64,000 nucleotides of DNA from Leptolyngbyaceae cyanobacterium HOT.MB2.61 (GTDB taxonomy: Bacteria > Cyanobacteriota > Cyanobacteriia > Leptolyngbyales > Leptolyngbyaceae), in NCBI GenBank assembly GCA_023511615.1, contig JAIMBL010000004.1, positions 11,478 through 75,477 on the forward strand. Reading direction: 5' to 3'. Below, one piece after another: positions 1-64,000 of the stretch. Below the pieces are notes generated by a model. That model was not told where the DNA came from, did not search any database, and was given only the letters and a program-made list of their open reading frames with translations. The first letter of the stretch is position 1. Each line of letters begins with the position of its first letter. Both the position numbers and the translations under genes were made by a program.

Positions 1-107
1 ACTGAGGAAGCTTGATCACGGCCTGTCTGGCCAGGGATTCATGGATCAAAAATAAAAACTAGGCAACATAACTTTAAGATCTATCTCAGTTTGTCCCGTG
101 CCCTTCA

Positions 108-2024
108 ATGAATGCCAGCCCCTCTCCCAATGCTCTCACCTCTGAACAGCCGGTGTTTAGCCCACCTTCTTCCTGGGTTGCTCAGGTATTGAATCGATTA
201 CAGCCTTCGCCAGAAACTGTTGTACTCATGCTGGCGGTGGCGATCGGCAGCGGAACAGGATTCGCAGTGGTGCTTTTCCACTACTTAATTGAGAAGATTC
301 ACGCCCTCATGCTGGAAGACTTTATGGGGGTGATTGCGCCTCTGGGTGCCTGGACCCTTGCCTGTATTCCTGTGGTTGGGGGGTTCGTGGTCGGGCTGAT
401 GCGCTGGAAGTGGCAGGACTTTGGCCCCAGTATTGCTGCTTTACTGTCTACTGCCCATGGTGTAGAAAGTGTTTCACCCAGTCAGGCATCTGCCAAAGCG
501 ATCGCGGCTTCGGTTTCTTTGGGGACTGGTGCATCTCTAGGACCTGAAGGTCCCAGTGTAGAAATTGGAGCCAATATTGGAGCGGTTTTGGGGCAGGCAC
601 TTCAGGTATCTCAAGAACGTCAACGACTGCTACTGGGGGCAGGCGCGGCGGCGGGCCTGGCAGCCGGATTTAATGCTCCGATCGCCGGAGTTTTCTTTGC
701 CCTGGAAGTGGTTCTGGGAACGACCTTTGCCACCTCAGCCGTGAGTGTAGTACTGTTGTCTGCGGTTGTTTCGGCATTGATTGCCCAGATTGGGCAGGGA
801 GGGCAACCCGCATTTACACTGCCTGTTTATGAAGTTCGCAGCCCGCTGGAATTACCCCTTTATTTAGGGCTGGGGCTTTTTGCCTGTCTAATTTCCGTGA
901 CTTACACCCAGGGAATTCAGCTGGCGCAGCGCTTTTTTCAGGGAGAGCTATCCGGGTTTAACTGGATGAATCGCGTGCCTCCAGTGCTGCGACCGGCGAT
1001 CGGGGGTATCTGTGTCGGGATAGTTGCACTCCAATTTCCTCAAATTCTGGGCATTGGTTATGAAACGGTAGAGGCAATGCTGCGGGATGCAGAGTTCTCC
1101 TTACCGTTGCTTCTGAGCTTAATACTGGTAAAGCTGACGATGACTGCCGTTAGTTTGGGAAGTGGATTAGTAGGCGGATTATTTGCTCCTGCCATGTTCC
1201 TGGGAGCATCCCTGGGAGCTGCCTATGGCAAACTGTTACCCCTGGTTTTGCCGATCGCCCCCGGTAACATAGCCGCTCCTCCTGCCTATGCCATGGTAGG
1301 AATGGCAGCGGTTTTAGCAGCCAGCGCCCGTGCCCCGTTAACCGCTATTCTGTTGTTATTTGAGCTGACGCGTGACTACCGAATTATTCTGCCGTTGATG
1401 GCAGCAGTGGGTTTAAGTGCCTGGCTGATCGAACGGCTGAAGCCGATCGCCCGCAATGCCACCACGCTGCAATCAACTGGATTAAACGTACAGCCAGACC
1501 CCAATGTGGAATTTCTCAATCATCTGCTGGTGTTTCAGGCAATGCACCAGAACTTCCTGACGTTGCCCGCATCTCTAACTGTGTTGCAGGCCGGTAACAT
1601 GTTAGTTCGGGCCCAGTCTCGCAGTGCTTTAGTGACCGATGAATTTGACCGTTTGATTGGGATTGTCACGCTCCAGGATATTCGACGGGCGATCGCTCGG
1701 TGGGAGAAGGGAAATGACCACAACGAGCAGGAGTTTGGACCTGGGGTTCAAACGTTGGGAGAGATATGCACCAAAGATTTGCTCTGCGCCTATGAGGATG
1801 AACCTGTCTCGGACGCCCTTTCTCGCATGGGAGCACGAGGACTGCGCCAGCTTCCTGTAGTTGACAGAGACGAACCCACCCGAATTTTGGGGTTGCTGGA
1901 GCAGGAGAAGGTTTCTTTAGCCTGTGGGTTGGTAATGACAGAGCAGTTGCTGCACAGCTACATAGAAAAGCCTGCACTGGCGGAAACACTGAGCATTCGG
2001 ATGTCCAAGCAGTCAGCGGCTTAA
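108..2024 (+). CDS. ClC-family voltage-gated chloride channel with C-terminal CBS-domain pair
   Basis: 638-aa ORF with ATG start. ClC signature motifs GSGTG, GPEGPSVEIG and GFNAPIAGVFFALE are present, with many hydrophobic helices. The C-terminal ~170 aa shows two CBS-like repeats (LIGIVTLQDI.., ILGLLEQEKV..). Confidence 0.9.
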   Translation: MNASPSPNALTSEQPVFSPPSSWVAQVLNRLQPSPETVVLMLAVAIGSGTGFAVVLFHYLIEKIHALMLEDFMGVIAPLGAWTLACIPVVGGFVVGLMRWKWQDFGPSIAALLSTAHGVESVSPSQASAKAIAASVSLGTGASLGPEGPSVEIGANIGAVLGQALQVSQERQRLLLGAGAAAGLAAGFNAPIAGVFFALEVVLGTTFATSAVSVVLLSAVVSALIAQIGQGGQPAFTLPVYEVRSPLELPLYLGLGLFACLISVTYTQGIQLAQRFFQGELSGFNWMNRVPPVLRPAIGGICVGIVALQFPQILGIGYETVEAMLRDAEFSLPLLLSLILVKLTMTAVSLGSGLVGGLFAPAMFLGASLGAAYGKLLPLVLPIAPGNIAAPPAYAMVGMAAVLAASARAPLTAILLLFELTRDYRIILPLMAAVGLSAWLIERLKPIARNATTLQSTGLNVQPDPNVEFLNHLLVFQAMHQNFLTLPASLTVLQAGNMLVRAQSRSALVTDEFDRLIGIVTLQDIRRAIARWEKGNDHNEQEFGPGVQTLGEICTKDLLCAYEDEPVSDALSRMGARGLRQLPVVDRDEPTRILGLLEQEKVSLACGLVMTEQLLHSYIEKPALAETLSIRMSKQSAA

Positions 2025-2036
2025 TAGGGTTTAGAT

Positions 2037-2335
2037 GAATGGCACTGAAATAAGCTCAGAACTAAAGTTCTGGCTCAAAGCTAAAGTCAGTTGAAACTGA
2101 CTGAAACGCAGGTCTGTTACGGCTTGAACCTGTTTTAACAGGTTTCTGCTTTCAGCCTGAAATTTATCTCAAGGCTCTTAACCTGCATTATTCATGACGA
2201 TTCCAGAAAATCTCCAAAAGGCTTGCCATGAAGCCACTCTGGTGATTTACCTGAAAAACAGTCTGTTTTTTGAGGTGTCTTTGCCATCAAGATTTCAGCG
2301 GTTGGTGAATAATCCAGGTTAAGTCAGTGCCATTC
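2037..2335. mobile_element. MITE-like non-coding insertion with terminal inverted repeats and flanking direct repeats
   Basis: Perfect 12-bp inverted termini GAATGGCACTGA (2037-2048) and TCAGTGCCATTC (2324-2335). They are bracketed by 10-bp direct repeats GGGTTTAGAT (2027-2036) and GGGGTTAGAT (2336-2345). The interior has no credible ORF but three short hairpins (2057-2072, 2086-2101, 2127-2144). Confidence 0.4.
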
Positions 2336-2478
2336 GGGGTTAGATTGATTGAGCGTTGAGAATTGCTCTAGAGACTGTTCTAGAAATGGGCTTTGACTCC
2401 TTGAAACCCTGATTTCCTCGACCACCCTTTTCCGAATGGCCACGAAAAAATTGACCAACCCTTGCTCTATTCCTCCTC

Positions 2479-2862
2479 TTAGTCTTCTAGACGATCAAGC
2501 TGTTTAAGATGGATGTGTTTGCGTCCCAGAGAAATCTCAAATTCATCCCCTGGCCTTAAATCCATCTGCTTGGTGTATGCCGAACCAATCAGCAGGTTAC
2601 CATTCGATTGCACACTAATCCGATAGCTGGCACTGCGCCCTCCACGACCATTTGTGCCCTGCTTGCCATCTAGCTCAATGCCCTCTGCATCAATCAGAGC
2701 ATTGAGAAACTTCATCATGTTAACTCGCTCCACACCGTTTTTGGTAACGGTGTAGTAACCGCACTCTCTTGCCTTTTGCTCTTTGCTAAGATGCTCCAGT
2801 TCCTTAACCTTCTTTAACAGAGCCTCACCAGTTAACGGCTCAATCTTTTTCTTTTTAGTCAT
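2479..2862 (-). CDS. cyanobacterial AbrB-family transcriptional regulator (cyAbrB/CalA-CalB type)
   Basis: C-terminal SpoVT/AbrB-like swapped-hairpin segment (GNLLIGSAYTKQMDLRPGDEFEISLGRKHIHLKQ) follows the N-terminal region typical of cyAbrB (ECGYYTVTKNGVERVNMMKFLNALIDAEGI). Start moved to the internal ATG at 2862 (MTKKKKIEPL...), giving 127 aa. The track ORF extends to 2931. Confidence 0.85.
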   Translation of the reverse strand: MTKKKKIEPLTGEALLKKVKELEHLSKEQKARECGYYTVTKNGVERVNMMKFLNALIDAEGIELDGKQGTNGRGGRSASYRISVQSNGNLLIGSAYTKQMDLRPGDEFEISLGRKHIHLKQLDRLED

Positions 2863-3357
2863 CAACTTAACTCGAAATCGTGGGGAGTAGATTGTAGGTT
2901 TACTAACGGTTGGCGGGAGATACAGTCTCAAGTTTTTGTTAGCTAATTAGATCATACTACAATGATAACCCTCTATTTTTCATGCCCCATTAAGTGATGA
3001 TTGAAAATTGAATGAATTGAGTTCATTAATTAAAACGAACTATCAGAGGATGGTTACCACAATGAAATCCAGGCGGTTCGAGGGTAGATACGTAACGGTT
3101 GCATCGTTCACCCAGCAGTAAAAGATTTAATAATCATGCCTCCTGAACTGACAGTGGATGGCCGTAACTGAAGTGGAACCTTCCGCAAGGCCACTATCAG
3201 CTTTAGTCTTTAAGCATAGGGTTTGATATGAAATCTGGTTAATGGGTTACTGCTTGGCAGGAGACGGTTTTGTAGTTCATCTATTCTTGACCATGAGGAA
3301 CTTTTCGCCAAGCTTACCCTGGCCATACAGCCACTATCTGATTCGATTTCATGGGGC

Positions 3358-3388
3358 AAAAAAAAAAGGGCATAATCATTGATGCCCC
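3358..3388 (-). terminator. putative rho-independent terminator (minus strand)
   Basis: On the minus strand: GGGCAT / 8-nt loop / ATGCCC, followed by a run of 10 T (A10 at 3358-3367 on the plus strand). It lies downstream of the LTXXQ gene and the repeat copy at 3431-3530. The stem is only 6 bp. Confidence 0.45.
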
Positions 3389-3430
3389 TTCTTAATGTAT
3401 TGAACAATAGAATGTCTGTTCTTCTTTTGT

Positions 3431-3530
3431 AAGTAGCTGGGTGCAATTAAATTAAAGATGGTTTTGGGGGTGGAGGGGGTTTCACCCCCTGCCTGGGGGC
3501 AATGCCCCCACTCCCCTTTCTTCCAATTAA
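3431..3530. repeat. family A (short subfamily) dispersed GC-hairpin repeat
   Basis: AAGTAGCTGGGTGCAATTAAA...GAGGGGGTTTCACCCCCTGCCTGGGGGCAATGCCCCCACTCCCC. It carries two adjacent 6-bp G/C stem-loops. It is related to the copies at 54233-54414 and 62430-62506 (opposite orientation). Coordinates approximate. Confidence 0.7.
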
Positions 3531-3572
3531 TGATGTCTACCTACTTAGCAAAGTGAACGAATGGCAGCAATA

Positions 3573-4007
3573 TTAAATACTCGTTTGAGTAGAACGTTGC
3601 TGGCGCTTCTGTTCACGCTGTTGCTGGAGTTGTTGGCGTTGCTCCGTGGTGAGGACAGCATTCATTTGCCTTCTGGCTTCTTGCCGAATTGCCCGGATTT
3701 TAGATTTTTGTTCGCCTGTAAGGTTTAGGGAAGAGAAATTTTTGCCTGGCTTTTGTCCCTGCTGGCGGGCGGTTTGCAATTGAGTCTTTTGTTCTTCCGT
3801 TAATACAGCTTCAATTTGGGCACGGGTTGACGCTTTAATTTGTCTAAGTTGAGCTTTTTGCTCTTCAGTCAAATTGAGTTTCGCGCCCCATCTTTCCATT
3901 TGAGGACTGGGAGCGGGTGGTGGTGTTTGAGCAAAGACAGGCAATCCCGGAGTTGCTGCGAGGATAAGGGCGATCGCTCCAGGTAGCAGAAAAAGTTTCT
4001 TCGTCAT
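3573..4007 (-). CDS. Spy/CpxP-like periplasmic protein with LTXXQ repeats
   Basis: Signal peptide (MTKKLFLLPGAIALILAATPGLPVFA) followed by four LTxxQ motifs (LTEEQKAQL, LTEEQKTQL, LTGEQKSKI, LTTEQRQQL). Start set at the internal ATG at 4007. Confidence 0.8.
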   Translation of the reverse strand: MTKKLFLLPGAIALILAATPGLPVFAQTPPPAPSPQMERWGAKLNLTEEQKAQLRQIKASTRAQIEAVLTEEQKTQLQTARQQGQKPGKNFSSLNLTGEQKSKIRAIRQEARRQMNAVLTTEQRQQLQQQREQKRQQRSTQTSI

Positions 4008-4129
4008 CGTTTCATCCCATGAAATCATAGTCAATCAATCAGCGACTCAAATCAGTCAATCGTGCAGGATTAGACAGACTGAAAATAGATTTGGTTCAAA
4101 AGAAATGGCAATCATTGACACAGTTCACC

Positions 4130-5989
4130 ATGTCGGGGTGTCCCATGCATGAATTTCAGGCAGATGTGCTGGTGGTGGGTGGGGGAACGGGAGGAACGGC
4201 GGCAGCACTGCAAGCTGCCCGCCGGGGAGCGAATACCATCCTGGTCAGCGAATTTCCCTGGTTGGGGGGAATGCTCACCAGTGCTGGCGTAGCCGCACCG
4301 GATGGCAATGAACTGCTTGCTTTTCAAACAGGTATCTGGGGAGCTTTTTTGCGGGAGTTGCAACAACGCCAGCCAGAGGGACTTGATCACGGATGGGTCA
4401 GCTTCTTCACCTATGATCCCCGTGTGGGCGCGCAAATCTTTGCAGATTGGGTGGCAGCTCTGCCCAATCTCAAATGGATCAATGGGCAGGTGCCGCTGGA
4501 GGTCTTGAAGCAGGGCGATCGCGTCACTGGCGTTCGTTTCACAGAATATACAGTCTGGGCCAGTATCACATTAGATGGGACTGAACTGGGAGATTTATTG
4601 GCTTTGGGAGAAATCCCCTACCGTTGGGGCTGGGAGTTACAGTCAGAATTTAGGGAACCGAGTGCACCGATCGCTCCCATACCCTTGATGCAGCGGTACC
4701 CCGTTCAGGCACCCACCTGGGTTGTGATAATGCAGGATTACGGGCCAGGGGCGATCGCTCCAGAAATTCCGACTCCGCCCAACTATGATGAAGGGCGGTT
4801 TGCAGGAGCCTGGGAACGTCATGGGGTGGAAGCATTTCTCAATTACGGTCGTTTGCCAGGAAACCGATTCATGATCAACTGGCCCATTCGGGGAAATGAT
4901 TACGGAGAAGGGGTGCAGCGATTGGTAGCATCGGAGACTGCTCGCAAGCAATTTCTACAGGAAGCCCGCTGGCATTCCCAGGGGTTTGCCCGCTTTATTC
5001 AAACTCAGATTGGTCGCCGCTATGGTTTGGCGGAGGATATTTTTCCAGTATTGCCCAACAGTCCAGGTGGGGGTGCCTATGCGCTGCATCCCTACTACCG
5101 GGAGAGCCGTCGGCTGAAAGGGCAGCTAACCTTGAAAGAGCAAGATATTTTGCCGATTTCTGGAGGTTGTGTTGCTTCCCTGCCCATGGTGGTATTGGGG
5201 CAAGGCTGTACGTTGGCAGAAAATGTCTGCGACGCGATCGCCATTGGCAACTATGTCAATGATCACCATTACCCCAGTGGCGACATTGATCTAAAGCCGA
5301 AGTCAATGCGCTGGGGTGGTCGTTGCACAGGAACCCCATTTACGATCCCCTATCGGTGTCTGGTGCCAGAAACCGTGGAGGGCTTTCTTGTGTGTGAAAA
5401 AAATATTTCAGTGTCTCATATCGCCAATGGTGCTACCCGGCTGCAACCGCTGGTCTTGGGGATCGGTCAGGCCGCAGGCATGGCAGCCGCCCTGTGCATT
5501 GAGCAACAATGTCAACCGCGGGAATTAGAGGTGCGATCGCTCCAGGAAGCATTACTGACAGACATGGCCGCACCAACTGCGGTCATCCCCCTGCTCAATC
5601 TGCCACCCGACCACCCCAACTGGTTGCGCTGGCAGCATCATTACCTGAAGCATCCAGAAGAATATCCCACCAATGGGGATTGCCCTATAGAATCAGCGCA
5701 GGCAGTTGCACCCAATGTCCATAAAAAGACGTTGACAGCGATCCTAGGCTGGGTTGAACTGCAAGACAAACAGAACTACGCATTAATAGTCAAAGAGCCA
5801 GACCCGATTGGGGAACGTAAACTTCAACTCGTTACCCTCGATCCAGAGCTCAACGAAAAGATGAAAAAACTAAAACAGGAACAGTTCATTACCGCCCTTG
5901 GAAAATACAATCGAGCTGGCGAATGGCTCCTGGTCGAAGAAATGATTGACGCAGAGTCGGTTTCTCAACCTGCGGTTGACTATCCGTAG
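4130..5989 (+). CDS. FAD-dependent oxidoreductase
   Basis: N-terminal Rossmann dinucleotide motif DVLVVGGGTGGTAAALQAARRG. The track ORF starts at TTG 4091. The first ATG is at 4130, with an alternative ATG at 4145. Confidence 0.75.
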   Translation: MSGCPMHEFQADVLVVGGGTGGTAAALQAARRGANTILVSEFPWLGGMLTSAGVAAPDGNELLAFQTGIWGAFLRELQQRQPEGLDHGWVSFFTYDPRVGAQIFADWVAALPNLKWINGQVPLEVLKQGDRVTGVRFTEYTVWASITLDGTELGDLLALGEIPYRWGWELQSEFREPSAPIAPIPLMQRYPVQAPTWVVIMQDYGPGAIAPEIPTPPNYDEGRFAGAWERHGVEAFLNYGRLPGNRFMINWPIRGNDYGEGVQRLVASETARKQFLQEARWHSQGFARFIQTQIGRRYGLAEDIFPVLPNSPGGGAYALHPYYRESRRLKGQLTLKEQDILPISGGCVASLPMVVLGQGCTLAENVCDAIAIGNYVNDHHYPSGDIDLKPKSMRWGGRCTGTPFTIPYRCLVPETVEGFLVCEKNISVSHIANGATRLQPLVLGIGQAAGMAAALCIEQQCQPRELEVRSLQEALLTDMAAPTAVIPLLNLPPDHPNWLRWQHHYLKHPEEYPTNGDCPIESAQAVAPNVHKKTLTAILGWVELQDKQNYALIVKEPDPIGERKLQLVTLDPELNEKMKKLKQEQFITALGKYNRAGEWLLVEEMIDAESVSQPAVDYP

Positions 5990-6051
5990 AAACGTCCTGA
6001 TGGAGAGGTCTACCGATGAGGATTGTTGCTGGAATTACGTTGAAGAGATCG

Positions 6052-6333
6052 CTAAAACTGACTACTGAAAGCGCGAGCAATCTTCCGACCGGGCTTTTCC
6101 CCAAAATCTTCAGAAACGGTCAGTTTAGCAGGCTTGCAACGCTTAACTGAAACTGTAATTCCCTGAGCACCTTCCTGCTCTAAATCAGTGACGTACCCTG
6201 CTTTGGCAGCTTCAGCCGCCTTTGCTCCTAAAAAAGGGCCGAAGTAATAGGTGCAGCGAGGAGACTCTGTCTTCACTTCAACCCACCAGGCTAACCCAAT
6301 CAAATTTAACAAGCTTGTGAAAAGTTCTTGCAT
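6052..6333 (-). CDS. DUF1816 domain-containing protein
   Basis: 93 aa with the motif AWWVEVKTESPRCTYYFGPF, characteristic of the cyanobacterial DUF1816 family. Confidence 0.75.
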   Translation of the reverse strand: MQELFTSLLNLIGLAWWVEVKTESPRCTYYFGPFLGAKAAEAAKAGYVTDLEQEGAQGITVSVKRCKPAKLTVSEDFGEKPGRKIARAFSSQF

Positions 6334-6374
6334 CGTTCCCTGCCAATTACCAAAAGGTTTACCAGTGCTTTATT

Positions 6375-6461
6375 GGAAAACTTTGACAGGTCAAAGACCC
6401 TCAAAATTTGATCCACACCAACTGTTAAGCTTGAGCCACCTGTCAAATCTAATCTGACAGG
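6375..6461. repeat. family D dispersed repeat
   Basis: GGAAAACTTTGACAGGTCAAAGACCCTCAAAATTTGATCC...CCTGTCAAATCTAATCTGACAGG. A second copy lies at 13538-13626. The internal inverted motif TGACAGG/CCTGTCA is replaced by TGACGG/CCGTCA in the other copy, a compensatory change. Confidence 0.6.
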
Positions 6462-6519
6462 CTGCTGGGTGCTAAACAACATGTCATTTGAATTATCGGT
6501 GTTATTTTTTCAAATTTTG

Positions 6520-7503
6520 TTATAATCCGCTACTTTTTTTCAAGGTTATTGCGTTTTCTAATGAATCTAGGTGCCAGGTATTAGACCACCGTTGACGAAA
6601 GATTTCGTAGAGTGCCATTCCTGCGGCGACAGAAGCATTCAAACTAGGGGTGTGACCATGCAGGGGAATCGATACCAGGTGGTCACAGGAGCGCTGGATC
6701 AGTAAACTCAACCCGTCCCCTTCGGAGCCAATGACCAGGGCGATCGCTCCCGAAAACTGAACCATATGCAGCGGTTCAGCCGCATTGGCTGCCGTTCCGT
6801 AAATCCAAAAATTGGCTTCTTTCAACTCTTCGAGCGCACGGCTGAGATTGACCACCCTGGCTACTGGAAACGTTTCCAGCGCACCCGCAGCAACTTTCAT
6901 TACGGTAGATGTAATCCCCACGGCCCGCCGCTGCGGAATGACTAAACCCTGGGCTCCCACGGCCTCTGCTGTTCGAATAATGGAGCCCAAGTTTTGGGGA
7001 TCGATAATACCGTCTGCAACGACCAGGACTGGTTGCTCTGAAGCGGCTTTAGCACGATCAATTAACTCTGTGAGTTCAAGGTATTTATAGGGAGCAACCT
7101 GAGCTACCACTCCCTGATGACTGGCTCGATGGGTCATGCGGTCGAGCCGTTGAGAATCAACTTCGTCAATGACCGTCCCATTGGCTTTTGCCTGAACAAG
7201 GAGGGAATGAAAGCGGGGATCGTATCGCAAGCGAGGGGTAATCCAGATTCGGTTGAGGTTGCGCTGGCTTTCCAAAGCTGCAAGAACCGAGTGGCGACCG
7301 TATATCAAATCCGAATCTTCCAGGTTCTCCACCGGTGATGGAGCTACTGGTTCCTGATGGACTTCCTTTTTTTTCAAAATTGGTGCTGCTTGAGCGGTGT
7401 GGGCAGAGCGTTTGGGAACAGCAATCTGCTTTCTTTTGGGCTTAGCGGCAGGGTCTTTGCGCGATCGCTGGGGAGAATTAGAGTGGGTTCTTTTGGGAGT
7501 CAT
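6520..7503 (-). CDS. rlmB: 23S rRNA (guanosine-2'-O)-methyltransferase RlmB (SpoU/TrmH family) with basic N-terminal extension
   Basis: SpoU substrate-binding segment ([23 protein letters not shown]) and SPOUT catalytic motifs ([56 protein letters not shown]). It lies immediately downstream of mrnC. Confidence 0.85.
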
Positions 7504-7581
7504 TTGGATTGGAGCCAGGAATTAAATTACAGACAAGAAACGCTTCTCACCGTAGTGAGCAAACAAAGGGGAGCCAAATCG

Positions 7582-8109
7582 TTAGGGAGGGGTATCAGAT
7601 AAGACAGTCTCTAATTGAGACAAGAGTTGCATGAGGCGTTGGGGATCGGTGAGGTAGAGATAGCCAATCAGGGTTTCGAGACTGGTTGCCTGCTGATAGG
7701 TTTCTAAATCGATTCGTTTAGAGCGGCCAGTCGCTGCATTTCTTCCCCGACGAACCACTTCTAATTCATTGGAAGAGAGATGGGGAAGGAGCGATCGCAA
7801 ATCTCTGGCCTGACTCTCTGCCCTGACCCGGGCAACCACGTGTTGATGATAGGTTTGAATTCGCTTGGGAGGAAACAGTTGTTGACGACGGATATAAAGT
7901 TCGTAGACGGCATCTCCTAAATACGCCAGGGCTGCCGGAGAAAGCTGTTGCACCTGTCCCGTTGACAACGCTTGCTCCGTAGGCAAATCGACAGGACATT
8001 CATTCAACTCCATCTTTAAATCAGAACTTTGCCTATCTGACTGTTCACCTGTATTCCCAGGCGTTCTCTCAAACATCCCCTGAGATATTGTAGCGACATT
8101 CCCCGACAA
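7582..8109 (-). CDS. mrnC: Mini-ribonuclease 3 (Mini-III)
   Basis: RNase III signature LAYLGDAVYELYIR plus the downstream ETLIGYLYL. The maximal ORF starts at TTG 8109. In-frame ATGs at 8076 and 8013 (143 aa) are plausible true starts. Confidence 0.8.
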   Translation of the reverse strand: MSGNVATISQGMFERTPGNTGEQSDRQSSDLKMELNECPVDLPTEQALSTGQVQQLSPAALAYLGDAVYELYIRRQQLFPPKRIQTYHQHVVARVRAESQARDLRSLLPHLSSNELEVVRRGRNAATGRSKRIDLETYQQATSLETLIGYLYLTDPQRLMQLLSQLETVLSDTPP

Positions 8110-8150
8110 CCACCTTATAGCGAATCATATAGCGAATCATAAAGTGGAAA

Positions 8151-8276
8151 TGGCTCTCCTGGGAGTTTGGTGATAAGCCTTGCTTATCACCAAAATAAAA
8201 TCAATATTTCAGGGATTTTGTTTTAGATGAAAGAGTCGCGTAAGCGACTCTTTCACCGGCAAGCCGGAAGAACCGT
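8151..8276. repeat. family B MITE-like repeat (degenerate termini)
   Basis: GGCTCTCCTGGGAGTTTGGTGATAAGC..GCTTATCACCAAAATAAAATCAATATTTCAGGGATTTTGTTTTAGATGAAAGAGTCGCGTAAGCGACTCTTTCACCGGCAAGCCGGAAGAACCGT. It aligns along its whole length with 61719-61857 and carries two internal hairpins. Confidence 0.7.
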
Positions 8277-8437
8277 GGAAATTCCTGGTTAGTGCAGGAT
8301 CTAAGAGAATTATTTAGTGATATCAGGAACTTTTAGGAATTGCCACAAACAAGATCCTCCGAAGGAAAGAAGTCTGAAAGTATATAGTTCTGTAAATATT
8401 TTTATATTTGATAACTAAATCGTTTTGTATATATCAG

Positions 8438-9607
8438 ATGAACCCATCTTTAAATCTCCGTTCCATTAACATGATTCAGTCTCCTCTGTTAAGACGGGCT
8501 AGACCTGATCGCATCTTAGTCGTCGATGATTTGCCAGATAACTGTTTCCTGATTCAAACCCTGTTACAGGAAGAGGGGTATCACATTGATGTTGCCAACA
8601 GTGGACGGGAAGCCCTAGCATATATCGAGAAATCACCCCCAGATCTGCTCCTGCTGGACGTGATGATGCCTGAGATGGATGGGTTTGAGGTCACCCGCCG
8701 GATTCGCCAGAATCCTAACCTGCCCTTCCTGCCAATTTTGCTGATCACTGCCTATGACCAACCCAGTGTTGTGCGGGGACTGGATACGGGAGCAGACGAG
8801 TTTATTCGTAAACCTGTCGAATTTGATGAACTGGTGGCGCGGGTGCAATCACTCCTGCGACTCAAGCACAGTGTGGATGAGCGGGATCAAATCGCTCGCC
8901 AACGGGAGGATTTTGTCTCCCGTTTGACCCACGATCTTCGGACTCCCCTGGTGGCGGCAGACCGAATGCTGAACTTGATGCAACAGGGAGCACTCGGAGA
9001 TCTGACCCCGGCAATGCAGGAAGCAATTGGCACCATGCTCCGCAGTAACCAAAATCTGCTCACGATGGTCAATACCTTGCTGGAGGTTTATCGCTACGAA
9101 GCTGGTCGCAAGCGGCTGACCTTTTCACCAGTCAACCTGTCCAAGTTAATTCAGGAAGTGGTGGGAGAACTCACTCCTCTGGCCACCGACAAAAAACTGA
9201 CACTAACCTTTGAAGGAACTGGACAGGAGAATGGACAACCCATCGATACGATAATGGGCGATCGCCTGGAACTGCGGCGGGTGATTATAAACCTGATCGG
9301 CAATGCCATTAAGTTCACCGACTCTGGCTATGTCAAAATCCGGCTGGGATCCAATCCCGCATCTCCAGATTGGGTCATCCTGGAAGTAGAAGATTCTGGC
9401 CCCGGCATTCCGGCTGAAGACCAACCAACCCTGTTTGAAAGCTTTGTTCAGGGAAGCCATCGTCGGGGGGGGAGTGGGTTAGGACTTCATCTCTCTCGCC
9501 GAATTGTAGAAGCCCACAATGGGGCGATCGAAGTGAAATCAGAAGTCGGACGGGGCAGTACATTCATCGTCAAACTGCCTGCTCAGTTATCCAAAGAGTT
9601 GACGTAA
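8438..9607 (+). CDS. hybrid response regulator / histidine kinase (REC-HisKA-HATPase_c)
   Basis: N-terminal receiver domain (ILVVDDLPDN..., LLLLDVMMPEMDG, K in RKPV), H-box FVSRLTHDLRTPL, N-box INLIGNAIKFT, and G-boxes EDSGPGIP and GGSGLGLHLSR. Start uncertain: TTG 8408, ATG 8438 or ATG 8471. Confidence 0.85.
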   Translation: MNPSLNLRSINMIQSPLLRRARPDRILVVDDLPDNCFLIQTLLQEEGYHIDVANSGREALAYIEKSPPDLLLLDVMMPEMDGFEVTRRIRQNPNLPFLPILLITAYDQPSVVRGLDTGADEFIRKPVEFDELVARVQSLLRLKHSVDERDQIARQREDFVSRLTHDLRTPLVAADRMLNLMQQGALGDLTPAMQEAIGTMLRSNQNLLTMVNTLLEVYRYEAGRKRLTFSPVNLSKLIQEVVGELTPLATDKKLTLTFEGTGQENGQPIDTIMGDRLELRRVIINLIGNAIKFTDSGYVKIRLGSNPASPDWVILEVEDSGPGIPAEDQPTLFESFVQGSHRRGGSGLGLHLSRRIVEAHNGAIEVKSEVGRGSTFIVKLPAQLSKELT

Positions 9608-9610
9608 TCT

Positions 9611-9691
9611 GGTAGATCTGACAAGGTAATGATGAGCGACACTAGCCGCCATTATTAACGACTCAAAAATCATTATGGTTTGGGCACTACC
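9611..9691. repeat. family C dispersed repeat (inverted orientation)
   Basis: Reverse complement reads GGGTAGTGCCCAAACCATAATGATTTTTGAGTCGTTAATAATGGCGGCTAGTGTCGCTCATCATTACCTTGTCAGATCTACC. It matches the copies at 21613-21692, 39790-39865 and 62505-62585 and begins 4 nt after the kinase stop codon. Confidence 0.7.
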
Positions 9692-9835
9692 CATAATCCT
9701 TCATGGGGAAATTAGAATAGTCAAAGTTTGTCTGAAAAAATGCAAAGGCTGCAAAGCAAGAAGTCGCTTGTAACTATTCTGCTATTTATTTTGATGAGCG
9801 GGTTTCTTTGCTCATCCTCTACATTCTTCTACCTT

Positions 9836-10435
9836 CTACAAAACGCTGTAGCGCTCTTCTGCCCAGGGTTCACCCCGATGGTGATACCCATTCCGTTCCC
9901 AAAAACCAAGCTCCATGTGATCCAGAAATTCCAGGCCGTTAATCCACTTGGCACTTTTCCAGGCATACAGATGGGGTACCACTAACCGCATCGGTCCTCC
10001 GTGATCGGGTGGTAGTGGTTCACCAAATAGAGTGTGAGCAAAAAAATTCTCCTCCCGCAGGAAGTCATCCATTGAAAGATTAGTTGTGTAGCCACCGTAG
10101 CAATGCTCCATCACATGCATCGCTCTTGGGTCAACGTCAAGGTGGCGTATAAAATCAACCACGCGAACCCCCGTCCACTGCACATCCAGCTTTGACCAGG
10201 TAGTTACACAGTGAAAATCGGCAGTAAAGTCTGTTTGGGGCATTGCCATAAAATCATTCCAGGTAAAGGTTTTGTTTTCTTTGACCAAACCCCAAACCCG
10301 AAATTGCCAGGTGTCCCGACTCACCTGGGGAGTATCGCCATAGGTCAGGACGGGAAAGCCTTTTGTCAGATGTTGACCGGGGGGAACCCGTTCAGCCAAC
10401 TCTTTCCACGGTTTCTGAAAGAATTTACCAGGCAT
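9836..10435 (-). CDS. sulfite-oxidase-like molybdopterin-dependent oxidoreductase
   Basis: Oxidoreductase molybdopterin-binding motifs: FPVLTYGDTP, WQFRVWGLV, DFHCVTTWSKLDVQWTGV, PDHGGPMRLVVPHLYAWKSAKWINGLEF. Start moved to ATG 10435 (MPGKFF..., 199 aa), because the track start at 10555 would overlap the 3' end of rpmF. Confidence 0.8.
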   Translation of the reverse strand: MPGKFFQKPWKELAERVPPGQHLTKGFPVLTYGDTPQVSRDTWQFRVWGLVKENKTFTWNDFMAMPQTDFTADFHCVTTWSKLDVQWTGVRVVDFIRHLDVDPRAMHVMEHCYGGYTTNLSMDDFLREENFFAHTLFGEPLPPDHGGPMRLVVPHLYAWKSAKWINGLEFLDHMELGFWERNGYHHRGEPWAEERYSVL

Positions 10436-10514
10436 CGCTCTGACCTCGCTGCTCCATAAACGGTCGGAAAGATCTGGATAAAGAGCTTGGAACAGGGCTT
10501 TCCGCCCCACCGCT

Positions 10515-10691
10515 CTACTCGTCTTCGTCTTCGTCTTCGTTTTGTGGATAAACAAAACCTTCTGCCCGTCCGGTCAGAATTGACTTGCCAATGGAAAGTG
10601 CCTTCTGTGCCTGGAAGGTTGCTTTCCGCTTCCAGGTTGCCTTGCGCTTGTCACGCTTGGATTTGGAGGTTTTCTTCTTGGGGACTGCCAT
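10515..10691 (-). CDS. rpmF: 50S ribosomal protein L32
   Basis: Hand translation of the minus strand gives [58 protein letters not shown] (58 aa). This is the canonical L32 N-terminus with an acidic tail. It is below the 60-aa cutoff of the supplied ORF track. Confidence 0.9.
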
Positions 10692-10845
10692 TGTAGTGGA
10701 TAATTTTTGACAACCTTTCTATTCTAAAGCATTCTTTTTGGGAATCTCAGCTATTCCTGCCAGGAAAAAGCAAGTTTTTGCAAACCGATGAGCTCCGGCT
10801 CATGATATAAACTACAGTAAATCCATCAGAAAACTGGGGTTTAGG

Positions 10846-11862
10846 ATGGGCATCGTTGTTGAGAATGTATCCAAGCGGTTTGGCAGCTTCAAAGCGGTAG
10901 ACAGCGTCAACCTGGAAATTGAAAGTGGTTCCTTGGTGGCGTTATTAGGACCGTCGGGATCAGGGAAATCAACACTGTTGCGGTTAATTGCAGGGTTAGA
11001 AACTCCCGATGAAGGCAGAATCTTGCTCACCGGAGAAGATGCTACCCATCGCAGCGTTCAAAACCGCGGGATTGGATTTGTGTTTCAACACTATGCGCTG
11101 TTTAAGCACATGACAGTACGTAAGAACATTGCCTTTGCCCTGGAAATCCGGAAAGTACCGCAGGCAAAGGTGAAAGCGCGGGTGGAGGAGTTGCTGGAAC
11201 TGGTGCAGCTAGCGGGGTTGGGCGATCGCTACCCTTCACAGCTTTCTGGAGGACAGCGGCAACGGGTAGCCCTGGCACGGGCACTGGCTGTAGAACCCAA
11301 GGTGTTGTTGCTGGATGAACCCTTTGGAGCGCTGGATGCCAAAGTTCGGAAAGATCTGCGGGCCTGGCTGCGCCGTTTGCACGATGAGGTGCATGTGACA
11401 ACGGTGTTTGTTACCCATGACCAGGAAGAAGCCATGGAAGTGGCAGATGAAATCGTGGTGATGAACAAGGGCAGGGTGGAACAGATTGGAACCCCAGCAG
11501 AGATTTATGACCATCCTGCCAGTGCGTTTGTGATGAGCTTCATTGGTCCCGTGAACGTATTACCCAGCACCTCCCGCATCTTTGAAGCCAACGGGTTTGA
11601 ATCAGCCCATCCAGAAGTATTCCTGCGACCCCAGGATATTCTGGTTGAGACCGCACCTAATAGTTCATCGGTTCCTGCCCGCGTCAGCCGTATCATTCAC
11701 CTGGGTTGGGAAATTCAGGCGGAGCTGACACTGGACGATGGCCAGGTCGTAACGGCCCACCTCACCCGCGATCGCTTCGATGAACTCAATTTGAAACCCC
11801 AACAGCGAGTTTTTGTGAAGCCTAAGGAAGCAAAGGCTTTTCCGCTCTATTACTCCATCTAG
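10846..11862 (+). CDS. cysA: sulfate/thiosulfate ABC transporter ATP-binding protein CysA
   Basis: Walker [11 protein letters not shown]-loop, signature [15 protein letters not shown], Walker [12 protein letters not shown] and a C-terminal TOBE-like regulatory domain. The overall N-terminal sequence is typical of CysA. Confidence 0.85.
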
Positions 11863-12256
11863 GAGACGGGAACCAGAGCGAGTGAGGAGAGAGGAGGGAG
11901 GTGCGAGGGGCTAGAAGCCAGGAGGTAAGAGGCAGGGACTGGGGCTAGGAGTCACTAACGGCTAGGGGTAGGGTGAAAACCCAAAGCTCATCCACTCCAT
12001 CATCCCTGTTGCCCGTCGCCGGTTGCCCGTCGCCTGGATCAGAACTCAAAACTCACCTCCCTCCAACAACTGTTACCAATTCTTCAAAGTAGGGCTACAG
12101 ATGAACAGACTAGAACCCTCTCAAGCTTCAGTATTTGTCAATCCAAAATCGCAAATCCAAAATCGAGAATTGGTATAAGAACCAACCACTAACAACTCGA
12201 AAACCAAAGGAGGCGGAGGCCCCCTCTGGTTTTTGTAGAGCATCCTGATGAAAAAC

Positions 12257-13240
12257 TTATGCACCGAGCCAGCGAGCGGCGTCCTTGGCGTGATAGGTCA
12301 GAATCAAGTCTGCACCTGACCGCTTAAAACCGGTCAGGGTTTCCATAACGATCCGTTCTTCATCAACCCAGCCATTGAGGGCAGCGGCTTTGATCATGGA
12401 GTATTCGCCAGAGACGTTGTAGGCGGCAACGGGTACGTTGGATGCCTGCTTCACCTGCCAGATGATGTCCATGTAGGCCAGGGCAGGCTTCACCATTAAC
12501 ATATCGGCCCCTTCGGTGAGATCCAGTTCAATTTCCTTAAGGGCTTCGCGGCTGTTGCCGGGGTCCATTTGATAGGTGCGGCGATCGCCAAACTGGGGTG
12601 CAGATTCTGCCGCATCCCGGAATGGGCCATAGTAGGACGAGGCATACTTTGCTGCATAGGACAGGATCGGCGTATCCTGGAACCCGGCAGCATCCAGCCC
12701 TTCCCGAATGGCCTGCACAAAACCATCCATCATGCCCGAGGGTGCAATAATATCGGCCCCCGCTTTTGCCTGGGAAACCGCTGTCTTCTTCAGCAATTCC
12801 AGCGTGGGGTCATTCAACACCCGGCCAGTCAAATCACCCACCTCCAGATAGCCACAGTGACCGTGGGAAGTGTATTCACAGAGGCAGGTATCCGCAATAA
12901 TAATCAGGTCTGGAACTGCTTCCTTCACTGCCGTTGCTGCCTTTTGCACAATGCCGCAATCGTGCCAGGCTCCCGTTGCATCGGTATCTTTATCTTCGGG
13001 GATGCCAAACAGGATGATGGCAGGGATACCCAGGTCATAAACTTCCTTGGCTTCCTCAACAATTTTGTCCACCGAAAGCTGGAACACACCCGGCATTGAT
13101 CGCACTTCATTCGCGATCCCCTGACCTGGAACAGCAAACAAGGGGTAGATCAGATCACTGGTCGTCAAAACAGTTTCACGCACCATGCGGCGAAGCTGCG
13201 GATGGCTACGGAGACGACGGGGACGGTGAGTTGGAAACAT
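12257..13240 (-). CDS. hemB: porphobilinogen synthase (delta-aminolevulinic acid dehydratase)
   Basis: [23 protein letters not shown]..., Schiff-base lysine contexts ([23 protein letters not shown]) and an Asp-rich rather than Cys-rich metal site ([15 protein letters not shown] region). Confidence 0.95.
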
Positions 13241-13451
13241 AGGGTTGCTAAAAGGCTAAAAACTGTAAAGGTCCTCATAACAGGTTGAGAATAGCAGCGA
13301 TCTGTTCACAAAATGGCTAAATCGCCCACTCCCAGGGTTGCTATGCCCTGCGGCTCAGCCCATTGCAGGATCATCGCTTCATCGCTTCTTAAAAGTCTAA
13401 AACGTTCTGTTACCTGACTACTCGCCGATTTCATTACGTTCTGTTGCAATT

Positions 13452-13510
13452 TATAGCAGTCGTGATTGTAGTAGGACGGGGTGCAGGGATGGAACCCCTG
13501 ACTATAGCTA
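13452..13510. repeat. family A repeat, internally deleted copy
   Basis: TATAGCAGTCGTGATTGTAGTAGGACGGGGTGCAGGGATGGAACCCCTGACTATAGCTA retains the left arm and first hairpin of family A. Confidence 0.55.
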
Positions 13511-13537
13511 AAAGCCACAGGCCATAGTGTTTCGCCA

Positions 13538-13626
13538 GGAAAATTTTGACGGGTCGCAGACCCTCAAAATTTAACCCCCATCAACTTCCTGGGTATTCGC
13601 TAACCGTCAAATTCAATTTGACAGAG
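13538..13626. repeat. family D dispersed repeat
   Basis: GGAAAATTTTGACGGGTCGCAGACCCTCAAAATTTAACC...AACCGTCAAATTCAATTTGACAGAG. It is the homologue of 6375-6461. Confidence 0.6.
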
Positions 13627-13631
13627 TACCA

Positions 13632-13678
13632 GGGGCTGAGGGGCTAGGGGTTAGGGGTTAGGGGTTGGGGGTTGGGGG
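13632..13678 (+). repeat. G-rich tandem heptamer array (GGGGYTR)n, potential G-quadruplex
   Basis: GGGGCTGAGGGGCTAGGGGTTAGGGGTTAGGGGTTGGGGGTTGGGGGCT contains seven runs of at least 4 G with 3-nt spacers. It lies in the hemB/pyrG divergent intergenic region. A C-rich tract follows at 13751-13810. Confidence 0.8.
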
Positions 13679-13829
13679 CTAAGAGCTAACAGTCAACAGA
13701 CAGGCGACAGGCAGAGCTAACTCAAAACTCAAAACTTCTATAGTCACTGGCTCCCAGTTCCCAGCCCTTGTTCACCCCTCCCCCCTCCTGCTCCCTACTC
13801 CCTCCCAACCAAACCATGTGGCAGAATGA

Positions 13830-15587
<1,758 letters not shown>

Positions 15588-15636
15588 CAGTGGAATAGGA
15601 TAAGAGTCAGCGATCGTGTTCTAAACCTGTGGTTGT

Positions 15637-15752
15637 TATAGCGGTAGTCGTTGTGGTTAGAACCGGGTGCAGGGGTGGAACCCCTGGCTGGGGGCGAAGC
15701 CCCCACTCCCTTTCTAATTCCAATGTCCTGACGCATTTGTGTAGAGCTATAT
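15637..15752. mobile_element. family A MITE-like repeat
   Basis: TATAGCGGTAGTCGTTGTGGTTAGAACCGGGTGCAGGGGTGGAACCCCTGGCTGGGGGCGAAGCCCCCACTCCC...AATGTCCTGACGC...GTAGAGCTATA. It has two adjacent 6-bp stem-loops (CAGGGG-N5-CCCCTG and TGGGGG-N5-CCCCCA) and lies 50 nt downstream of pyrG. Confidence 0.7.
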
Positions 15753-15865
15753 CTGAGAGCTATATCTGTAGGAACGTTCCAGGGAACTTCCCTACAAACG
15801 TAAACAACATTTCTGGAGTACTACCGAAGGCACCATTGCCAGGGTGGCTCATGTGAGGATGTTCT

Positions 15866-16078
15866 GTGGCTTACTGGATCAAAATCACGTATGACCGAAA
15901 TACGTATGTGATTGACCTGGATCGGGTGACTGCTTTTTGCTATTTGCCCAATGGCAGAATCTCGTTTGCTCTGCTCGATGGCAATACCACAGTCATCGTC
16001 AATCAGCAGAATGACCCAACCGGTTACCAAACCATCCTAGATTATGTCGAAAAGCGTACTGGACAAACATTACCCTAG
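15866..16078 (+). CDS. small hypothetical protein (70 aa)
   Basis: GTG-initiated ORF MAYWIKITYDRNTYVIDLDRVTAFCYLPNGRISFALLDGNTTVIVNQQ... It has protein-like composition and no overlap with other genes. No family was recognised with certainty. Confidence 0.5.
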   Translation: MAYWIKITYDRNTYVIDLDRVTAFCYLPNGRISFALLDGNTTVIVNQQNDPTGYQTILDYVEKRTGQTLP

Positions 16079-16289
16079 GGAAGGATTGGAGGATCGACGG
16101 ATGGATAAGGGAGTTTTGAGTTCTGATCGAGGCAACAAGCTACGTCCACTCTTTGCCATCCCTGAAAAGGGGTTGCGTCCTTCTTCAGTTTCATTTCTGG
16201 ATAGGCTTTAAATTAGGTGTATGACGGTTGCAGATTAAACCCAGATTTTTACCGCAGGATGGGGCAGCAATGCCAGCGAGGGTAAGCCT

Positions 16290-19200
16290 TTGACTGAACA
16301 TCTTCTCAGCTATCCGCTGCGAGCATTTTTGGAAGCCGCGATGGATGCGATGGTGCTGGTTGATACGGCAGCGATCGCGGTTGATGTTAATTTTGCTGCC
16401 TGCGAATTTCTTGGACTTGGTAGGGAAGAAATCATTGGACGGGCGATGGCCGACTTCATTAAATCAGACCCCAATCACCTGCTCCCCTGGCAGGATTCAG
16501 AACTTCAATCCCAATCTACCGGGAAACTCCACCTGAAATGCCTTGATACCTGGCGAGAAGTCAAATACACCTTCACTCCCAATATTTTGCCAGAGCTCAG
16601 CCTGCTGGTCCTGCGAGACGTAACTGAACAGCAGCAGGCAGAACAGACAATTCAGCAACTGAACCAGGAACTGTATCAGCTCAACCGGGAGATAGAGCAA
16701 CAGATTGAGCAACGCATTACAGACCTGCAAACTGCCTATGACCGACTCTATACAGAATTGCAACGACAACGACAAGTTGAACAGACCTTAACCGAAAGCG
16801 AAGCCCGTTATCGCTCACTGGTTGTTGCCACTTCCCAGGCTGTCTGGATTACAGATGCAGAAGGCCTTTCCCTGTCAGTCACTCCTGCCTGGGCAAAATT
16901 AACGGGGCAAACTCTAGACGAGCATCGTGGCTATGGCTGGCTCAATGCCGTTCACCCTGAAGACCGTGAATGGGTTTTGCAAGCGTGGAGGCATGCAGTT
17001 GCTACGCAGACACCCTACGAGGCAGAGTACCGCATCCTAACGGCCAATGGTGAAGTACGGCACATCATTGCTCGTGGAGTGCCGGTACGCTCCCCCAATG
17101 GGCAGGTGCGGGAATGGATCGGCACCAGCACCGATATTACCCAGCGTAAACTGGCGGAAGAAAACCTGCGGCAGAGTGAAGCCAGGCTGGCAGCGGCCCA
17201 GAAAATTGCCCACCTTGGTACCTGGGAATATGACCTCACTACCGGCAAAGCAACCTGGTCAAAAGAACAGTTCCAGATTTATGGGGTGAATTCCGCGGAG
17301 TTTGAGCCCAGCTATCCCGAACTGCTTCAATGGTTCTACCCCGAAGATGGGGAGAGGCTCAGGCAGGCTGTGCAGCAGGCCATTTCCACGGGTACTCCTT
17401 ATATCCTCGACTTGCGACGGTTAAAGCCTGACGGTTCGGTTCAGCACCTTGAAATTCGAGGGCAGACGGTTCTAGACAACCAGGGGCAAGTGATTCGGTT
17501 GTATGGAACGACGCAGGACATTACTGAACGCAAACACCTGGAACAACAGTTGCGATCGCAGGCTGAATACGAATCTTTGATTGGGAAAGTTACGCAACGA
17601 ATTCGCCAATCACTCAATCTAGATGAGATTCTTAACAAAACTGTCAACGAAGTGCGGCAATTGCTGCAAGCGGATCGGGTGCTGATCTACCGGATTGCAT
17701 CCGATAAGGCTGGTTTTGTGATTACAGAAGCGGTTGCGAATAATTGCCCTTCCATCATCGGACAGGTATTGTCCTCCGAAATTTTTCCGGCAGGGTGCCG
17801 CCAGCTCTATCAGCGGGGGCAGGTTCGGGCTGTCATGGACATTGAACAGGATGGGCTTTCTCCCTGTCTGGTCGATTCTCTGCATCAGTTAGGCGTGAAA
17901 GCCAAAATTGTCGTTCCCATCCTCTGCCATACAGAAACTTCTGGCGAACCACTGGAAAGCCTTTGGGGCCTTCTTATTGCCCATCAATGCTCGACACCCC
18001 GACAGTGGCAACCCACCGAAGTGGAGCTATTGAAGCAGCTAGCAGGCCAGGTGGGAATTGCAATTCAGCAGGCTGAGCTTTATCACCAGGTGCAGCAACT
18101 CAATTCTGATCTGGAAAAGGAAGTGGAAAAGCGCACCAATCAACTTCAGCAAGCCTACGAGTTTGAATCAACGCTGAAGCGAATTACCGATAAGGTGCGT
18201 GACTCACTAGATGAAAATCAGATTTTGCAGAGTGCTGTGGAGGAATTGGCGCGGGTACTTAGCATTCGCTGTTGTAATGCAGCATTGTTTGACTTTAATT
18301 TGGGAACCTCCACCATCTACTACGAGTACACTAACGGAGCAGATGTTCCCTCCCACGGGCGCGTATCCAAAATTGTTGATTTCCCAGAGATTTACAGCCA
18401 GATTCTGCTGGGCCAGCACTTCCAGTTTTGCTCATTGGTGCCCAATCCCAGACGGGGGCGAGCAGCCATGCTTTGTTGCCCCATTTTTGATGACCAGGGA
18501 GTGTTAGGCGATTTATGGCTGGTGAACCAGGCCGACTATAGTTTTAGCGAACAGGACATTCGACTGGTGCAACAGGTCGCTAACCAGTGTGCGATCGCTC
18601 TGCGGCAGGCTCGTCTGTACCAGGCAGCCCAGGCCCAGGTTCAAGAACTGGAAAGGCTCAACCAGCTAAAAGATGATTTCCTCAGCACCGTTTCCCACGA
18701 ACTGCGCACCCCCATGTCCAACATCAAGATGGCAACTCAGATGCTGGAAATTGCGCTCAAAGAGGAAACCGGAATTCGAGGCCAGAAGTCCAAAACAGGA
18801 AAGAATCCTCTTCCAAAAGTCGCCCACTACCTGACCATTCTCAAAGATGAATGTCAGCGTGAGATCAATCTGATTAACGATCTGCTCGACCTTTCCCGTC
18901 TGGATGATGGAAACGTATCCCTAAACCCAACCCAAGTTAACCTTAAACCCTGGCTCATTCATCTGATAGAGCCCTTTGTGGAACGCGCCCAAAGTCAACA
19001 ACAGCAGCTCAAGATTAATATTCCTGATCATCTGCCTGTGCTTATCACTGATGTAACCTACCTGGAGCGGTTGCTAAGCGAATTACTAACTAATGCTTGC
19101 AAATACACTCCAGCTAGAGAACAAATTGAAGTTAGTGTGGAGAAGAAAGAAGGTCACAGAATGAAGGGTAGCAGTTCCCTTCCAATTCTTTCCCTTCCTC

Positions 19201-19448
19201 CCTTGCTCCAGATTTGCATCACCAATACAGGGGTTGAAATCCCTGAACACGAGCGTGATCGCATCTTTGAAAAGTTCTACCGCATTCCCAGCAACGACCC
19301 CTGGAAGCACGGTGGCACAGGTTTGGGGCTGGCGCTGGTGAAGAAATTGGCAGAACGGCTGGGCGGAGATATTGAGCTAGAAAGTGGCACAGGGCGAACG
19401 ACGTTTAAGCTGCGATTGCCTATGGTGCTTCCTTCACTTGAACAGTAG
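16290..19448 (+). CDS. multi-sensor PAS/GAF signal-transduction histidine kinase
   Basis: 1052 aa with several PAS/PAC modules (e.g. WITDAEG...NAVHPEDRE, WEYDLTTGKATWSKEQFQIYG...) and coiled-coil linkers. There are two GAF domains (ADRVLIYRI..., LGDLWLVNQ...). H-box FLSTVSHELRTPMSNI, N-box LLTNACKYT and G2 GGTGLGLALVKKL are present. TTG start at 16290; an alternative ATG lies at 16341. Confidence 0.9.
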   Translation: MTEHLLSYPLRAFLEAAMDAMVLVDTAAIAVDVNFAACEFLGLGREEIIGRAMADFIKSDPNHLLPWQDSELQSQSTGKLHLKCLDTWREVKYTFTPNILPELSLLVLRDVTEQQQAEQTIQQLNQELYQLNREIEQQIEQRITDLQTAYDRLYTELQRQRQVEQTLTESEARYRSLVVATSQAVWITDAEGLSLSVTPAWAKLTGQTLDEHRGYGWLNAVHPEDREWVLQAWRHAVATQTPYEAEYRILTANGEVRHIIARGVPVRSPNGQVREWIGTSTDITQRKLAEENLRQSEARLAAAQKIAHLGTWEYDLTTGKATWSKEQFQIYGVNSAEFEPSYPELLQWFYPEDGERLRQAVQQAISTGTPYILDLRRLKPDGSVQHLEIRGQTVLDNQGQVIRLYGTTQDITERKHLEQQLRSQAEYESLIGKVTQRIRQSLNLDEILNKTVNEVRQLLQADRVLIYRIASDKAGFVITEAVANNCPSIIGQVLSSEIFPAGCRQLYQRGQVRAVMDIEQDGLSPCLVDSLHQLGVKAKIVVPILCHTETSGEPLESLWGLLIAHQCSTPRQWQPTEVELLKQLAGQVGIAIQQAELYHQVQQLNSDLEKEVEKRTNQLQQAYEFESTLKRITDKVRDSLDENQILQSAVEELARVLSIRCCNAALFDFNLGTSTIYYEYTNGADVPSHGRVSKIVDFPEIYSQILLGQHFQFCSLVPNPRRGRAAMLCCPIFDDQGVLGDLWLVNQADYSFSEQDIRLVQQVANQCAIALRQARLYQAAQAQVQELERLNQLKDDFLSTVSHELRTPMSNIKMATQMLEIALKEETGIRGQKSKTGKNPLPKVAHYLTILKDECQREINLINDLLDLSRLDDGNVSLNPTQVNLKPWLIHLIEPFVERAQSQQQQLKINIPDHLPVLITDVTYLERLLSELLTNACKYTPAREQIEVSVEKKEGHRMKGSSSLPILSLPPLLQICITNTGVEIPEHERDRIFEKFYRIPSNDPWKHGGTGLGLALVKKLAERLGGDIELESGTGRTTFKLRLPMVLPSLEQ

Positions 19449-19917
19449 CAGTCGCCTGAATAGGCTGACCATTATGGACCAGAGTCTCATGGGCATTGGT
19501 ATTCAACGTGACTCGAATTTTGTGCTCACCAGGAGGCAAGACACCCAGGTAATACCAGTTGCTGTAGAGACGGGTGATTTTCCTATCATCAATGTAGAGG
19601 TGAGCATGCCCTTCATGAAAGCTGCCTTTAGTATTCACACGCTCAGGCGCAAACACGAAATTGGTAGTTTGAAGCTCCAGATTCCATCCCTTCAGTGCAT
19701 CGGGGTGCACAATCAACTGCACAGTAGGAACAGGCTGTCCTGGAGGAATTTCAGCCGTAGAATGACGATGAGGAGCCTCACCCTGGTGAGGTGTTCCCAG
19801 CCTATCGTGGGCATATAGTGGGGGGTGAGGAGGAAAAAGATCCGCGATCGCAACAGTTGGAACCCATAGTATACCACCCGCCAGTATCCTGACTAGCCCC
19901 CAGCCTTTTTGCATCAT
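19420..19917 (-). CDS. secreted His-rich hypothetical protein, likely co-transcribed with petJ
   Basis: Sec-type signal (ILAGGILWVPTVAIA/D), a His-rich stretch (HPPLYAHDRLGTPHQGEAPHRH) and a beta-rich C-terminal part with the EGHAHLYIDD motif. It starts 40 nt downstream of petJ on the same strand and overlaps the 3' end of the convergent kinase gene by 29 nt. Confidence 0.6.
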   Translation of the reverse strand: MMQKGWGLVRILAGGILWVPTVAIADLFPPHPPLYAHDRLGTPHQGEAPHRHSTAEIPPGQPVPTVQLIVHPDALKGWNLELQTTNFVFAPERVNTKGSFHEGHAHLYIDDRKITRLYSNWYYLGVLPPGEHKIRVTLNTNAHETLVHNGQPIQATATVQVKEAP

Positions 19918-19957
19918 CCCTTACTCTTTCCTCCAGATGTTGACCAGGGTGCAATTG

Positions 19958-20293
19958 CTACTTCCAGCCCTTTGAAGACTGATCCAGCACGTAGGCTGCC
20001 ACAGCTTCAATTTGCTCATCCGTTAGCCGTCCCTTAAATGAGGGCATTGCGTTTTTGCCATTTTTGACCTGATTAATGATGGCATCCGCAGAGTCCATGC
20101 CAAACTGTTTCAAGGTTTCGGCTTTGAGGGTTTTACTGGCTAACACCACATTGCCCCCGTTCACGTGGCAGGCAGCACAGTTGGAACTAAAAACTTTGGC
20201 ACCGAGGGCCACATCTGCAGCAAGAACAGGACGGGCAAAAGTCAGGATCAGAAGGGCGATCATCCCAATCGTCAATGACAGAATGCTTTTCAT
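19958..20293 (-). CDS. petJ: cytochrome c6
   Basis: Signal peptide followed by [25 protein letters not shown] (CxxCH haem site), and the Met ligand context [20 protein letters not shown]. The length of 111 aa is typical of pre-cytochrome c6. Confidence 0.9.
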
Positions 20294-20504
20294 GAGTACT
20301 CTTTCTATTCAACGAATCGGCAGAACATTTTTCATTTTGAGAAGCGTGTACCCCTAAGTCAAAAGACAGGCTGTCGAAGATTTTTGTAGCGGTATGCAAC
20401 GAGGAGATTGCTTGCTATTATCTATCTCTAGACCCGGCAGATGTTTATGCAGCATCTCCGCTGGAATGATAGAGTCTACCTGAGAGGCTCTTGAGGTATT
20501 AACA

Positions 20505-21554
20505 ATGAAAGCGCAGGTGTTTCGGGGAGTTAATCAACTGAGTTACGAAGAAATCCCAACCCCGGAAATTTTGCCGGATGAGGTGCTGGTCCAGGTGAGG
20601 GTTGTGGGGTTGTGCCAGTCTGATATTAAAAAGATTCGCTATCCGCTCTACGAACCCCCGCGCATTTTTGGGCACGAAACCGCTGGAACTATTGCAGCGG
20701 TTGGTTCTGAGGTGAAGGGCTGGCAGGTGGGCGATCGCGTCGTCGTGTTGCACCACATTCCCTGTATGCACTGCGCTTATTGCCTCAATGACAACTTCTC
20801 CATGTGCGATGTCTACAAAAACATCACCACAACGGCTGGCTTTGCCCCCAGTGGTGGCGGGTTTGCAGAATATGTCAAAGTGCCAGGGCATATTGTGCGT
20901 AATGGCGGTTTGATGCAAATTCCCGATGGGATTACCTTTGAGCAGGCCAGTTTTGTGGAGCCAACCAATTGTTGCCTGAAGGCCGTCAAGAAAGCCCAGG
21001 TGCAACCCGGTCAAACCGTTTTAATTACTGGGGCGGGACCAATTGGGCTGATGTTTATCATGCTGGTGAAGTATTTTGGGGCACGGGCGATTGCCACGGA
21101 CTTGATTCCCAGCCGGGTTGAAAAGGCACTGGAAGTGGGTGCGGATGCGGCCTTTAATGCTCGCGACCCTGATTTGCCAGCCAAAGTTCATGGGCTTACC
21201 AGAGGGCTGGGGGTTGATACCAGCCTGCTGGCGGTTCCCAGCGAGAAGGCTTTCTTCCAGGCACTGGACTGCACTCGCAAGGGCGGCAAAATTCTCTTCT
21301 TTGCCGAATTTCCCGATGAGGTCGAAATTCCCATCAATCCCAACATCCTCTATCGCCGCGAGATCGACTTGATGGGCAGCTACAGTTCCTCCTTCCGGGT
21401 GCAACAACTGGCCGCAGACATTGTATTCAATAAATGGATTGATGTGGATGCGCTGGTGAGCGATCGCTATCCCCTGAAAGATCTGGCTGTCGCCGTAGAA
21501 CGAGCCGTTTCGCCAACTCCTGAAACCTATAAAATTCTAATTTATCCGCAATAA
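20505..21554 (+). CDS. zinc-dependent alcohol dehydrogenase family (MDR) oxidoreductase
   Basis: Catalytic Zn ligands (GLCQSD, GHETAG), structural Zn Cys cluster (CMHCAYCLNDNFSMC) and NAD(P) motif ITGAGPIGL. Confidence 0.85.
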   Translation: MKAQVFRGVNQLSYEEIPTPEILPDEVLVQVRVVGLCQSDIKKIRYPLYEPPRIFGHETAGTIAAVGSEVKGWQVGDRVVVLHHIPCMHCAYCLNDNFSMCDVYKNITTTAGFAPSGGGFAEYVKVPGHIVRNGGLMQIPDGITFEQASFVEPTNCCLKAVKKAQVQPGQTVLITGAGPIGLMFIMLVKYFGARAIATDLIPSRVEKALEVGADAAFNARDPDLPAKVHGLTRGLGVDTSLLAVPSEKAFFQALDCTRKGGKILFFAEFPDEVEIPINPNILYRREIDLMGSYSSSFRVQQLAADIVFNKWIDVDALVSDRYPLKDLAVAVERAVSPTPETYKILIYPQ

Positions 21555-21612
21555 TTGGGAGGGCAATTCTGAGCTAACTCTGCACCATGGAAAAGCATCT
21601 CTCACCATTGCG

Positions 21613-21692
21613 GGTAGTGCCCCAATCGTCGTGTTTTTTGAGTGGTTAATGATAGTGCTGATGCCATTCATCATTACCTTATCAGACCCACC
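21613..21692. repeat. family C dispersed repeat
   Basis: GGTAGTGCCCCAATCGTCGTGTTTTTTGAGTGGTTAATGATAGTGCTGATGCCATTCATCATTACCTTATCAGACCCACC. This is the most diverged of the four copies. Confidence 0.6.
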
Positions 21693-21797
21693 TCGTTATG
21701 AGAGATCAGCCAGTGCAGCCCTCTTCTACCTTCCTATCGCACCCTCAGCCGTTGCGAGTGAGGTGTGAGGAGATGTCTGCCTTATCCTGTGTGACTG

Positions 21798-23708
21798 ATG
21801 CCTGAAATTTACCCTCATAAGCTGTACTGGAACATTACCAATCCATCCAGTAGGATCGAAATGCTAGGAATTCGATGGGTTCTACACTATTCCGTGACGA
21901 TTTATCAGAAACTTCAACTGCGATCGCTCCCATTCCTGATAACCGGGCTGGCCAGTTTGCTGCTTTTGCTGTTATCCGGTTGCCACCCTTCTAACTTCCG
22001 CAGCCGGGCCGCCCAGGGTTCGCAGCTTGTATTGAGTGCGCTCACCGATCCCAAAACATTCAACTATGCAAATAATCAGTCCTTTCCCAACATTTTTTTG
22101 TTTGCCTACGAAGGGTTGACCCGTGAAAACGGAGTGACGGGAGAAGTGGAACCTGCTCTGGCGGAATCCTGGGAAATGTCAGCGGATAAAAAGCAGATTG
22201 TGTTTACCCTGCGCCAAGGGTTGAAATGGTCGGATGGACACCCCCTGACTGCGGATGATGTGGTTTTTACCTATCGGGATATTGTGGCTAACCCAGACAT
22301 TCCGACGGATGCCAAAGATAGTCTGCGGATTGGCCCCAAGGGGTTGTTTCCCCAGGTGCGCAAGTTGAGCGATCGCCGCGTCGAATTTCTGCTGCCAGAA
22401 CCCTTTGCCCCTTTACTGCGGGCCACTTCTGCTCCCGATGGCGTTTTGATCATGCCCAAACATGCGCTGGCAGAAACGTTGCGAACTAAGGGCTCAGATG
22501 GCAACCTGAAGTTTATTTCCACCTGGAATACGGATACTCCACCAGAACAAATTATCGTCAACGGTCCCTTTTTGCTGGAGAGTTACACAGCAGGTCAACG
22601 CCTTGTGTTTCGCCGCAATCCCTACTACTGGCGCAAAGATGCTCAGGGTAATTCACTGCCTTATATTGACCGGATTGTCTGGCAATTTGTGGAGAGCACC
22701 GATACCCAACTGCTCCGCTTTCGATCCGGTGATTTAGACGTAATGGGCGATTCCCGTCCCCTTCGCCCGGAATATTACTCGCTGCTGAAACGGGAAGAGA
22801 AGCGAGGCAACTTTCAGGTCTACAATGGCGGTCCCTGGTCGGGCATCCTCTACATGGCATTTAATTTGAACAAGGCCCAGGATGCTAGCGGTAAACCGAT
22901 TGTGGACCCCGTTAAATCCCGCTGGTTCAATAATCTGGCCTTTCGGCAGGCTGTGGCCCATGCGATTGATCGCGATCGCATCAACGTCAACCTGTTTCGC
23001 GGTTTGGGAGTCATTCAAAATTCTCCGATTTCAGTCCAGAGCCCCTATTTCCTATCACCCAAGGATGGCTTGAAGGTTTACGAATACGATCCACAAAAAG
23101 CGAAGGATCTTTTGTTGAAGGCTGGGTTTCAATACAATCACCAGGGACAACTACTGGATTCAGAGGGAAACCGGGTGCGGTTCACGCTGTTGACAAATGC
23201 CAGCAATCTAGTCCGGGTGGCGATCGGTTCCCAAATTAAGCAAGACCTGGCAAGAATCGGCATTCAAGTAGACTTTAACGCCATTAATTTCAACACCCTG
23301 GGCGACAAAATTTCGACAACGCGGGATTGGGATGCCCATATCATTGGCTTTACGGGTGGCATCGAACCCCACAGTTCTGCCAACTTTTGGATGAGCAATG
23401 GAGCCTCCCACTACTTCAATCTTGCTCCCCAACCGGGCCAACAGCCACCGATTCAGGGCTGGCAGGTAACGGATTATGAAAAGGAAATTGATCGCCTCTT
23501 CATCGCCGGAGCGCGGGAATTAGACGAAACCAAACGCAAAGCCATCTACGCCGATTTTCAACGCCTTGTGCAGGAGCAGCTTCCCATTCTGCTACTGGTG
23601 AATGACTCGGCCCTGATGGCAGCCCGCCATACAGTCGATGGCTTGAAATACACAGGCCTACCCAGTTGGGGATTATGGAATATCCACGAACTGCGGGTCA
23701 AGAAGTAG
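21798..23708 (+). CDS. ABC transporter substrate-binding protein, family 5 (peptide/nickel type), probable lipoprotein
   Basis: Lipobox LLLLLSGC followed by an SBP_bac_5-like sequence (LTDPKTFNY, GLTRENGVTGEVEPALAESWE, KWSDGHPLTADDVVFTY...). Start uncertain: ATG 21798 or ATG 21861. Confidence 0.8.
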   Translation: MPEIYPHKLYWNITNPSSRIEMLGIRWVLHYSVTIYQKLQLRSLPFLITGLASLLLLLLSGCHPSNFRSRAAQGSQLVLSALTDPKTFNYANNQSFPNIFLFAYEGLTRENGVTGEVEPALAESWEMSADKKQIVFTLRQGLKWSDGHPLTADDVVFTYRDIVANPDIPTDAKDSLRIGPKGLFPQVRKLSDRRVEFLLPEPFAPLLRATSAPDGVLIMPKHALAETLRTKGSDGNLKFISTWNTDTPPEQIIVNGPFLLESYTAGQRLVFRRNPYYWRKDAQGNSLPYIDRIVWQFVESTDTQLLRFRSGDLDVMGDSRPLRPEYYSLLKREEKRGNFQVYNGGPWSGILYMAFNLNKAQDASGKPIVDPVKSRWFNNLAFRQAVAHAIDRDRINVNLFRGLGVIQNSPISVQSPYFLSPKDGLKVYEYDPQKAKDLLLKAGFQYNHQGQLLDSEGNRVRFTLLTNASNLVRVAIGSQIKQDLARIGIQVDFNAINFNTLGDKISTTRDWDAHIIGFTGGIEPHSSANFWMSNGASHYFNLAPQPGQQPPIQGWQVTDYEKEIDRLFIAGARELDETKRKAIYADFQRLVQEQLPILLLVNDSALMAARHTVDGLKYTGLPSWGLWNIHELRVKK

Positions 23709-24131
23709 ATGCCGCATAAGTGCACCTCTGCTGGTCTGGGATGGCAGGTTGCTGCTTTTGTAAAGACAGCGGCCCGGTGGTAGCAGGCTTTTCTGGCAAA
23801 GGTTCAGTCCTGGACGATAATGCAGCCTTGCTATTTAATGGCGATACCAGTTATGCAGGTCAATTTTCAGCATTTCTTAGCATCGTTCTGAGAATTGGGC
23901 TTGGATTACGATTGGCAGTAAGCTGGTTTACAGCGGTTTATGTCGCTGGGTAACCCAGGAAACATAGCGATTTTCACTTCTATGAGGTACACCTCGCTTC
24001 CGTCCTGGCAGGGTGTCCTCCGTTGGAACAGAAATTGCTATCGTTAACACCCATCAGGCAGAGGGGTTCTGACTTCTGTTGGGGAAGCTAAACCTGGGAA
24101 AGCCACTCTAGGGTACTTGGAAGCGATCATT

Positions 24132-25367
24132 ATGGCAACCATCAACGATAATTACCTCAAACTCAAGGCAGGTTACCTATTTCCCGAAATTGCCCGGCGG
24201 GTGAACGCATTCGCCGAAGCAAACCCGGATGCCAGAATCATTCGGTTGGGAATTGGCGACGTCACAGAACCGTTACCAGAAGCCTGTCGCACTGCCATGA
24301 TTGCGGCAGTCGAAGAAATGGGCGATCGCGCCACGTTCAGAGGCTATGGCCCAGAGCAGGGCTATCCCTGGCTGCGGGAAAAGATTGCCGCCCATGATTT
24401 TCAGTCCCGCGGCTGCGACATTGATGCCTCTGAAATCTTTATCTCCGATGGCTCCAAGTGTGACACTGGCAACATCCTGGACATCTTTGGTAACGACAAC
24501 ACGATCGCGGTTACTGACCCGGTGTATCCCGTATACGTGGATACCAACGTTATGGCTGGACACACTGGAGAAGCGAACGAAAAAGGGGAGTACGCAGGAC
24601 TGGTTTATTTGCCAATCACTGCTGAAAATAACTTCACAGCAACGATCCCCACTCAAAAAGTGGATCTGATCTACCTCTGCTTCCCCAATAACCCCACGGG
24701 AGCAACGGCTACCAGAGAACACCTGCAAGCCTGGGTAGACTACGCCCGTGCTCACGGCTCCATTCTCTTTTTTGATGCGGCCTACGAGGCATTTATTACC
24801 GATCCAGCGATTCCCCATTCGATTTACGAAATTGAGGGAGCCAGGGAATGCGCGATCGAATTTCGTTCCTTTTCCAAAAATGCGGGTTTTACCGGCACCC
24901 GCTGCGCCTTCACCGTTGTACCCAAAACCTTGACCGCAAGGGCTTCCGATGGTTCTGATAGGGAACTCTGGAAATTGTGGAACCGTCGCCAATCCACCAA
25001 GTTCAATGGCGTCTCCTACATTGTGCAGCGGGGAGCTGAAGCAGTCTACTCCCCTGAGGGACAGGCCCAAACCAGAGCACTGGTCAGCTTCTATATGGAA
25101 AATGCCCGCATCATCCGTGAGCAGTTAATCGCGGCTGGACTGTCGGTTTATGGCGGGGTCAATGCTCCCTACGTCTGGGTCAAAACACCCCATGGTCTTT
25201 CCAGTTGGGACTTTTTCGATAAACTGCTACACACCTGCAATGTCGTAGGAACTCCTGGGTCTGGTTTTGGGGCGGCGGGGGAAGGCTACTTCCGCATCTC
25301 GGCCTTCAACAGCCGGGAAAATGTAGAAGAGGCCATGGAACGAATTACAGAGAAATTTAAGGCATAA
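24132..25367 (+). CDS. dapL: LL-diaminopimelate aminotransferase
   Basis: [56 protein letters not shown] and the PLP-lysine context [15 protein letters not shown]. Start set at ATG 24132. Confidence 0.92.
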
Positions 25368-25542
25368 CAACCAGGGTGGGCATTGTTCCACCCCGACTGC
25401 CAGTGAACGCTTGCAGCAAGAGAAACAACAGCTTCAGCAGGAGCGACAGCGAACTGAACGATTAGCTGCAAAATTACGCGAGTTGAGCGTTGACCCTGAA
25501 GCGATGTAGAAATGACGGGCGGTAGGTGACAGGCAACAGGGG

Positions 25543-27612
25543 TCAGGTGACAGATGACAGGGGTTCGATGTTAGAAGCATTGATGGGCAGGAGGGCTTCC
25601 GTCTGATTTGCGCTGCCATTTTCTGAAGGGTGGGTAATTGCCCGTTCCTGGTAGACCTTGAGATCAAACCAGAAGGTCGTTCCCTTACCGACTTCGCTGA
25701 CCAGATGCACCCGGCTGTGGTGCTTTTCGACGATGTTTCGAACAATCGATAGTCCCAAACCAGTACCTTCCAGGGTATGAACCCGGTTTTCAACCCGGAA
25801 GAACCGATCAAAAATGGCTTCCTGATCTTCGGGATCGATACCAATCCCGGTGTCTGCAACTTCCACTCGAACAAATTGAGGTGGATCATCCAGATCACCG
25901 GATGGGTCATGCATGGGGAAGGAGTCAGCAGGCGGCAGCAAAAATGGGCTGGTTGGTTTCTCAACGGTTGCCTGCTTCTTACCCAGCAGGTAAGCTCTCA
26001 TTGCCACCTTGCCACCGGGTTCGGTAAATTTCAAGGCGTTGCCAACCAGGTTTGTGAACACCTGAAGCAACAGGTCGTAGTGTCCCACGACGGGGGGCAG
26101 GTCTGGTTCAACGTCCTGAACCAGTTCAATCCCTTTATCTTTGGCATTGAGCTGGTAGGTACGCAGGGTCTGCTCAATCGGTTGTGCCAGATCCACCGCT
26201 TCCATCTGGTAGAGCTTGCAGGACTCCAACCGGGACAGATCCAGGACATCATTGACCAGGCGCGTAAGGCGGTCAGTTTCCCGGTTTGCAGTTTCTAGAA
26301 ATTCGCGCCGCTCTTCATGGCTGAGGTCTTCGCCGTATTCATACAGGGTCTCAATGAAAGACTTGATGTTGAATAGGGGCGTTCTCAACTCGTGGGAAAC
26401 ATTGCTGATGAACTGGCTCTTGGCTTCATTCAGTTCGGCTTCGCGGGTGATGTCTTGCACTGTCATGGCAATGCCCCTCACATTCTCACGGGCCAGATCC
26501 AGCACGGTTGTGAGCAGGATGCGGACGGTGCGATCGCCAGGATCTTTCAACGAAATCCGAAACTCCGCCCCTTCCCTCAATTCCCCCTTGGCAATTTGAT
26601 ACAGAGGGCGAGTAATCTCAGTTTGTACAGCAGCAGGCAAGAGATAGAGGATATTGGTGCCCTCAACGGTCTCTCCTTCCCAGCCGAACAGGCGCCGGGC
26701 AGTCGGATTGACCAGAATTACCTGAAGGTCCGTATCCAGCAGAATAGCTCCATCGGCAATGGTGGAAACCAGGGTTTCGAGCTTGGCTTTTTCAGCGGTG
26801 AGTTCTTCAATGTTTTGTTCTTCATACCGCTCCAGGCGCTCTGCCATGTCATTGAAGCTGGCAATCAGTTCGCCCAGTTCACCCCCCAGGGGAAGATCAA
26901 CCCGTTGCTTGAAGTTGCCAGAGGCGATATTCTTAACCCCGACCAGGAGCTCTTTGATCGGCTTGGTAATAGTGAGGGCATTGAACACGGCCCCCAGAAT
27001 CACCATCACCCAGATGGAGACGAAGACGGCGATCGTTACATCCCGTGTCAGATGAGAAGAGGTGACAACTGTCGGATTAGGGTTAGTCCCAATTGCCAGC
27101 ACTCCCTTGTACTGCCCTTCGTAAATTAAGGGCACAAAAACATCCGTCACTTCCCCATCCGGAGTAAGATGCTGCCGTACCATCGGCAGGTCGCTGTGTT
27201 CAGCGTAGTTCTCCGGCAAATGAATTTTGCGCCGAATGGTGAGGGAGTTCTGAACTTCGGACTCGGAGAAGGGAATGCCGAAGAAGATGTTGCCCTCTTC
27301 ATCGGCGTAGAGCATGTAGCGAATGCTGGAAGTGCTGCTGTAAAAGCGGTGGGAAAAGCGGGCCAGTTCAGTGCGATTGTTTTCCCCCACCAGGGGAGCG
27401 ACATTGGCTGCCAGCAGTAAGCCCAGGTCACGACCGAAGCGAGTATCGTTAAGACGGGCATCTTGCTGGATAGTATTGACCGCCCAAAAGGTCAGGCCGC
27501 TCATAGTCAGAGACACCACTAGCGTTGCTGCAGCCATCAACTTGGTCTGGAGGGTAAACTCCGACCACCAGCTAGCGATGGTTTCTCTGATCTTTTTCAG
27601 GAGAGCGAGCAA
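25543..27612 (-). CDS. nblS: two-component sensor histidine kinase NblS/Hik33 (Ycf26-type): TM-HAMP-PAS-HisKA-HATPase
   Basis: N-terminus WWSEFTLQTKLMAAATLVVSL..NDTRFGRDLGLLLAANVAPLV and SSIRYMLYADEEGNIFFGIP match my recollection of NblS/Hik33. HAMP region (IKELLVGVKNIASGNFKQRV), a PAS domain, H-box FISNVSHELRTPLFNIKSFIETL and N-/G-boxes are present. TTG start. Confidence 0.8.
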   Translation of the reverse strand: MLALLKKIRETIASWWSEFTLQTKLMAAATLVVSLTMSGLTFWAVNTIQQDARLNDTRFGRDLGLLLAANVAPLVGENNRTELARFSHRFYSSTSSIRYMLYADEEGNIFFGIPFSESEVQNSLTIRRKIHLPENYAEHSDLPMVRQHLTPDGEVTDVFVPLIYEGQYKGVLAIGTNPNPTVVTSSHLTRDVTIAVFVSIWVMVILGAVFNALTITKPIKELLVGVKNIASGNFKQRVDLPLGGELGELIASFNDMAERLERYEEQNIEELTAEKAKLETLVSTIADGAILLDTDLQVILVNPTARRLFGWEGETVEGTNILYLLPAAVQTEITRPLYQIAKGELREGAEFRISLKDPGDRTVRILLTTVLDLARENVRGIAMTVQDITREAELNEAKSQFISNVSHELRTPLFNIKSFIETLYEYGEDLSHEERREFLETANRETDRLTRLVNDVLDLSRLESCKLYQMEAVDLAQPIEQTLRTYQLNAKDKGIELVQDVEPDLPPVVGHYDLLLQVFTNLVGNALKFTEPGGKVAMRAYLLGKKQATVEKPTSPFLLPPADSFPMHDPSGDLDDPPQFVRVEVADTGIGIDPEDQEAIFDRFFRVENRVHTLEGTGLGLSIVRNIVEKHHSRVHLVSEVGKGTTFWFDLKVYQERAITHPSENGSANQTEALLPINASNIEPLSSVT

Positions 27613-27654
27613 GGGTCTTGAGGGGGTAGGAAGTGGACGAGTAATGGAGTAACA

Positions 27655-27720
27655 GAGTGGATGAGTGGATGAGTGGATGAGTTTTGAGTTCTAAGTTTTG
27701 AGTTCTAAGTTTTGAGTTCC
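27655..27720. repeat. short tandem repeats (GAGTGGAT x3, then GTTTTGAGTTCTAA x ~2.5)
   Basis: GAGTGGATGAGTGGATGAGTGGATGAGTTTTGAGTTCTAAGTTTTGAGTTCTAAGTTTTGAGTTCC, followed by the CTCACC-rich pyrimidine tract 27721-27751. It lies between the nblS start and the purD stop. Confidence 0.85.
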
Positions 27721-27795
27721 CACCTCACTCCTCACCTCTCACCCCTCACCTGACTAACCGCTAACGACCAACAACTAAGTAATAACTACTATATG

Positions 27796-29088
27796 TTAAC
27801 TGGCGGTCAATCGCGCGGTCTTCACCTGGTAACCGATGTCTCGTCGATAGTACATGTCATCAAAGTGGATGCAGTGAACAGCGGCATAGGCTTGGGCGAT
27901 CGCTTCATCAAAGGTTTCTCCCGTCGCGGTCACGCCCAGGACTCTACCGCCATCGGTAACGAGGGTTTGTTGTTTGAGTTGGGTGCCTGCATGGAAAACC
28001 AGGGCTCCCTGGGCTTCGGCATTGTCAATTCCCGTAATGGGTTGGCCTTTTTTAAAGGAGCCGGGGTAGCCTCCAGCCGCTACAACGACGCAGGCGGCAG
28101 CTTCTGGCTTCCAAGCCAGGGGAGGCATGTCTGCCAGACGTTGCTGGGCACAGGCGAGTAACAGGTCTTCCAGGGGTGTTTCAAGCAAAGGCAGTATGGC
28201 CTGGGTCTCGGGGTCACCAAAGCGACAGTTGAACTCAATCACTTTGGGGTCGCCCTGGGGAGTGATCATCAGTCCGGCATAGAGGACGCCCCGGTAGTCG
28301 ATGCCGTGCTTCTGGAGGGTGGCGATCGCCGGTTCCAGAATTTCCGCCTGAATCCGCTGCATCAACTCTGGGGTAACAATGGGGGCGGGGGCACAGGCGC
28401 CCATACCACCCGTGTTGGGTCCGGTGTCGCCTTCACCAATTCGCTTGTGGTCCTGAGCGGGTAGCAGGGGGCGAATGGTGACCCCATCGGTCAGTGCCAG
28501 AACGGAAGCTTCCTGCCCTGTAAGGCATTCTTCAATCACTACCAGCTTTCCCGCCTCACCAAACTGCCCACCAAAGGCAGCGGCGATCGCGGCTTCTGCC
28601 TCTTCCAGCGTTAATGCTACAGTCACCCCTTTTCCGGCTGCCAGCCCATCGGCCTTAACCACAATGGGCGCACCTTCAGACCGCACATAGGATATAGCTG
28701 CCTTCTCCTCGTTGAATACGGCTGCACGAGCAGTGGGAATTCTGGCCTCCAACATGAGTGCCTTGGCCCATGCCTTACTTGCTTCAATTTGGGCTCCAGC
28801 CCGGGTGGGCCCAAACACCGTTAATCCCTGCTCACTCAGAAAATCGGTAATTCCAGCCGCCAGGGGCACTTCAGGACCCACCACCACCAGGGAAATCCCA
28901 TTTACGAGAGCAAAACGGGCAATCCCTTCAAAGTCGCTCACACTCAATGCTAGATTTTGGCATCGCTTCATGGACGCAGTGCCCCCATTGCCAGGAACGC
29001 AGGTCACCTGCTGTACCTTAGGGGATTGCAGGAGTTTCCAGGCAAGGGCATGTTCGCGACCACCACTGCCGACTACCAGAACTTTCAC
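27796..29088 (-). CDS. purD: phosphoribosylamine--glycine ligase
   Basis: MKVLVVGSGGREHALAWKL (GTG start) and ATP-grasp motifs (VVKADGLAAGKGV, EFNCRFGDPE). Confidence 0.95.
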   Translation of the reverse strand: MKVLVVGSGGREHALAWKLLQSPKVQQVTCVPGNGGTASMKRCQNLALSVSDFEGIARFALVNGISLVVVGPEVPLAAGITDFLSEQGLTVFGPTRAGAQIEASKAWAKALMLEARIPTARAAVFNEEKAAISYVRSEGAPIVVKADGLAAGKGVTVALTLEEAEAAIAAAFGGQFGEAGKLVVIEECLTGQEASVLALTDGVTIRPLLPAQDHKRIGEGDTGPNTGGMGACAPAPIVTPELMQRIQAEILEPAIATLQKHGIDYRGVLYAGLMITPQGDPKVIEFNCRFGDPETQAILPLLETPLEDLLLACAQQRLADMPPLAWKPEAAACVVVAAGGYPGSFKKGQPITGIDNAEAQGALVFHAGTQLKQQTLVTDGGRVLGVTATGETFDEAIAQAYAAVHCIHFDDMYYRRDIGYQVKTARLTAS

Positions 29089-29236
29089 AATATATTTTCC
29101 GTCTAAATTATAAAAAGCGACTGAGCCAACAGCACTCAGCCAAACGCAATCAATTATGTCATGCTCCTATTATGGAATAGTCACCTGGAAGGATGAAAAG
29201 GTCAGAACCTGGATGATTGGTATTGGAGTGAGGCAG

Positions 29237-30670
29237 ATGGAGCGATCGCACCGGTATCGTAACTTAACTGTATGGCTGGTGTTACTGTCATGCTGGCTCC
29301 CGGCAGTGCAAACGCTGGCGCAATTCGATCAACCGATTCAGGTTGGCCCACCGGGACAGCCTCCCCAGCAGCCAGAGCTTAACCTGCCGCCCCAACCTGG
29401 TGAGGCGGAGGGCGATCGTCCCCGTCCAACTGCTCCTACCGATCAACCCGCCCCTAACGAACCCGTGGAAACCATTCCTCCCCTGGAACAGGAAAAGCCT
29501 GCTCCCAGGAAAGACGAGTTTCCCCCCAATCCGCTGAAACTCAAAATTCCCGACCCGCTTTTGCCAAAGGATGTTGACCGTCGCTCGCTGACTCCTGCAG
29601 AACGCAAGCGGTTGATTCCCCAGTTGAATCAGTTGGATGCCCAGGCAGCCGCGCAACTGAAAGCGGGCGATCGCGTTGGTGCCTTTGAAACCTGGAACCG
29701 GGAATTGCGGTTGCGGCGGTACCTGGGGCCAGTTGAAGAAGTCAAAGCCCTGGGACGGGTGGGCGACGTCGCCTGGCAAGAAAACGATACTCCCCAGGTG
29801 CGGTGGATCACGGAGCGACTGGATCAGATTTTTGCCCAGGCGAAAGCTCCTACCCCCGGCTTGGGCAACAATGTCAGCCTCAGCAAAGCCGACGTCGCCG
29901 ACCGGGTGGCACTCTTGGATGCCCTGGGCGTCGCCTATCAACAGGTCCGCCTGCCTCAATCCGCTGTTGCCGTATATGACCTGTTGCTGGTGGAGGCAAG
30001 ACAGCGGAAGGATGAGAAGAAGGTTGAAAGCACCCTGGTAACCCTGGGGCAGCTTTACCTGAACTGGTTCAACTATCCCAAGGCGGCGGAAACCTATAAA
30101 CAGTTGCTGGCGCGGGCCAGGGCCAGGAAAGACAGCCCCAACGAAATTGTCTACCTCACCCAACTGGCCTACATTTACGAACAGGCAAAGGAACCTGCGC
30201 AGGCCATTCCCTATCAGGAGCAACTGGTCAGCCTCTACCAGAAGCTAAATGACCCCAAACCGATTCCTGCCCTGCGAATTAAGATTGCCGACAATTACAC
30301 CGCCATTTCCCGCCTTGATTTAGCCGAACGAAACTATCAGGCAGCTTACCAGCTTGCCCAGCCCTTGTTGCAACTGGGTTATGCCGGTGATGCTTTGAAA
30401 AAACTCGGTGTCCTCTATCTCGATAACAACCGTCTGGATGCGGCCCTGCGGGTTTACAACTTTCTGGTGGGGGTGGAGCAGCAGGCTTACAACGTCTACG
30501 GCATGATGGACGCCTATGACCAGATTGGTAAAATCTACGTCTCGCGCAAAGCCTATCCGCAAGCTATTACTGCCTTTCAAAGGGGTTTGGCGCTGGCGAG
30601 ACAGTTGAAATACAAGGAAGACTACTTCACCACTCAAATTCAGCAAGTTTCTCAGCAGTCGAGCCAGTGA
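29237..30670 (+). CDS. secreted Pro-rich / TPR-repeat protein
   Basis: Signal-like N-terminus (LTVWLVLLSCWLPAVQTLAQ), a ~110-aa Pro/Gln-rich linker, then TPR-like helical repeats. Start set at ATG 29237, which is preceded by GGAGTGAGG. The track ORF starts at 29156. Confidence 0.7.
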   Translation: MERSHRYRNLTVWLVLLSCWLPAVQTLAQFDQPIQVGPPGQPPQQPELNLPPQPGEAEGDRPRPTAPTDQPAPNEPVETIPPLEQEKPAPRKDEFPPNPLKLKIPDPLLPKDVDRRSLTPAERKRLIPQLNQLDAQAAAQLKAGDRVGAFETWNRELRLRRYLGPVEEVKALGRVGDVAWQENDTPQVRWITERLDQIFAQAKAPTPGLGNNVSLSKADVADRVALLDALGVAYQQVRLPQSAVAVYDLLLVEARQRKDEKKVESTLVTLGQLYLNWFNYPKAAETYKQLLARARARKDSPNEIVYLTQLAYIYEQAKEPAQAIPYQEQLVSLYQKLNDPKPIPALRIKIADNYTAISRLDLAERNYQAAYQLAQPLLQLGYAGDALKKLGVLYLDNNRLDAALRVYNFLVGVEQQAYNVYGMMDAYDQIGKIYVSRKAYPQAITAFQRGLALARQLKYKEDYFTTQIQQVSQQSSQ

Positions 30671-30687
30671 CTCCCTTTCTCCACCGC

Positions 30688-31455
30688 TCAATTTCTACGA
30701 TGCTGTAAAAACTCTGATAAGTCCGACTCGATCCAGGGTGATGGGGGGCTGCTTTGATAATCAATGAAGTAGTCATAGGCTAACTGGTCATACAGTTCAT
30801 CGACTAACCATTGCAAATCAACAATTGGCTCCGAATCGTCTGGTCTTAACGGAAGTGGAAATGGAGGGATGCGATCGCCCACGTTAAAAGTGTACAGATC
30901 AGCGATGGGGCGAGTATGGGCACGACTCACCAGAATTCGGTAGTGGCTCTTCATATTGCCATTTTCAACAGGTAGGGGATCGCCCCCTCGCAGCAAGTCA
31001 ATCTCTACCAGATTTGTCTGGCTCTCCAGCACTTGCAGTCGTTTCGCTTCGTATTTCTGGCGGCCCTCTCCTCGTTTATTTGCAGGAGAGAGGAGTTCAA
31101 TCGTTGTGACAACGGTTTGAGTCGCTGCATCTCTCACTTCTAGAAAAGACTGCTGCACCTCTTCCAACAGGGGAACGGTTACTTTGATCGGTTGAACAGT
31201 CGATTGAGGTGTTGCAATGGTGGTGTGAATAACGGATGAGTGACGGCTTTGTTGCACAGCAACGTCTGGTTTACCGATGGCGATCGCGGCAGGACCTGCA
31301 ATCTTATAAATCCATTTGTCCATCACAACTTTGTACTTGGGCAAGAGTTGCGGCACTAATGCCCTTGCCAGGGCAGCAATTAGTTGATTATGAAAGTCAG
31401 CCCAAAACTCTGGTTGCTCCAGATAAGGATTCATTCCAGGAAACGGATTGGGCAT
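30688..31455 (-). CDS. DUF4058 family protein
   Basis: N-terminus MPNPFPGMNPYLEQPEFWADFHNQLI is the hallmark of the DUF4058 family, which is expanded in cyanobacteria. Confidence 0.85.
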   Translation of the reverse strand: MPNPFPGMNPYLEQPEFWADFHNQLIAALARALVPQLLPKYKVVMDKWIYKIAGPAAIAIGKPDVAVQQSRHSSVIHTTIATPQSTVQPIKVTVPLLEEVQQSFLEVRDAATQTVVTTIELLSPANKRGEGRQKYEAKRLQVLESQTNLVEIDLLRGGDPLPVENGNMKSHYRILVSRAHTRPIADLYTFNVGDRIPPFPLPLRPDDSEPIVDLQWLVDELYDQLAYDYFIDYQSSPPSPWIESDLSEFLQHRRN

Positions 31456-31813
31456 GGAAGGGGGTCTCTCGCTTTCTGATCATTGTATTAAAGTCCTGCT
31501 GGTCAGGCCATTCGCGATCGCCGTTCCCAACAAAATCACTCCGCATCCCACTATCATCACTCCAGTCACAGGCTCTTGCAACACCATGCCCCAGAGCATG
31601 GCAAGCGCGGCTTTTTGTGTGGAGTTCATGCTGGTCATCCAGGCAGATTGCTGTAACATACTCTCCCAATCTAGCGATGGGCAACAATCCACACTATCCA
31701 TTTCTTGCAGTTTATAGCTGTAGTCACTAAGCTAGGGAAACTACTATGGCGAATCACTAACCTATTAATTCCTGTCGCTGACTCTATTCCTTAAGCGACA
31801 CCCCGACACACCG

Positions 31814-34800
31814 ATGAAACTCTCCGATCTGCAAGCTCGGCTGGACTATTATTACGACCAGATCAGTACTATCATCCTTGCTCGCCAGAATCCGATTACA
31901 GGGCTGCTGCCTGCCAGTACTGCTGTCAATGCCCACGGAGACTACACCGACGCCTGGGTCCGGGATAACGTCTACAGTATCCTGGCAGTTTGGGGGTTGG
32001 CGCTGGCCTACCGCAAGCTGGACGAAACCCAGGGGCGCACCTTTGAGTTGGAACACAGCGTGATCAAGCTCATGCGTGGACTGCTGTTTGCCATGATGCG
32101 GCAGGCGGCGAAAGTGGAGCGGTTTAAGCAAACTCAATCGCCGTTGGATGCATTACACGCCAAGTACGATACCGATACGGGCGATGTCGTTGTGGGTGAT
32201 GATCAGTGGGGACACCTTCAACTGGATGCTACGTCGGTGTTTCTATTGATGCTAGCGCAGATGACGGCTTCTGGTTTACAAATCATCTTCACAACCGATG
32301 AAGTCAATTTCATTCAAAACCTGGTCTACTACATTGGGAGGGCGTATCGCACTCCTGACTTCGGCATCTGGGAGCGGGGCAATAAGATCAATCATGGCAA
32401 TCCAGAGCTAAATGCCAGTTCTGTGGGAATGGCGAAGGCGGCGTTGGAAGCCATGAACGGGCTGAATCTATTTGGAGTCAGAGGTGGGCAGGGTTCTGTG
32501 ATTCATGTGCTGCCAGATGAGATTGCCCGATCGCGCATCACACTCGAATCCCTGCTCCCGCGTGAGTCCAGTTCTAAGGAAGTGGATGCAGCTTTGCTCA
32601 GCATTATTGGGTTTCCGGCATTTGCGGTGGATGATGAAGCACTGAGCGATCGCACCCGCAGTGACATTATCCAGAAGCTTCAGGGTCGGTATGGCTGTAA
32701 GCGGTTTCTGCGGGATGGACACCAGACTGTCCTGGAAGATACGACACGGTTGCATTACGAACCCCGTGAGTTGAAGCAGTTTGAGCATATCGAGTGTGAG
32801 TGGCCCCTGTTTTTCACCTACCTGTTGCTGGATGGGGTGTTTCGGGGCGATCGCAACCAGGTGCAAGAGTACCAGCAACGGTTAGAAGGGGTGCTCATTG
32901 AACGAGATGGACTCAAATTACTGCCAGAGTTGTACATTGTTCCCAGGGAATTGATTGCAGCAGAACGGGCAAATCCTGGTAGCCAACCCCGCATTCCCAA
33001 CGAAAACGTTCCCCTGGTCTGGGCTCAGAGTTTGTATCTGTTGGGGCAAATGTTGAGTGAAGGGTTACTGGCCATTGGAGATGTCGATCCCCTGGGTCGT
33101 CATTTGCATGTTCGTCAACAACGCAAATCTCCTGTGCAAATTGCCTTGATTGCGGAAGACGAAACCCTACAGGCCAAACTGGCAACCTATGGCATCGATA
33201 CCCAGACTCCGTACCAGATTGAACCCCTGATGGTACGGCAGGCGAGTGAGCTGGCGATGGTTTATACCCAGATTGGGCGTAATGACAAACTAAAACTCAG
33301 CGGACGTCCCTTCCGTCGTCTTCGCAGCCTCACCACTTCCCGCATCTTCCGCATCCGGGGTGAAACCATCGTCTTTCTACCCTCCCTGCTTGATCAGCAG
33401 CAGTTTTATCTCACCTTCGACCCCCACTTTCTGGTGGCTCAGATTCGGGCAGAACTGGCTCATATTCAGCGCCACTGGAGCCAGTTGGGTCGTCCAACGA
33501 TGACTCTGTTGCTGACCGAATCCATGCTGGCAGCAGATGACCCGGAATCGGATGAAGCAATACCATTTTTGACCTTAATGAACGAGTTGAAGGATGGCAA
33601 TTGCAATGGTATCCAGGTCAGGTTGGGGCGGCTGAACCAGTTGATGCTGACGGCAGCGATTGAGCGAATGGACTTTCTGCACGATTTTGAATTTACCCAG
33701 TCTCCAGTTCAAGATGCCCTGCCAGAATGCTTTTACCTGTCTTTTAATCCGGAGCGGAGTAGACCCCTCAGCAGCACCCAGGAATTTCGCCTGGAGTATG
33801 AGACGAGCATTAAATTACTGCTCGATAGTCTGCGACAGTCGGAAAACATCTATGAACAGGTCGAACTGCTCAGCACCCTGGTGCGCCTGAAGGGGCTGGA
33901 CTTCGATACCGGACTGGGACAACCGATACAGGCCGTAACTGTTGCCATGCTGCTGAATGAAATTTACATCAAAGCTGGCAGGCTGAGACTGTGGGCGATC
34001 GCCCGACGCGTGGCAGGTCTCTACGACAAAATGGCACTGAATCTGGCAGATGTTGTGACTGACATTCTGGTGCGGGGCAAGCAGATTGCCATTGGCAAAT
34101 CCTACAGCGAAGCCTCCCTGATTACCCGTCCGCTCACACCGTCAGAGATTATGGAGAAGATTCGCGAATTCTGCCGAGAAGATATTCGCGATCGCATGCT
34201 GACCCAGGAAATCCTCATCTACCTCAGTCTGCTGATTAAGGCGGAACCTGAGATATTCAAAGGCTTCCTGACATTGCGAGTTGGCTATCTCATTCTGTTG
34301 ATTACCAGCGAACTGGCCGCAGAGCTGAAAGTGACCCAGGACGAAGCTTACGAACGCCTGATGCAACTCAGTCCCCATGAAATTCAAACCCGCCTGTACG
34401 AGGCATTAGTTGGCTACGAAGGGCTGGACAAAGCGCTCTTCAGGCAAGAATCCCTGCACATCAAACAGCAGGAAAAAATTGACTGGGTGGTGCTCCCCAA
34501 TGAAGAAGATGCAAAACCGGCGGCTGAAGACTGGCGACGGAAACGACAGCTAGATGGCTCCCTCAACCGAGTTCCCAAAAACTTCTACCCCAGTGTGTGG
34601 AACGTGCTGAAACATTGTCGTGGTCTGGTCATTGGTGACAAGTTAGAACGTCGCAATCGTTTAGATAGTGAACTGCTGCTGGCGGAAATGACACCAGGGG
34701 AGAAGAACTTTGCCCTGCAAGTAGAACACCTGTTAAACAAGATTCAGGCTCCCGAATATCGGCAGGTCAATGTCGAAGCTCTGATGGAACTGGCGGCGAT

Positions 34801-35062
34801 CGCCGAACGCAACCCCAACCTGCAAATCGAAGACTACATCGTGCTGGATGTCCTCATCGGACACGCAGTCCGCCTTGCCTGGCTGGATAAACATCCGGAG
34901 CATGCTTCTAACTATGAGGGGTATAAAGCTTCAGCCTGGCGATCGTTCTACGAAAGCTCCCCCTACGACTGTGCCAGGTATGTGGCTCAAGCCCTGAAGT
35001 TTCTGACACGATTAGGACAACAGACGCCCGGTCATTGTGGTCAGGACGGTGGGCAGGGGTGA
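31814..35062 (+). CDS. glycoside hydrolase family 15-like protein, homologue of phosphorylase kinase alpha/beta regulatory subunits
   Basis: The N-terminal ~430 aa align by eye with the PHKA/PHKB glucoamylase-like domain. Matching segments: DAWVRDNVYS, VIKLMRGLLFAMMRQAAKVERFKQTQSPLDALHAKYD, VVGDDQWGHLQLDATS, LAQMTASGLQII, ELNASSVGMAKAALEA, SKEVDAALLSIIGFPAFAV. The last 33 nt, including the stop, lie inside a family A repeat. Confidence 0.8.
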   Translation: MKLSDLQARLDYYYDQISTIILARQNPITGLLPASTAVNAHGDYTDAWVRDNVYSILAVWGLALAYRKLDETQGRTFELEHSVIKLMRGLLFAMMRQAAKVERFKQTQSPLDALHAKYDTDTGDVVVGDDQWGHLQLDATSVFLLMLAQMTASGLQIIFTTDEVNFIQNLVYYIGRAYRTPDFGIWERGNKINHGNPELNASSVGMAKAALEAMNGLNLFGVRGGQGSVIHVLPDEIARSRITLESLLPRESSSKEVDAALLSIIGFPAFAVDDEALSDRTRSDIIQKLQGRYGCKRFLRDGHQTVLEDTTRLHYEPRELKQFEHIECEWPLFFTYLLLDGVFRGDRNQVQEYQQRLEGVLIERDGLKLLPELYIVPRELIAAERANPGSQPRIPNENVPLVWAQSLYLLGQMLSEGLLAIGDVDPLGRHLHVRQQRKSPVQIALIAEDETLQAKLATYGIDTQTPYQIEPLMVRQASELAMVYTQIGRNDKLKLSGRPFRRLRSLTTSRIFRIRGETIVFLPSLLDQQQFYLTFDPHFLVAQIRAELAHIQRHWSQLGRPTMTLLLTESMLAADDPESDEAIPFLTLMNELKDGNCNGIQVRLGRLNQLMLTAAIERMDFLHDFEFTQSPVQDALPECFYLSFNPERSRPLSSTQEFRLEYETSIKLLLDSLRQSENIYEQVELLSTLVRLKGLDFDTGLGQPIQAVTVAMLLNEIYIKAGRLRLWAIARRVAGLYDKMALNLADVVTDILVRGKQIAIGKSYSEASLITRPLTPSEIMEKIREFCREDIRDRMLTQEILIYLSLLIKAEPEIFKGFLTLRVGYLILLITSELAAELKVTQDEAYERLMQLSPHEIQTRLYEALVGYEGLDKALFRQESLHIKQQEKIDWVVLPNEEDAKPAAEDWRRKRQLDGSLNRVPKNFYPSVWNVLKHCRGLVIGDKLERRNRLDSELLLAEMTPGEKNFALQVEHLLNKIQAPEYRQVNVEALMELAAIAERNPNLQIEDYIVLDVLIGHAVRLAWLDKHPEHASNYEGYKASAWRSFYESSPYDCARYVAQALKFLTRLGQQTPGHCGQDGGQG

Positions 35063-35134
35063 AACCCCTGGCTGGGGGCGAAGCCTCCATTCCCCCTCTA
35101 ATTCCAATGTCCTCACGCACCTGCGTAGAGCTAA
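35030..35134. mobile_element. family A MITE-like repeat
   Basis: GTCATTGTGGTCAGGACGGTGGGCAGGGGTGAAACCCCTGGCTGGGGGCGAAGCCTCCATTCCCC..AATGTCCTCACGC..GTAGAGCTAA. It overlaps the 3' end of the preceding CDS. Confidence 0.7.
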
Positions 35135-35222
35135 GTAGCTGGATGCAATTTGGAGGAAGGGCCAGAAACCTGCCTCAGGTGAAGTTCCATTGGTATTATC
35201 GGGTCAGGGGTGAGAAACCATT

Positions 35223-35810
35223 TTGGAGGGGAGGCAATTGCGCGATCGCTACCTGGCATTGATTGATCAAATCATCGAAATCACGCTGAAAGGGCAGATC
35301 CGTTCTAGAGAGCAGGTTTATCAATTGCTGGTTCAGGGGCTTGAACCTGGGACAGGAGAAATGTTTGAGCGGTGTTTCTTAGAGCGGTTTGATGCGGCCC
35401 AGGCTCAGGTAAGTAACGCGGCTGACGAGCTAAAGAAAGCGAAAGCTGAACGGGTTTTGCGGGCATTAAAGACAGTCGAGGGGGAATGGGAGCGTTATCA
35501 GAAGGCGCATCAGGCAACAGCTGCGATCGGTGCAACGACCCAGGCTGTTCTGTTAGCCGAATCCAGTCAGCGGTTCCTGGTACTGCTGCGGGCGATCGAT
35601 GCCAACCAGTCAACCAGTCTCACCCCAGAGCAACTTAAGCAACTGGCAAAGGAACTGGAGCAAGCGCCGACGCTGGCATTTAATCCCGGACTGAGACAGG
35701 AAATTTATCAGGTTGCAACCGGAATTAAAAATGGTCTGGTATCCTGGCAGCAGCTAGAGGCCCATCTGGTGGGCTGGATGTATGACCAGAACCGTCCTCT
35801 GGGGGTTTGA
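35223..35810 (+). CDS. hypothetical helical protein; possibly the N-terminal part of a frameshifted gene
   Basis: 195-aa TTG-initiated ORF ending ...HLVGWMYDQNRPLGV*. It overlaps the next ORF by 29 nt in another frame, and a G5 run lies at 35801-35805. Confidence 0.5.
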   Translation: MEGRQLRDRYLALIDQIIEITLKGQIRSREQVYQLLVQGLEPGTGEMFERCFLERFDAAQAQVSNAADELKKAKAERVLRALKTVEGEWERYQKAHQATAAIGATTQAVLLAESSQRFLVLLRAIDANQSTSLTPEQLKQLAKELEQAPTLAFNPGLRQEIYQVATGIKNGLVSWQQLEAHLVGWMYDQNRPLGV

Positions 35811-37131
35811 AGGTATCCCTGGACAGCAGGGGCCCTGGGAGGTATGGGCCAAGCAGGTCAGTAGCCCATTTTTGAAGCAGGTGTTCCAGACCCTGAGTTT
35901 GAACCAATCAATCACAGACCTGGTGCACCAGCAGTCACGGGTAAACCTGAGTGACTGGGTTGAACTGGCGATCGCGCTACAGTACGTGCAGCGGGGATTG
36001 GTCGCCTGGTTTGAAAAGCAACCCTACGATTCACGCTGGGGCACCAGGCAGGCAATTTCTACCTTTCTATCCTTTGCGGTTCTCTGGAGCCAGCTTTCTA
36101 GCGGCATTGATGCCAATCCCTATCTGACTGAGGACACCCGCCAGCAACTGAGCCAGAGTTGTTTTCAGATGGTGTTACAGGTGTTGCGAGCCTTCTCACA
36201 ACGGCCCTACTTTCCGCTGTATGGTGGAGTGTTTGCCCTGTTTTCGGGAAATTATCTGCGCGAAACCCTCAGTTACCTGGATGAACCTTTGCGGCGGGTG
36301 GAAGGCACTCAGGAGAAGGCTCGCATTCTCACGTTGCTTGGCTACTCCCTGCGCACGGCGGGACGAACGGATCGAGCGGTGGCCTTCCATGAACAGGCGC
36401 TGGAAATTGCCCAAAAAGCAGGCGATCGCGCCTGTGAAATTGCAAACTTTAACCATCTCAGTCGGGCGTTTATTGCCAAACGAGACTTCTCAGAGGCCAT
36501 GCATTACAGTCAGCGAGCGCTGGTGCTTGCCCGGCAGGTGGGCGATCGCCTGGGAGAAGCCAATGCTCTTACGAATCTGGGCTATAGCGAAGTCCTGAGT
36601 GCTAGCCAGCGAGAATGTATGGACCCAGGGGAATACGAAACCCCGGTTGCTTATTTGAAACAGGGACTGAAACTGTCGGAGCAGTCGATTACGTCTGACC
36701 TGGATAGTTTTGCGGCTCGTCAAAGTCAGGCTCTTTGCTACAACAGCCTTGGCATTGCCCATGTCATTCTGGGCCAGATCCAGATGGCTATGGCCTATTT
36801 AGAAAAGGGAGTTGAAGCTGCGCAATTTTCGGGTGACCTGTTTCTTCAAGGTACAAACTTCTCGTTCCTGGCAGAGGTGAACTACGCCCAGAACAATCAT
36901 AATCGTGCCCTCCTGACGGCCTGTTTAGGAATGTACCTGCTAGAGCGAATTGAGTCAGACGAATGGCGACAACCCGCTGCACTGCTGGCAATTTTGCAGG
37001 GACAGTTAGGCGAAGAAGGATTTAGAGCCGCGATCGCCCAGCATAAACCCCAAATCATCTCAGTGATTGGTGTCGATGGCTATGATCACCTACCCAAACT
37101 CCTGGAGGAGTATAAGCGATCGCTCAATTGA
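35782..37131 (+). CDS. TPR-repeat protein (possibly the C-terminal part of a frameshifted gene)
   Basis: 449 aa. TPR units include ARILTLLGYSLRTAGRTDRAVAFHEQALEIAQKAGDR, EIANFNHLSRAFIAKRDFSEAMHYSQRALVLARQVGDR and EANALTNLGYS. Confidence 0.7.
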   Translation: MTRTVLWGFEGIPGQQGPWEVWAKQVSSPFLKQVFQTLSLNQSITDLVHQQSRVNLSDWVELAIALQYVQRGLVAWFEKQPYDSRWGTRQAISTFLSFAVLWSQLSSGIDANPYLTEDTRQQLSQSCFQMVLQVLRAFSQRPYFPLYGGVFALFSGNYLRETLSYLDEPLRRVEGTQEKARILTLLGYSLRTAGRTDRAVAFHEQALEIAQKAGDRACEIANFNHLSRAFIAKRDFSEAMHYSQRALVLARQVGDRLGEANALTNLGYSEVLSASQRECMDPGEYETPVAYLKQGLKLSEQSITSDLDSFAARQSQALCYNSLGIAHVILGQIQMAMAYLEKGVEAAQFSGDLFLQGTNFSFLAEVNYAQNNHNRALLTACLGMYLLERIESDEWRQPAALLAILQGQLGEEGFRAAIAQHKPQIISVIGVDGYDHLPKLLEEYKRSLN

Positions 37132-37238
37132 GGGTGAGGTGAATTTGTCAGTGTTGACTGCGATCGCCCTTCCCCTGCAATTTTTGCAACTTGTGTATAC
37201 AAGGAAGCGATCGCCCCTTGAAAGAAGCGATCGCCCCT

Positions 37239-37353
37239 TATAGCTGTCGCCAGGTTGCTTAGGATACTGGGTTTAAGGGGGGTGTAGGGGCTTTGCCCCT
37301 AGCCAGGGGTTCCACCCCTGCACCCCGTCCTAAGCCTGGTGGCTATAGCTATA
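37239..37353. mobile_element. family A MITE-like repeat, full-length copy (inverted relative to 59523-59631)
   Basis: Its reverse complement is nearly identical to 59523-59631. Termini are ATAGCTATAGC.ACCAGGCTTAGGAC ... GTCCTAAGCAACCTGGCGACAGCTAT, an imperfect terminal inverted repeat. The core is GGGGTGCAGGGGTGGAACCCCTGGCTAGGGGCAAAGCCCCTA. Confidence 0.75.
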
Positions 37354-37427
37354 CTTCTTCAACTTCTTCAGGTTTTGAGCAGAGGCAGCGGAACTGTGGT
37401 TCCTGCCCCCCAATCCCTGACCCCTAA

Positions 37428-39065
37428 TTAGTAATCGAAGTCACCGCCCATGCCAGCACCAGCACCGGCAGGAGCGTTATCCTTCGGCTCAGGCTTGTCA
37501 ACCACAATGCACTCCGTGGTCAGCACCATTCCGGCAATAGAAGCAGCGTTTTGCAGAGCCGAACGGGTCACCTTGGCGGGGTCAACAATACCAGCTTCAA
37601 ACATGTCAACGAACTCATTCGTTGCAGCGTTATAGCCAACATTGAACGCCTTCTCCTTAACCCGCTCAGCAATCACTGCGCCATTCTGACCAGCGTTCTC
37701 AGCAATCCGCTTTAGAGGAGCCGACAGAGCACGGGCAACAATGGTTGCACCAATCAGCTCTTCGCCGTTCAGGTGGCTGCTTGCCCAGGATTCCAGGTCG
37801 GGAGCCAGATGAGCCAGGGTGGTGCCGCCACCAGGAACGATGCCCTCTTCAACCGCAGCCTTGGTTGCGTTAATGGCGTCTTCCAGGCGCAGCTTGCGGT
37901 CCTTCATTTCAGTTTCGGTCGCTGCACCCACTTTAATCACTGCAACACCACCGGCCAGCTTAGCCAGGCGCTCTTGCAGCTTCTCCTTATCGTAGGAAGA
38001 GTCGGTTTCTTCCATCTGACGACGAATTTGTTCGCAACGAGCTTTAACAGCGGCTTCATTGCCTTCTGCCACAATGGTGGTGCTGTCTTTGGTAATGGTG
38101 ACCCGGCGAGCCTTGCCCATCATGTCGAGCTTGGCATTATCCAGCTTCAGACCAGCATCTTCGGTAATTACCTGACCGCCCGTCAAAACGGCGATGTCTT
38201 CCAGCATAGCCTTGCGGCGATCGCCAAAGCCAGGAGCCTTCACAGCAGCCACATTCAACACACCACGCAGACGGTTGACTACCAGGGTTGCCAAAGCTTC
38301 CTTTTCAATATCTTCTGCAATGATGACCAGCGGGCGACCAGCGCGGGCAACTTGCTCCAGTACGGGTACCAGATCCTGCACGAGAGTGATCTTCTTATCT
38401 GTGATCAGCAGGAAGGGCTCATCCAGGATAGCTTCCATGCGCTCGGTGTCGGTCGCGAAGTAAGGAGAAATATAACCCTTGTCGAAGCGCATCCCTTCGG
38501 TGACTTCCAGTTCGGTTGTCATGGACTTGCCTTCTTCCAGAGAAATGACGCCCTCTTTGCCAACCTTATCCATAGCGCTGGCAATCATTTGACCCACTTC
38601 ATCGTCATTACCAGCAGAGATGGCACCAACCTGAGCGATCGCCTTGGAATCTTCAACAGGGCGAGCGTGTTCAGCAATCTTGCCTACCAGAAAGCTGGTG
38701 GCCTTGTCGATACCGCGCTTGAGGGCGATCGCATTTGCCCCAGCAGCAACGTTCCGCAGACCTTCCTTCACCATTGCGTGAGCCAGAACGGTTGCCGTCG
38801 TGGTACCATCCCCTGCGGCATCATTCGTCTTGGAAGCTGCCTGCCGGATGAGAGATACCCCAGTGTTCTCAACGTGGTCCTCCAGTTCAATTTCCTTTGC
38901 GATCGTCACACCGTCATTAACAATCTGGGGAGCACCAAACTTCTTCTCCAAAACGACGTTACGACCCTTTGGACCAAGGGTAACGGCAACAGCCTCAGCC
39001 AGAATATCCATACCACGCTCTAAGGCGCGACGAGCATTTTCGTTGTAAATGATGCGCTTAGCCAT
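37428..39065 (-). CDS. groL: chaperonin GroEL
   Basis: [63 protein letters not shown]..., [12 protein letters not shown] and a C-terminal GGM-like tail ([12 protein letters not shown]). Confidence 0.98.
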
Positions 39066-39198
39066 AGTTCTCCAGTAGTCTTGAGTGTTGAGTTAAGAGT
39101 TTTGAGTGAAGAGAGGTAAGTTGTGTGAGCCAGCTTTAAGTTCTGAGTTATCAATTGTTTGGATAACTCAAAAACTCAAAACTTAAAACTCAGCACCT

Positions 39199-39510
39199 CT
39201 ATGAGACGACTGCCAGAATGTCCTTTTCGGATAACAGAACATACTCTTCGGTGCCGAGCTTGATGTCAGTGCCTGCGTACTTCGAGTAGAGAACCTTATC
39301 GCCAAGTTTAACTTCCATTTCCTGGCGCGTTCCCTTCTCATCACGCTTACCAGGGCCTACAGCAACCACTTCGCCAACTTGAGGCTTTTCTTTTGCTGTA
39401 TCAGGCAACAGGATTCCGCCAGCAGTCTTCTCCTCAGAAGCACTCACCTTAACAAACACACGATCACCCAGAGGTTTGACTGTAGAAACACTCAGAGTTA
39501 CGGCTGCCAT
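39199..39510 (-). CDS. groES: co-chaperonin GroES
   Basis: 103 aa: [11 protein letters not shown]...[29 protein letters not shown]...[29 protein letters not shown]. Confidence 0.97.
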
Positions 39511-39558
39511 AAATAATTCTCCAAACTAGCGGGTTAGGTGAACAGTCCAGGTCGAGTT

Positions 39559-39585
39559 TTAGCACTCTCGACCTCTGAGTGCTAA
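39559..39585. promoter_or_regulatory. CIRCE operator (HrcA binding site) upstream of groES
   Basis: Perfect consensus TTAGCACTC-N9-GAGTGCTAA (TTAGCACTCtcgacctctGAGTGCTAA), 49 nt upstream of the groES start codon. Confidence 0.92.
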
Positions 39586-39613
39586 TTTAGCCACAGTAAT
39601 CCCTCAAATGCAA
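39584..39613 (-). promoter_or_regulatory. putative sigma70-type groESL promoter
   Basis: On the minus strand TTGCAT (39608-39613) - 18 nt - TAAATT (39584-39589). The -10 element abuts or overlaps the CIRCE left arm, as is typical for HrcA-controlled promoters. This is a prediction from sequence only. Confidence 0.4.
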
Positions 39614-39643
39614 CTTTTTAAGCTGTACGGGTTCCCGAACTCA

Positions 39644-39747
39644 GGCAGGGGGCAGGAGAGAAGAGGGAGGGAGGAGGAGAGGGGCAGAGGAAAAGGGAAG
39701 GAGAGGGGAGGGGGAGAAGAAGTGATAGGGTGATGGGGTAATAGGGC
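39644..39747 (+). repeat. ~100-nt polypurine (G/A) tract
   Basis: GGCAGGGGGCAGGAGAGAAGAGGGAGGGAGGAGGAGAGGGGCAGAGGAAAAGGGAAGGAGAGGGGAGGGGGAGAAGAAGTGATAGGGTGATGGGGTAATAGGG is almost free of pyrimidines on the plus strand. It lies upstream of the groESL promoter. Confidence 0.85.
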
Positions 39748-39789
39748 CATGTTAGATGCCCGAACAAAATCTCTGGAATATTGATTTTG

Positions 39790-39865
39790 GGTAGTGCCCA
39801 AATTGTAATGATTTTTGAGTCGTTAATGATGGCGGCTAGCGCCACTCATCATTGTTAGGTCTACC
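39790..39865. repeat. family C dispersed repeat
   Basis: GGTAGTGCCCAAATTGTAATGATTTTTGAGTCGTTAATGATGGCGGCTAGCGCCACTCATCATTGTTAGGTCTACC. It has short inverted ends GGTAG.../...CTACC and an internal hairpin TAATGATGGCGGC/GC..CTCATCATT. Confidence 0.7.
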
Positions 39866-39876
39866 TGATTTTGTTC

Positions 39877-39918
39877 TGGTGATAAGCGACGCTTACCACC
39901 AAACTCTCAGGAGAGCCG
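39877..39918. repeat. family B repeat, partial copy (inverted)
   Basis: TGGTGATAAGCGACGCTTACCACCAAACTCTCAGGAGAGCCG is the reverse complement of the left ~45 nt of family B. It lies 11 nt from the family C copy. Confidence 0.6.
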
Positions 39919-39944
39919 CAGAACCTTTACTCGGATGAAATCCA

Positions 39945-41117
39945 TTGGTGAGCTTCTATCCTTCTCATCCAAACACCAATCTCTTTCCGGCTGATGGGAA
40001 AGGTTTTCCCCACTTCATGCTGAAGGAAATTTACGAGCAGCCGGAAGTGGTACAAACCTGTTTATCTCATTACCTTTCGGAAGAGCGCTTTTTATCTGGT
40101 TCCTCTGATCATTTCATTTCCTCGCCGCTGAATCAAATTCATATTCTTGGTAGTGGTACCAGTCGCCATGCAGGTCTGGTTGCCCAATACTGGTTAGAGC
40201 AGATTGTGGGCATTCCTACTCGTGTGCGATCGGCATCAGAGTTTTTGTCTGCTCCCCTGCCTGTGGTTGCCAACACTCTTACTATCGCCATTACCCAGTC
40301 GGGAGAAACCAGCGATACCCTGGCAGCGGCTACACAGCAGCAGGCGAGTTATTCTCGTGTGGCTGGCCTGTTTACCTCGCGCCTGATCGGAATTACAAAC
40401 CAGCCTCAGAGTTCACTGGCAAGAGTGGTGGATCAGGTGTTTCCGACCCTGGCAGGAGACGAAATTGGTGTTGCAGCAACGAAAACATTCACTACACAAC
40501 TGGTTGTACTGGCTTGCCTGACGGTTTATTTAGCTCGTTGTCTCAAAACGGTGAGTCAGGAGCGATCGCACCAGCTCATTACCGAGTTGCAATGTCTACC
40601 AGTAAAGATTGCAGCCGTGCTTGAGCAGCAGAAAGCGATCATCCAGGAAATGGCACAGAAACTGGCACCAGCCAGGCACTGTATTGTTTTAGGGCAGGGA
40701 GTGAATCGAGCGATCGCCCTGGAGGGGGCTCTCAAGCTGAAGGAAACCACCTACATCCATGCAGAAGGTTACGCGGCGGGCGAGTTTCTCCACGGCCCGA
40801 TCGCCTTATTGGAACCTGGCATTCCAGTGATTGCGATCGTGATGTCGGATCACAGTTACGAACAAGTTTTAAACACTGTGCGAAAAGTCAAGTCTCATAA
40901 TGTCCCTGTGCTTGGAATTACAGGGGCTACCGTTCCATCAGAGGCTTCACAAATACTGGATCATCAAATCACCCTACCGACAACCGATGAGCTTCTGTCA
41001 CCCTTCTTGACGGTTGTTCCCCTACAACTACTGGCGTACTACACCGCAGTCCAGCGAGGTTTAGACGTAGATCGCCCCAGAAATATTACCAAAACACTGG
41101 TGGTACCTGAATCATAG
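39945..41117 (+). CDS. SIS-domain sugar-phosphate isomerase resembling the isomerase half of GlmS (no glutaminase domain)
   Basis: The sequence starts in the GlmS inter-domain linker (DGKGFPHFMLKEIYEQPEVV). Two SIS domains follow (GSGTSRHAG, ITQSGETSDT, LGQGVNRAIALEGALKLKETTYIHAEGYAAGEFLHGPIAL) and it ends LDVDRPRNITKTLVVPES. TTG start at 39945; an alternative ATG lies at 40017. Confidence 0.75.
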   Translation: MVSFYPSHPNTNLFPADGKGFPHFMLKEIYEQPEVVQTCLSHYLSEERFLSGSSDHFISSPLNQIHILGSGTSRHAGLVAQYWLEQIVGIPTRVRSASEFLSAPLPVVANTLTIAITQSGETSDTLAAATQQQASYSRVAGLFTSRLIGITNQPQSSLARVVDQVFPTLAGDEIGVAATKTFTTQLVVLACLTVYLARCLKTVSQERSHQLITELQCLPVKIAAVLEQQKAIIQEMAQKLAPARHCIVLGQGVNRAIALEGALKLKETTYIHAEGYAAGEFLHGPIALLEPGIPVIAIVMSDHSYEQVLNTVRKVKSHNVPVLGITGATVPSEASQILDHQITLPTTDELLSPFLTVVPLQLLAYYTAVQRGLDVDRPRNITKTLVVPES

Positions 41118-41238
41118 GGATTGCGGGTGAAACTGTCTCTGTATGGGCATTCTAATGTTTTGCGGGCGGGGGCTGATGCTTACGTAGAGGTTATTAACAG
41201 AATTTGCCGCCATCCTAACTTACCAATAGGGGTGTGAG

Positions 41239-41721
41239 ATGAAAGCAGGAGCAATTTTAGACTCAACGGAAATGTACCGCTATTCCCTCTGGCGCGAGTG
41301 GAACTTCTACGCACCCAGGGTTGGCTTTGTGATGTTAAACCCTAGTCGGGCAGATGCCTTGGTCGATGATCCAACGATTCGCAGGTGTGTTGGCTTTGCT
41401 CGTGCCTGGGGTTTTGGTGGGCTGGAGGTTGTTAATTTGTTTGCTTACCGGACTGCAAGCCCGGTTGAGTTGAGTCAGGCAGTAGATCCGGTGGGGGTAG
41501 AAAATGATGCTTATCTGGCTGCGCTAGGCAATCGGGTGGAGAAAATCGTCCTGGCCTGGGGAAACTGGGGGAAATTGCAGGGACGCGATCGCATCGTTCT
41601 CCCACTATTTGCACCCCACAATCCTGTTTACTGTTTGGGAATCACCAAAGCCGGGTATCCTCGCCATCCGCTGTACCTCAAGGGCGATGTGTTGCTGACT
41701 CAGTGGAATCTGGATAGTTAG
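41239..41721 (+). CDS. DUF1643 domain-containing protein
   Basis: YRYSLWREW..., VGFVMLNPSRADALVDDPTIRRCVGFARAWGFGGLEVVNLFAYR and HPLYL are typical of DUF1643. Confidence 0.75.
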   Translation: MKAGAILDSTEMYRYSLWREWNFYAPRVGFVMLNPSRADALVDDPTIRRCVGFARAWGFGGLEVVNLFAYRTASPVELSQAVDPVGVENDAYLAALGNRVEKIVLAWGNWGKLQGRDRIVLPLFAPHNPVYCLGITKAGYPRHPLYLKGDVLLTQWNLDS

Positions 41722-42088
41722 GAGAGTTTTGAGTGTTGAGTGTTGAGTTAACTCCGGATTCTCCTGTTGGGCCGAAGATCAGGGTGGGATCAAGGCCCGT
41801 AATTTGTTGAAACTGTTCGGGGGCGATCGCACTCACAATCTCCTCCCCTTCCCAGTTTTTTAGCTGTTCATGGACTTTTGCAAGGAATTCATAACCTTTG
41901 ATCATTGGCACCTTCAGCCAGTGATCAACTAATGTTTCAACCAGCGCCAGTTCAATCAACGCTGACGGGTAGATTCGCAACAAGTCTTCCAGATACTGGT
42001 TGAATGCTTCTGGTTCATTCCCTTCCAATTGATAGCTGCTGATGATATGTTTAACACGCTGGCGGTTCAGTTGCTCTCCCAGTTTCAT
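41678..42088 (-). CDS. hypothetical protein (136 aa)
   Basis: ATG-initiated ORF with a helical N-terminal part (YPSALIELALVETLVDHWLKVPMIKGYEFLAKVHEQLKNW). Its low-complexity C-terminal tail is encoded by GAGTTTTGAG-type repeats and overlaps the DUF1643 gene end by 44 nt. Confidence 0.5.
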   Translation of the reverse strand: MKLGEQLNRQRVKHIISSYQLEGNEPEAFNQYLEDLLRIYPSALIELALVETLVDHWLKVPMIKGYEFLAKVHEQLKNWEGEEIVSAIAPEQFQQITGLDPTLIFGPTGESGVNSTLNTQNSPNYPDSTESATHRP

Positions 42089-42335
42089 GAGACCTCATCT
42101 GGAGTAGGGCTCTTCCGGTTTGCCAGTGAAAGAGCAGTACAAGATAACTGAAGATTACCTCCTGAAGTTCCATCCTACTCAATATCACTGATAGCGAATC
42201 AAGAATTCGATATAGACAACAGTCGATACCGATTCCTGCAAGGTCTGTATCAGTGGGACAGCTTTTGGGGCAGATGCCTGTGTAGTATTGATAAGTGGCA
42301 TTTTCTCCACTTATTGTCCAGCAGGTGTCTCAAGC

Positions 42336-44567
42336 ATGACCGCAATTTCTTCTAACCCTTCATCCATCAGCATTCCAACCTTTTGTGAAGGGGTTCAGTA
42401 CTTCAGTGAGTCGCTTCCTGGTTTTGAGACCTATGGTAAAAGTCCGGTGATTGTCGAGGGGAAGACCGCGATTGCCGACCCCACAGACCCCTCTGCTGCC
42501 TATCAAACCCTGCTCTACGCCGATGCTCTGCGCTATCTGATCCTGCAAATGACGGCCAGTAAGGCATCAGGACACCCTGGTGGGTTTGCCAGTCAGGCGG
42601 AGGTCTACGCGGCGCTGGTCATGCTGGGCTATAAGAACATCATTACGGAAGTGGGACACCACGCACCGGGTTTCTACGCGGCGATGTTTCTGGATCGATC
42701 ACTGGAGGATATGGGGATTGAAACCGTTCAGCAGTTGCGCGATCGCTTCCGTGAGCGGCACGGCCTGCTCGGTCATCTCTCCGGGCAAATTCCCGGATTG
42801 CTGGCCCCCGCGGGTCCCCTGGGACAGGGCCAGCATTTTGCGATGGCCGCCGCCCTCCTGCACCGCGATACTCTCTTTCCTTTCACCGTGGGCGATGGTG
42901 GCTTTGGTGAACCTTACGTCATGAGTGCGTTTGGGCATTTTCACACTGCTTATCCTGAGGTCACCAATTTTCTACCCATCCTCGTCTGGAATGGCTATTC
43001 CCAGGAACACCACAGCATGGTGTCCACCCAATCTAACGAGCGCATGATGGCCTACTGGCACGCCCATGGCTTCCAGGAAGTAGTGCTGATTGACGCCAAA
43101 GACTTCGATGACCAGGATCAGCCTGGAGCCTACGTAGATAGCACCCTGTTTTCTCTAGAGCAGCGGATGGAGTTTGTCAGAGCCGTTCTGGTTGGAGTCG
43201 ATGAGGCGGCTCGCTCGGCCCTGAATGGTAAACTCACGGCCCTGATTATCAAGCAACTGAAGGGAGCGGGCGTCCATGCCAGGGGAGCCAAGTCCCATAA
43301 CCTGTATGCCCAGCACACACTGGACAATCCAGACATTGTGGCAGCTTTGAAAGCCCGTGCCCTGACTCCGGCAGCATGGGAGTTGGTGCGGACGAATTGC
43401 GATCGCGCCGCTGGAGGTCCCGCCAGTAAAACCGTCGTTACTGAATTTGTCCTCTCCTTACCGGATCTGGGTTCATTGCCGCTGGAGGAATACCCCATTG
43501 GTGGCGATCCTAAAGTAGCAACCACCGCGATGGGGCGTCTGGTGGGAAAGGTCGGGCAAATAGATCCTGCCTACCTGGTCACCAATGCGGATGGCAACGA
43601 AGCTTCTGGTATTGCCAATATCAACCAGGCCCTCAAGATCAACCACCCCACCGAAGATGCCCTCTACAATCAAAAGCCTGGTGGCCAGGTCTACGAACCC
43701 CTGAGCGAAGATGCCTGCGCTGGACTCGCTGCTGGACTTGCTCTCATGGGTTCCCGTACCCTCTGGTGTTCCTATGAGTCCTTTGCTATCAACGGCTTAC
43801 CCATCTGGCAAACCGTCACTCAGGCAATGGCAGAATTGCGCCGCCCTACTCCTTCCACCATCACCCTGTTTACTGCCGGTGCCCTGGAGCAGGGGCGCAA
43901 CGGCTGGACCCACCAGCGTCCAGAAATTGAAGCATACTTTGCCGCTATGATGCGTAATGGCAACGTGTTTCCCCTCTTTCCTACCGATGCCAACAGCATT
44001 CAAGTTTGTTACGAGTGGGCATTAAGTACTCTAAATAAGGGAATTGTCATCACTGCCAGCAAGTCTCCCCTACCCATCCATACTACCTTTGAACAAACGC
44101 GCCAGGCATTGCAAGATGGTGCCATCGTTTTGCAAGAAAGCGAAAGCACGGAAAGCAAAGATGCCAAACGGGTCGTATTTGCAGTCGTAGGGGACATGAT
44201 TTTGAATCCGGTTCTGGAAGCCGCTTCTCATCTAGAAGCAGAAGGTCTATCTGTACGGGTCGTGTCTGTGGTGAGTCCACGCCGCCTCTACCGTCCTTCC
44301 GATGTGGCCTGGGATACCTGTGCCGAGCCAGATGCCGAATTCCTCAGCGATAAGGGATTTGAAGCGTTGTTCGGAGGCGATGCATTGATCGGTGTTACGG
44401 GAGGAGCCAGTCTGATGCTGGAACCGGTGATGCTGCGTAGCAATGCTAGACGGGACATCTTTGCCTGGAAGCGAGGTGAAACGACGGCAAACCCCGGTGA
44501 GTTAATGGCGTTCAATGGGATTACGGCTGAAGCACTGGCAAAGCGGGCACTGGAGTTGGTGCATTAA
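42336..44567 (+). CDS. transketolase-family thiamine-diphosphate-dependent enzyme (divergent)
   Basis: TK-like N-terminal motif ASGHPGGFASQAEVYAALVMLGY and the ThDP-binding motif GDGGFGEPYVMSAFGHFHTAYPEVTNFLPILVWNG (GDG-X-N type). The Pyr- and C-terminal-like domains are inferred from length only. Start set at ATG 42336. Confidence 0.65.
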   Translation: MTAISSNPSSISIPTFCEGVQYFSESLPGFETYGKSPVIVEGKTAIADPTDPSAAYQTLLYADALRYLILQMTASKASGHPGGFASQAEVYAALVMLGYKNIITEVGHHAPGFYAAMFLDRSLEDMGIETVQQLRDRFRERHGLLGHLSGQIPGLLAPAGPLGQGQHFAMAAALLHRDTLFPFTVGDGGFGEPYVMSAFGHFHTAYPEVTNFLPILVWNGYSQEHHSMVSTQSNERMMAYWHAHGFQEVVLIDAKDFDDQDQPGAYVDSTLFSLEQRMEFVRAVLVGVDEAARSALNGKLTALIIKQLKGAGVHARGAKSHNLYAQHTLDNPDIVAALKARALTPAAWELVRTNCDRAAGGPASKTVVTEFVLSLPDLGSLPLEEYPIGGDPKVATTAMGRLVGKVGQIDPAYLVTNADGNEASGIANINQALKINHPTEDALYNQKPGGQVYEPLSEDACAGLAAGLALMGSRTLWCSYESFAINGLPIWQTVTQAMAELRRPTPSTITLFTAGALEQGRNGWTHQRPEIEAYFAAMMRNGNVFPLFPTDANSIQVCYEWALSTLNKGIVITASKSPLPIHTTFEQTRQALQDGAIVLQESESTESKDAKRVVFAVVGDMILNPVLEAASHLEAEGLSVRVVSVVSPRRLYRPSDVAWDTCAEPDAEFLSDKGFEALFGGDALIGVTGGASLMLEPVMLRSNARRDIFAWKRGETTANPGELMAFNGITAEALAKRALELVH

Positions 44568-44956
44568 TTTCGTATCTCATCAAGACTTATGTAATGACTT
44601 GGTGAGTTCGTAAAATTTCAGAGCGGCGATAGGGGTTTTTAATCATTGGCTCCTGCCCGTCTCCCCAAATCAGGCATTGAGGGGGTGAGTTATCAGGAGA
44701 GGCGATTTCCAATTTGGGAGTGACGCGATCGCACTTTAATTTTAAGTGTTGAAAAAAGTGCGATCGCGCCCCCTCTACCCCTCAAGCTTCCTCTCATAAC
44801 CTTTGAGCTTTCGGGTTTGTTCTCCACTGCTAAGGTTCCAGTTTTATCCCCCATCGTTCCAAATTTGAACTCAAACAATGACGGGTAAAAAGCACAACTC
44901 CCCGACTTCTTGAAGGAGCCGGGGATCTGGTGTGAATATCGGACTGTTACCTGGGC

Positions 44957-45355
44957 TTACTTATCGCCTTCAATAGCCGTCTTAGAAGTCGTTCCTAGAG
45001 ATTGACCATAGCCCTTCTCAGCAAAGTAGCCATTCAGCAGAGTGCTGGTAAAGGACAGAACCACAGGGCCTAGCAGAAATCCAAGCCATCCGTAAACGGA
45101 AAATCCAGGAACCAGCAACGAAGCCAACCAGAAACAGATGCCGTTCACAACCAGGGAGAAGGCTCCCAGTGTTAGAAAATTAACAGGCATCGAAAGGGTA
45201 GACAGAACAGGCTTAATGGTGCCATTGACTAATCCAATCGCCAGTGCTGCTACGATCGCCGCTGGAAATGTAGCCAGATTAGCTCCTGGAACAACCAGAT
45301 CAACTACCAGCAAGCTCAAAGCAGTAACCAGTGTCGTTAAAAAGAATCCCAACAT
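44957..45355 (-). CDS. phage-holin-family-4 / DUF360 membrane protein
   Basis: Four predicted TM helices. ALSLLVVDLVVPG..., AAIVAALAIGLVNGTIKPVL and LGAFSLVVNGICFWLASLLVPGF are typical of YvlD/DUF360 proteins. Confidence 0.75.
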   Translation of the reverse strand: MLGFFLTTLVTALSLLVVDLVVPGANLATFPAAIVAALAIGLVNGTIKPVLSTLSMPVNFLTLGAFSLVVNGICFWLASLLVPGFSVYGWLGFLLGPVVLSFTSTLLNGYFAEKGYGQSLGTTSKTAIEGDK

Positions 45356-45423
45356 GGGTTTCCTCCCTTACAAAACAATAAAGAAAGTGATGTCAACGTG
45401 CTAACGCGATCGCATCCAGGAAC

Positions 45424-45609
45424 TTAAACCGTTCCCTGGCCCAGTTTTTCCTCGTGTTTGGCAAATGCCCACACTGCATGAATGCTGCCAGGAACCCAAC
45501 CTAAAAGCGTAAGCAGGATGTTGATTAGCAAGGTCGGACCAAACCCATAGGTCAGGAACACACCGACTGGTGGCAGGAAAATAGAAAGTAGAAGACGGAC
45601 AAATTTCAT
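45424..45609 (-). CDS. YqaE/Pmp3-family small stress-induced membrane proteolipid
   Basis: MKFVRLLLSIFLPPVGVFLTYGFGPTLLINILLTLLGWVPGSIHAVWAF is the Pmp3 signature. Start set at the internal ATG at 45609 (61 aa). Confidence 0.85.
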   Translation of the reverse strand: MKFVRLLLSIFLPPVGVFLTYGFGPTLLINILLTLLGWVPGSIHAVWAFAKHEEKLGQGTV

Positions 45610-46035
45610 AGGTTTTTCTCCCCTTTTTTGAACTTGACTGAACAGAAATACTGGCTGTTTCAACCCAATCCAGCAGGTGCTACAATGGCGAGCTTACTAA
45701 TCGGTTTAGTTCCAGAGCACGTACTGCAACAATAAACTCCGCTCAGGTTTTAAGCTACTGCCCGAAGAAGGGATACCTTACAATTTCGGATCATTTTGAG
45801 TATTGCAGGTAATTATTCACTAGCAAATCTATCAGTAGAGCGATTGGTAAGATTAAACCAGCCAGGATGGCTATCTACCAGGATGGCTATCTACATAGGG
45901 CAGTCTCATCTGTCTCAGGTGGTAGCTACGCAAACCGCAGAGGTTTTAACCTATACACCTCATGGCCCCCATCGGTGCTTAAACCTCCGAGGTTTTGGCA
46001 AATGCGCCTGATAAAGTCCGCCCCAGACAGGCCGC

Positions 46036-46563
46036 CTAAAGCTTAGAGGCCGTCGATTGCGGCATCTCTCTCAACTGCTGCCGAATTTGTTGCTGCCTCT
46101 GCAACAAAGTTTGTTTAATTTCAACAAACTTGTTTTCCAACTCAGCCTTTTTCTCTTCGCTGAGAGAGCCGTACCAACCTCTGGCTTTTTCAGCTAGCTG
46201 CTGTTTCGCTTTAGCAAGACGCTCGCTAAATCTGGCGGTGAGTTTATTATCCAGTTCGGCCAGTTTCTTCCCTAACCAGGTGAACTGCTCCTTTAGCTTT
46301 TCTTCCTCTGCCCCAGCATCAAAAGAATTGGCAAAACTCTCTTTGGCGTCTTTGCCCTTCTCCTTCAACTCTTCAACAGTGACAGAAATGGCATCCTGAG
46401 CGATCGCCCGCATCTCCCCAGAACCTTCCTTCACCTCAGAAACTACTTGCGAGAAAGCCTGCCGCACAATTTCTTGAACTCGCTCTGCCCGTATTCTTTC
46501 CTGGTTTTTAAGCTTCTCGAACTCAGTCGCAATGCGGTCTTTTACAGAAATAACCTCAGTCAT
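46036..46563 (-). CDS. coiled-coil hypothetical protein (175 aa, Lys/Glu-rich)
   Basis: Uninterrupted ORF with ATG start and strongly helical, charged heptad-like sequence. No family was recognised. Confidence 0.6.
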   Translation of the reverse strand: MTEVISVKDRIATEFEKLKNQERIRAERVQEIVRQAFSQVVSEVKEGSGEMRAIAQDAISVTVEELKEKGKDAKESFANSFDAGAEEEKLKEQFTWLGKKLAELDNKLTARFSERLAKAKQQLAEKARGWYGSLSEEKKAELENKFVEIKQTLLQRQQQIRQQLREMPQSTASKL

Positions 46564-46653
46564 CGTTCTCCCTCCAAAGGACGTTACAAAACTACAAAAG
46601 TAAAGGCAAACTTAGAGGCTACAGGCTCTCCTTCCAGTTGCCTGCCGTCTGTA

Positions 46654-46905
46654 TCAAGCACTCACTTCAGCCTTCTTTTCCTTGCGTGCTTTACGTTGCT
46701 CAAGCACAACCTGAGAAAGCTCAGTCACCAGCAGTGTGGCAATTAGCCCATCATCAAGCCATCCCACAATTGGAAGTACATCCGTAGCGAGATCAACAGG
46801 GCTCAAAAGATAGAGCAAGCTACCAGCAACAACCAACCAACGGTATTTTGAATTTCTCAGAACTGCGCGATACAGCTTATAAAGCGGTTGAATCAGAAAC
46901 TTCAT
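46654..46905 (-). CDS. DUF1232 (YkvA-family) membrane protein
   Basis: YLLSPVDLATDVLPIVGWLDDGLIATL matches the DUF1232 signature (Y..SP.DLIPD.IP..G..DD). Confidence 0.8.
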   Translation of the reverse strand: MKFLIQPLYKLYRAVLRNSKYRWLVVAGSLLYLLSPVDLATDVLPIVGWLDDGLIATLLVTELSQVVLEQRKARKEKKAEVSA

Positions 46906-47130
46906 TTGGGTTGCCCTCCAACTACAAATTCATCGTTGCAGATTCGTCATGAAACCTCCGGTGTGGAAAACCCGCGCTTTTGTCGTAACAATCCCACTCA
47001 AGGTAGGGATGCCCGATCCAGTAGTGGAGAGAACCCTAAGGAGAGATGGAACGTTAGGATTGACCTGGTTTCGGGTATCTTTAGGCTTAGCAAATATCAC
47101 AAACCAGAAACTATCTTCAAACTATCTTCA

Positions 47131-48462
47131 ATGGATACTGAAGCCTCTGATTTACTGGATAAAATTCGTCAGCAATTTAACTGGTATTCTTACCCCTGGT
47201 ATCCCCTGGAATATTCGCCCAAAGGAGATGCCAATGCGCTATTCATCCATAATCTGATCACCCCTTACTATTTAAGAAATCAGCGTGTCATCGATACCAC
47301 AGGTAAGATCATCCTGGATGCTGGATGCGGCAGTGGATACACCTCATTGATTCTGGCCGCAGCAAATCCAGGTGCAACTATTGTAGGAATTGACTTATCA
47401 GAAGTTTCGATTCAAAAGGCTCGTGAGCGACTGAAGTACCATCAATTTGAGAATGTTGAATTTCATACCCTCTCAATTTATGATGTCCAAACCTTGGGTT
47501 TAACGTTTGATTACATTAACTGTGATGAAACACTTTACCTCCTGCCCGACCTTCACCAAGCGCTTCAGGTGTTGAAAGCTGTCCTCAAACCAGAAGGAAT
47601 AATTCGGGGAAACCTGCATAGCCTGTATACACGAACCCATATTTTTAGAGCTCAAAACCTCTTCAAACTGATGGGACTGATGGATTCAAATCCAGAGGAA
47701 ACTGAAATTGAAACAGCTTTACAAACCATTCAGTCATTAAAGGATGATGTTCCGCTCAAAGCTTTTATCTGGAGTTCTAAGTTTGAAGGAAAGGAACGTT
47801 ACGGGGCAGCACTTGTTAACTTATTGATGCAAGGAGATAAAGGCTTCACTATTCCCGATCTATTTGCTGCTCTAAAAACAACTGATCTGGAATTCATCAG
47901 CATGGTGAACTGGCGGCTGTGGGAACCACTGGATCTGTTTCAAGATCCAGAAAACCTACCTCTGTTTTGGGCAATGAATTTGCCGGATCTGCCGGATGAG
48001 TTGCGGCTGCATATTTTTGAGTTAATGTGTCCGGTCCATCGGCTGCTCGATTTTTGGTGTGGACATCCCAATGTGGCAAAGTCGGTTACGCCTGTTCAGC
48101 AGTGGCAAATGTCTGAATGGCAAAGGGCTAAGGTTTATTTGCACCCACAATTAGCTACGAAAAGTGTCTGGGAGGACCTTGTTTGCAGCATTAATGATCA
48201 CGATTCGTTTACAATCAGCCAGCACCTTTCTGCGCCGATCATGGCTCCTGTTACGCTGAACTCTCTCATGGCGAATTGTTTATTGCCCCTGTGGGAGGGA
48301 CCTCAACCTATTCAGGCATTGGTGAATCGCTGGCTTGCTGTTCAGCCCTTGGATCCCATTACTCTGGAGCCCAGAAGTGAAGTGCAGGCATTTGAGGAAA
48401 TCAAAAGTCTGTTGATGTATTTAGAGACCTATCTTTATGTGTTGTTAGAGCTGCCTGCTTAA
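47131..48462 (+). CDS. class I SAM-dependent methyltransferase with uncharacterised ~230-aa C-terminal domain (paralogue 1)
   Basis: SAM motif I ILDAGCGSGYTSLILA, motif II/post-I IVGIDLS and FDYINCDETLYLLPD. Start moved to ATG 47131 (MDTEASDLLDKIRQQF...) by alignment with the N-terminus of the downstream paralogue. The stop lies 3 nt before that paralogue's ATG. Confidence 0.8.
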   Translation: MDTEASDLLDKIRQQFNWYSYPWYPLEYSPKGDANALFIHNLITPYYLRNQRVIDTTGKIILDAGCGSGYTSLILAAANPGATIVGIDLSEVSIQKARERLKYHQFENVEFHTLSIYDVQTLGLTFDYINCDETLYLLPDLHQALQVLKAVLKPEGIIRGNLHSLYTRTHIFRAQNLFKLMGLMDSNPEETEIETALQTIQSLKDDVPLKAFIWSSKFEGKERYGAALVNLLMQGDKGFTIPDLFAALKTTDLEFISMVNWRLWEPLDLFQDPENLPLFWAMNLPDLPDELRLHIFELMCPVHRLLDFWCGHPNVAKSVTPVQQWQMSEWQRAKVYLHPQLATKSVWEDLVCSINDHDSFTISQHLSAPIMAPVTLNSLMANCLLPLWEGPQPIQALVNRWLAVQPLDPITLEPRSEVQAFEEIKSLLMYLETYLYVLLELPA

Positions 48463-48465
48463 TTT

Positions 48466-49815
48466 ATGAACAATCCAATCTCTGAGGGTTTAGAAAAAAT
48501 TCGCCTCCAGTTTGACCGGGCTCCTTATCCTGGATACCCCATTGACCAATCTCCAGAGGGAAATACCAGTCTGCTATTTATCCATAATTTGATCACGCCA
48601 TTTTATCTGAGGAATCAGCAAATTCTTGATGTCAGCAAAGCCACTATCCTGGATGCGGGCTGTGGTAACGGCTATACATCGTTAGCGCTGGCGATCGCCA
48701 ATCCCGGTGCAAAAATTGTTGGGGTGGATTTATCGAATACCTCAATTCAAATGGCACGGCAGCGAATGCAACACTTTGGCGTGAGCAATGCAGAATTTCA
48801 TACGCTGTCGATTGAACAGGTGCCTTCGTTAGGGATGGAATTTGACTACATCAATTGTGATGAAGTGTTGTATCTGGTGCCCAATTTGAACCTGGCATTG
48901 CGATCGCTCCAATCAGTGCTCAAGCCCAAGGGAATTCTGCGGGGAAACCTGCATAGCCTGTACCAGCGAGGCAGCTTCTTTCGAGCACAGCAACTTTTCA
49001 AATTGATGGGCCTGATGGATTCTAATCCAGGTGAAACGGAAGTGGCGATCGCGCTACAAACGATACAGGCATTAAAAGATGACGTTCCCCTCAAATCCCA
49101 AACCTGGAACTCGGAATTTGAAGGGGCCGTTGCTTATGGCAAAACTGTAACTAATTACCTGCTTCAAGGAGACAAAGGTTTCACTATTCCTGATCTGTTT
49201 GCTGCTTTAAAGACAGCTGATCTAGAATTCATCAGCATGGTGAACTGGCAGCTATGGGACTTGATGGAGCTGTTCAAAGACCCCAATCACCTGCCACCAT
49301 TCTGGCAAACAAATTTACCCAATCTTCCAATCGAAACCCGCCTGCATATGTTTGAACTGATGTATCCCGCTCACCGACTGCTTGACTTTTGGTGTGGCCA
49401 TCCGGGGCAGGCGAATTCTTTCATTCCTCCCCAACAATGGCAACCTGTTGACTGGCAAAATGCGATAGTACACCTCCATCCCCAGCTTAGAACGGCGACA
49501 GTACGGGAGGATTTAATTCACTGCATACAGCAGAGAAGCCCCTTCAGCATCAGTCGCTACCTGTCTGCCCTGACACTCAAACCAGTCCGATTACCCCCTC
49601 TTATAGCTGCTTGCTTACTGCCACTGTGGGAAGGAGCACAACCCGTAATGGCACTGGTCGAACGGCTACTTAAAATCAAACCTCTACACCCCGTTACCCT
49701 GGAGCCAATGACAGCAGAAATGGCCTTGAGCGAAATCATCAAAACCTTGACCAGTTTAGAAGCATTCCTTTACGTGCTTCTGGAAATGAAAGCGACAGGC
49801 AGTGGGGTTAAGTAG
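48466..49815 (+). CDS. class I SAM-dependent methyltransferase with uncharacterised C-terminal domain (paralogue 2)
   Basis: Collinear with 47131-48462 over the whole length, with more than half of positions identical by eye. Shared motifs are ILDAGCGNGYTSLALA, IVGVDLS, GDKGFTIPDLFAALKTADLEFISMVNW, HRLLDFWCGHP and CLLPLWEG. Confidence 0.85.
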   Translation: MNNPISEGLEKIRLQFDRAPYPGYPIDQSPEGNTSLLFIHNLITPFYLRNQQILDVSKATILDAGCGNGYTSLALAIANPGAKIVGVDLSNTSIQMARQRMQHFGVSNAEFHTLSIEQVPSLGMEFDYINCDEVLYLVPNLNLALRSLQSVLKPKGILRGNLHSLYQRGSFFRAQQLFKLMGLMDSNPGETEVAIALQTIQALKDDVPLKSQTWNSEFEGAVAYGKTVTNYLLQGDKGFTIPDLFAALKTADLEFISMVNWQLWDLMELFKDPNHLPPFWQTNLPNLPIETRLHMFELMYPAHRLLDFWCGHPGQANSFIPPQQWQPVDWQNAIVHLHPQLRTATVREDLIHCIQQRSPFSISRYLSALTLKPVRLPPLIAACLLPLWEGAQPVMALVERLLKIKPLHPVTLEPMTAEMALSEIIKTLTSLEAFLYVLLEMKATGSGVK

Positions 49816-49868
49816 CCATCATAAAGGGCGGACAGCGTCACAAATGAAAATAGGGGAAGCGAATATAT

Positions 49869-52800
49869 CTACTTGTACCCAACCGCCCAGATATTTAGAT
49901 TTCCCTTTTGAATATTGACTTTGCTAAAGCCTGCCTGTTTTAGCTTCTGGCTCAAACTTTCACTGGTAAAAGCGGTGCGGTGGGCCATAAAGTGATTGCC
50001 TCCAGCGATCGCCGTTCTTAACCCATACAGAATATCAATTGCAGAAATCGGTCCTGCAGGAGATTCGTACAGTGGTTCCTCTAAATTTCCTGTTGCCACA
50101 TGCTCTGCCACTTCCTGAATATCAGGGACGCTAATTAACACTCGTCCACCAGGTTTTAAGACCCGATAAAACTCTCCCAGGGCAATTGGAACTTCATGGG
50201 CATAAACATGTTCCAGATTGTGAGAAGAGTAGACCGCATCCATTGACTCGTTGGGTACGGCACTCATATCAGTAATTGAGCCTACGATATCGGGTTGCAC
50301 TGCGGGATTGAGATCGAGCCGAACTTCACGCCATTCGGATGTACGAAATGGTTTTGGCAGAGCTTCGGGATCGTAAGGCCCGCACCCCACATGGAGAATT
50401 AATTTAGTTGCCGTCGTTTGCATATTCAACCATTCCTGAGAAGTCTTTTCCTGTTGTAATAATTGTTCCTGCACAATTTGACGATAAAACTGTTCTAATC
50501 CAGCAACACAGGCAACATCTTCAAACAGGTTTGACTGGCACTCCCAAATTCGTTGCGAAATTGCCCGTCTCCAGCCGGGTTCCAGCCCTAGTTTGACGGC
50601 AATATCGATGTATTCAGCTTCGGTCTGGGCGATGGTGTCAGTTACTCCCAGCATACGCAGGATACCCACGGACTGACGACCCCGCATCAGTTCCCCAGGG
50701 CAGCACACAACTGGGAGACCAGCAGCGATCGCTTCCAGCGTTGTGTGTCCCCCCGAAAAGCCGAGGGTATCGAGAAAGATATCCGTACAGGCCAGTAAAC
50801 TGGCATACCCTTGCAAATCCTGACCGGGCAGAAACACGCAATAATCCTCCATCCTTAACCCGGCATCAGCAAAGGCCCGCTGCAACCGCTGGCGAAACTG
50901 CTGCATTAATCGAGGGTTCACACTCCCCCTTGGAGTTGAGCGCAAAACAAACACGATTTGAGCATCAGGCACCCGACGCGCAATCTCGACCAGTAAATAA
51001 TCATGCTGAGGTAGATACTTAAACATCAACTGGCAAGAAAGATACAACACGGCATCTTCCCGCAGCCCAAAATCGGTTCGTCTTTTGGTGGCTTCAGGAA
51101 ACACGGGTTTAGGGTAGCAAAGTCCGATATTGGGCAAACGCACCAATTGCTCACTGTAGTGTTCCTGGGCATTGTCAGGCTCCATCAATTCACTGGACAG
51201 GAAGTAGTCGATAGTCGGAAGCCCGGACGTGACTGGATGTCCCCAGGCACTACACTGAACCGGAGCCAGGCGTAAGGATGCGATCGCCTTTATTCTCACC
51301 CGTGTTCCCAGAGCCAAAAACACCAGAATATGTAGCTGATCAGCCCGAATTCGCTCACCGATTGCGTTTGGATCATTTGGCAACTGGTAAAAGACATCAC
51401 TTAGTAGTCGGAACTGCTCAGTTCGTAGATCTGTGTTTGCATCAATGCTGTAACAATAAATTTCAAACTGACTGCGATCGTGGTTCTTCAGCCAGCCAAC
51501 TGCCCAGCGGGTTTCGCTGTTATTTCCTAAAGATTCGGCAATGTAGCCAATTCGGATTTTGCCGTTCTTCCCTATAAGGGGCATCGCCATCGGCTGAACC
51601 AGAGATGGGTAACGCTCTGCCATTAGTTGATGTCGCAGATGGCCATAAATCCTTTGGATCGAGCGATCATTAAACCCCTGGTAGGAAATATAGAAATTTG
51701 TGAAGTTCTCCAGCGCCTGAAAATTAATTGACTTGCCCTGACTGCGAGCTTCTTCTACCTGCCGACTCAGGCGGTTACAGCCCTCCAGGTAACGCTGGCG
51801 GTAAAAAGCTATCTCTTCGGTTGACTGGTAAAGTATTGGCAGAACAAGGTCGGGCAAAATTTGCAAGAAAGCGTCTTCCGAGCGTAACTGGGCAGCCCTT
51901 TGGGCACATTGAATCACCTGCTCTGTCAGTCCGCACTGGAAGTAGCTGTCATACAACACCAAACACTCACTAACGGTTTCCAACTGCTCAATCGAAAAGT
52001 GAGCTTGAAATTGTTCAATCGCTTCCTCATGATCGTTCTGAAAGTAAAGCGAGTAAATCGTACAGAACTTTTCTCGTTTGAAATCGCCTTCTATTCGGTA
52101 AGCGTCAGCTAGTCGTTGCCAAATATTCGGGTTCTGCCTGTCCAGGTTGATGGCCTTGTGATATTCCGCAATAGCAGCCTGCCGTTGCTCCCGCTTCATC
52201 AGCACATCGCCCAGGTTTACATAGCTGGTACTCCAGTCTGGTGCCGCTGCGATCGCCTGTCGAAACAGTTTTTCAGCTTCATCCAAGGTTCCCTGGTGTA
52301 ACCGCAATTCTCCCAGACTGTTGAGGGCATTCGCGTAATTCGGGCTCAGTGCGATCGCCTGCTGATAGGCCTCTGTCGCTTCTTCAAGCTGTCCTATACG
52401 CTCCAAAGCCAGGCCCAAAATCTGGCAGGCCACTGGATTGTGAGGATTCAGGTTAAGTGCAGTCCGCAATGCATCGAGAGCCAGCTCATTCTGACCAAGC
52501 AGATAGTGGACCATCCCCAGATTTTGCCAGACTTCCCCATTGCTCCTGTCGTAGAGCAGTATTTTTTGATACGCTTCCTCTGCCGCGTCCAATTGTCCTT
52601 CAACCACTCGCTGGGCGGCTTCGTTGCGCAGACTTTCCAGCTTTGTAAATTGCTGGTGCTGCTCTAAGGAGGAAATTGCGTGAATCGCATTCAACTCCCG
52701 CCGCTGGGCATCAGAGGCGATCGCACCAGAAGAAACCTCCCTATCCCAACCCAAGAGTAACAGACCGCTGCCAGAGGCAGGATATCCTCCCTGTTTGGTC

Positions 52801-53414
52801 AAATCCAGCAACAACTGCGCCTGGGGATAGGCGGTCAAAAAATCCCAGGCAGCCTGCCGCACCATTCCCAACTCTGCCTGGGCCAGAACGATCAGTGCTT
52901 GTTCCGCCAGAAATGGTTTTGCCAGCATCAGAGCCAGGAACTGGGAGCGATAATCGGATGCGCCGTTGTAAAAATAAACACCAATTCGGTCGTCTAAACC
53001 TGTGGCACTCAAATCGGCAAAAAAATCTTCAGTGTCCTGAGCGCAAAAAAGCACCTGCTCTTCCAAATGAAAAGTGGTCAAATTCTCTAGCAGGCGATCA
53101 ACCATTGCTCCCTGGGGGTCTAGCCGGGCTGGGCTCTCAACCGCGTAGGCCATGCGATCGCCATGCCCCCGCAAAGCCGCAATGACGCTAACACCCTCCA
53201 GGCAGCCAATTTCACAGTAAACTTCTCCTGCGGCCATGCAGCCGACTGCTTCATTGAGCAGTGGCATGATGGCAGCGTTTGGCACAGTCCCAGATTGGAC
53301 TAATCCAGATTGGGCTAACGATAGCTCAAACTGAGCGGATGCAGGATAAGCCGCAGACACTCCCGAATTTTGGTACAGGTCGGGCAAACGGTTGATCAAT
53401 CGTTGAAAGTTCAT
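49869..53414 (-). CDS. four-module fusion protein: methyltransferase-like domain / TPR array / GT41 (O-GlcNAc-transferase-like) glycosyltransferase / SAM methyltransferase (type 11)
   Basis: 1181 aa. Residues ~45-225 form a class-I MTase-like fold (VYCEIGCLEGVS...VYFYNGASDY). Residues ~265-445 hold 5-6 TPRs. Residues ~615-975 form the GT41 domain (IRIGYIAESLGNNSETRW, APVQCSAWGHPVTSGLPTIDYFLS, FLDTLGFSGGHTTLEAIAAGLPVV). Residues ~1000-1181 form a Methyltransf_11-like domain (LHVGCGPY..., VYSSHNLEHV, VLKPGGRVLISVPD). Confidence 0.85.
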   Translation of the reverse strand: MNFQRLINRLPDLYQNSGVSAAYPASAQFELSLAQSGLVQSGTVPNAAIMPLLNEAVGCMAAGEVYCEIGCLEGVSVIAALRGHGDRMAYAVESPARLDPQGAMVDRLLENLTTFHLEEQVLFCAQDTEDFFADLSATGLDDRIGVYFYNGASDYRSQFLALMLAKPFLAEQALIVLAQAELGMVRQAAWDFLTAYPQAQLLLDLTKQGGYPASGSGLLLLGWDREVSSGAIASDAQRRELNAIHAISSLEQHQQFTKLESLRNEAAQRVVEGQLDAAEEAYQKILLYDRSNGEVWQNLGMVHYLLGQNELALDALRTALNLNPHNPVACQILGLALERIGQLEEATEAYQQAIALSPNYANALNSLGELRLHQGTLDEAEKLFRQAIAAAPDWSTSYVNLGDVLMKREQRQAAIAEYHKAINLDRQNPNIWQRLADAYRIEGDFKREKFCTIYSLYFQNDHEEAIEQFQAHFSIEQLETVSECLVLYDSYFQCGLTEQVIQCAQRAAQLRSEDAFLQILPDLVLPILYQSTEEIAFYRQRYLEGCNRLSRQVEEARSQGKSINFQALENFTNFYISYQGFNDRSIQRIYGHLRHQLMAERYPSLVQPMAMPLIGKNGKIRIGYIAESLGNNSETRWAVGWLKNHDRSQFEIYCYSIDANTDLRTEQFRLLSDVFYQLPNDPNAIGERIRADQLHILVFLALGTRVRIKAIASLRLAPVQCSAWGHPVTSGLPTIDYFLSSELMEPDNAQEHYSEQLVRLPNIGLCYPKPVFPEATKRRTDFGLREDAVLYLSCQLMFKYLPQHDYLLVEIARRVPDAQIVFVLRSTPRGSVNPRLMQQFRQRLQRAFADAGLRMEDYCVFLPGQDLQGYASLLACTDIFLDTLGFSGGHTTLEAIAAGLPVVCCPGELMRGRQSVGILRMLGVTDTIAQTEAEYIDIAVKLGLEPGWRRAISQRIWECQSNLFEDVACVAGLEQFYRQIVQEQLLQQEKTSQEWLNMQTTATKLILHVGCGPYDPEALPKPFRTSEWREVRLDLNPAVQPDIVGSITDMSAVPNESMDAVYSSHNLEHVYAHEVPIALGEFYRVLKPGGRVLISVPDIQEVAEHVATGNLEEPLYESPAGPISAIDILYGLRTAIAGGNHFMAHRTAFTSESLSQKLKQAGFSKVNIQKGNLNIWAVGYK

Positions 53415-53580
53415 AGTTCCAGGAAATTGCTCAAATCCATAATTCCCACGAATCGAGCCACATCCTCTTCATTCGGATCCAAAAAAATTTCCCAGGGGTG
53501 ATATGAAACCATAGCGGGCGGGGTACGTTACATCCAGGAGTTAGAACCAAATACCCCGCATCTTAAAGGAGAAACCTCTC

Positions 53581-54123
53581 ATGAAATCTGAATTCAAGGC
53601 TAAGTTCATCCAGCACCTGGCTCAAAAGAAAAAGCCAGAAGAAGGCTTCACTCTGATTGAACTGCTCGTCGTTATTATCATCATTGGTATTCTGGCTGCA
53701 ATCGCGCTGCCCTCCTTCCTGAACCAGGCGAACAAGGCTAAGGAATCTGAGTCCAAGCAGTATGTTGGTTCTATGAACCGCACCCAGCAAGCTTACTTCC
53801 TGGAGAAAAATACCTTTGCCAGCTCAATTTCTCTCCTGGGTCTGGGTATCAACACTGACAGCGTGAACTATACCTACGCTATCACCGGTCAAACCAACAC
53901 CGCTGCTACGAACCTGTCCTATCCCAAGAATACCAACACCCTGCGGGCACACACGGGTGGTGTACAGGTCGCCCTCACCGCTCAGAACGAAGCAACCACT
54001 CTGGCGATTCTGTGTCAGAGTCCCAAGCCTACCGCTGGCAATGCAGGTGGTGTTAAATTTGGTGCGGCTAACGCATCGGGTGGTCCTTCCTGCGATAACA
54101 ACTTCGAGCCTCTGCTCAACTAA
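53581..54123 (+). CDS. pilA: type IV pilin, PilA1-like major pilin precursor
   Basis: 22-aa basic leader MKSEFKAKFIQHLAQKKKPEEG followed by FTLIELLVVIIIIGILAAIALPSF (class III signal, Phe+1, Glu+5). AAGGAG lies 8 nt upstream of the ATG, and two Cys sit near the C-terminus (disulfide loop). Confidence 0.92.
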   Translation: MKSEFKAKFIQHLAQKKKPEEGFTLIELLVVIIIIGILAAIALPSFLNQANKAKESESKQYVGSMNRTQQAYFLEKNTFASSISLLGLGINTDSVNYTYAITGQTNTAATNLSYPKNTNTLRAHTGGVQVALTAQNEATTLAILCQSPKPTAGNAGGVKFGAANASGGPSCDNNFEPLLN

Positions 54124-54171
54124 AGAGGGCATTATCACCTCCTTTGCAGTGATTTTGGTCTAGAACCTGGC

Positions 54172-54208
54172 GAGAGTGGGTAGAGTTTCTATCCACTCTC
54201 ACTGTTTT
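54172..54208 (+). terminator. rho-independent terminator downstream of pilA
   Basis: 13-bp stem GAGAGTGGGTAGA / TCTATCCACTCTC (one G-U pair) with a 3-nt loop, followed by ACTGTTTTG. It starts 48 nt after the pilA stop. Confidence 0.65.
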
Positions 54209-54232
54209 GCGGGTGACTCTTGCCATAGGTAA

Positions 54233-54414
54233 GGAAGAAAGGGGAGTAGGGGTGTTCCCCTAGTCAGGGGGCTTCGCCCCCTCCGCCTCCAAAACCATCT
54301 TTAATTGAATGGCGTTGCTGATTCAAGGGATGAATTTAGAGTTGGATGAATTGAAACTTCGTTCCAATTTATCCTGCTATTCAGCAACATCCATTTAATT
54401 GCACCCAGCTACTT
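54233..54414. repeat. family A (short subfamily) repeat carrying an extra ~90-bp hairpin insert
   Basis: GGAAGAAAGGGGAGTAGGGGTGTTCCCCTAGTCAGGGGGCTTCGCCCCCTCCGCCTCCAAAACCATCTTTAATTGAAT ... CCATTTAATTGCACCCAGCTACTT. The ends match the reverse complement of 3431-3530. The insert carries the inverted repeat GTTGCTGATTC/CTATTCAGCAAC. Confidence 0.65.
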
Positions 54415-54475
54415 AAGTATTTTTGGCAAATACGGGAATTCTTACTTAGAATTCACATGAACTTATACCATAGCG

Positions 54476-56701
54476 ATGATGATTGAGGTATCTCCTGTTG
54501 AAGTGGTTGGCTGGCGACAGCAGGCAGAACAATGTTTGCTGGCAGGAAATTATGCCCAGGCAGCAGACCTTTACCAGCGGCTAATTGAAGCGGAACCTGA
54601 AACCAAAATGCACTGCTGGCATCTGGGGTTAGCGTTGCTTTTGCAGGAGCAGGAGGCTGAGGCCCAAACGGTGTGGATGCTGGCAATGGTGGAAGGAAAC
54701 AGCAGCCAGGTGCAGCAGTGGACGGCTGAATTGGTTTCCGTTTTAGAGGCTGAGGCTGAACAGCGGGAAGAAAGCCATGACTATCCAACGGCCTGGGCCA
54801 TTCGCCAGCACATCCGGGAAATTGCTCCAGAGAATTTGACCAACCTGCTCCATCTGATGCAACTTTCGATTGAGTCAGGTACCTTTTCCGCCGAAAATCT
54901 AGCTAACCTGGGGGTGATTCCCCTGCTGCATGGGGCTACCAGAGATACGGTAGATTCTGATCTGCTTTTACAAAGCTTAAAGCGCCTTCTTGCCATTGCT
55001 CCCCTGGAACCGATTACCCTAGATTTTGCAGCCGCCTGTCTGAAGCACCGTTCCCAAGTTCTGGAGTTTGTGCTGGTGCTGATGCACCGGGCGATCGAAA
55101 TTGGCAATAACATGGGGCAACCACTGGTGGCGGTTGATTACGCAAAACGATGCCTGGAGGCGCTACCCAATAATTTGTCGATTCTGGGTCACCTGTCCCA
55201 CTTCTACCAGAATGCCAATCATCACACGGAGGGAATTGAGGCCGCGCGGCAGTATTGCACGATCGCCCGCGCATTGCCTGACCAGGTGTTTGGGGCGTTT
55301 TTGATGCTGCGATCGCTGCTGCGAGCCGGAGGGTACTGGGATAGTATTTTTCCGATTTTTGAACATCAGGATGTCCTGATTGAAGAGTTGGTCAATACTC
55401 AGGTAGAGCCGCTCGACCAAGCGACGGTCTTTCAATTGACGACTTCCACCTTCTGCCAGCCTTACATTCGCGATTCCCTGGTAAAAAATCGGTTAAACCA
55501 GAACCGTCTGATGCAAGTGTGTCAATCCAGTGTGCAAACCTATTCCAGAGAACTGGTTGATCGGTTTCAGCAGGGTTTTGCCACTCGCTCTACCCGGCGG
55601 GATGGGACGCACCCCCTCCGGATTGGCTACGTTTCCCACTGTATGAGGCGGCATTCCGTTGGCTGGCTCAGCCGCTGGTTGTTCAATTACCACAACCGGG
55701 AGCGGTTTCATCTCTACGGCTACTTCTGGAATTCTCAGGAGCTTGTGACAGATAGCTTGCAGCGCTGGTTTATGGAGCGGGTGCACCACCCCCGGATTCT
55801 GGGACGGGATAGCCAGGAAATTGCCAACCGAATTTTTGAAGATGAAATTGACATCCTGGTTGACCTGGATAGCATTACGGCAGACATCATCTGTGAGGTG
55901 ATGATGCTAAAACCTGCGCCCGTGCAGGTGACCTGGCTGGGTTGGGATGCTTCTGGAATTCCAGCGATTGACTATTACATCGCTGATCCCTACGTGTTGC
56001 CAGACTACGCAGAGAATCACTATGCCGAGAAAATCTGGCGCTTACCCCAGACCTACATTGCGGTTGATGGGTTCGAGGTTGGAGTGCCAACGCTGCGCCG
56101 CGAAGATTTGGACATCCCAGGCGATGCGGTGATTTACTGGAGTGGGCAAAGTGCGTACAAGCGCCATCCCAATACGGTGCGATCGCAGTTACAAATCATC
56201 AAAGCCGTACCCAACAGCTATTTCCTGATTAAGGGAATTAACGATGAAGGATCCATTCAGCAGTACTTTTTGCAAATGGCCGCAGAAATAGGAGTGGATT
56301 CCTCTCGATTAAGATTTTTGCCCGATGTAGCAGAAGAGCAAACCCACCGGGCCAATCTGGGAATTGCCGATGTGGTGCTGGACACCTACCCCTACAATGG
56401 AGCAACCACAACACTAGAAACCTTATGGATGGGAATTCCGATGGTGACGCGAGTGGGGGAACATTTTTCCAGCCGTAACAGCTACACCATGATGGTTAAC
56501 GCAGGGATTTCAGAAGGGATCGCCTGGACAGATGAGGAATACGTGGAATGGGGCGTGGGCCTTGGGAAAGACCCTCAATTGCGTCAACAAATTGCCTGGA
56601 AGCTATGGAAATCTCGTGCAACAGCTCCCCTATGGAATGCCAAGGCATTTACCCAGCAAATGGAGAACGCCTATGAAAAGATGTGGGAAATGGGCCGTTA
56701 A
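54476..56701 (+). CDS. TPR-repeat / GT41 family O-linked GlcNAc-transferase-like protein (OgtA-like)
   Basis: 741 aa with an N-terminal TPR-like helical region. GT41 motifs: LRIGYVSHCMRRHSVGWL, APVQVTWLGWDASGIPAIDYYIADPYVLP, VLDTYPYNGATTTLETLWMGIPMVT. The second half is collinear with the GT41 module of the 1181-aa protein. Confidence 0.85.
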   Translation: MMIEVSPVEVVGWRQQAEQCLLAGNYAQAADLYQRLIEAEPETKMHCWHLGLALLLQEQEAEAQTVWMLAMVEGNSSQVQQWTAELVSVLEAEAEQREESHDYPTAWAIRQHIREIAPENLTNLLHLMQLSIESGTFSAENLANLGVIPLLHGATRDTVDSDLLLQSLKRLLAIAPLEPITLDFAAACLKHRSQVLEFVLVLMHRAIEIGNNMGQPLVAVDYAKRCLEALPNNLSILGHLSHFYQNANHHTEGIEAARQYCTIARALPDQVFGAFLMLRSLLRAGGYWDSIFPIFEHQDVLIEELVNTQVEPLDQATVFQLTTSTFCQPYIRDSLVKNRLNQNRLMQVCQSSVQTYSRELVDRFQQGFATRSTRRDGTHPLRIGYVSHCMRRHSVGWLSRWLFNYHNRERFHLYGYFWNSQELVTDSLQRWFMERVHHPRILGRDSQEIANRIFEDEIDILVDLDSITADIICEVMMLKPAPVQVTWLGWDASGIPAIDYYIADPYVLPDYAENHYAEKIWRLPQTYIAVDGFEVGVPTLRREDLDIPGDAVIYWSGQSAYKRHPNTVRSQLQIIKAVPNSYFLIKGINDEGSIQQYFLQMAAEIGVDSSRLRFLPDVAEEQTHRANLGIADVVLDTYPYNGATTTLETLWMGIPMVTRVGEHFSSRNSYTMMVNAGISEGIAWTDEEYVEWGVGLGKDPQLRQQIAWKLWKSRATAPLWNAKAFTQQMENAYEKMWEMGR

Positions 56702-57659
56702 TGCCATCGAGTCTATTGTTTCCGTAATCTGTTCTCAATCAAGGGGGCGTCGGATTTTAGCGATCGCCCTTCTGGCAATGGTGGTAGGTTGTTCTGCGTC
56801 TACTCAAAAGTCTCAGTCGGTAGATTCCAGAAGCACCCAATCTCAGGCATCCCCTTCATCTGTGCCCAGTCCATCTCCAGAAGCGGTACCAGCTTCTCCA
56901 GTAAAAAACTCCAGAAGGGGGAACCCCAAAGCGGTAGCTCTCAATAACCAGGCCGTTGAAAAACTCTCCAAGGGAGACCTGAATGGGGCCTTGAGTACCT
57001 TTAATCAGGCAATTCAGACTGATGCACGTCTGGCAGAAGCTTACCTGGGGCGTGGGATTGCTTACTCTGGCTTAAGAAAACGCCAGGCAGCCATTCAGAA
57101 TTACAACCAGGCCATTAAGCTAGATCCTGGCTTTGCCGCAGCCTATCTCAACCGGGCCGATGAGTACGCGACAATCGGTCGCCGGGAGCAGGCGATCGCC
57201 GACTTTAGCAAAGCGGCCCAACTCTTCTCGCAACGGGGTGATCAAGCCAATGCTCGCCTTGCTCAATCCCGCATCGAAGACCTCAAAACTCCCCTACCCG
57301 CCGTATCAATTGCTTCCAATCCCTCTCCCAGTAGTGCCTCTGAGCCTGTTGCCAGCAGCCCTCAAATGGCTCTGGCAATGCACCTGAGAAAAGCTGGAGC
57401 CAGGATGTATGGCACCTACTGGTGTTCTGTTTGCAACTGGCAACGCGAACAGTTTGGTGAAGCAGCCTTCAGCCAGATCACCTATGTAGAATGCGATCCT
57501 GGTGGTTCCAATCCTCAGCCTGACCTGTGCAACCAGGCAAACATTGCCGCCTACCCAACCTGGGAAATCAATGGTCGCCTTTACCCGCCGGGCGGTTATC
57601 CTTTACGGGAGCTTGCTAATCTTTCAGGTTATCAGGGTTCTCATAACTTTGGGGGGTAG
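56673..57659 (+). CDS. lipoprotein with TPR repeats and C-terminal VKOR-type thioredoxin-like domain
   Basis: Lipobox LLAMVVGC, a Ser/Pro linker and 3 TPRs (AEAYLGRGIAYSGL..., AAAYLNRADEYATIG...). The C-terminus MYGTYWCSVCNWQREQFGEAAFSQITYVECDPGG...C..ANIAAYPTWEINGRLY closely resembles the Trx-like domain fused to cyanobacterial VKOR. Start ATG 56673 overlaps the upstream gene end by 29 nt. The track ORF begins at 56532. Confidence 0.75.
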   Translation: MKRCGKWAVNAIESIVSVICSQSRGRRILAIALLAMVVGCSASTQKSQSVDSRSTQSQASPSSVPSPSPEAVPASPVKNSRRGNPKAVALNNQAVEKLSKGDLNGALSTFNQAIQTDARLAEAYLGRGIAYSGLRKRQAAIQNYNQAIKLDPGFAAAYLNRADEYATIGRREQAIADFSKAAQLFSQRGDQANARLAQSRIEDLKTPLPAVSIASNPSPSSASEPVASSPQMALAMHLRKAGARMYGTYWCSVCNWQREQFGEAAFSQITYVECDPGGSNPQPDLCNQANIAAYPTWEINGRLYPPGGYPLRELANLSGYQGSHNFGG

Positions 57660-57778
57660 AAGGGACTCAGGCGATGGACTAGAGGCAATGGACGACAGGC
57701 GATTGTTTCCTCCTGCTTACTGCTCTTCCCCCTACCACCTTTGCCCCCCCCTCTGCCATCGCCAACAAAAGTATTCAA

Positions 57779-58702
57779 ATGATAAAGAACACTAAAAGCC
57801 TGAAACAGGTTTCCTGGCTGACAAAGATTCTCCTGCTCGTGCTACTTGGTATTGCAGTCGCGCTTACGGTGTTGGGGATTGAATCCCTCAATCGGGCGGG
57901 AACTCTACGCGTCTTTGATCGGTTTGTGGCGGATCTGGGCAGTCAGTATCGGCAGTGGTTTCAACAGCAAAATCCAATAGCAAACTTACCGCTGCTGCTG
58001 CTGCTGTCCTTTACTGGAGGATTGGTTGCCAGTATTTCGCCTTGCATTTTGTCTCTGTTGCCTGTCAACCTCAGTTACATCGGCACCCGTGAAATTACTT
58101 CTCGGCGGGATGCCTTTTCTAAGGCGGGGGCTTTTGTTTTGGGAGTTGTTACGGTCCTGAGTCTGTTTGGTTTATTTTCTTCCCTGGCGGCGATCGTCCT
58201 GATTCGGTTTCGTGGCTACTTCCATGTCCTGGTCGGGATGATCATTCTGGTCATGGGGTTGAGTCTGGCTGGAATTATTTGCTTACCTCTGCCACCGCAG
58301 CGTTTTGTGCAGGTTGCGGGGCCATTAGAGGAGAAGCATCGAAAGACTCCTGCTTTGTTAGTTGGTAAAATCCGCGCCTTGCTTGCGGGTCCCTATGGCG
58401 TTGGGCTCACGTTTGCACTGGTAAGCTCGCCCTGCACCAGCCCGGTTATGTTTGCAGTGCTGGCAGCGGGGGCAGCAACGGGTTCTCAAGGTTTAGGCGT
58501 ACTCACAATGGTTAGTTACGCTCTGGGTTATACTGCAATTATTTTTCTGGCCAGTTTGTTTACGGGGCTGGCAAAACAAACTCGTGGCTTACTGAAGCAT
58601 TCAGAAACCATTGTTCGTCTTGCCAGTCTGGTACTGTTACTCGTGGGTGGTTTCTATGTAGTGAATGGCAGTCGCTGGATTATCGCCACTTTCAGGCTGT
58701 AG
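57779..58702 (+). CDS. ccdA: cytochrome c biogenesis / thiol:disulfide electron transporter CcdA (DsbD family)
   Basis: Multi-pass membrane protein with the two conserved Cys motifs LVASISPCILSLLPVNLSYIG and ALVSSPCTSPV. Confidence 0.85.
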   Translation: MIKNTKSLKQVSWLTKILLLVLLGIAVALTVLGIESLNRAGTLRVFDRFVADLGSQYRQWFQQQNPIANLPLLLLLSFTGGLVASISPCILSLLPVNLSYIGTREITSRRDAFSKAGAFVLGVVTVLSLFGLFSSLAAIVLIRFRGYFHVLVGMIILVMGLSLAGIICLPLPPQRFVQVAGPLEEKHRKTPALLVGKIRALLAGPYGVGLTFALVSSPCTSPVMFAVLAAGAATGSQGLGVLTMVSYALGYTAIIFLASLFTGLAKQTRGLLKHSETIVRLASLVLLLVGGFYVVNGSRWIIATFRL

Positions 58703-59408
58703 CAGGAGCAACTGGAAGGGTGATGGCCACTGTTTGCAGGCCGTTGGAGTGATGCTGACAGGTTACCTGACCGTTCTGTACTTCAATTCGGCGGCAGCAG
58801 AGAACAACTTCTGTAGCAAAGTCGCGATCGCCTGCTGGCGCGAACCGCTGAGCCGTCACTTTTAAAAGAACTTTATCTGCAACGGATTTTGCTGCCAAAA
58901 CAACAGGAGAGCCCGGATTGGAATACTTCATGCTCCTCCCCAGCAAATCAGTTAAAACCGCTTCAGTCAGTTCCCGGTCTGCCAGAACATCAGGCAGGCG
59001 GGGATCAATCTCGCAAATCAGGCGAACAGCGCTCCCCGCCTTGGTATTCAACAGATGACGGCTAACCGCTTCCAATAGCGGGTAGAGGTCGAGGGACTCA
59101 AGGCAAACAGGAACTTTGCCTGCTTCCAACTTTTGCAGCAGCATGGCATCGGCAATCAGGTCACAAAGACTGCTGACTTCCTGCTGCATGGAATCCAGGT
59201 GCAGTTGCCAGGCAGGTGAATCCTGGGATGATTCTGTCAGACAATTAAGTTGTTTGACAAATGTTTCGAGCGATCGCCCTACTCTCCGCTCCAGGGATTC
59301 AATCACGGACCTTTGAGCGGATAAATATTTCTTAAGCTCGACGTTCTCTGCCTGTAGCTGTTGCAAAGAATCTGAGCGAATTTGTGTAGGAGCGCTCTGC
59401 TGGGACAT
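58692..59408 (-). CDS. degenerate histidine-kinase-like protein (no recognisable H-box His, N-box Asn or G-boxes)
   Basis: Coiled-coil DHp-like segment (LQAENVELKKYLSAQRSVIESLERRVGRSLETFVKQL) plus a HATPase-like fold (LESLDLYPLLEAV..., LTEAVLTDLLGRSMKYS, VLLKVTAQR). The catalytic residues are replaced. Start set at ATG 59408. Confidence 0.55.
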   Translation of the reverse strand: MSQQSAPTQIRSDSLQQLQAENVELKKYLSAQRSVIESLERRVGRSLETFVKQLNCLTESSQDSPAWQLHLDSMQQEVSSLCDLIADAMLLQKLEAGKVPVCLESLDLYPLLEAVSRHLLNTKAGSAVRLICEIDPRLPDVLADRELTEAVLTDLLGRSMKYSNPGSPVVLAAKSVADKVLLKVTAQRFAPAGDRDFATEVVLCCRRIEVQNGQVTCQHHSNGLQTVAITLPVAPATA

Positions 59409-59522
59409 GGGGGTCCAATAAAAAATAATTGTTATGCTAACAGTTATAACCTCTCTTGTTAAGGAAAGTAACAATTTTTCAGTTTTTTTGCTGAGATTTT
59501 TATTTTTTCTTAAGATTCGTTT

Positions 59523-59631
59523 TATAGCTATAGCTACCAGGCTTAGGACGGGGTGCAGGGGCGGAACCCCTGGTTGGGGGCGAGCTCCCCCCCCTTAAAC
59601 CCAGTGTCCTAAGCAACCTGGCGACAGCTAT
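59523..59631. mobile_element. family A MITE-like repeat, full-length copy
   Basis: TATAGCTATAGCTACCAGGCTTAGGACGGGGTGCAGGGGCGGAACCCCTGGTTGGGGGCGAGCTCCCCCCCTTAAACCCAGTGTCCTAAGCAACCTGGCGACAGCTAT. Imperfect terminal inverted repeats are CCAGGCTTAGGAC/GTCCTAAGCAACCTGG. Confidence 0.75.
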
Positions 59632-59740
59632 CAGTCATGGGTAAGCTGCTAAAGATTTTCCTGATCGTCGCGGGTAGAATTGGCGACATACATCTCCAGA
59701 AGAGCAATGCCGCAACGTAAGAAAAGTTTGAGAAGCGACT

Positions 59741-61639
59741 TCAAGGCTTCTCAAAACGGCATCTGTCTTTTAGCCAGCCCACTTCTTCCTCATTTAGCAG
59801 GGGGGATAGTTTTTCTACAACGGTTCGATGGTAGGTTTCTAACCATTGGCGTTGAGATTCATTGAGCTGTTGCAAATTAATCAGTTGCTTGTCGAAAGGG
59901 ATGTAGGTCAAGGATTCAAACCCGTACCAGACTTTGGGTGGCTCAGCTCCTTCTTCTTGAGGTGGGGTCAGGTCTTTAACCATATAGAGATTTTCGATCC
60001 GGATACCGCCCCAACCAGGTTCGTAGTAGCCGGGCTCAATGCTGGTGATCATGCCGGGTTCTAGTGGCTCGCTTACCCGCTTGCTAATGCCATTCGGTCC
60101 TTCGTGGACGTTGAGAAATGCGCCAACGCCGTGCCCTGTACCGTGTCCGTAATCCAGTTCAGCATGCCACAGGGTCGATCGCGCAATTCCATCCAACTGT
60201 GCCCCTGTGGTACCTTTTGGAAAGCGCTGCATAGCGCAGTTGATATGAGCTTTCAAAACTTCTGTGTAGCGTTCGATTTGGGCTGGTGTGGGATCGCCAA
60301 TGATTACGGTACGGGTGTCGTCTGTTGTGCCGGAGGTATATTGAGCGCCAGAGTCTAGCAGCAAGAACTCTCCGGGGTTCAGTACTCGCTCTGGATTGGG
60401 AGTCCCGTAATGAACGATTGAGCTGTTGGCACCTGCACCCGCGATGGTATTAAAGCTCAAACCCTGAAAACCCTCTTCTGCAGCATAGAAGTGTTCCACT
60501 GTGGCTGCTACATCCGCTTCTGTGATTGCATTTCCTCGCTCTACCTGCTCCGATAGCCACTTCAGAGTGCGAGTTTTAGCACGGCTAGCTTTCAGGTTTG
60601 CCTGCTGCATCTGGGCTAACTCGACTGCATTCTTGCGGGCTTTCATGCCCTCAATTGGGTTACTGGTTTCCAGAATCTTGCAACGGCTGGGGTGGTCTTT
60701 GAGGAGGATGCAGGTACCCATTGTGCTGCGTTTGGGGTCGAGCAATACGCGGCAGGGAGTTGTTTGAGAGAGGAGCGATCGCAACGTCGCCCCGTATTCC
60801 TCGTAGGGGCGCAACGTCACATAGGCTTGAAGCTGGTTTCGGATGGAAGGTTGAATGCGTTCCAGGTTGGTGAATAGCCATGCTTTGTCGAGGGTAAGGA
60901 TGGCGTAGGCGATAAACACAGGGTTGTAGGGCACATCCCAACCCCGCAGGTTAAATAGCCAGGCAATTTGATCCAGTTTGGTGACGGGCAAAATCTGGAC
61001 ATTTTTCTTCTCCATCTCTTCCCGGACTCGCTTCAGCTTTTGCTGGATGGATTCCCCCGTTAGAGTATCGGGCAGGTAGAACAGCTTGGAGGTGGCAAGC
61101 GCTGGGAGCGGCTCAATCTCGGCCCAAATGGGGAGCGATCGCACCTTATCTACCAAATTTTCCAGCAGGGGCACCAGAGCCACGCCACAGGGTTCAATTC
61201 GCTTCTGAAAATCGCGGTACTGTTTCACTGACAGTGTGAAGGGATCAAACCCCAGCCGAAATTCTTTTCCCTGCTGGTTGGCCTGTTGCCCCAACTCTTC
61301 CAGTGTTTCCTCCAGAGTTTTGTGCCCCTCCAATCCCACCTTTGAAATTTGAATCAGGGTGGGATCGACCTCTAACTCTGCCTGCTCGTAATAGCGGGAA
61401 TCGACATACAGCCATGCCTGCTGACGCCCCACCAGCAAGTCGCCAGCGGAACCACTAAAACCACTGATCCAGGGGCGGCGTTGTCTCGCTTCTGGCAGAT
61501 ATTCATTCAAATGCTCGTCAGTGGAGGGAATCAGGTAAGCATCAATCTGGTGGGCGGCGAGGAGCGAGCGCAAATCCTCTAACTTTGCACGGACAGTTGT
61601 GAACGTTGGTTGAGCCGATAGAAGATGAGTAGAAGCCAT
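59741..61639 (-). CDS. Xaa-Pro aminopeptidase (M24B, aminopeptidase P, three-domain type)
   Basis: Creatinase/prolidase N-terminal domains followed by the M24 metal-ligand motifs (LLDSGAQY..GTTDDTR, HGTGHGVGAFLNVHEGP, SIEPGYY, IRIENL). Start at ATG 61639; the track begins one codon earlier at TTG. Confidence 0.88.
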   Translation of the reverse strand: MASTHLLSAQPTFTTVRAKLEDLRSLLAAHQIDAYLIPSTDEHLNEYLPEARQRRPWISGFSGSAGDLLVGRQQAWLYVDSRYYEQAELEVDPTLIQISKVGLEGHKTLEETLEELGQQANQQGKEFRLGFDPFTLSVKQYRDFQKRIEPCGVALVPLLENLVDKVRSLPIWAEIEPLPALATSKLFYLPDTLTGESIQQKLKRVREEMEKKNVQILPVTKLDQIAWLFNLRGWDVPYNPVFIAYAILTLDKAWLFTNLERIQPSIRNQLQAYVTLRPYEEYGATLRSLLSQTTPCRVLLDPKRSTMGTCILLKDHPSRCKILETSNPIEGMKARKNAVELAQMQQANLKASRAKTRTLKWLSEQVERGNAITEADVAATVEHFYAAEEGFQGLSFNTIAGAGANSSIVHYGTPNPERVLNPGEFLLLDSGAQYTSGTTDDTRTVIIGDPTPAQIERYTEVLKAHINCAMQRFPKGTTGAQLDGIARSTLWHAELDYGHGTGHGVGAFLNVHEGPNGISKRVSEPLEPGMITSIEPGYYEPGWGGIRIENLYMVKDLTPPQEEGAEPPKVWYGFESLTYIPFDKQLINLQQLNESQRQWLETYHRTVVEKLSPLLNEEEVGWLKDRCRFEKP

Positions 61640-61718
61640 CAAGATAGGGAGTAGAAGATAGGAATATATAGGATAAACACAAAGAATCCCAATTCAGGAA
61701 TTGCTAGTACCTGTAGAA

Positions 61719-61857
61719 GTTATAACGGCTCTCCTAAGAGTTTGGTGATAGGCGACGCTTATCACCAAAACAAAATCAATATTCCAGGAATTTTGTTTGA
61801 GATAAAAGAGTAGCGTACGCTACTCTTTCACCGGCAAGCTGGGAGAACCGTTATAAC
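61719..61857. mobile_element. family B MITE-like repeat, full-length copy with 16-bp terminal inverted repeats
   Basis: GTTATAACGGCTCTCC ... GGAGAACCGTTATAAC (15/16 complementary). Two internal hairpins: GGTGATAGGCGACGCTTATCACC and AAAGAGTAGCGTACGCTACTCTTT. Confidence 0.75.
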
Positions 61858-61969
61858 GATTTTCTGCTGCAATTTGTTCTTTAAGGGGTTGCCCTGGAAA
61901 TAGTATCCCTGCCTCCCGACTCAGAAATTATCACAAAAATTTGACAGTCTCGTTCCTCGAACAGTTTGG

Positions 61970-62317
61970 TTATGAGCCAAGCTTAAAGGCTTCCAGAAAC
62001 AGTGCATAGGTTAGTCCGATTTTTAGTCCATTTGCGATCTCAATCAAGAGCGATCGCGTCCTTTCAGGCCTACTTCGGTATGTGATCAGGTCAATGAATT
62101 CAACCGTGGCAACCAGAATCACCGCAATCACAACATCCTGTGAACCTCGCTGGCCTGAGATGGCGGCGATCGCAATCCCCAAAAAGTTACCCAGCAAGAC
62201 ACTAATAATGATTACAGACAGTCTTCGCCAGGGGTTTCGTAACCAGCTTCCTAGCCGGTCAGTCGTAGCACCAAACAAGGTGTTAAGACGAGTATTTTGC
62301 ACAGCTAAAATCCCCAA
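61970..62317 (-). CDS. Ycf20-like (DUF565) membrane protein
   Basis: NPWRRLSVIIISVLLGNFLGIAIAAISGQ...VIAVILVATVEFI...GLKIGLTYALFLEAFKLGS fits DUF565/Ycf20. TTG start. Confidence 0.7.
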   Translation of the reverse strand: MGILAVQNTRLNTLFGATTDRLGSWLRNPWRRLSVIIISVLLGNFLGIAIAAISGQRGSQDVVIAVILVATVEFIDLITYRSRPERTRSLLIEIANGLKIGLTYALFLEAFKLGS

Positions 62318-62429
62318 TGAAATTTGTCTTCTGCTGCCATCACTCCAATTTTCTCTGATAAAAGCCTATCTAGAAAACTGATTGATAGTGATAGTCTACA
62401 CCTGGAGGCTGTTTGGGAAGGAGTTGATG

Positions 62430-62506
62430 GTAAGAAGGGGAAGTGGGGCATTGCCCCCAGGCAAAGGGTTTCACCCCCTCCACCCCCCAAAACCATCGTT
62501 AATTGG
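62430..62506. repeat. family A (short subfamily) repeat
   Basis: GTAAGAAGGGGAAGTGGGGCATTGCCCCCAGGCAAAGGGTTTCACCCCCTCCACCCCCCAAAACCATCGTTAATTG. It directly abuts a family C copy. Confidence 0.65.
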
Positions 62507-62585
62507 TAGTGCCCAAATCGTAATGATTTTTGAGTCGTTAATGATGGCGGCTGGTGCCGCTCATCATTACCTTGTTAGGTCTACC
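62505..62585. repeat. family C dispersed repeat
   Basis: GGTAGTGCCCAAATCGTAATGATTTTTGAGTCGTTAATGATGGCGGCTGGTGCCGCTCATCATTACCTTGTTAGGTCTACC. Confidence 0.7.
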
Positions 62586-62694
62586 TATCCAAGCGGTGTA
62601 TGATTCGTCACTGGCAGCAACAGGAATGCATAATAGGACTATCTAACCATGATCCAGTTGTAAGCAGGATCCAGTTGTAAGCAGAGGTATCAGG

Positions 62695-63189
62695 ATGGGG
62701 CGATCTTATTGTGCCATGCTAGCCCTAGCGATTGTGGCAGTTCTACAAACCGCTTATTATTACCCCCAACTCCCCAACATTGTTGCCTCTCATTTCGATG
62801 GGGTTGGGCGGGTAAATGATTGGTCTTCTAAAAATACTTTTTTCCTGCTCTATCTGGCAATGATTGCTCTGATTCTTGCCATATTCTGGGGACTGCCATT
62901 GCTTACTCAGCACACTTCTACATCGCTGATCAATTTACCTAATAAACACTACTGGCTTGCCGAAGGGAGGAGAGAATCAACACTGAGATTCTTTCAGCAA
63001 CAAATGGGCTGGTTTGGAGTTGCAACATTGCTGATGGCCATTTCTGTTATGCAGCTTGCTATCAACGCCAATCTGAATGCCACCCGCTATCTTCCGGGTC
63101 GTTCTTTTTGGATGATTCTGGCTGTTTACTTTCTGTATGTGATCGGATGGCTCATTCGTTTCTATGCCAGATTTGGAAGAACATCCTGA
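62695..63189 (+). CDS. DUF1648 domain-containing membrane protein
   Basis: Four TM helices, with an N-terminal YYYPQLPNIVASHFDGVGRVNDWSSK typical of DUF1648. It is preceded by a perfect 17-bp tandem duplication (62651-62684). Confidence 0.7.
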   Translation: MGRSYCAMLALAIVAVLQTAYYYPQLPNIVASHFDGVGRVNDWSSKNTFFLLYLAMIALILAIFWGLPLLTQHTSTSLINLPNKHYWLAEGRRESTLRFFQQQMGWFGVATLLMAISVMQLAINANLNATRYLPGRSFWMILAVYFLYVIGWLIRFYARFGRTS

Positions 63190-63211
63190 ACAAATCAATT
63201 TGTTATTGATA

Positions 63212-63237
63212 CTTATCACCAAACTCTCAGGAGAGCC
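63212..63237. repeat. family B repeat fragment
   Basis: CTTATCACCAAACTCTCAGGAGAGCC is the reverse complement of the left end of family B. Confidence 0.5.
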
Positions 63238-63264
63238 TTCAGAATAGAGTTAAGAAGAACAAAT

Positions 63265-63759
63265 ATGAAAAAGCGACGGTTCTTGTATACAGGCACAGTC
63301 ATTATTGGCGCAGTCTGGTTATCACGCTACTTTCCCTGGAGGTCTGAATCAATGGCAACGGCAAGTAACGAATTTGAAGTCACCAAAACTGAGGAAGAGT
63401 GGCGTAAAATCCTCACCCCAGAGCAGTTCTACGTTCTGCGAAAACATGGTACGGAACGCGCTGGCACCAGCCCCCTCGATAAAACCTACGCCAAAGGCAC
63501 GTATCGATGCGCAGGATGCGGGCTTCCCCTGTTTCCCTCGGAAACCAAGTTTAACAGTGGCACAGGATGGCCCAGCTTTTATGCGCCACTGGAAGGGGCA
63601 GTAGAAACATCCATCGATCGCTCATTCTTCATGACCCGTGTCGAAGTCCATTGCCGCCGCTGTGGTGGGCATTTGGGTCATGTATTTGATGATGGCCCCA
63701 GACCCACTGGGAAACGCTACTGCATAAACGGCGTGGCTCTGGAGTTTGTTGCAGAATAG
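63265..63759 (+). CDS. msrB: peptide-methionine (R)-S-oxide reductase MsrB (possible exported form; alternative cytosolic start at 63352)
   Basis: SelR domain: EEEWRKILTPEQFYVLRKHGTERAGT, two CxxC zinc motifs (CAGCG, CRRCG), GWPSF, and HLGHVFDDGP...RYCINGVAL with the catalytic Cys. The long form begins MKKRRFLYTGTVIIGAVWL. The short form starts at ATG 63352 with GGAGG 9 nt upstream. Confidence 0.9.
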   Translation: MKKRRFLYTGTVIIGAVWLSRYFPWRSESMATASNEFEVTKTEEEWRKILTPEQFYVLRKHGTERAGTSPLDKTYAKGTYRCAGCGLPLFPSETKFNSGTGWPSFYAPLEGAVETSIDRSFFMTRVEVHCRRCGGHLGHVFDDGPRPTGKRYCINGVALEFVAE

Positions 63760-63873
63760 AAGGGAACAAGAAGAGGCCAAGTTTTAAGGACGGGGACTGG
63801 GGGCTAGAGGTCAGGTCTATTACCCCGTCCCAATCTCCGGATCTTATTTAATTTGTGATCCCAATTTGGGATT

Positions 63874-63999
63874 CTAAATCGATGAGTGTTGAATCACAGA
63901 AACAATCACTTCACCAGTGTTATCCCCAATGTAGGTATCAAAGAAGAAAGCATGCAACATTGCTGGTTCCAGCACTTCTAGACAAAGGGTCTCGTCGTA
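63874..63999 (-). CDS. 3' end of an unidentified CDS running off the window edge
   Basis: Hand translation of the minus strand from the window edge gives ...YDETLCLEVLEPAMLHAFFFDTYIGDNTGEVIVSVIQHSSI* (41 codons, no internal stop). It is too short to assign. Confidence 0.35.
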   Translation of the reverse strand, partial: YDETLCLEVLEPAMLHAFFFDTYIGDNTGEVIVSVIQHSSI

Positions 64000-64000
64000 C

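Follow-up and report, generated by a model that had tools for sequence, protein, structure and literature searches.

A probable conserved site of post-translational modification of the major type IV pilin in a Leptolyngbyaceae cyanobacterium

Five adjacent genes in the window (the whole stretch of 64,000 nucleotides of Leptolyngbyaceae cyanobacterium HOT.MB2.61 that was analysed) probably constitute a conserved locus whose products modify the major type IV pilin after translation. Four gene families meet there: pilA itself, an Ogt/OgtA-type GT41 gene (GT741), a gene, BIG, whose product combines a second GT41 with methyltransferase domains, and a PKMT-like methyltransferase gene, duplicated here (MT-A and MT-B). 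The gene content, the domain and fold assignments, and the conservation of catalytic residues and of the neighbourhood were all observed. The central idea, that a GT41 gene adjoining pilA is needed for PilA glycosylation, has already been published for two other cyanobacteria, Nostoc punctiforme (OgtA) and Synechococcus elongatus (Ogt), and GT741 occupies that position. Beyond the published work stands a pilA-linked methyltransferase family of ~440 aa, with a predicted structure of the protein-lysine-methyltransferase type. The genes are the following.

47131 to 48462, plus strand: MT-A, PKMT-like SAM methyltransferase, 443 aa, first tandem paralogue (Pfam Methyltransf_31, E 4e-25)
48466 to 49815, plus strand: MT-B, PKMT-like SAM methyltransferase, 449 aa, second tandem paralogue (Pfam Methyltransf_31, E 3e-26)
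49869 to 53414, minus strand: BIG, 1181 aa, with O-methyltransferase-like domain, TPR array, GT41 and Methyltransf_11 (Pfam; human OGT and SPINDLY matches; alignment A1)
53581 to 54123, plus strand: pilA, PilA1-type type IV major prepilin, 180 aa (Pfam N_methyl and Pilin_GH, E 8e-26)
54476 to 56701, plus strand: GT741, predicted Ogt/OgtA-type GT41 protein O-glycosyltransferase, 741 aa (Pfam PF13844, E 1e-51)

All five open reading frames of the original prediction were found with these coordinates and strands, BIG diverging from pilA and the tandem methyltransferase genes converging on BIG, as had been described; 166 nt separate BIG from pilA, and 53 nt separate MT-B from BIG. The start of MT-A at ATG 47131 is favoured by the family alignment (A2) over an alternative TTG at 46888. 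The genes had been described as linked by neighbourhood and not by operon, and this view stands, since pilA is bounded by a promoter and a terminator of its own and BIG lies on the opposite strand between pilA and MT-A/MT-B. Both circumstances count against the explanation preferred here. The elements between the genes are listed below.

53496 to 53530, plus strand: SigF-type pilA promoter, GGGTGATATGAAA, 12-nt spacer, GGGTACGTTA (motif conserved upstream of pilA in ~90 related loci)
54172 to 54209, plus strand: intrinsic terminator 3' of pilA (13-bp stem at 54172-54200, then a T-run)
54226 to 54415, no strand assigned: short dispersed MITE-like repeat in the pilA–GT741 spacer (second copy and inverted repeat)
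54423 to 54452, plus strand: sigma-70-like promoter candidate 5' of GT741 (TTGGCA, 18-nt spacer, TAGAAT)

The sequence GGGTAC at 53521-53526 is in register with the motif upstream of pilA in the ~90 loci, and this -12 element matches that of the SigF promoter of Synechocystis pilA1, GGGTAAG at -12 (PMC2532724). The terminator claimed for pilA was confirmed and is the best of the region. The MITE proposed for the following spacer was confirmed in part: a stretch of ~100 nt (54226-54315) has a second copy on the reverse strand at ~3430-3540, with ~85% identity, and an imperfect 23-nt inverted repeat lies at 54314-54388. The promoter candidate of GT741 agrees with the consensus at 10 of 12 positions, the best score of the region for an assignment made by consensus match alone.

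The GT41 assignment of GT741 is supported by matches to human OGT (E 5e-48), SPINDLY (E 1e-45) and XcOGT (E 3e-36). Its Lys562, within QSAYK, aligns with QLYK of human OGT and is the equivalent of K842, and His393 is the equivalent of H498. The original prediction had given both GT41 proteins a TPR array; this held for BIG and was overstated for GT741, in which a single sub-threshold TPR region (residues 12-65, E ~1e-4) was detected by Pfam, and a Pfam search gave no match in residues 66-370. In Nostoc punctiforme the ogtA mutant is without PilA; OgtA is Npun_F0677 and its neighbour Npun_F0676 is presumably pilA. The orthology of GT741 to Npun_F0677 and to Synpcc7942_0051 rests on position and family. 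The earlier statement that no enzymes acting directly on cyanobacterial pilins had been defined has been overtaken by the literature: in 2022 Suban et al. showed that Ogt of Synechococcus elongatus (Synpcc7942_0051), whose gene adjoins pilA, is needed for the GlcNAc modification of PilA, which is lost both in the ogt mutant and with the K445A allele of the catalytic Lys445; loss of Ogt directly alters PilA mass and GlcNAc reactivity (PMC9306852). The same work found ogt and pilin genes adjacent in 77 of 201 cyanobacterial genomes, and a 2025 review takes Ogt-dependent PilA glycosylation as established (PMC12288463).

No component of the locus is more closely linked to pilA, or less described, than the pair MT-A and MT-B (62% identical over 443 aa). 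Eighty metagenome loci were seeded on the ~440-aa family alone, independently of pilA, and 59 of them were informative; a PilA1-type pilin gene lay just 3' of the methyltransferase gene, on the same strand, in 55 of the 59, at a median distance of 129 nt. The complete order methyltransferase, pilA, GT741-like gene was present in 34 of 37 methyltransferase-seeded loci, with gaps of ~130 nt and ~200 nt and with the protein directly 3' of pilA 42-61% identical to GT741. Moreover, the cassette was found in 12 genome loci of Oscillatoriales, Leptolyngbyaceae and Nostocales. In a locus of the latter order (L162) the GT741 counterpart P0484 occupies the same position (55% identity, 100% coverage) and a BIG-like gene converges on the cassette; a BIG-like gene adjoins 7 of 36 methyltransferase-seeded cassettes. 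These counts bear out strongly the conservation of the neighbourhood across genomes, and with it the proposal that the island may encode modifiers of the adjacent pilin, which for the downstream GT41 is also supported by the genetics of its positional counterparts. They also contradict an arrangement due to chance or to hitch-hiking in a variable region, as the mobile-element-like repeat in the pilA–GT741 spacer and the differing gene order of lineages might suggest; with loci seeded independently of pilA and a neighbourhood recurring across three orders, the probability of such an origin is close to negligible. Many pilA–ogt loci are without the methyltransferase, including most Nostocales among the genome loci surveyed, and it is therefore accessory.

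The GT41 and methyltransferase genes might instead act mainly on other substrates and stand near pilA only through co-regulation with motility. Such a reading would agree with the separate promoter and terminator of pilA, with the expression of N. punctiforme ogtA, which depends most on SigJ where pilA depends strictly on SigF, with effects of the S. elongatus ogt mutation that exceed piliation (among them an only partial response to the biofilm inhibitor), and with the methylation of several outer-membrane proteins by rickettsial PKMTs. The retention of the order methyltransferase, pilA, GT41 across orders, with gaps as short as those given above, and the direct effect of Ogt loss on PilA itself argue against it, and we consider it unlikely, though deserving of some weight. 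Minor pilins, other proteins of the pilus machinery, other surface proteins and many cytoplasmic proteins are the candidate substrates in question.

MT-A and MT-B had been treated as generic methyltransferases; the strong linkage of the family to pilA and its predicted fold replace that description. MT-A belongs to the ~440-aa family represented in alignment A2, which, almost always beside a pilin gene, appears to be undescribed. In both paralogues a class I SAM-methyltransferase core spans residues ~57-160, with the GxGxG-type SAM motif LDAGCG at residue 62, and a Pfam search of the remaining ~280 residues of each gave no match. The AlphaFold model of MT-B (pLDDT 83) found full-length Foldseek matches only in Rv2067c, PKMT1 and PKMT2 (E 5e-19 to 1e-14), the alignments to 8hkr, 5do0, 5dnk, 5doo and 5dpl extending over 427-442 columns with TM 0.59-0.68; the other matches covered the methyltransferase core only (TM <=0.37). 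A profile built from A2 likewise matched 8hkr (E 1e-19, positions 61-303), PKMT2 (1e-14) and PKMT1 (5e-14). Because the full-length structural match is restricted to bacterial protein lysine methyltransferases, the family is a candidate pilin lysine methyltransferase.

A resemblance of a different kind is that to CpcM, the phycobiliprotein beta-subunit asparagine methyltransferase, of which MT-A and MT-B might be orthologues, their adjacency to pilA then being without meaning for the pilin. The Synechocystis enzyme Sll0487, of 402 aa and with a methyltransferase domain spanning residues 58-155, has the layout of MT-A/B and has been modelled on PKMT2. Among the best 120 homologues of MT-B, most of them without a taxon name and one labelled Verrucomicrobia, the taxon-named cyanobacterial ones are all Oscillatoriales or Leptolyngbyaceae; Nostocales, Chroococcales and Synechococcales are absent from these 120, whereas cpcM is expected wherever phycobilisomes occur. 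Furthermore, several lineages have tandem duplicates of the family and others a fusion to PhyH dioxygenase, and the CpcM termini of Synechocystis, as read from published primers (MLSNSD... and ...TLGNS), are unlike the family consensus. Orthology to CpcM is thus very improbable.

The pilin itself speaks less clearly for lysine methylation. Its leader, MKSEFKAKFIQHLAQKKKPEEG|FTLIELL, is cleaved at G22|F23 and followed by a hydrophobic helix; the product contains Cys145 and Cys171, and Thr92 and Ser94 are conserved in an alignment of 99 pilins. As cited in PMC12288463, the C-terminal lysine of Synechocystis PilA1 is reported to be trimethylated; for cyanobacterial pilins no other site of methyl-lysine is documented. 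The translation of the window pilin ends in ...FEPLLN, as had been pointed out, and the absence of the C-terminal Lys counts against lysine methylation. Related pilins end in Lys in 58 of 98 cases, methyltransferase-adjacent ones more often than others (68% vs 44%), and 20 of 62 methyltransferase-adjacent pilins are without it. In the alignment of 99 pilins no lysine position was found that sets the methyltransferase-adjacent members apart. The p values obtained for enrichment, 0.03 and 0.005, include no correction for phylogeny.

The missing lysine would suit a rival explanation in which the target of MT-A and MT-B, as of the methyltransferase domains of BIG, is not a protein side chain but the glycan of the pilin, with O-methyl sugars as the product. 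Methyltransferases of several families do occur in fusion with GT41 genes linked to pilins, or next to them: Ogt–FkbM fusions are also found 3' of type IV pilA, and the pairing of GT41 and methyltransferase beside pilin genes recurs with different methyltransferase families, which equally favours the modification locus preferred here. The monosaccharides of the Microcystis CT pilin, of 160 and 174 Da and one CH2 apart, fit mono- and di-methyl deoxyhexose by our own arithmetic. The full-length fold and profile match of MT-B is, however, specific to protein lysine methyltransferases and includes their C-terminal substrate-binding domain, while sugar and small-molecule O-methyltransferases match it in the core only; methylation of the glycan by MT-A and MT-B is accordingly given a small chance.

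The three catalytic regions of BIG are as follows.

52725 to 53414, minus strand: N-terminal O-methyltransferase-like domain, aa 1-230 (SAM motif EIGCxxG at aa 68)
50460 to 51617, minus strand: GT41 catalytic domain, aa ~600-985 (Pfam E 7e-36; Lys799; GGHTT)
49905 to 50417, minus strand: C-terminal Methyltransf_11, aa ~1000-1170 (Pfam E 1e-9; HVGCGP at aa 1008)

The two methyltransferase modules ascribed to BIG were both recovered, the C-terminal one by Pfam and the N-terminal one weakly by Pfam (Methyltransf_24, E 2e-4) and by its predicted fold. The AlphaFold model of the N-terminal domain (pLDDT 83) matched COMT/CCoAOMT-type O-methyltransferases in Foldseek, the sugar O-methyltransferases MeT1 and SpnH included, and the domain is thus predicted to fold as an O-methyltransferase. 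The TPRs are strong (~270-450; Pfam TPR_1 and TPR_2, E ~1e-25), and the Methyltransf_11 domain is limited to a ~1180-aa subfamily of the BIG family. BIG is a member of a second GT41 family recurrent near pilA: of 80 loci found with this family as the seed, 37 have a PilA1-type pilin gene no more than 10 kb away. The catalytic Lys799 is invariant in 39/39 family sequences and GGHTT is retained; in the motif alignment Asn632 stands in BIG at the place of human OGT His498. Forms of ~1160-1220 aa have Asn there in 10 of 12 cases (the other two Thr and His), and His is present in 20 of the 39 family members overall. The transferase activity of BIG is uncertain, given an Asn where human OGT and most family members have His498.

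It is reasonable to imagine how the locus might work, although we infer what BIG and MT-A/B act on, the identity of the sugar, the modified residues and the cellular compartment. The SigF-type promoter of pilA would drive strong transcription that ends at the gene's own terminator, and the modifying enzymes would be expressed separately and act on the prepilin before or during export. These enzymes have no N-terminal signal sequence obvious by eye and are therefore probably cytoplasmic; the modification in the cytoplasm of a domain destined for the periplasm is a topology that counts against the explanation. GT741 may transfer a monosaccharide from a nucleotide sugar to Ser or Thr in the globular domain of the pilin, with Thr92 and Ser94, both conserved, as candidate sites. 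BIG may add a further sugar and/or O-methylate it through its O-methyltransferase-like domains, and MT-A and MT-B may N-methylate lysine residues of the pilin.

Comparison with known systems places GT741 closest to Ogt/OgtA, with which it shares the GT41 domain, the catalytic Lys, the lack of a signal peptide obvious by eye and a gene that directly follows that of the major pilin in the same orientation; it differs in its barely detectable TPRs and in the repeat element and separate promoter candidate that lie between pilA and GT741. MT-A and MT-B share the core and a large C-terminal domain with PKMT1 and PKMT2 of Rickettsia, KmtA of Acinetobacter and Rv2067c of M. tuberculosis. Enzymes of this type are themselves devoid of a signal peptide and have exported surface or secreted proteins as targets, OmpB and, through KmtA, AtaA among the surface proteins. 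The sequence identity of MT-A/B to them is, however, only 15-16%, MT-A/B are shorter (449 vs 535-554 aa of PKMT1 and PKMT2), the pilin, their putative substrate, is not among the known substrates of the family, and close linkage to a substrate gene is undescribed for PKMT-type enzymes.

An arrangement of this kind, with a lysine methyltransferase gene beside that of the filament subunit which the enzyme modifies, is described for the flagellin lysine methylase FliB and the flagellin methylase islands of Salmonella and other Enterobacteriaceae, in an unrelated system concerned with a flagellum and not a pilus. CpcM, a phycobiliprotein asparagine and lysine methyltransferase, is like MT-A/B in having its core (~58-155) followed by a long C-terminal region, but differs in length (402 vs 443-449 aa) and in being expected in all phycobilisome-bearing cyanobacteria, whereas MT-A/B are patchy and pilA-linked. 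The Microcystis CT-pilus cluster, with pilin BH695_0841, O-GlcNAc transferase BH695_0839 and FkbM methyltransferase BH695_0838, likewise places GT41 and methyltransferase genes beside the gene of a heavily O-glycosylated pilin; the CT pilin is beta-rich where the pilin here is of type IV, and its methyltransferase is of the FkbM type where those of the present locus are PKMT-like, COMT-like and Methyltransf_11.

The ORF listing and translation bore out the five consecutive genes on which the original prediction was built: two tandem SAM methyltransferases resembling protein lysine methyltransferases (PKMT), designated MT-A (443 aa) and MT-B (449 aa), a large methyltransferase–TPR–GT41–methyltransferase protein (BIG), the prepilin gene pilA and a GT41 protein 3' of it (GT741).

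Features of the pilin island and its intergenic elements
47131-48462, plus strand: MT-A (Methyltransf_31, E ~1e-25)
48466-49815, plus strand: MT-B (Methyltransf_31, E ~1e-25)
49869-53414, minus strand: BIG, 1181 aa (weak N-terminal Methyltransf_24, strong TPRs, GT41 with E 7e-36, C-terminal Methyltransf_11)
53581-54123: pilA prepilin (N_methyl and Pilin_GH domains; leader MKSEFKAKFIQHLAQKKKPEEG followed by FTLIELL)
54172-54200: terminator 3' of pilA
54226-54415: short dispersed repeat (other copy at 3430-3540, minus strand, ~85% identity over ~100 nt)
54423-54452: sigma-70-like site 5' of the GT741 gene
54476-56701: GT741, 741 aa (GT41 with E 1e-51; marginal TPR signal)

TPR arrays had been described in both GT41 proteins, which holds for BIG but is overstated for GT741 with its marginal signal, and the MITE placed in the pilA–GT741 spacer was recovered as a repeat of ~100 nt with its second copy near 3430-3540; the copy near pilA has an additional segment of ~57 nt with an imperfect inverted repeat of 23 nt. 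Strong conservation marks the pilA promoter and 5' UTR (53496-53580): some 90 related loci (L001-L160) carry, 5' of the gene, an A/T tract and then GGGTGATATGAAA, with TGGGTAAGTTA after a spacer of 12-13 nt, followed by AGGAGTTAGAAATCAAGCATCCC and a ribosome-binding site. The -12 element GGGTAAG, whose counterpart in the window is GGGTAC (53521-53526), is that of the SigF-dependent pilA1 promoter of Synechocystis (PMC2532724). An Rfam search over 46500-57800 returned nothing, so that the conserved 5' UTR and upstream box correspond to no known RNA family. The terminator 3' of pilA, also predicted originally, is the best of the region. Given the conserved promoter motif and this terminator, pilA has its own promoter and terminator, and the caveat that the genes are linked by neighbourhood and not by operon was well founded: the link is a conserved neighbourhood with no obligatory operon.

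Cyanobacterial type IV pili serve motility, phototaxis, DNA uptake, flocculation and biofilm control, and their assembly needs pilin modifications. The enzymes that modify pilins are no longer undefined, contrary to the original premise: Suban et al. (2022) assigned the S. elongatus Ogt (Synpcc7942_0051; TPR and GT41), which adjoins pilA genes and is required, via its catalytic Lys445, for normal PilA size, GlcNAc reactivity and piliation; ogt–pilin adjacency was recorded there in 77 of 201 cyanobacterial genomes (PMC9306852). In N. punctiforme, loss of OgtA (Npun_F0677) blocks PilA accumulation, as summarized by Suban et al. (PMC9306852). A 2025 review states that ogt adjoins pilA in many cyanobacteria and takes part in PilA glycosylation (PMC12288463), and in Synechocystis the glycosylation of PilA1 is promoted by the pilA2–sll1696 locus (PMC8546353).

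GT741 aligns with human OGT, SPINDLY and XcOGT, retaining the catalytic lysine (Lys562 in QSAYK vs QLYK) and the equivalent of His498 (His393). Homologues with 42-61% identity lie directly 3' of pilA on the same strand in many genomes, and P0484, a Nostocales protein in the equivalent position, shares 55% identity with GT741 at 100% coverage. GT741 is a predicted Ogt/OgtA-type enzyme, its orthology being taken from position and family membership. The proposal that the island modifies the adjacent pilin was right in substance, but its core, a pilA-adjacent GT41 gene encoding the pilin glycosyltransferase, is already known. In the pilin itself, positions 92 and 94 (70 and 72 in the mature protein) keep Thr or Ser in 71-98% of the L001-L160 sequences; they fall inside the reported 67-75 glycopeptide of Synechocystis PilA1.

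What is new is that a PKMT-like methyltransferase family linked to pilA and a second, methyltransferase-flanked GT41 family both recur in the locus. MT-A and MT-B share 62% identity, and each consists of a class I SAM-methyltransferase core (residues ~57-160) and ~280 residues without a Pfam match; the ~440-aa family is conserved from end to end (mean column identity 65%). In NCBIfam the two proteins matched nothing but generic methyltransferase entries, far short of the cut-offs. Linkage was tested by a metagenome scan seeded on this family alone, avoiding pilA or GT41 bias, and homologues of the pilin, GT741 and BIG were placed by tblastn. A PilA1-type pilin gene was the next gene, on the same strand and at a median gap of 129 nt, in 55 of the 59 loci extending 700 nt or more 3' of the methyltransferase gene, and the full order methyltransferase, pilA, GT741-like gene was found in 34 of the 37 with at least 4 kb downstream, which answers the neighbourhood check originally suggested. 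The same cassette occurs in 12 genome loci seeded on BIG and in the Nostocales locus L162, and a tandem methyltransferase duplication like that of the window in five loci (L128, L134, L150, L152, L153).

MT-B and GT741 match proteins of the MAG Leptolyngbyaceae cyanobacterium HOT.MB2.61 at 100% identity. The closest complete genome, Leptothermofonsia sp. ETS-13 (L001), has a gene order identical to that of the window, and in both BIG lies reversed between the methyltransferase pair and pilA. In the Nostocales loci L162-L165 a methyltransferase (442 aa), a pilin (183 aa) and a GT41 protein (742 aa) follow in order, a gene for a 1013-aa TPR–GT41 protein converges on the cassette and a large GT2/GT4 glycosyltransferase gene follows. 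The four families are those of the window, in what appears to be the ancestral order; the reversed BIG gene between the methyltransferase pair and pilA looks like a derived arrangement. 3' of the island the window encodes a TPR protein with a thioredoxin-like C-terminus bearing CxxC (56742-57659) and a DsbD/CcdA-type membrane protein (57779-58702). These two genes, syntenic in Leptothermofonsia alone, were left out of the module, and a tie to the pilin disulfide would be pure speculation. Elsewhere in the window, 42288-44567 is a 759-aa ORF that matches the phosphoketolase family only weakly (XFP, E 5e-13), and 44957-45355 encodes a member of the 'phage holin 4_2' family, a small membrane protein.

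The AlphaFold model of MT-B (pLDDT 83, pTM 0.79) gave full-length matches in the PDB solely to three protein lysine methyltransferases, namely Rv2067c of M. tuberculosis (E 5e-19, TM 0.65-0.68, ~430 columns) and Rickettsia PKMT1 and PKMT2 (E 1e-16 to 1e-14); the remaining matches covered the methyltransferase core only (TM at most 0.37, E ~1e-8). Rv2067c was also the top match of the family sequence profile (E 1e-19), running beyond the core, with PKMT2 third and PKMT1 fourth after a core-only match. When CpcM, the phycobiliprotein methyltransferase, was sought among distant MT-B relatives, neither a search of 50%-identity representatives nor a cluster look-up yielded informative names. C-terminal lysine trimethylation of Synechocystis PilA1 was reported in 2011, as cited in PMC12288463. 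In the literature searched, the pilin glycosyltransferase is identified; no cyanobacterial pilin methyltransferase was found there, and no lysine-methylating enzyme is assigned to the trimethyl-lysine of PilA1.

Among 98 non-redundant PilA1-type pilins from L001-L160 the C-terminal residue is Lys in 58, far above the background Lys frequency. It is Lys in 42 of 62 methyltransferase-adjacent pilins vs 16 of 36 others (Fisher p 0.03, kinship ignored), and the former have about one extra Lys on average, again ignoring kinship; in the pilin of the window the last residue is Asn. The aligned set showed no internal lysine that distinguished the two groups, and a methyltransferase-specific position was rejected, leaving just the weak C-terminal enrichment and the extra Lys. 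The PKMT-type fold and profile, the surface substrates of the relatives, the trimethyl-lysine of PilA1 and the C-terminal Lys counts together make pilin lysine methylation the best-supported predicted role of the MT-A/B family.

The BIG family is large and belongs to filamentous cyanobacteria, with a ~1010-aa form (N-domain, TPRs, GT41) and a ~1180-aa form to which a C-terminal Methyltransf_11 domain is added. Seeding on this family gave 80 loci, 37 of them with a PilA1-type pilin within 10 kb, and a BIG-like gene lies beside 7 of the 36 cassettes found by methyltransferase seeding (rough chance expectation ~1%). The catalytic Lys799 is invariant and the GGHTT motif retained; the equivalent of His498 is Asn in nearly all long forms examined. 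The modelled N-domain (pLDDT 83) matches COMT/CCoAOMT-type O-methyltransferases, among them the sugar O-methyltransferases MeT1 and SpnH (E ~1e-7, TM ~0.6). Because this fold and the GT41 features fit such a role, BIG may add and/or O-methylate sugars. In P0002 and P0003 (1877-1922 aa) a BIG-type protein is fused in tandem to a second TPR–GT41 unit; they are not the MT-A/B–BIG fusions that they resemble.

In several lineages GT741 orthologues are fused to an FkbM methyltransferase (L161; P0470, P0473, P0478, P0486), and in others PKMT-like methyltransferases are fused to a PhyH-type dioxygenase (P0153, P0195, P0201, P0222); in L161 (4178-10450) PhyH and FkbM fusions flank the pilin gene. In Microcystis the CT-pilin cluster encodes both an O-GlcNAc transferase and an FkbM methyltransferase, and ten monosaccharides, each of 160 or 174 Da, are attached to the CT pilin (PMC12397347). 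These masses are one CH2 apart and correspond arithmetically to a deoxyhexose with one or two methyl groups; we infer methylated deoxyhexose, a reading of our own and not of those authors. The recurrent pairing of GT41 with O-methyltransferase domains predicts glycans of methylated monosaccharides on cyanobacterial pilins.

It is tempting, though somewhat doubtful, to regard the MT-A/B family as the cyanobacterial pilin lysine methyltransferase within a modular three-enzyme system, in which Ogt and the methyltransferase-flanked second GT41 enzyme would complete O-glycosylation, sugar O-methylation and lysine N-methylation, tailoring the surface chemistry of the type IV pilus, with PhyH hydroxylase and FkbM methyltransferase fusions as add-ons by lineage. 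The substrates of the MT-A/B and BIG families in this scheme are ones that we infer. The MT-A/B family is a directly testable candidate for pilin lysine methylation in cyanobacteria and a pilin, if it is the substrate, would represent a new substrate class for PKMT enzymes. Among known systems, PKMT1 and PKMT2 methylate the surface protein OmpB, and the PKMT relative KmtA methylates the fibre adhesin AtaA; the MT-A/B family shares the fold of these enzymes and adjoins pilA in more than 90% of informative loci.
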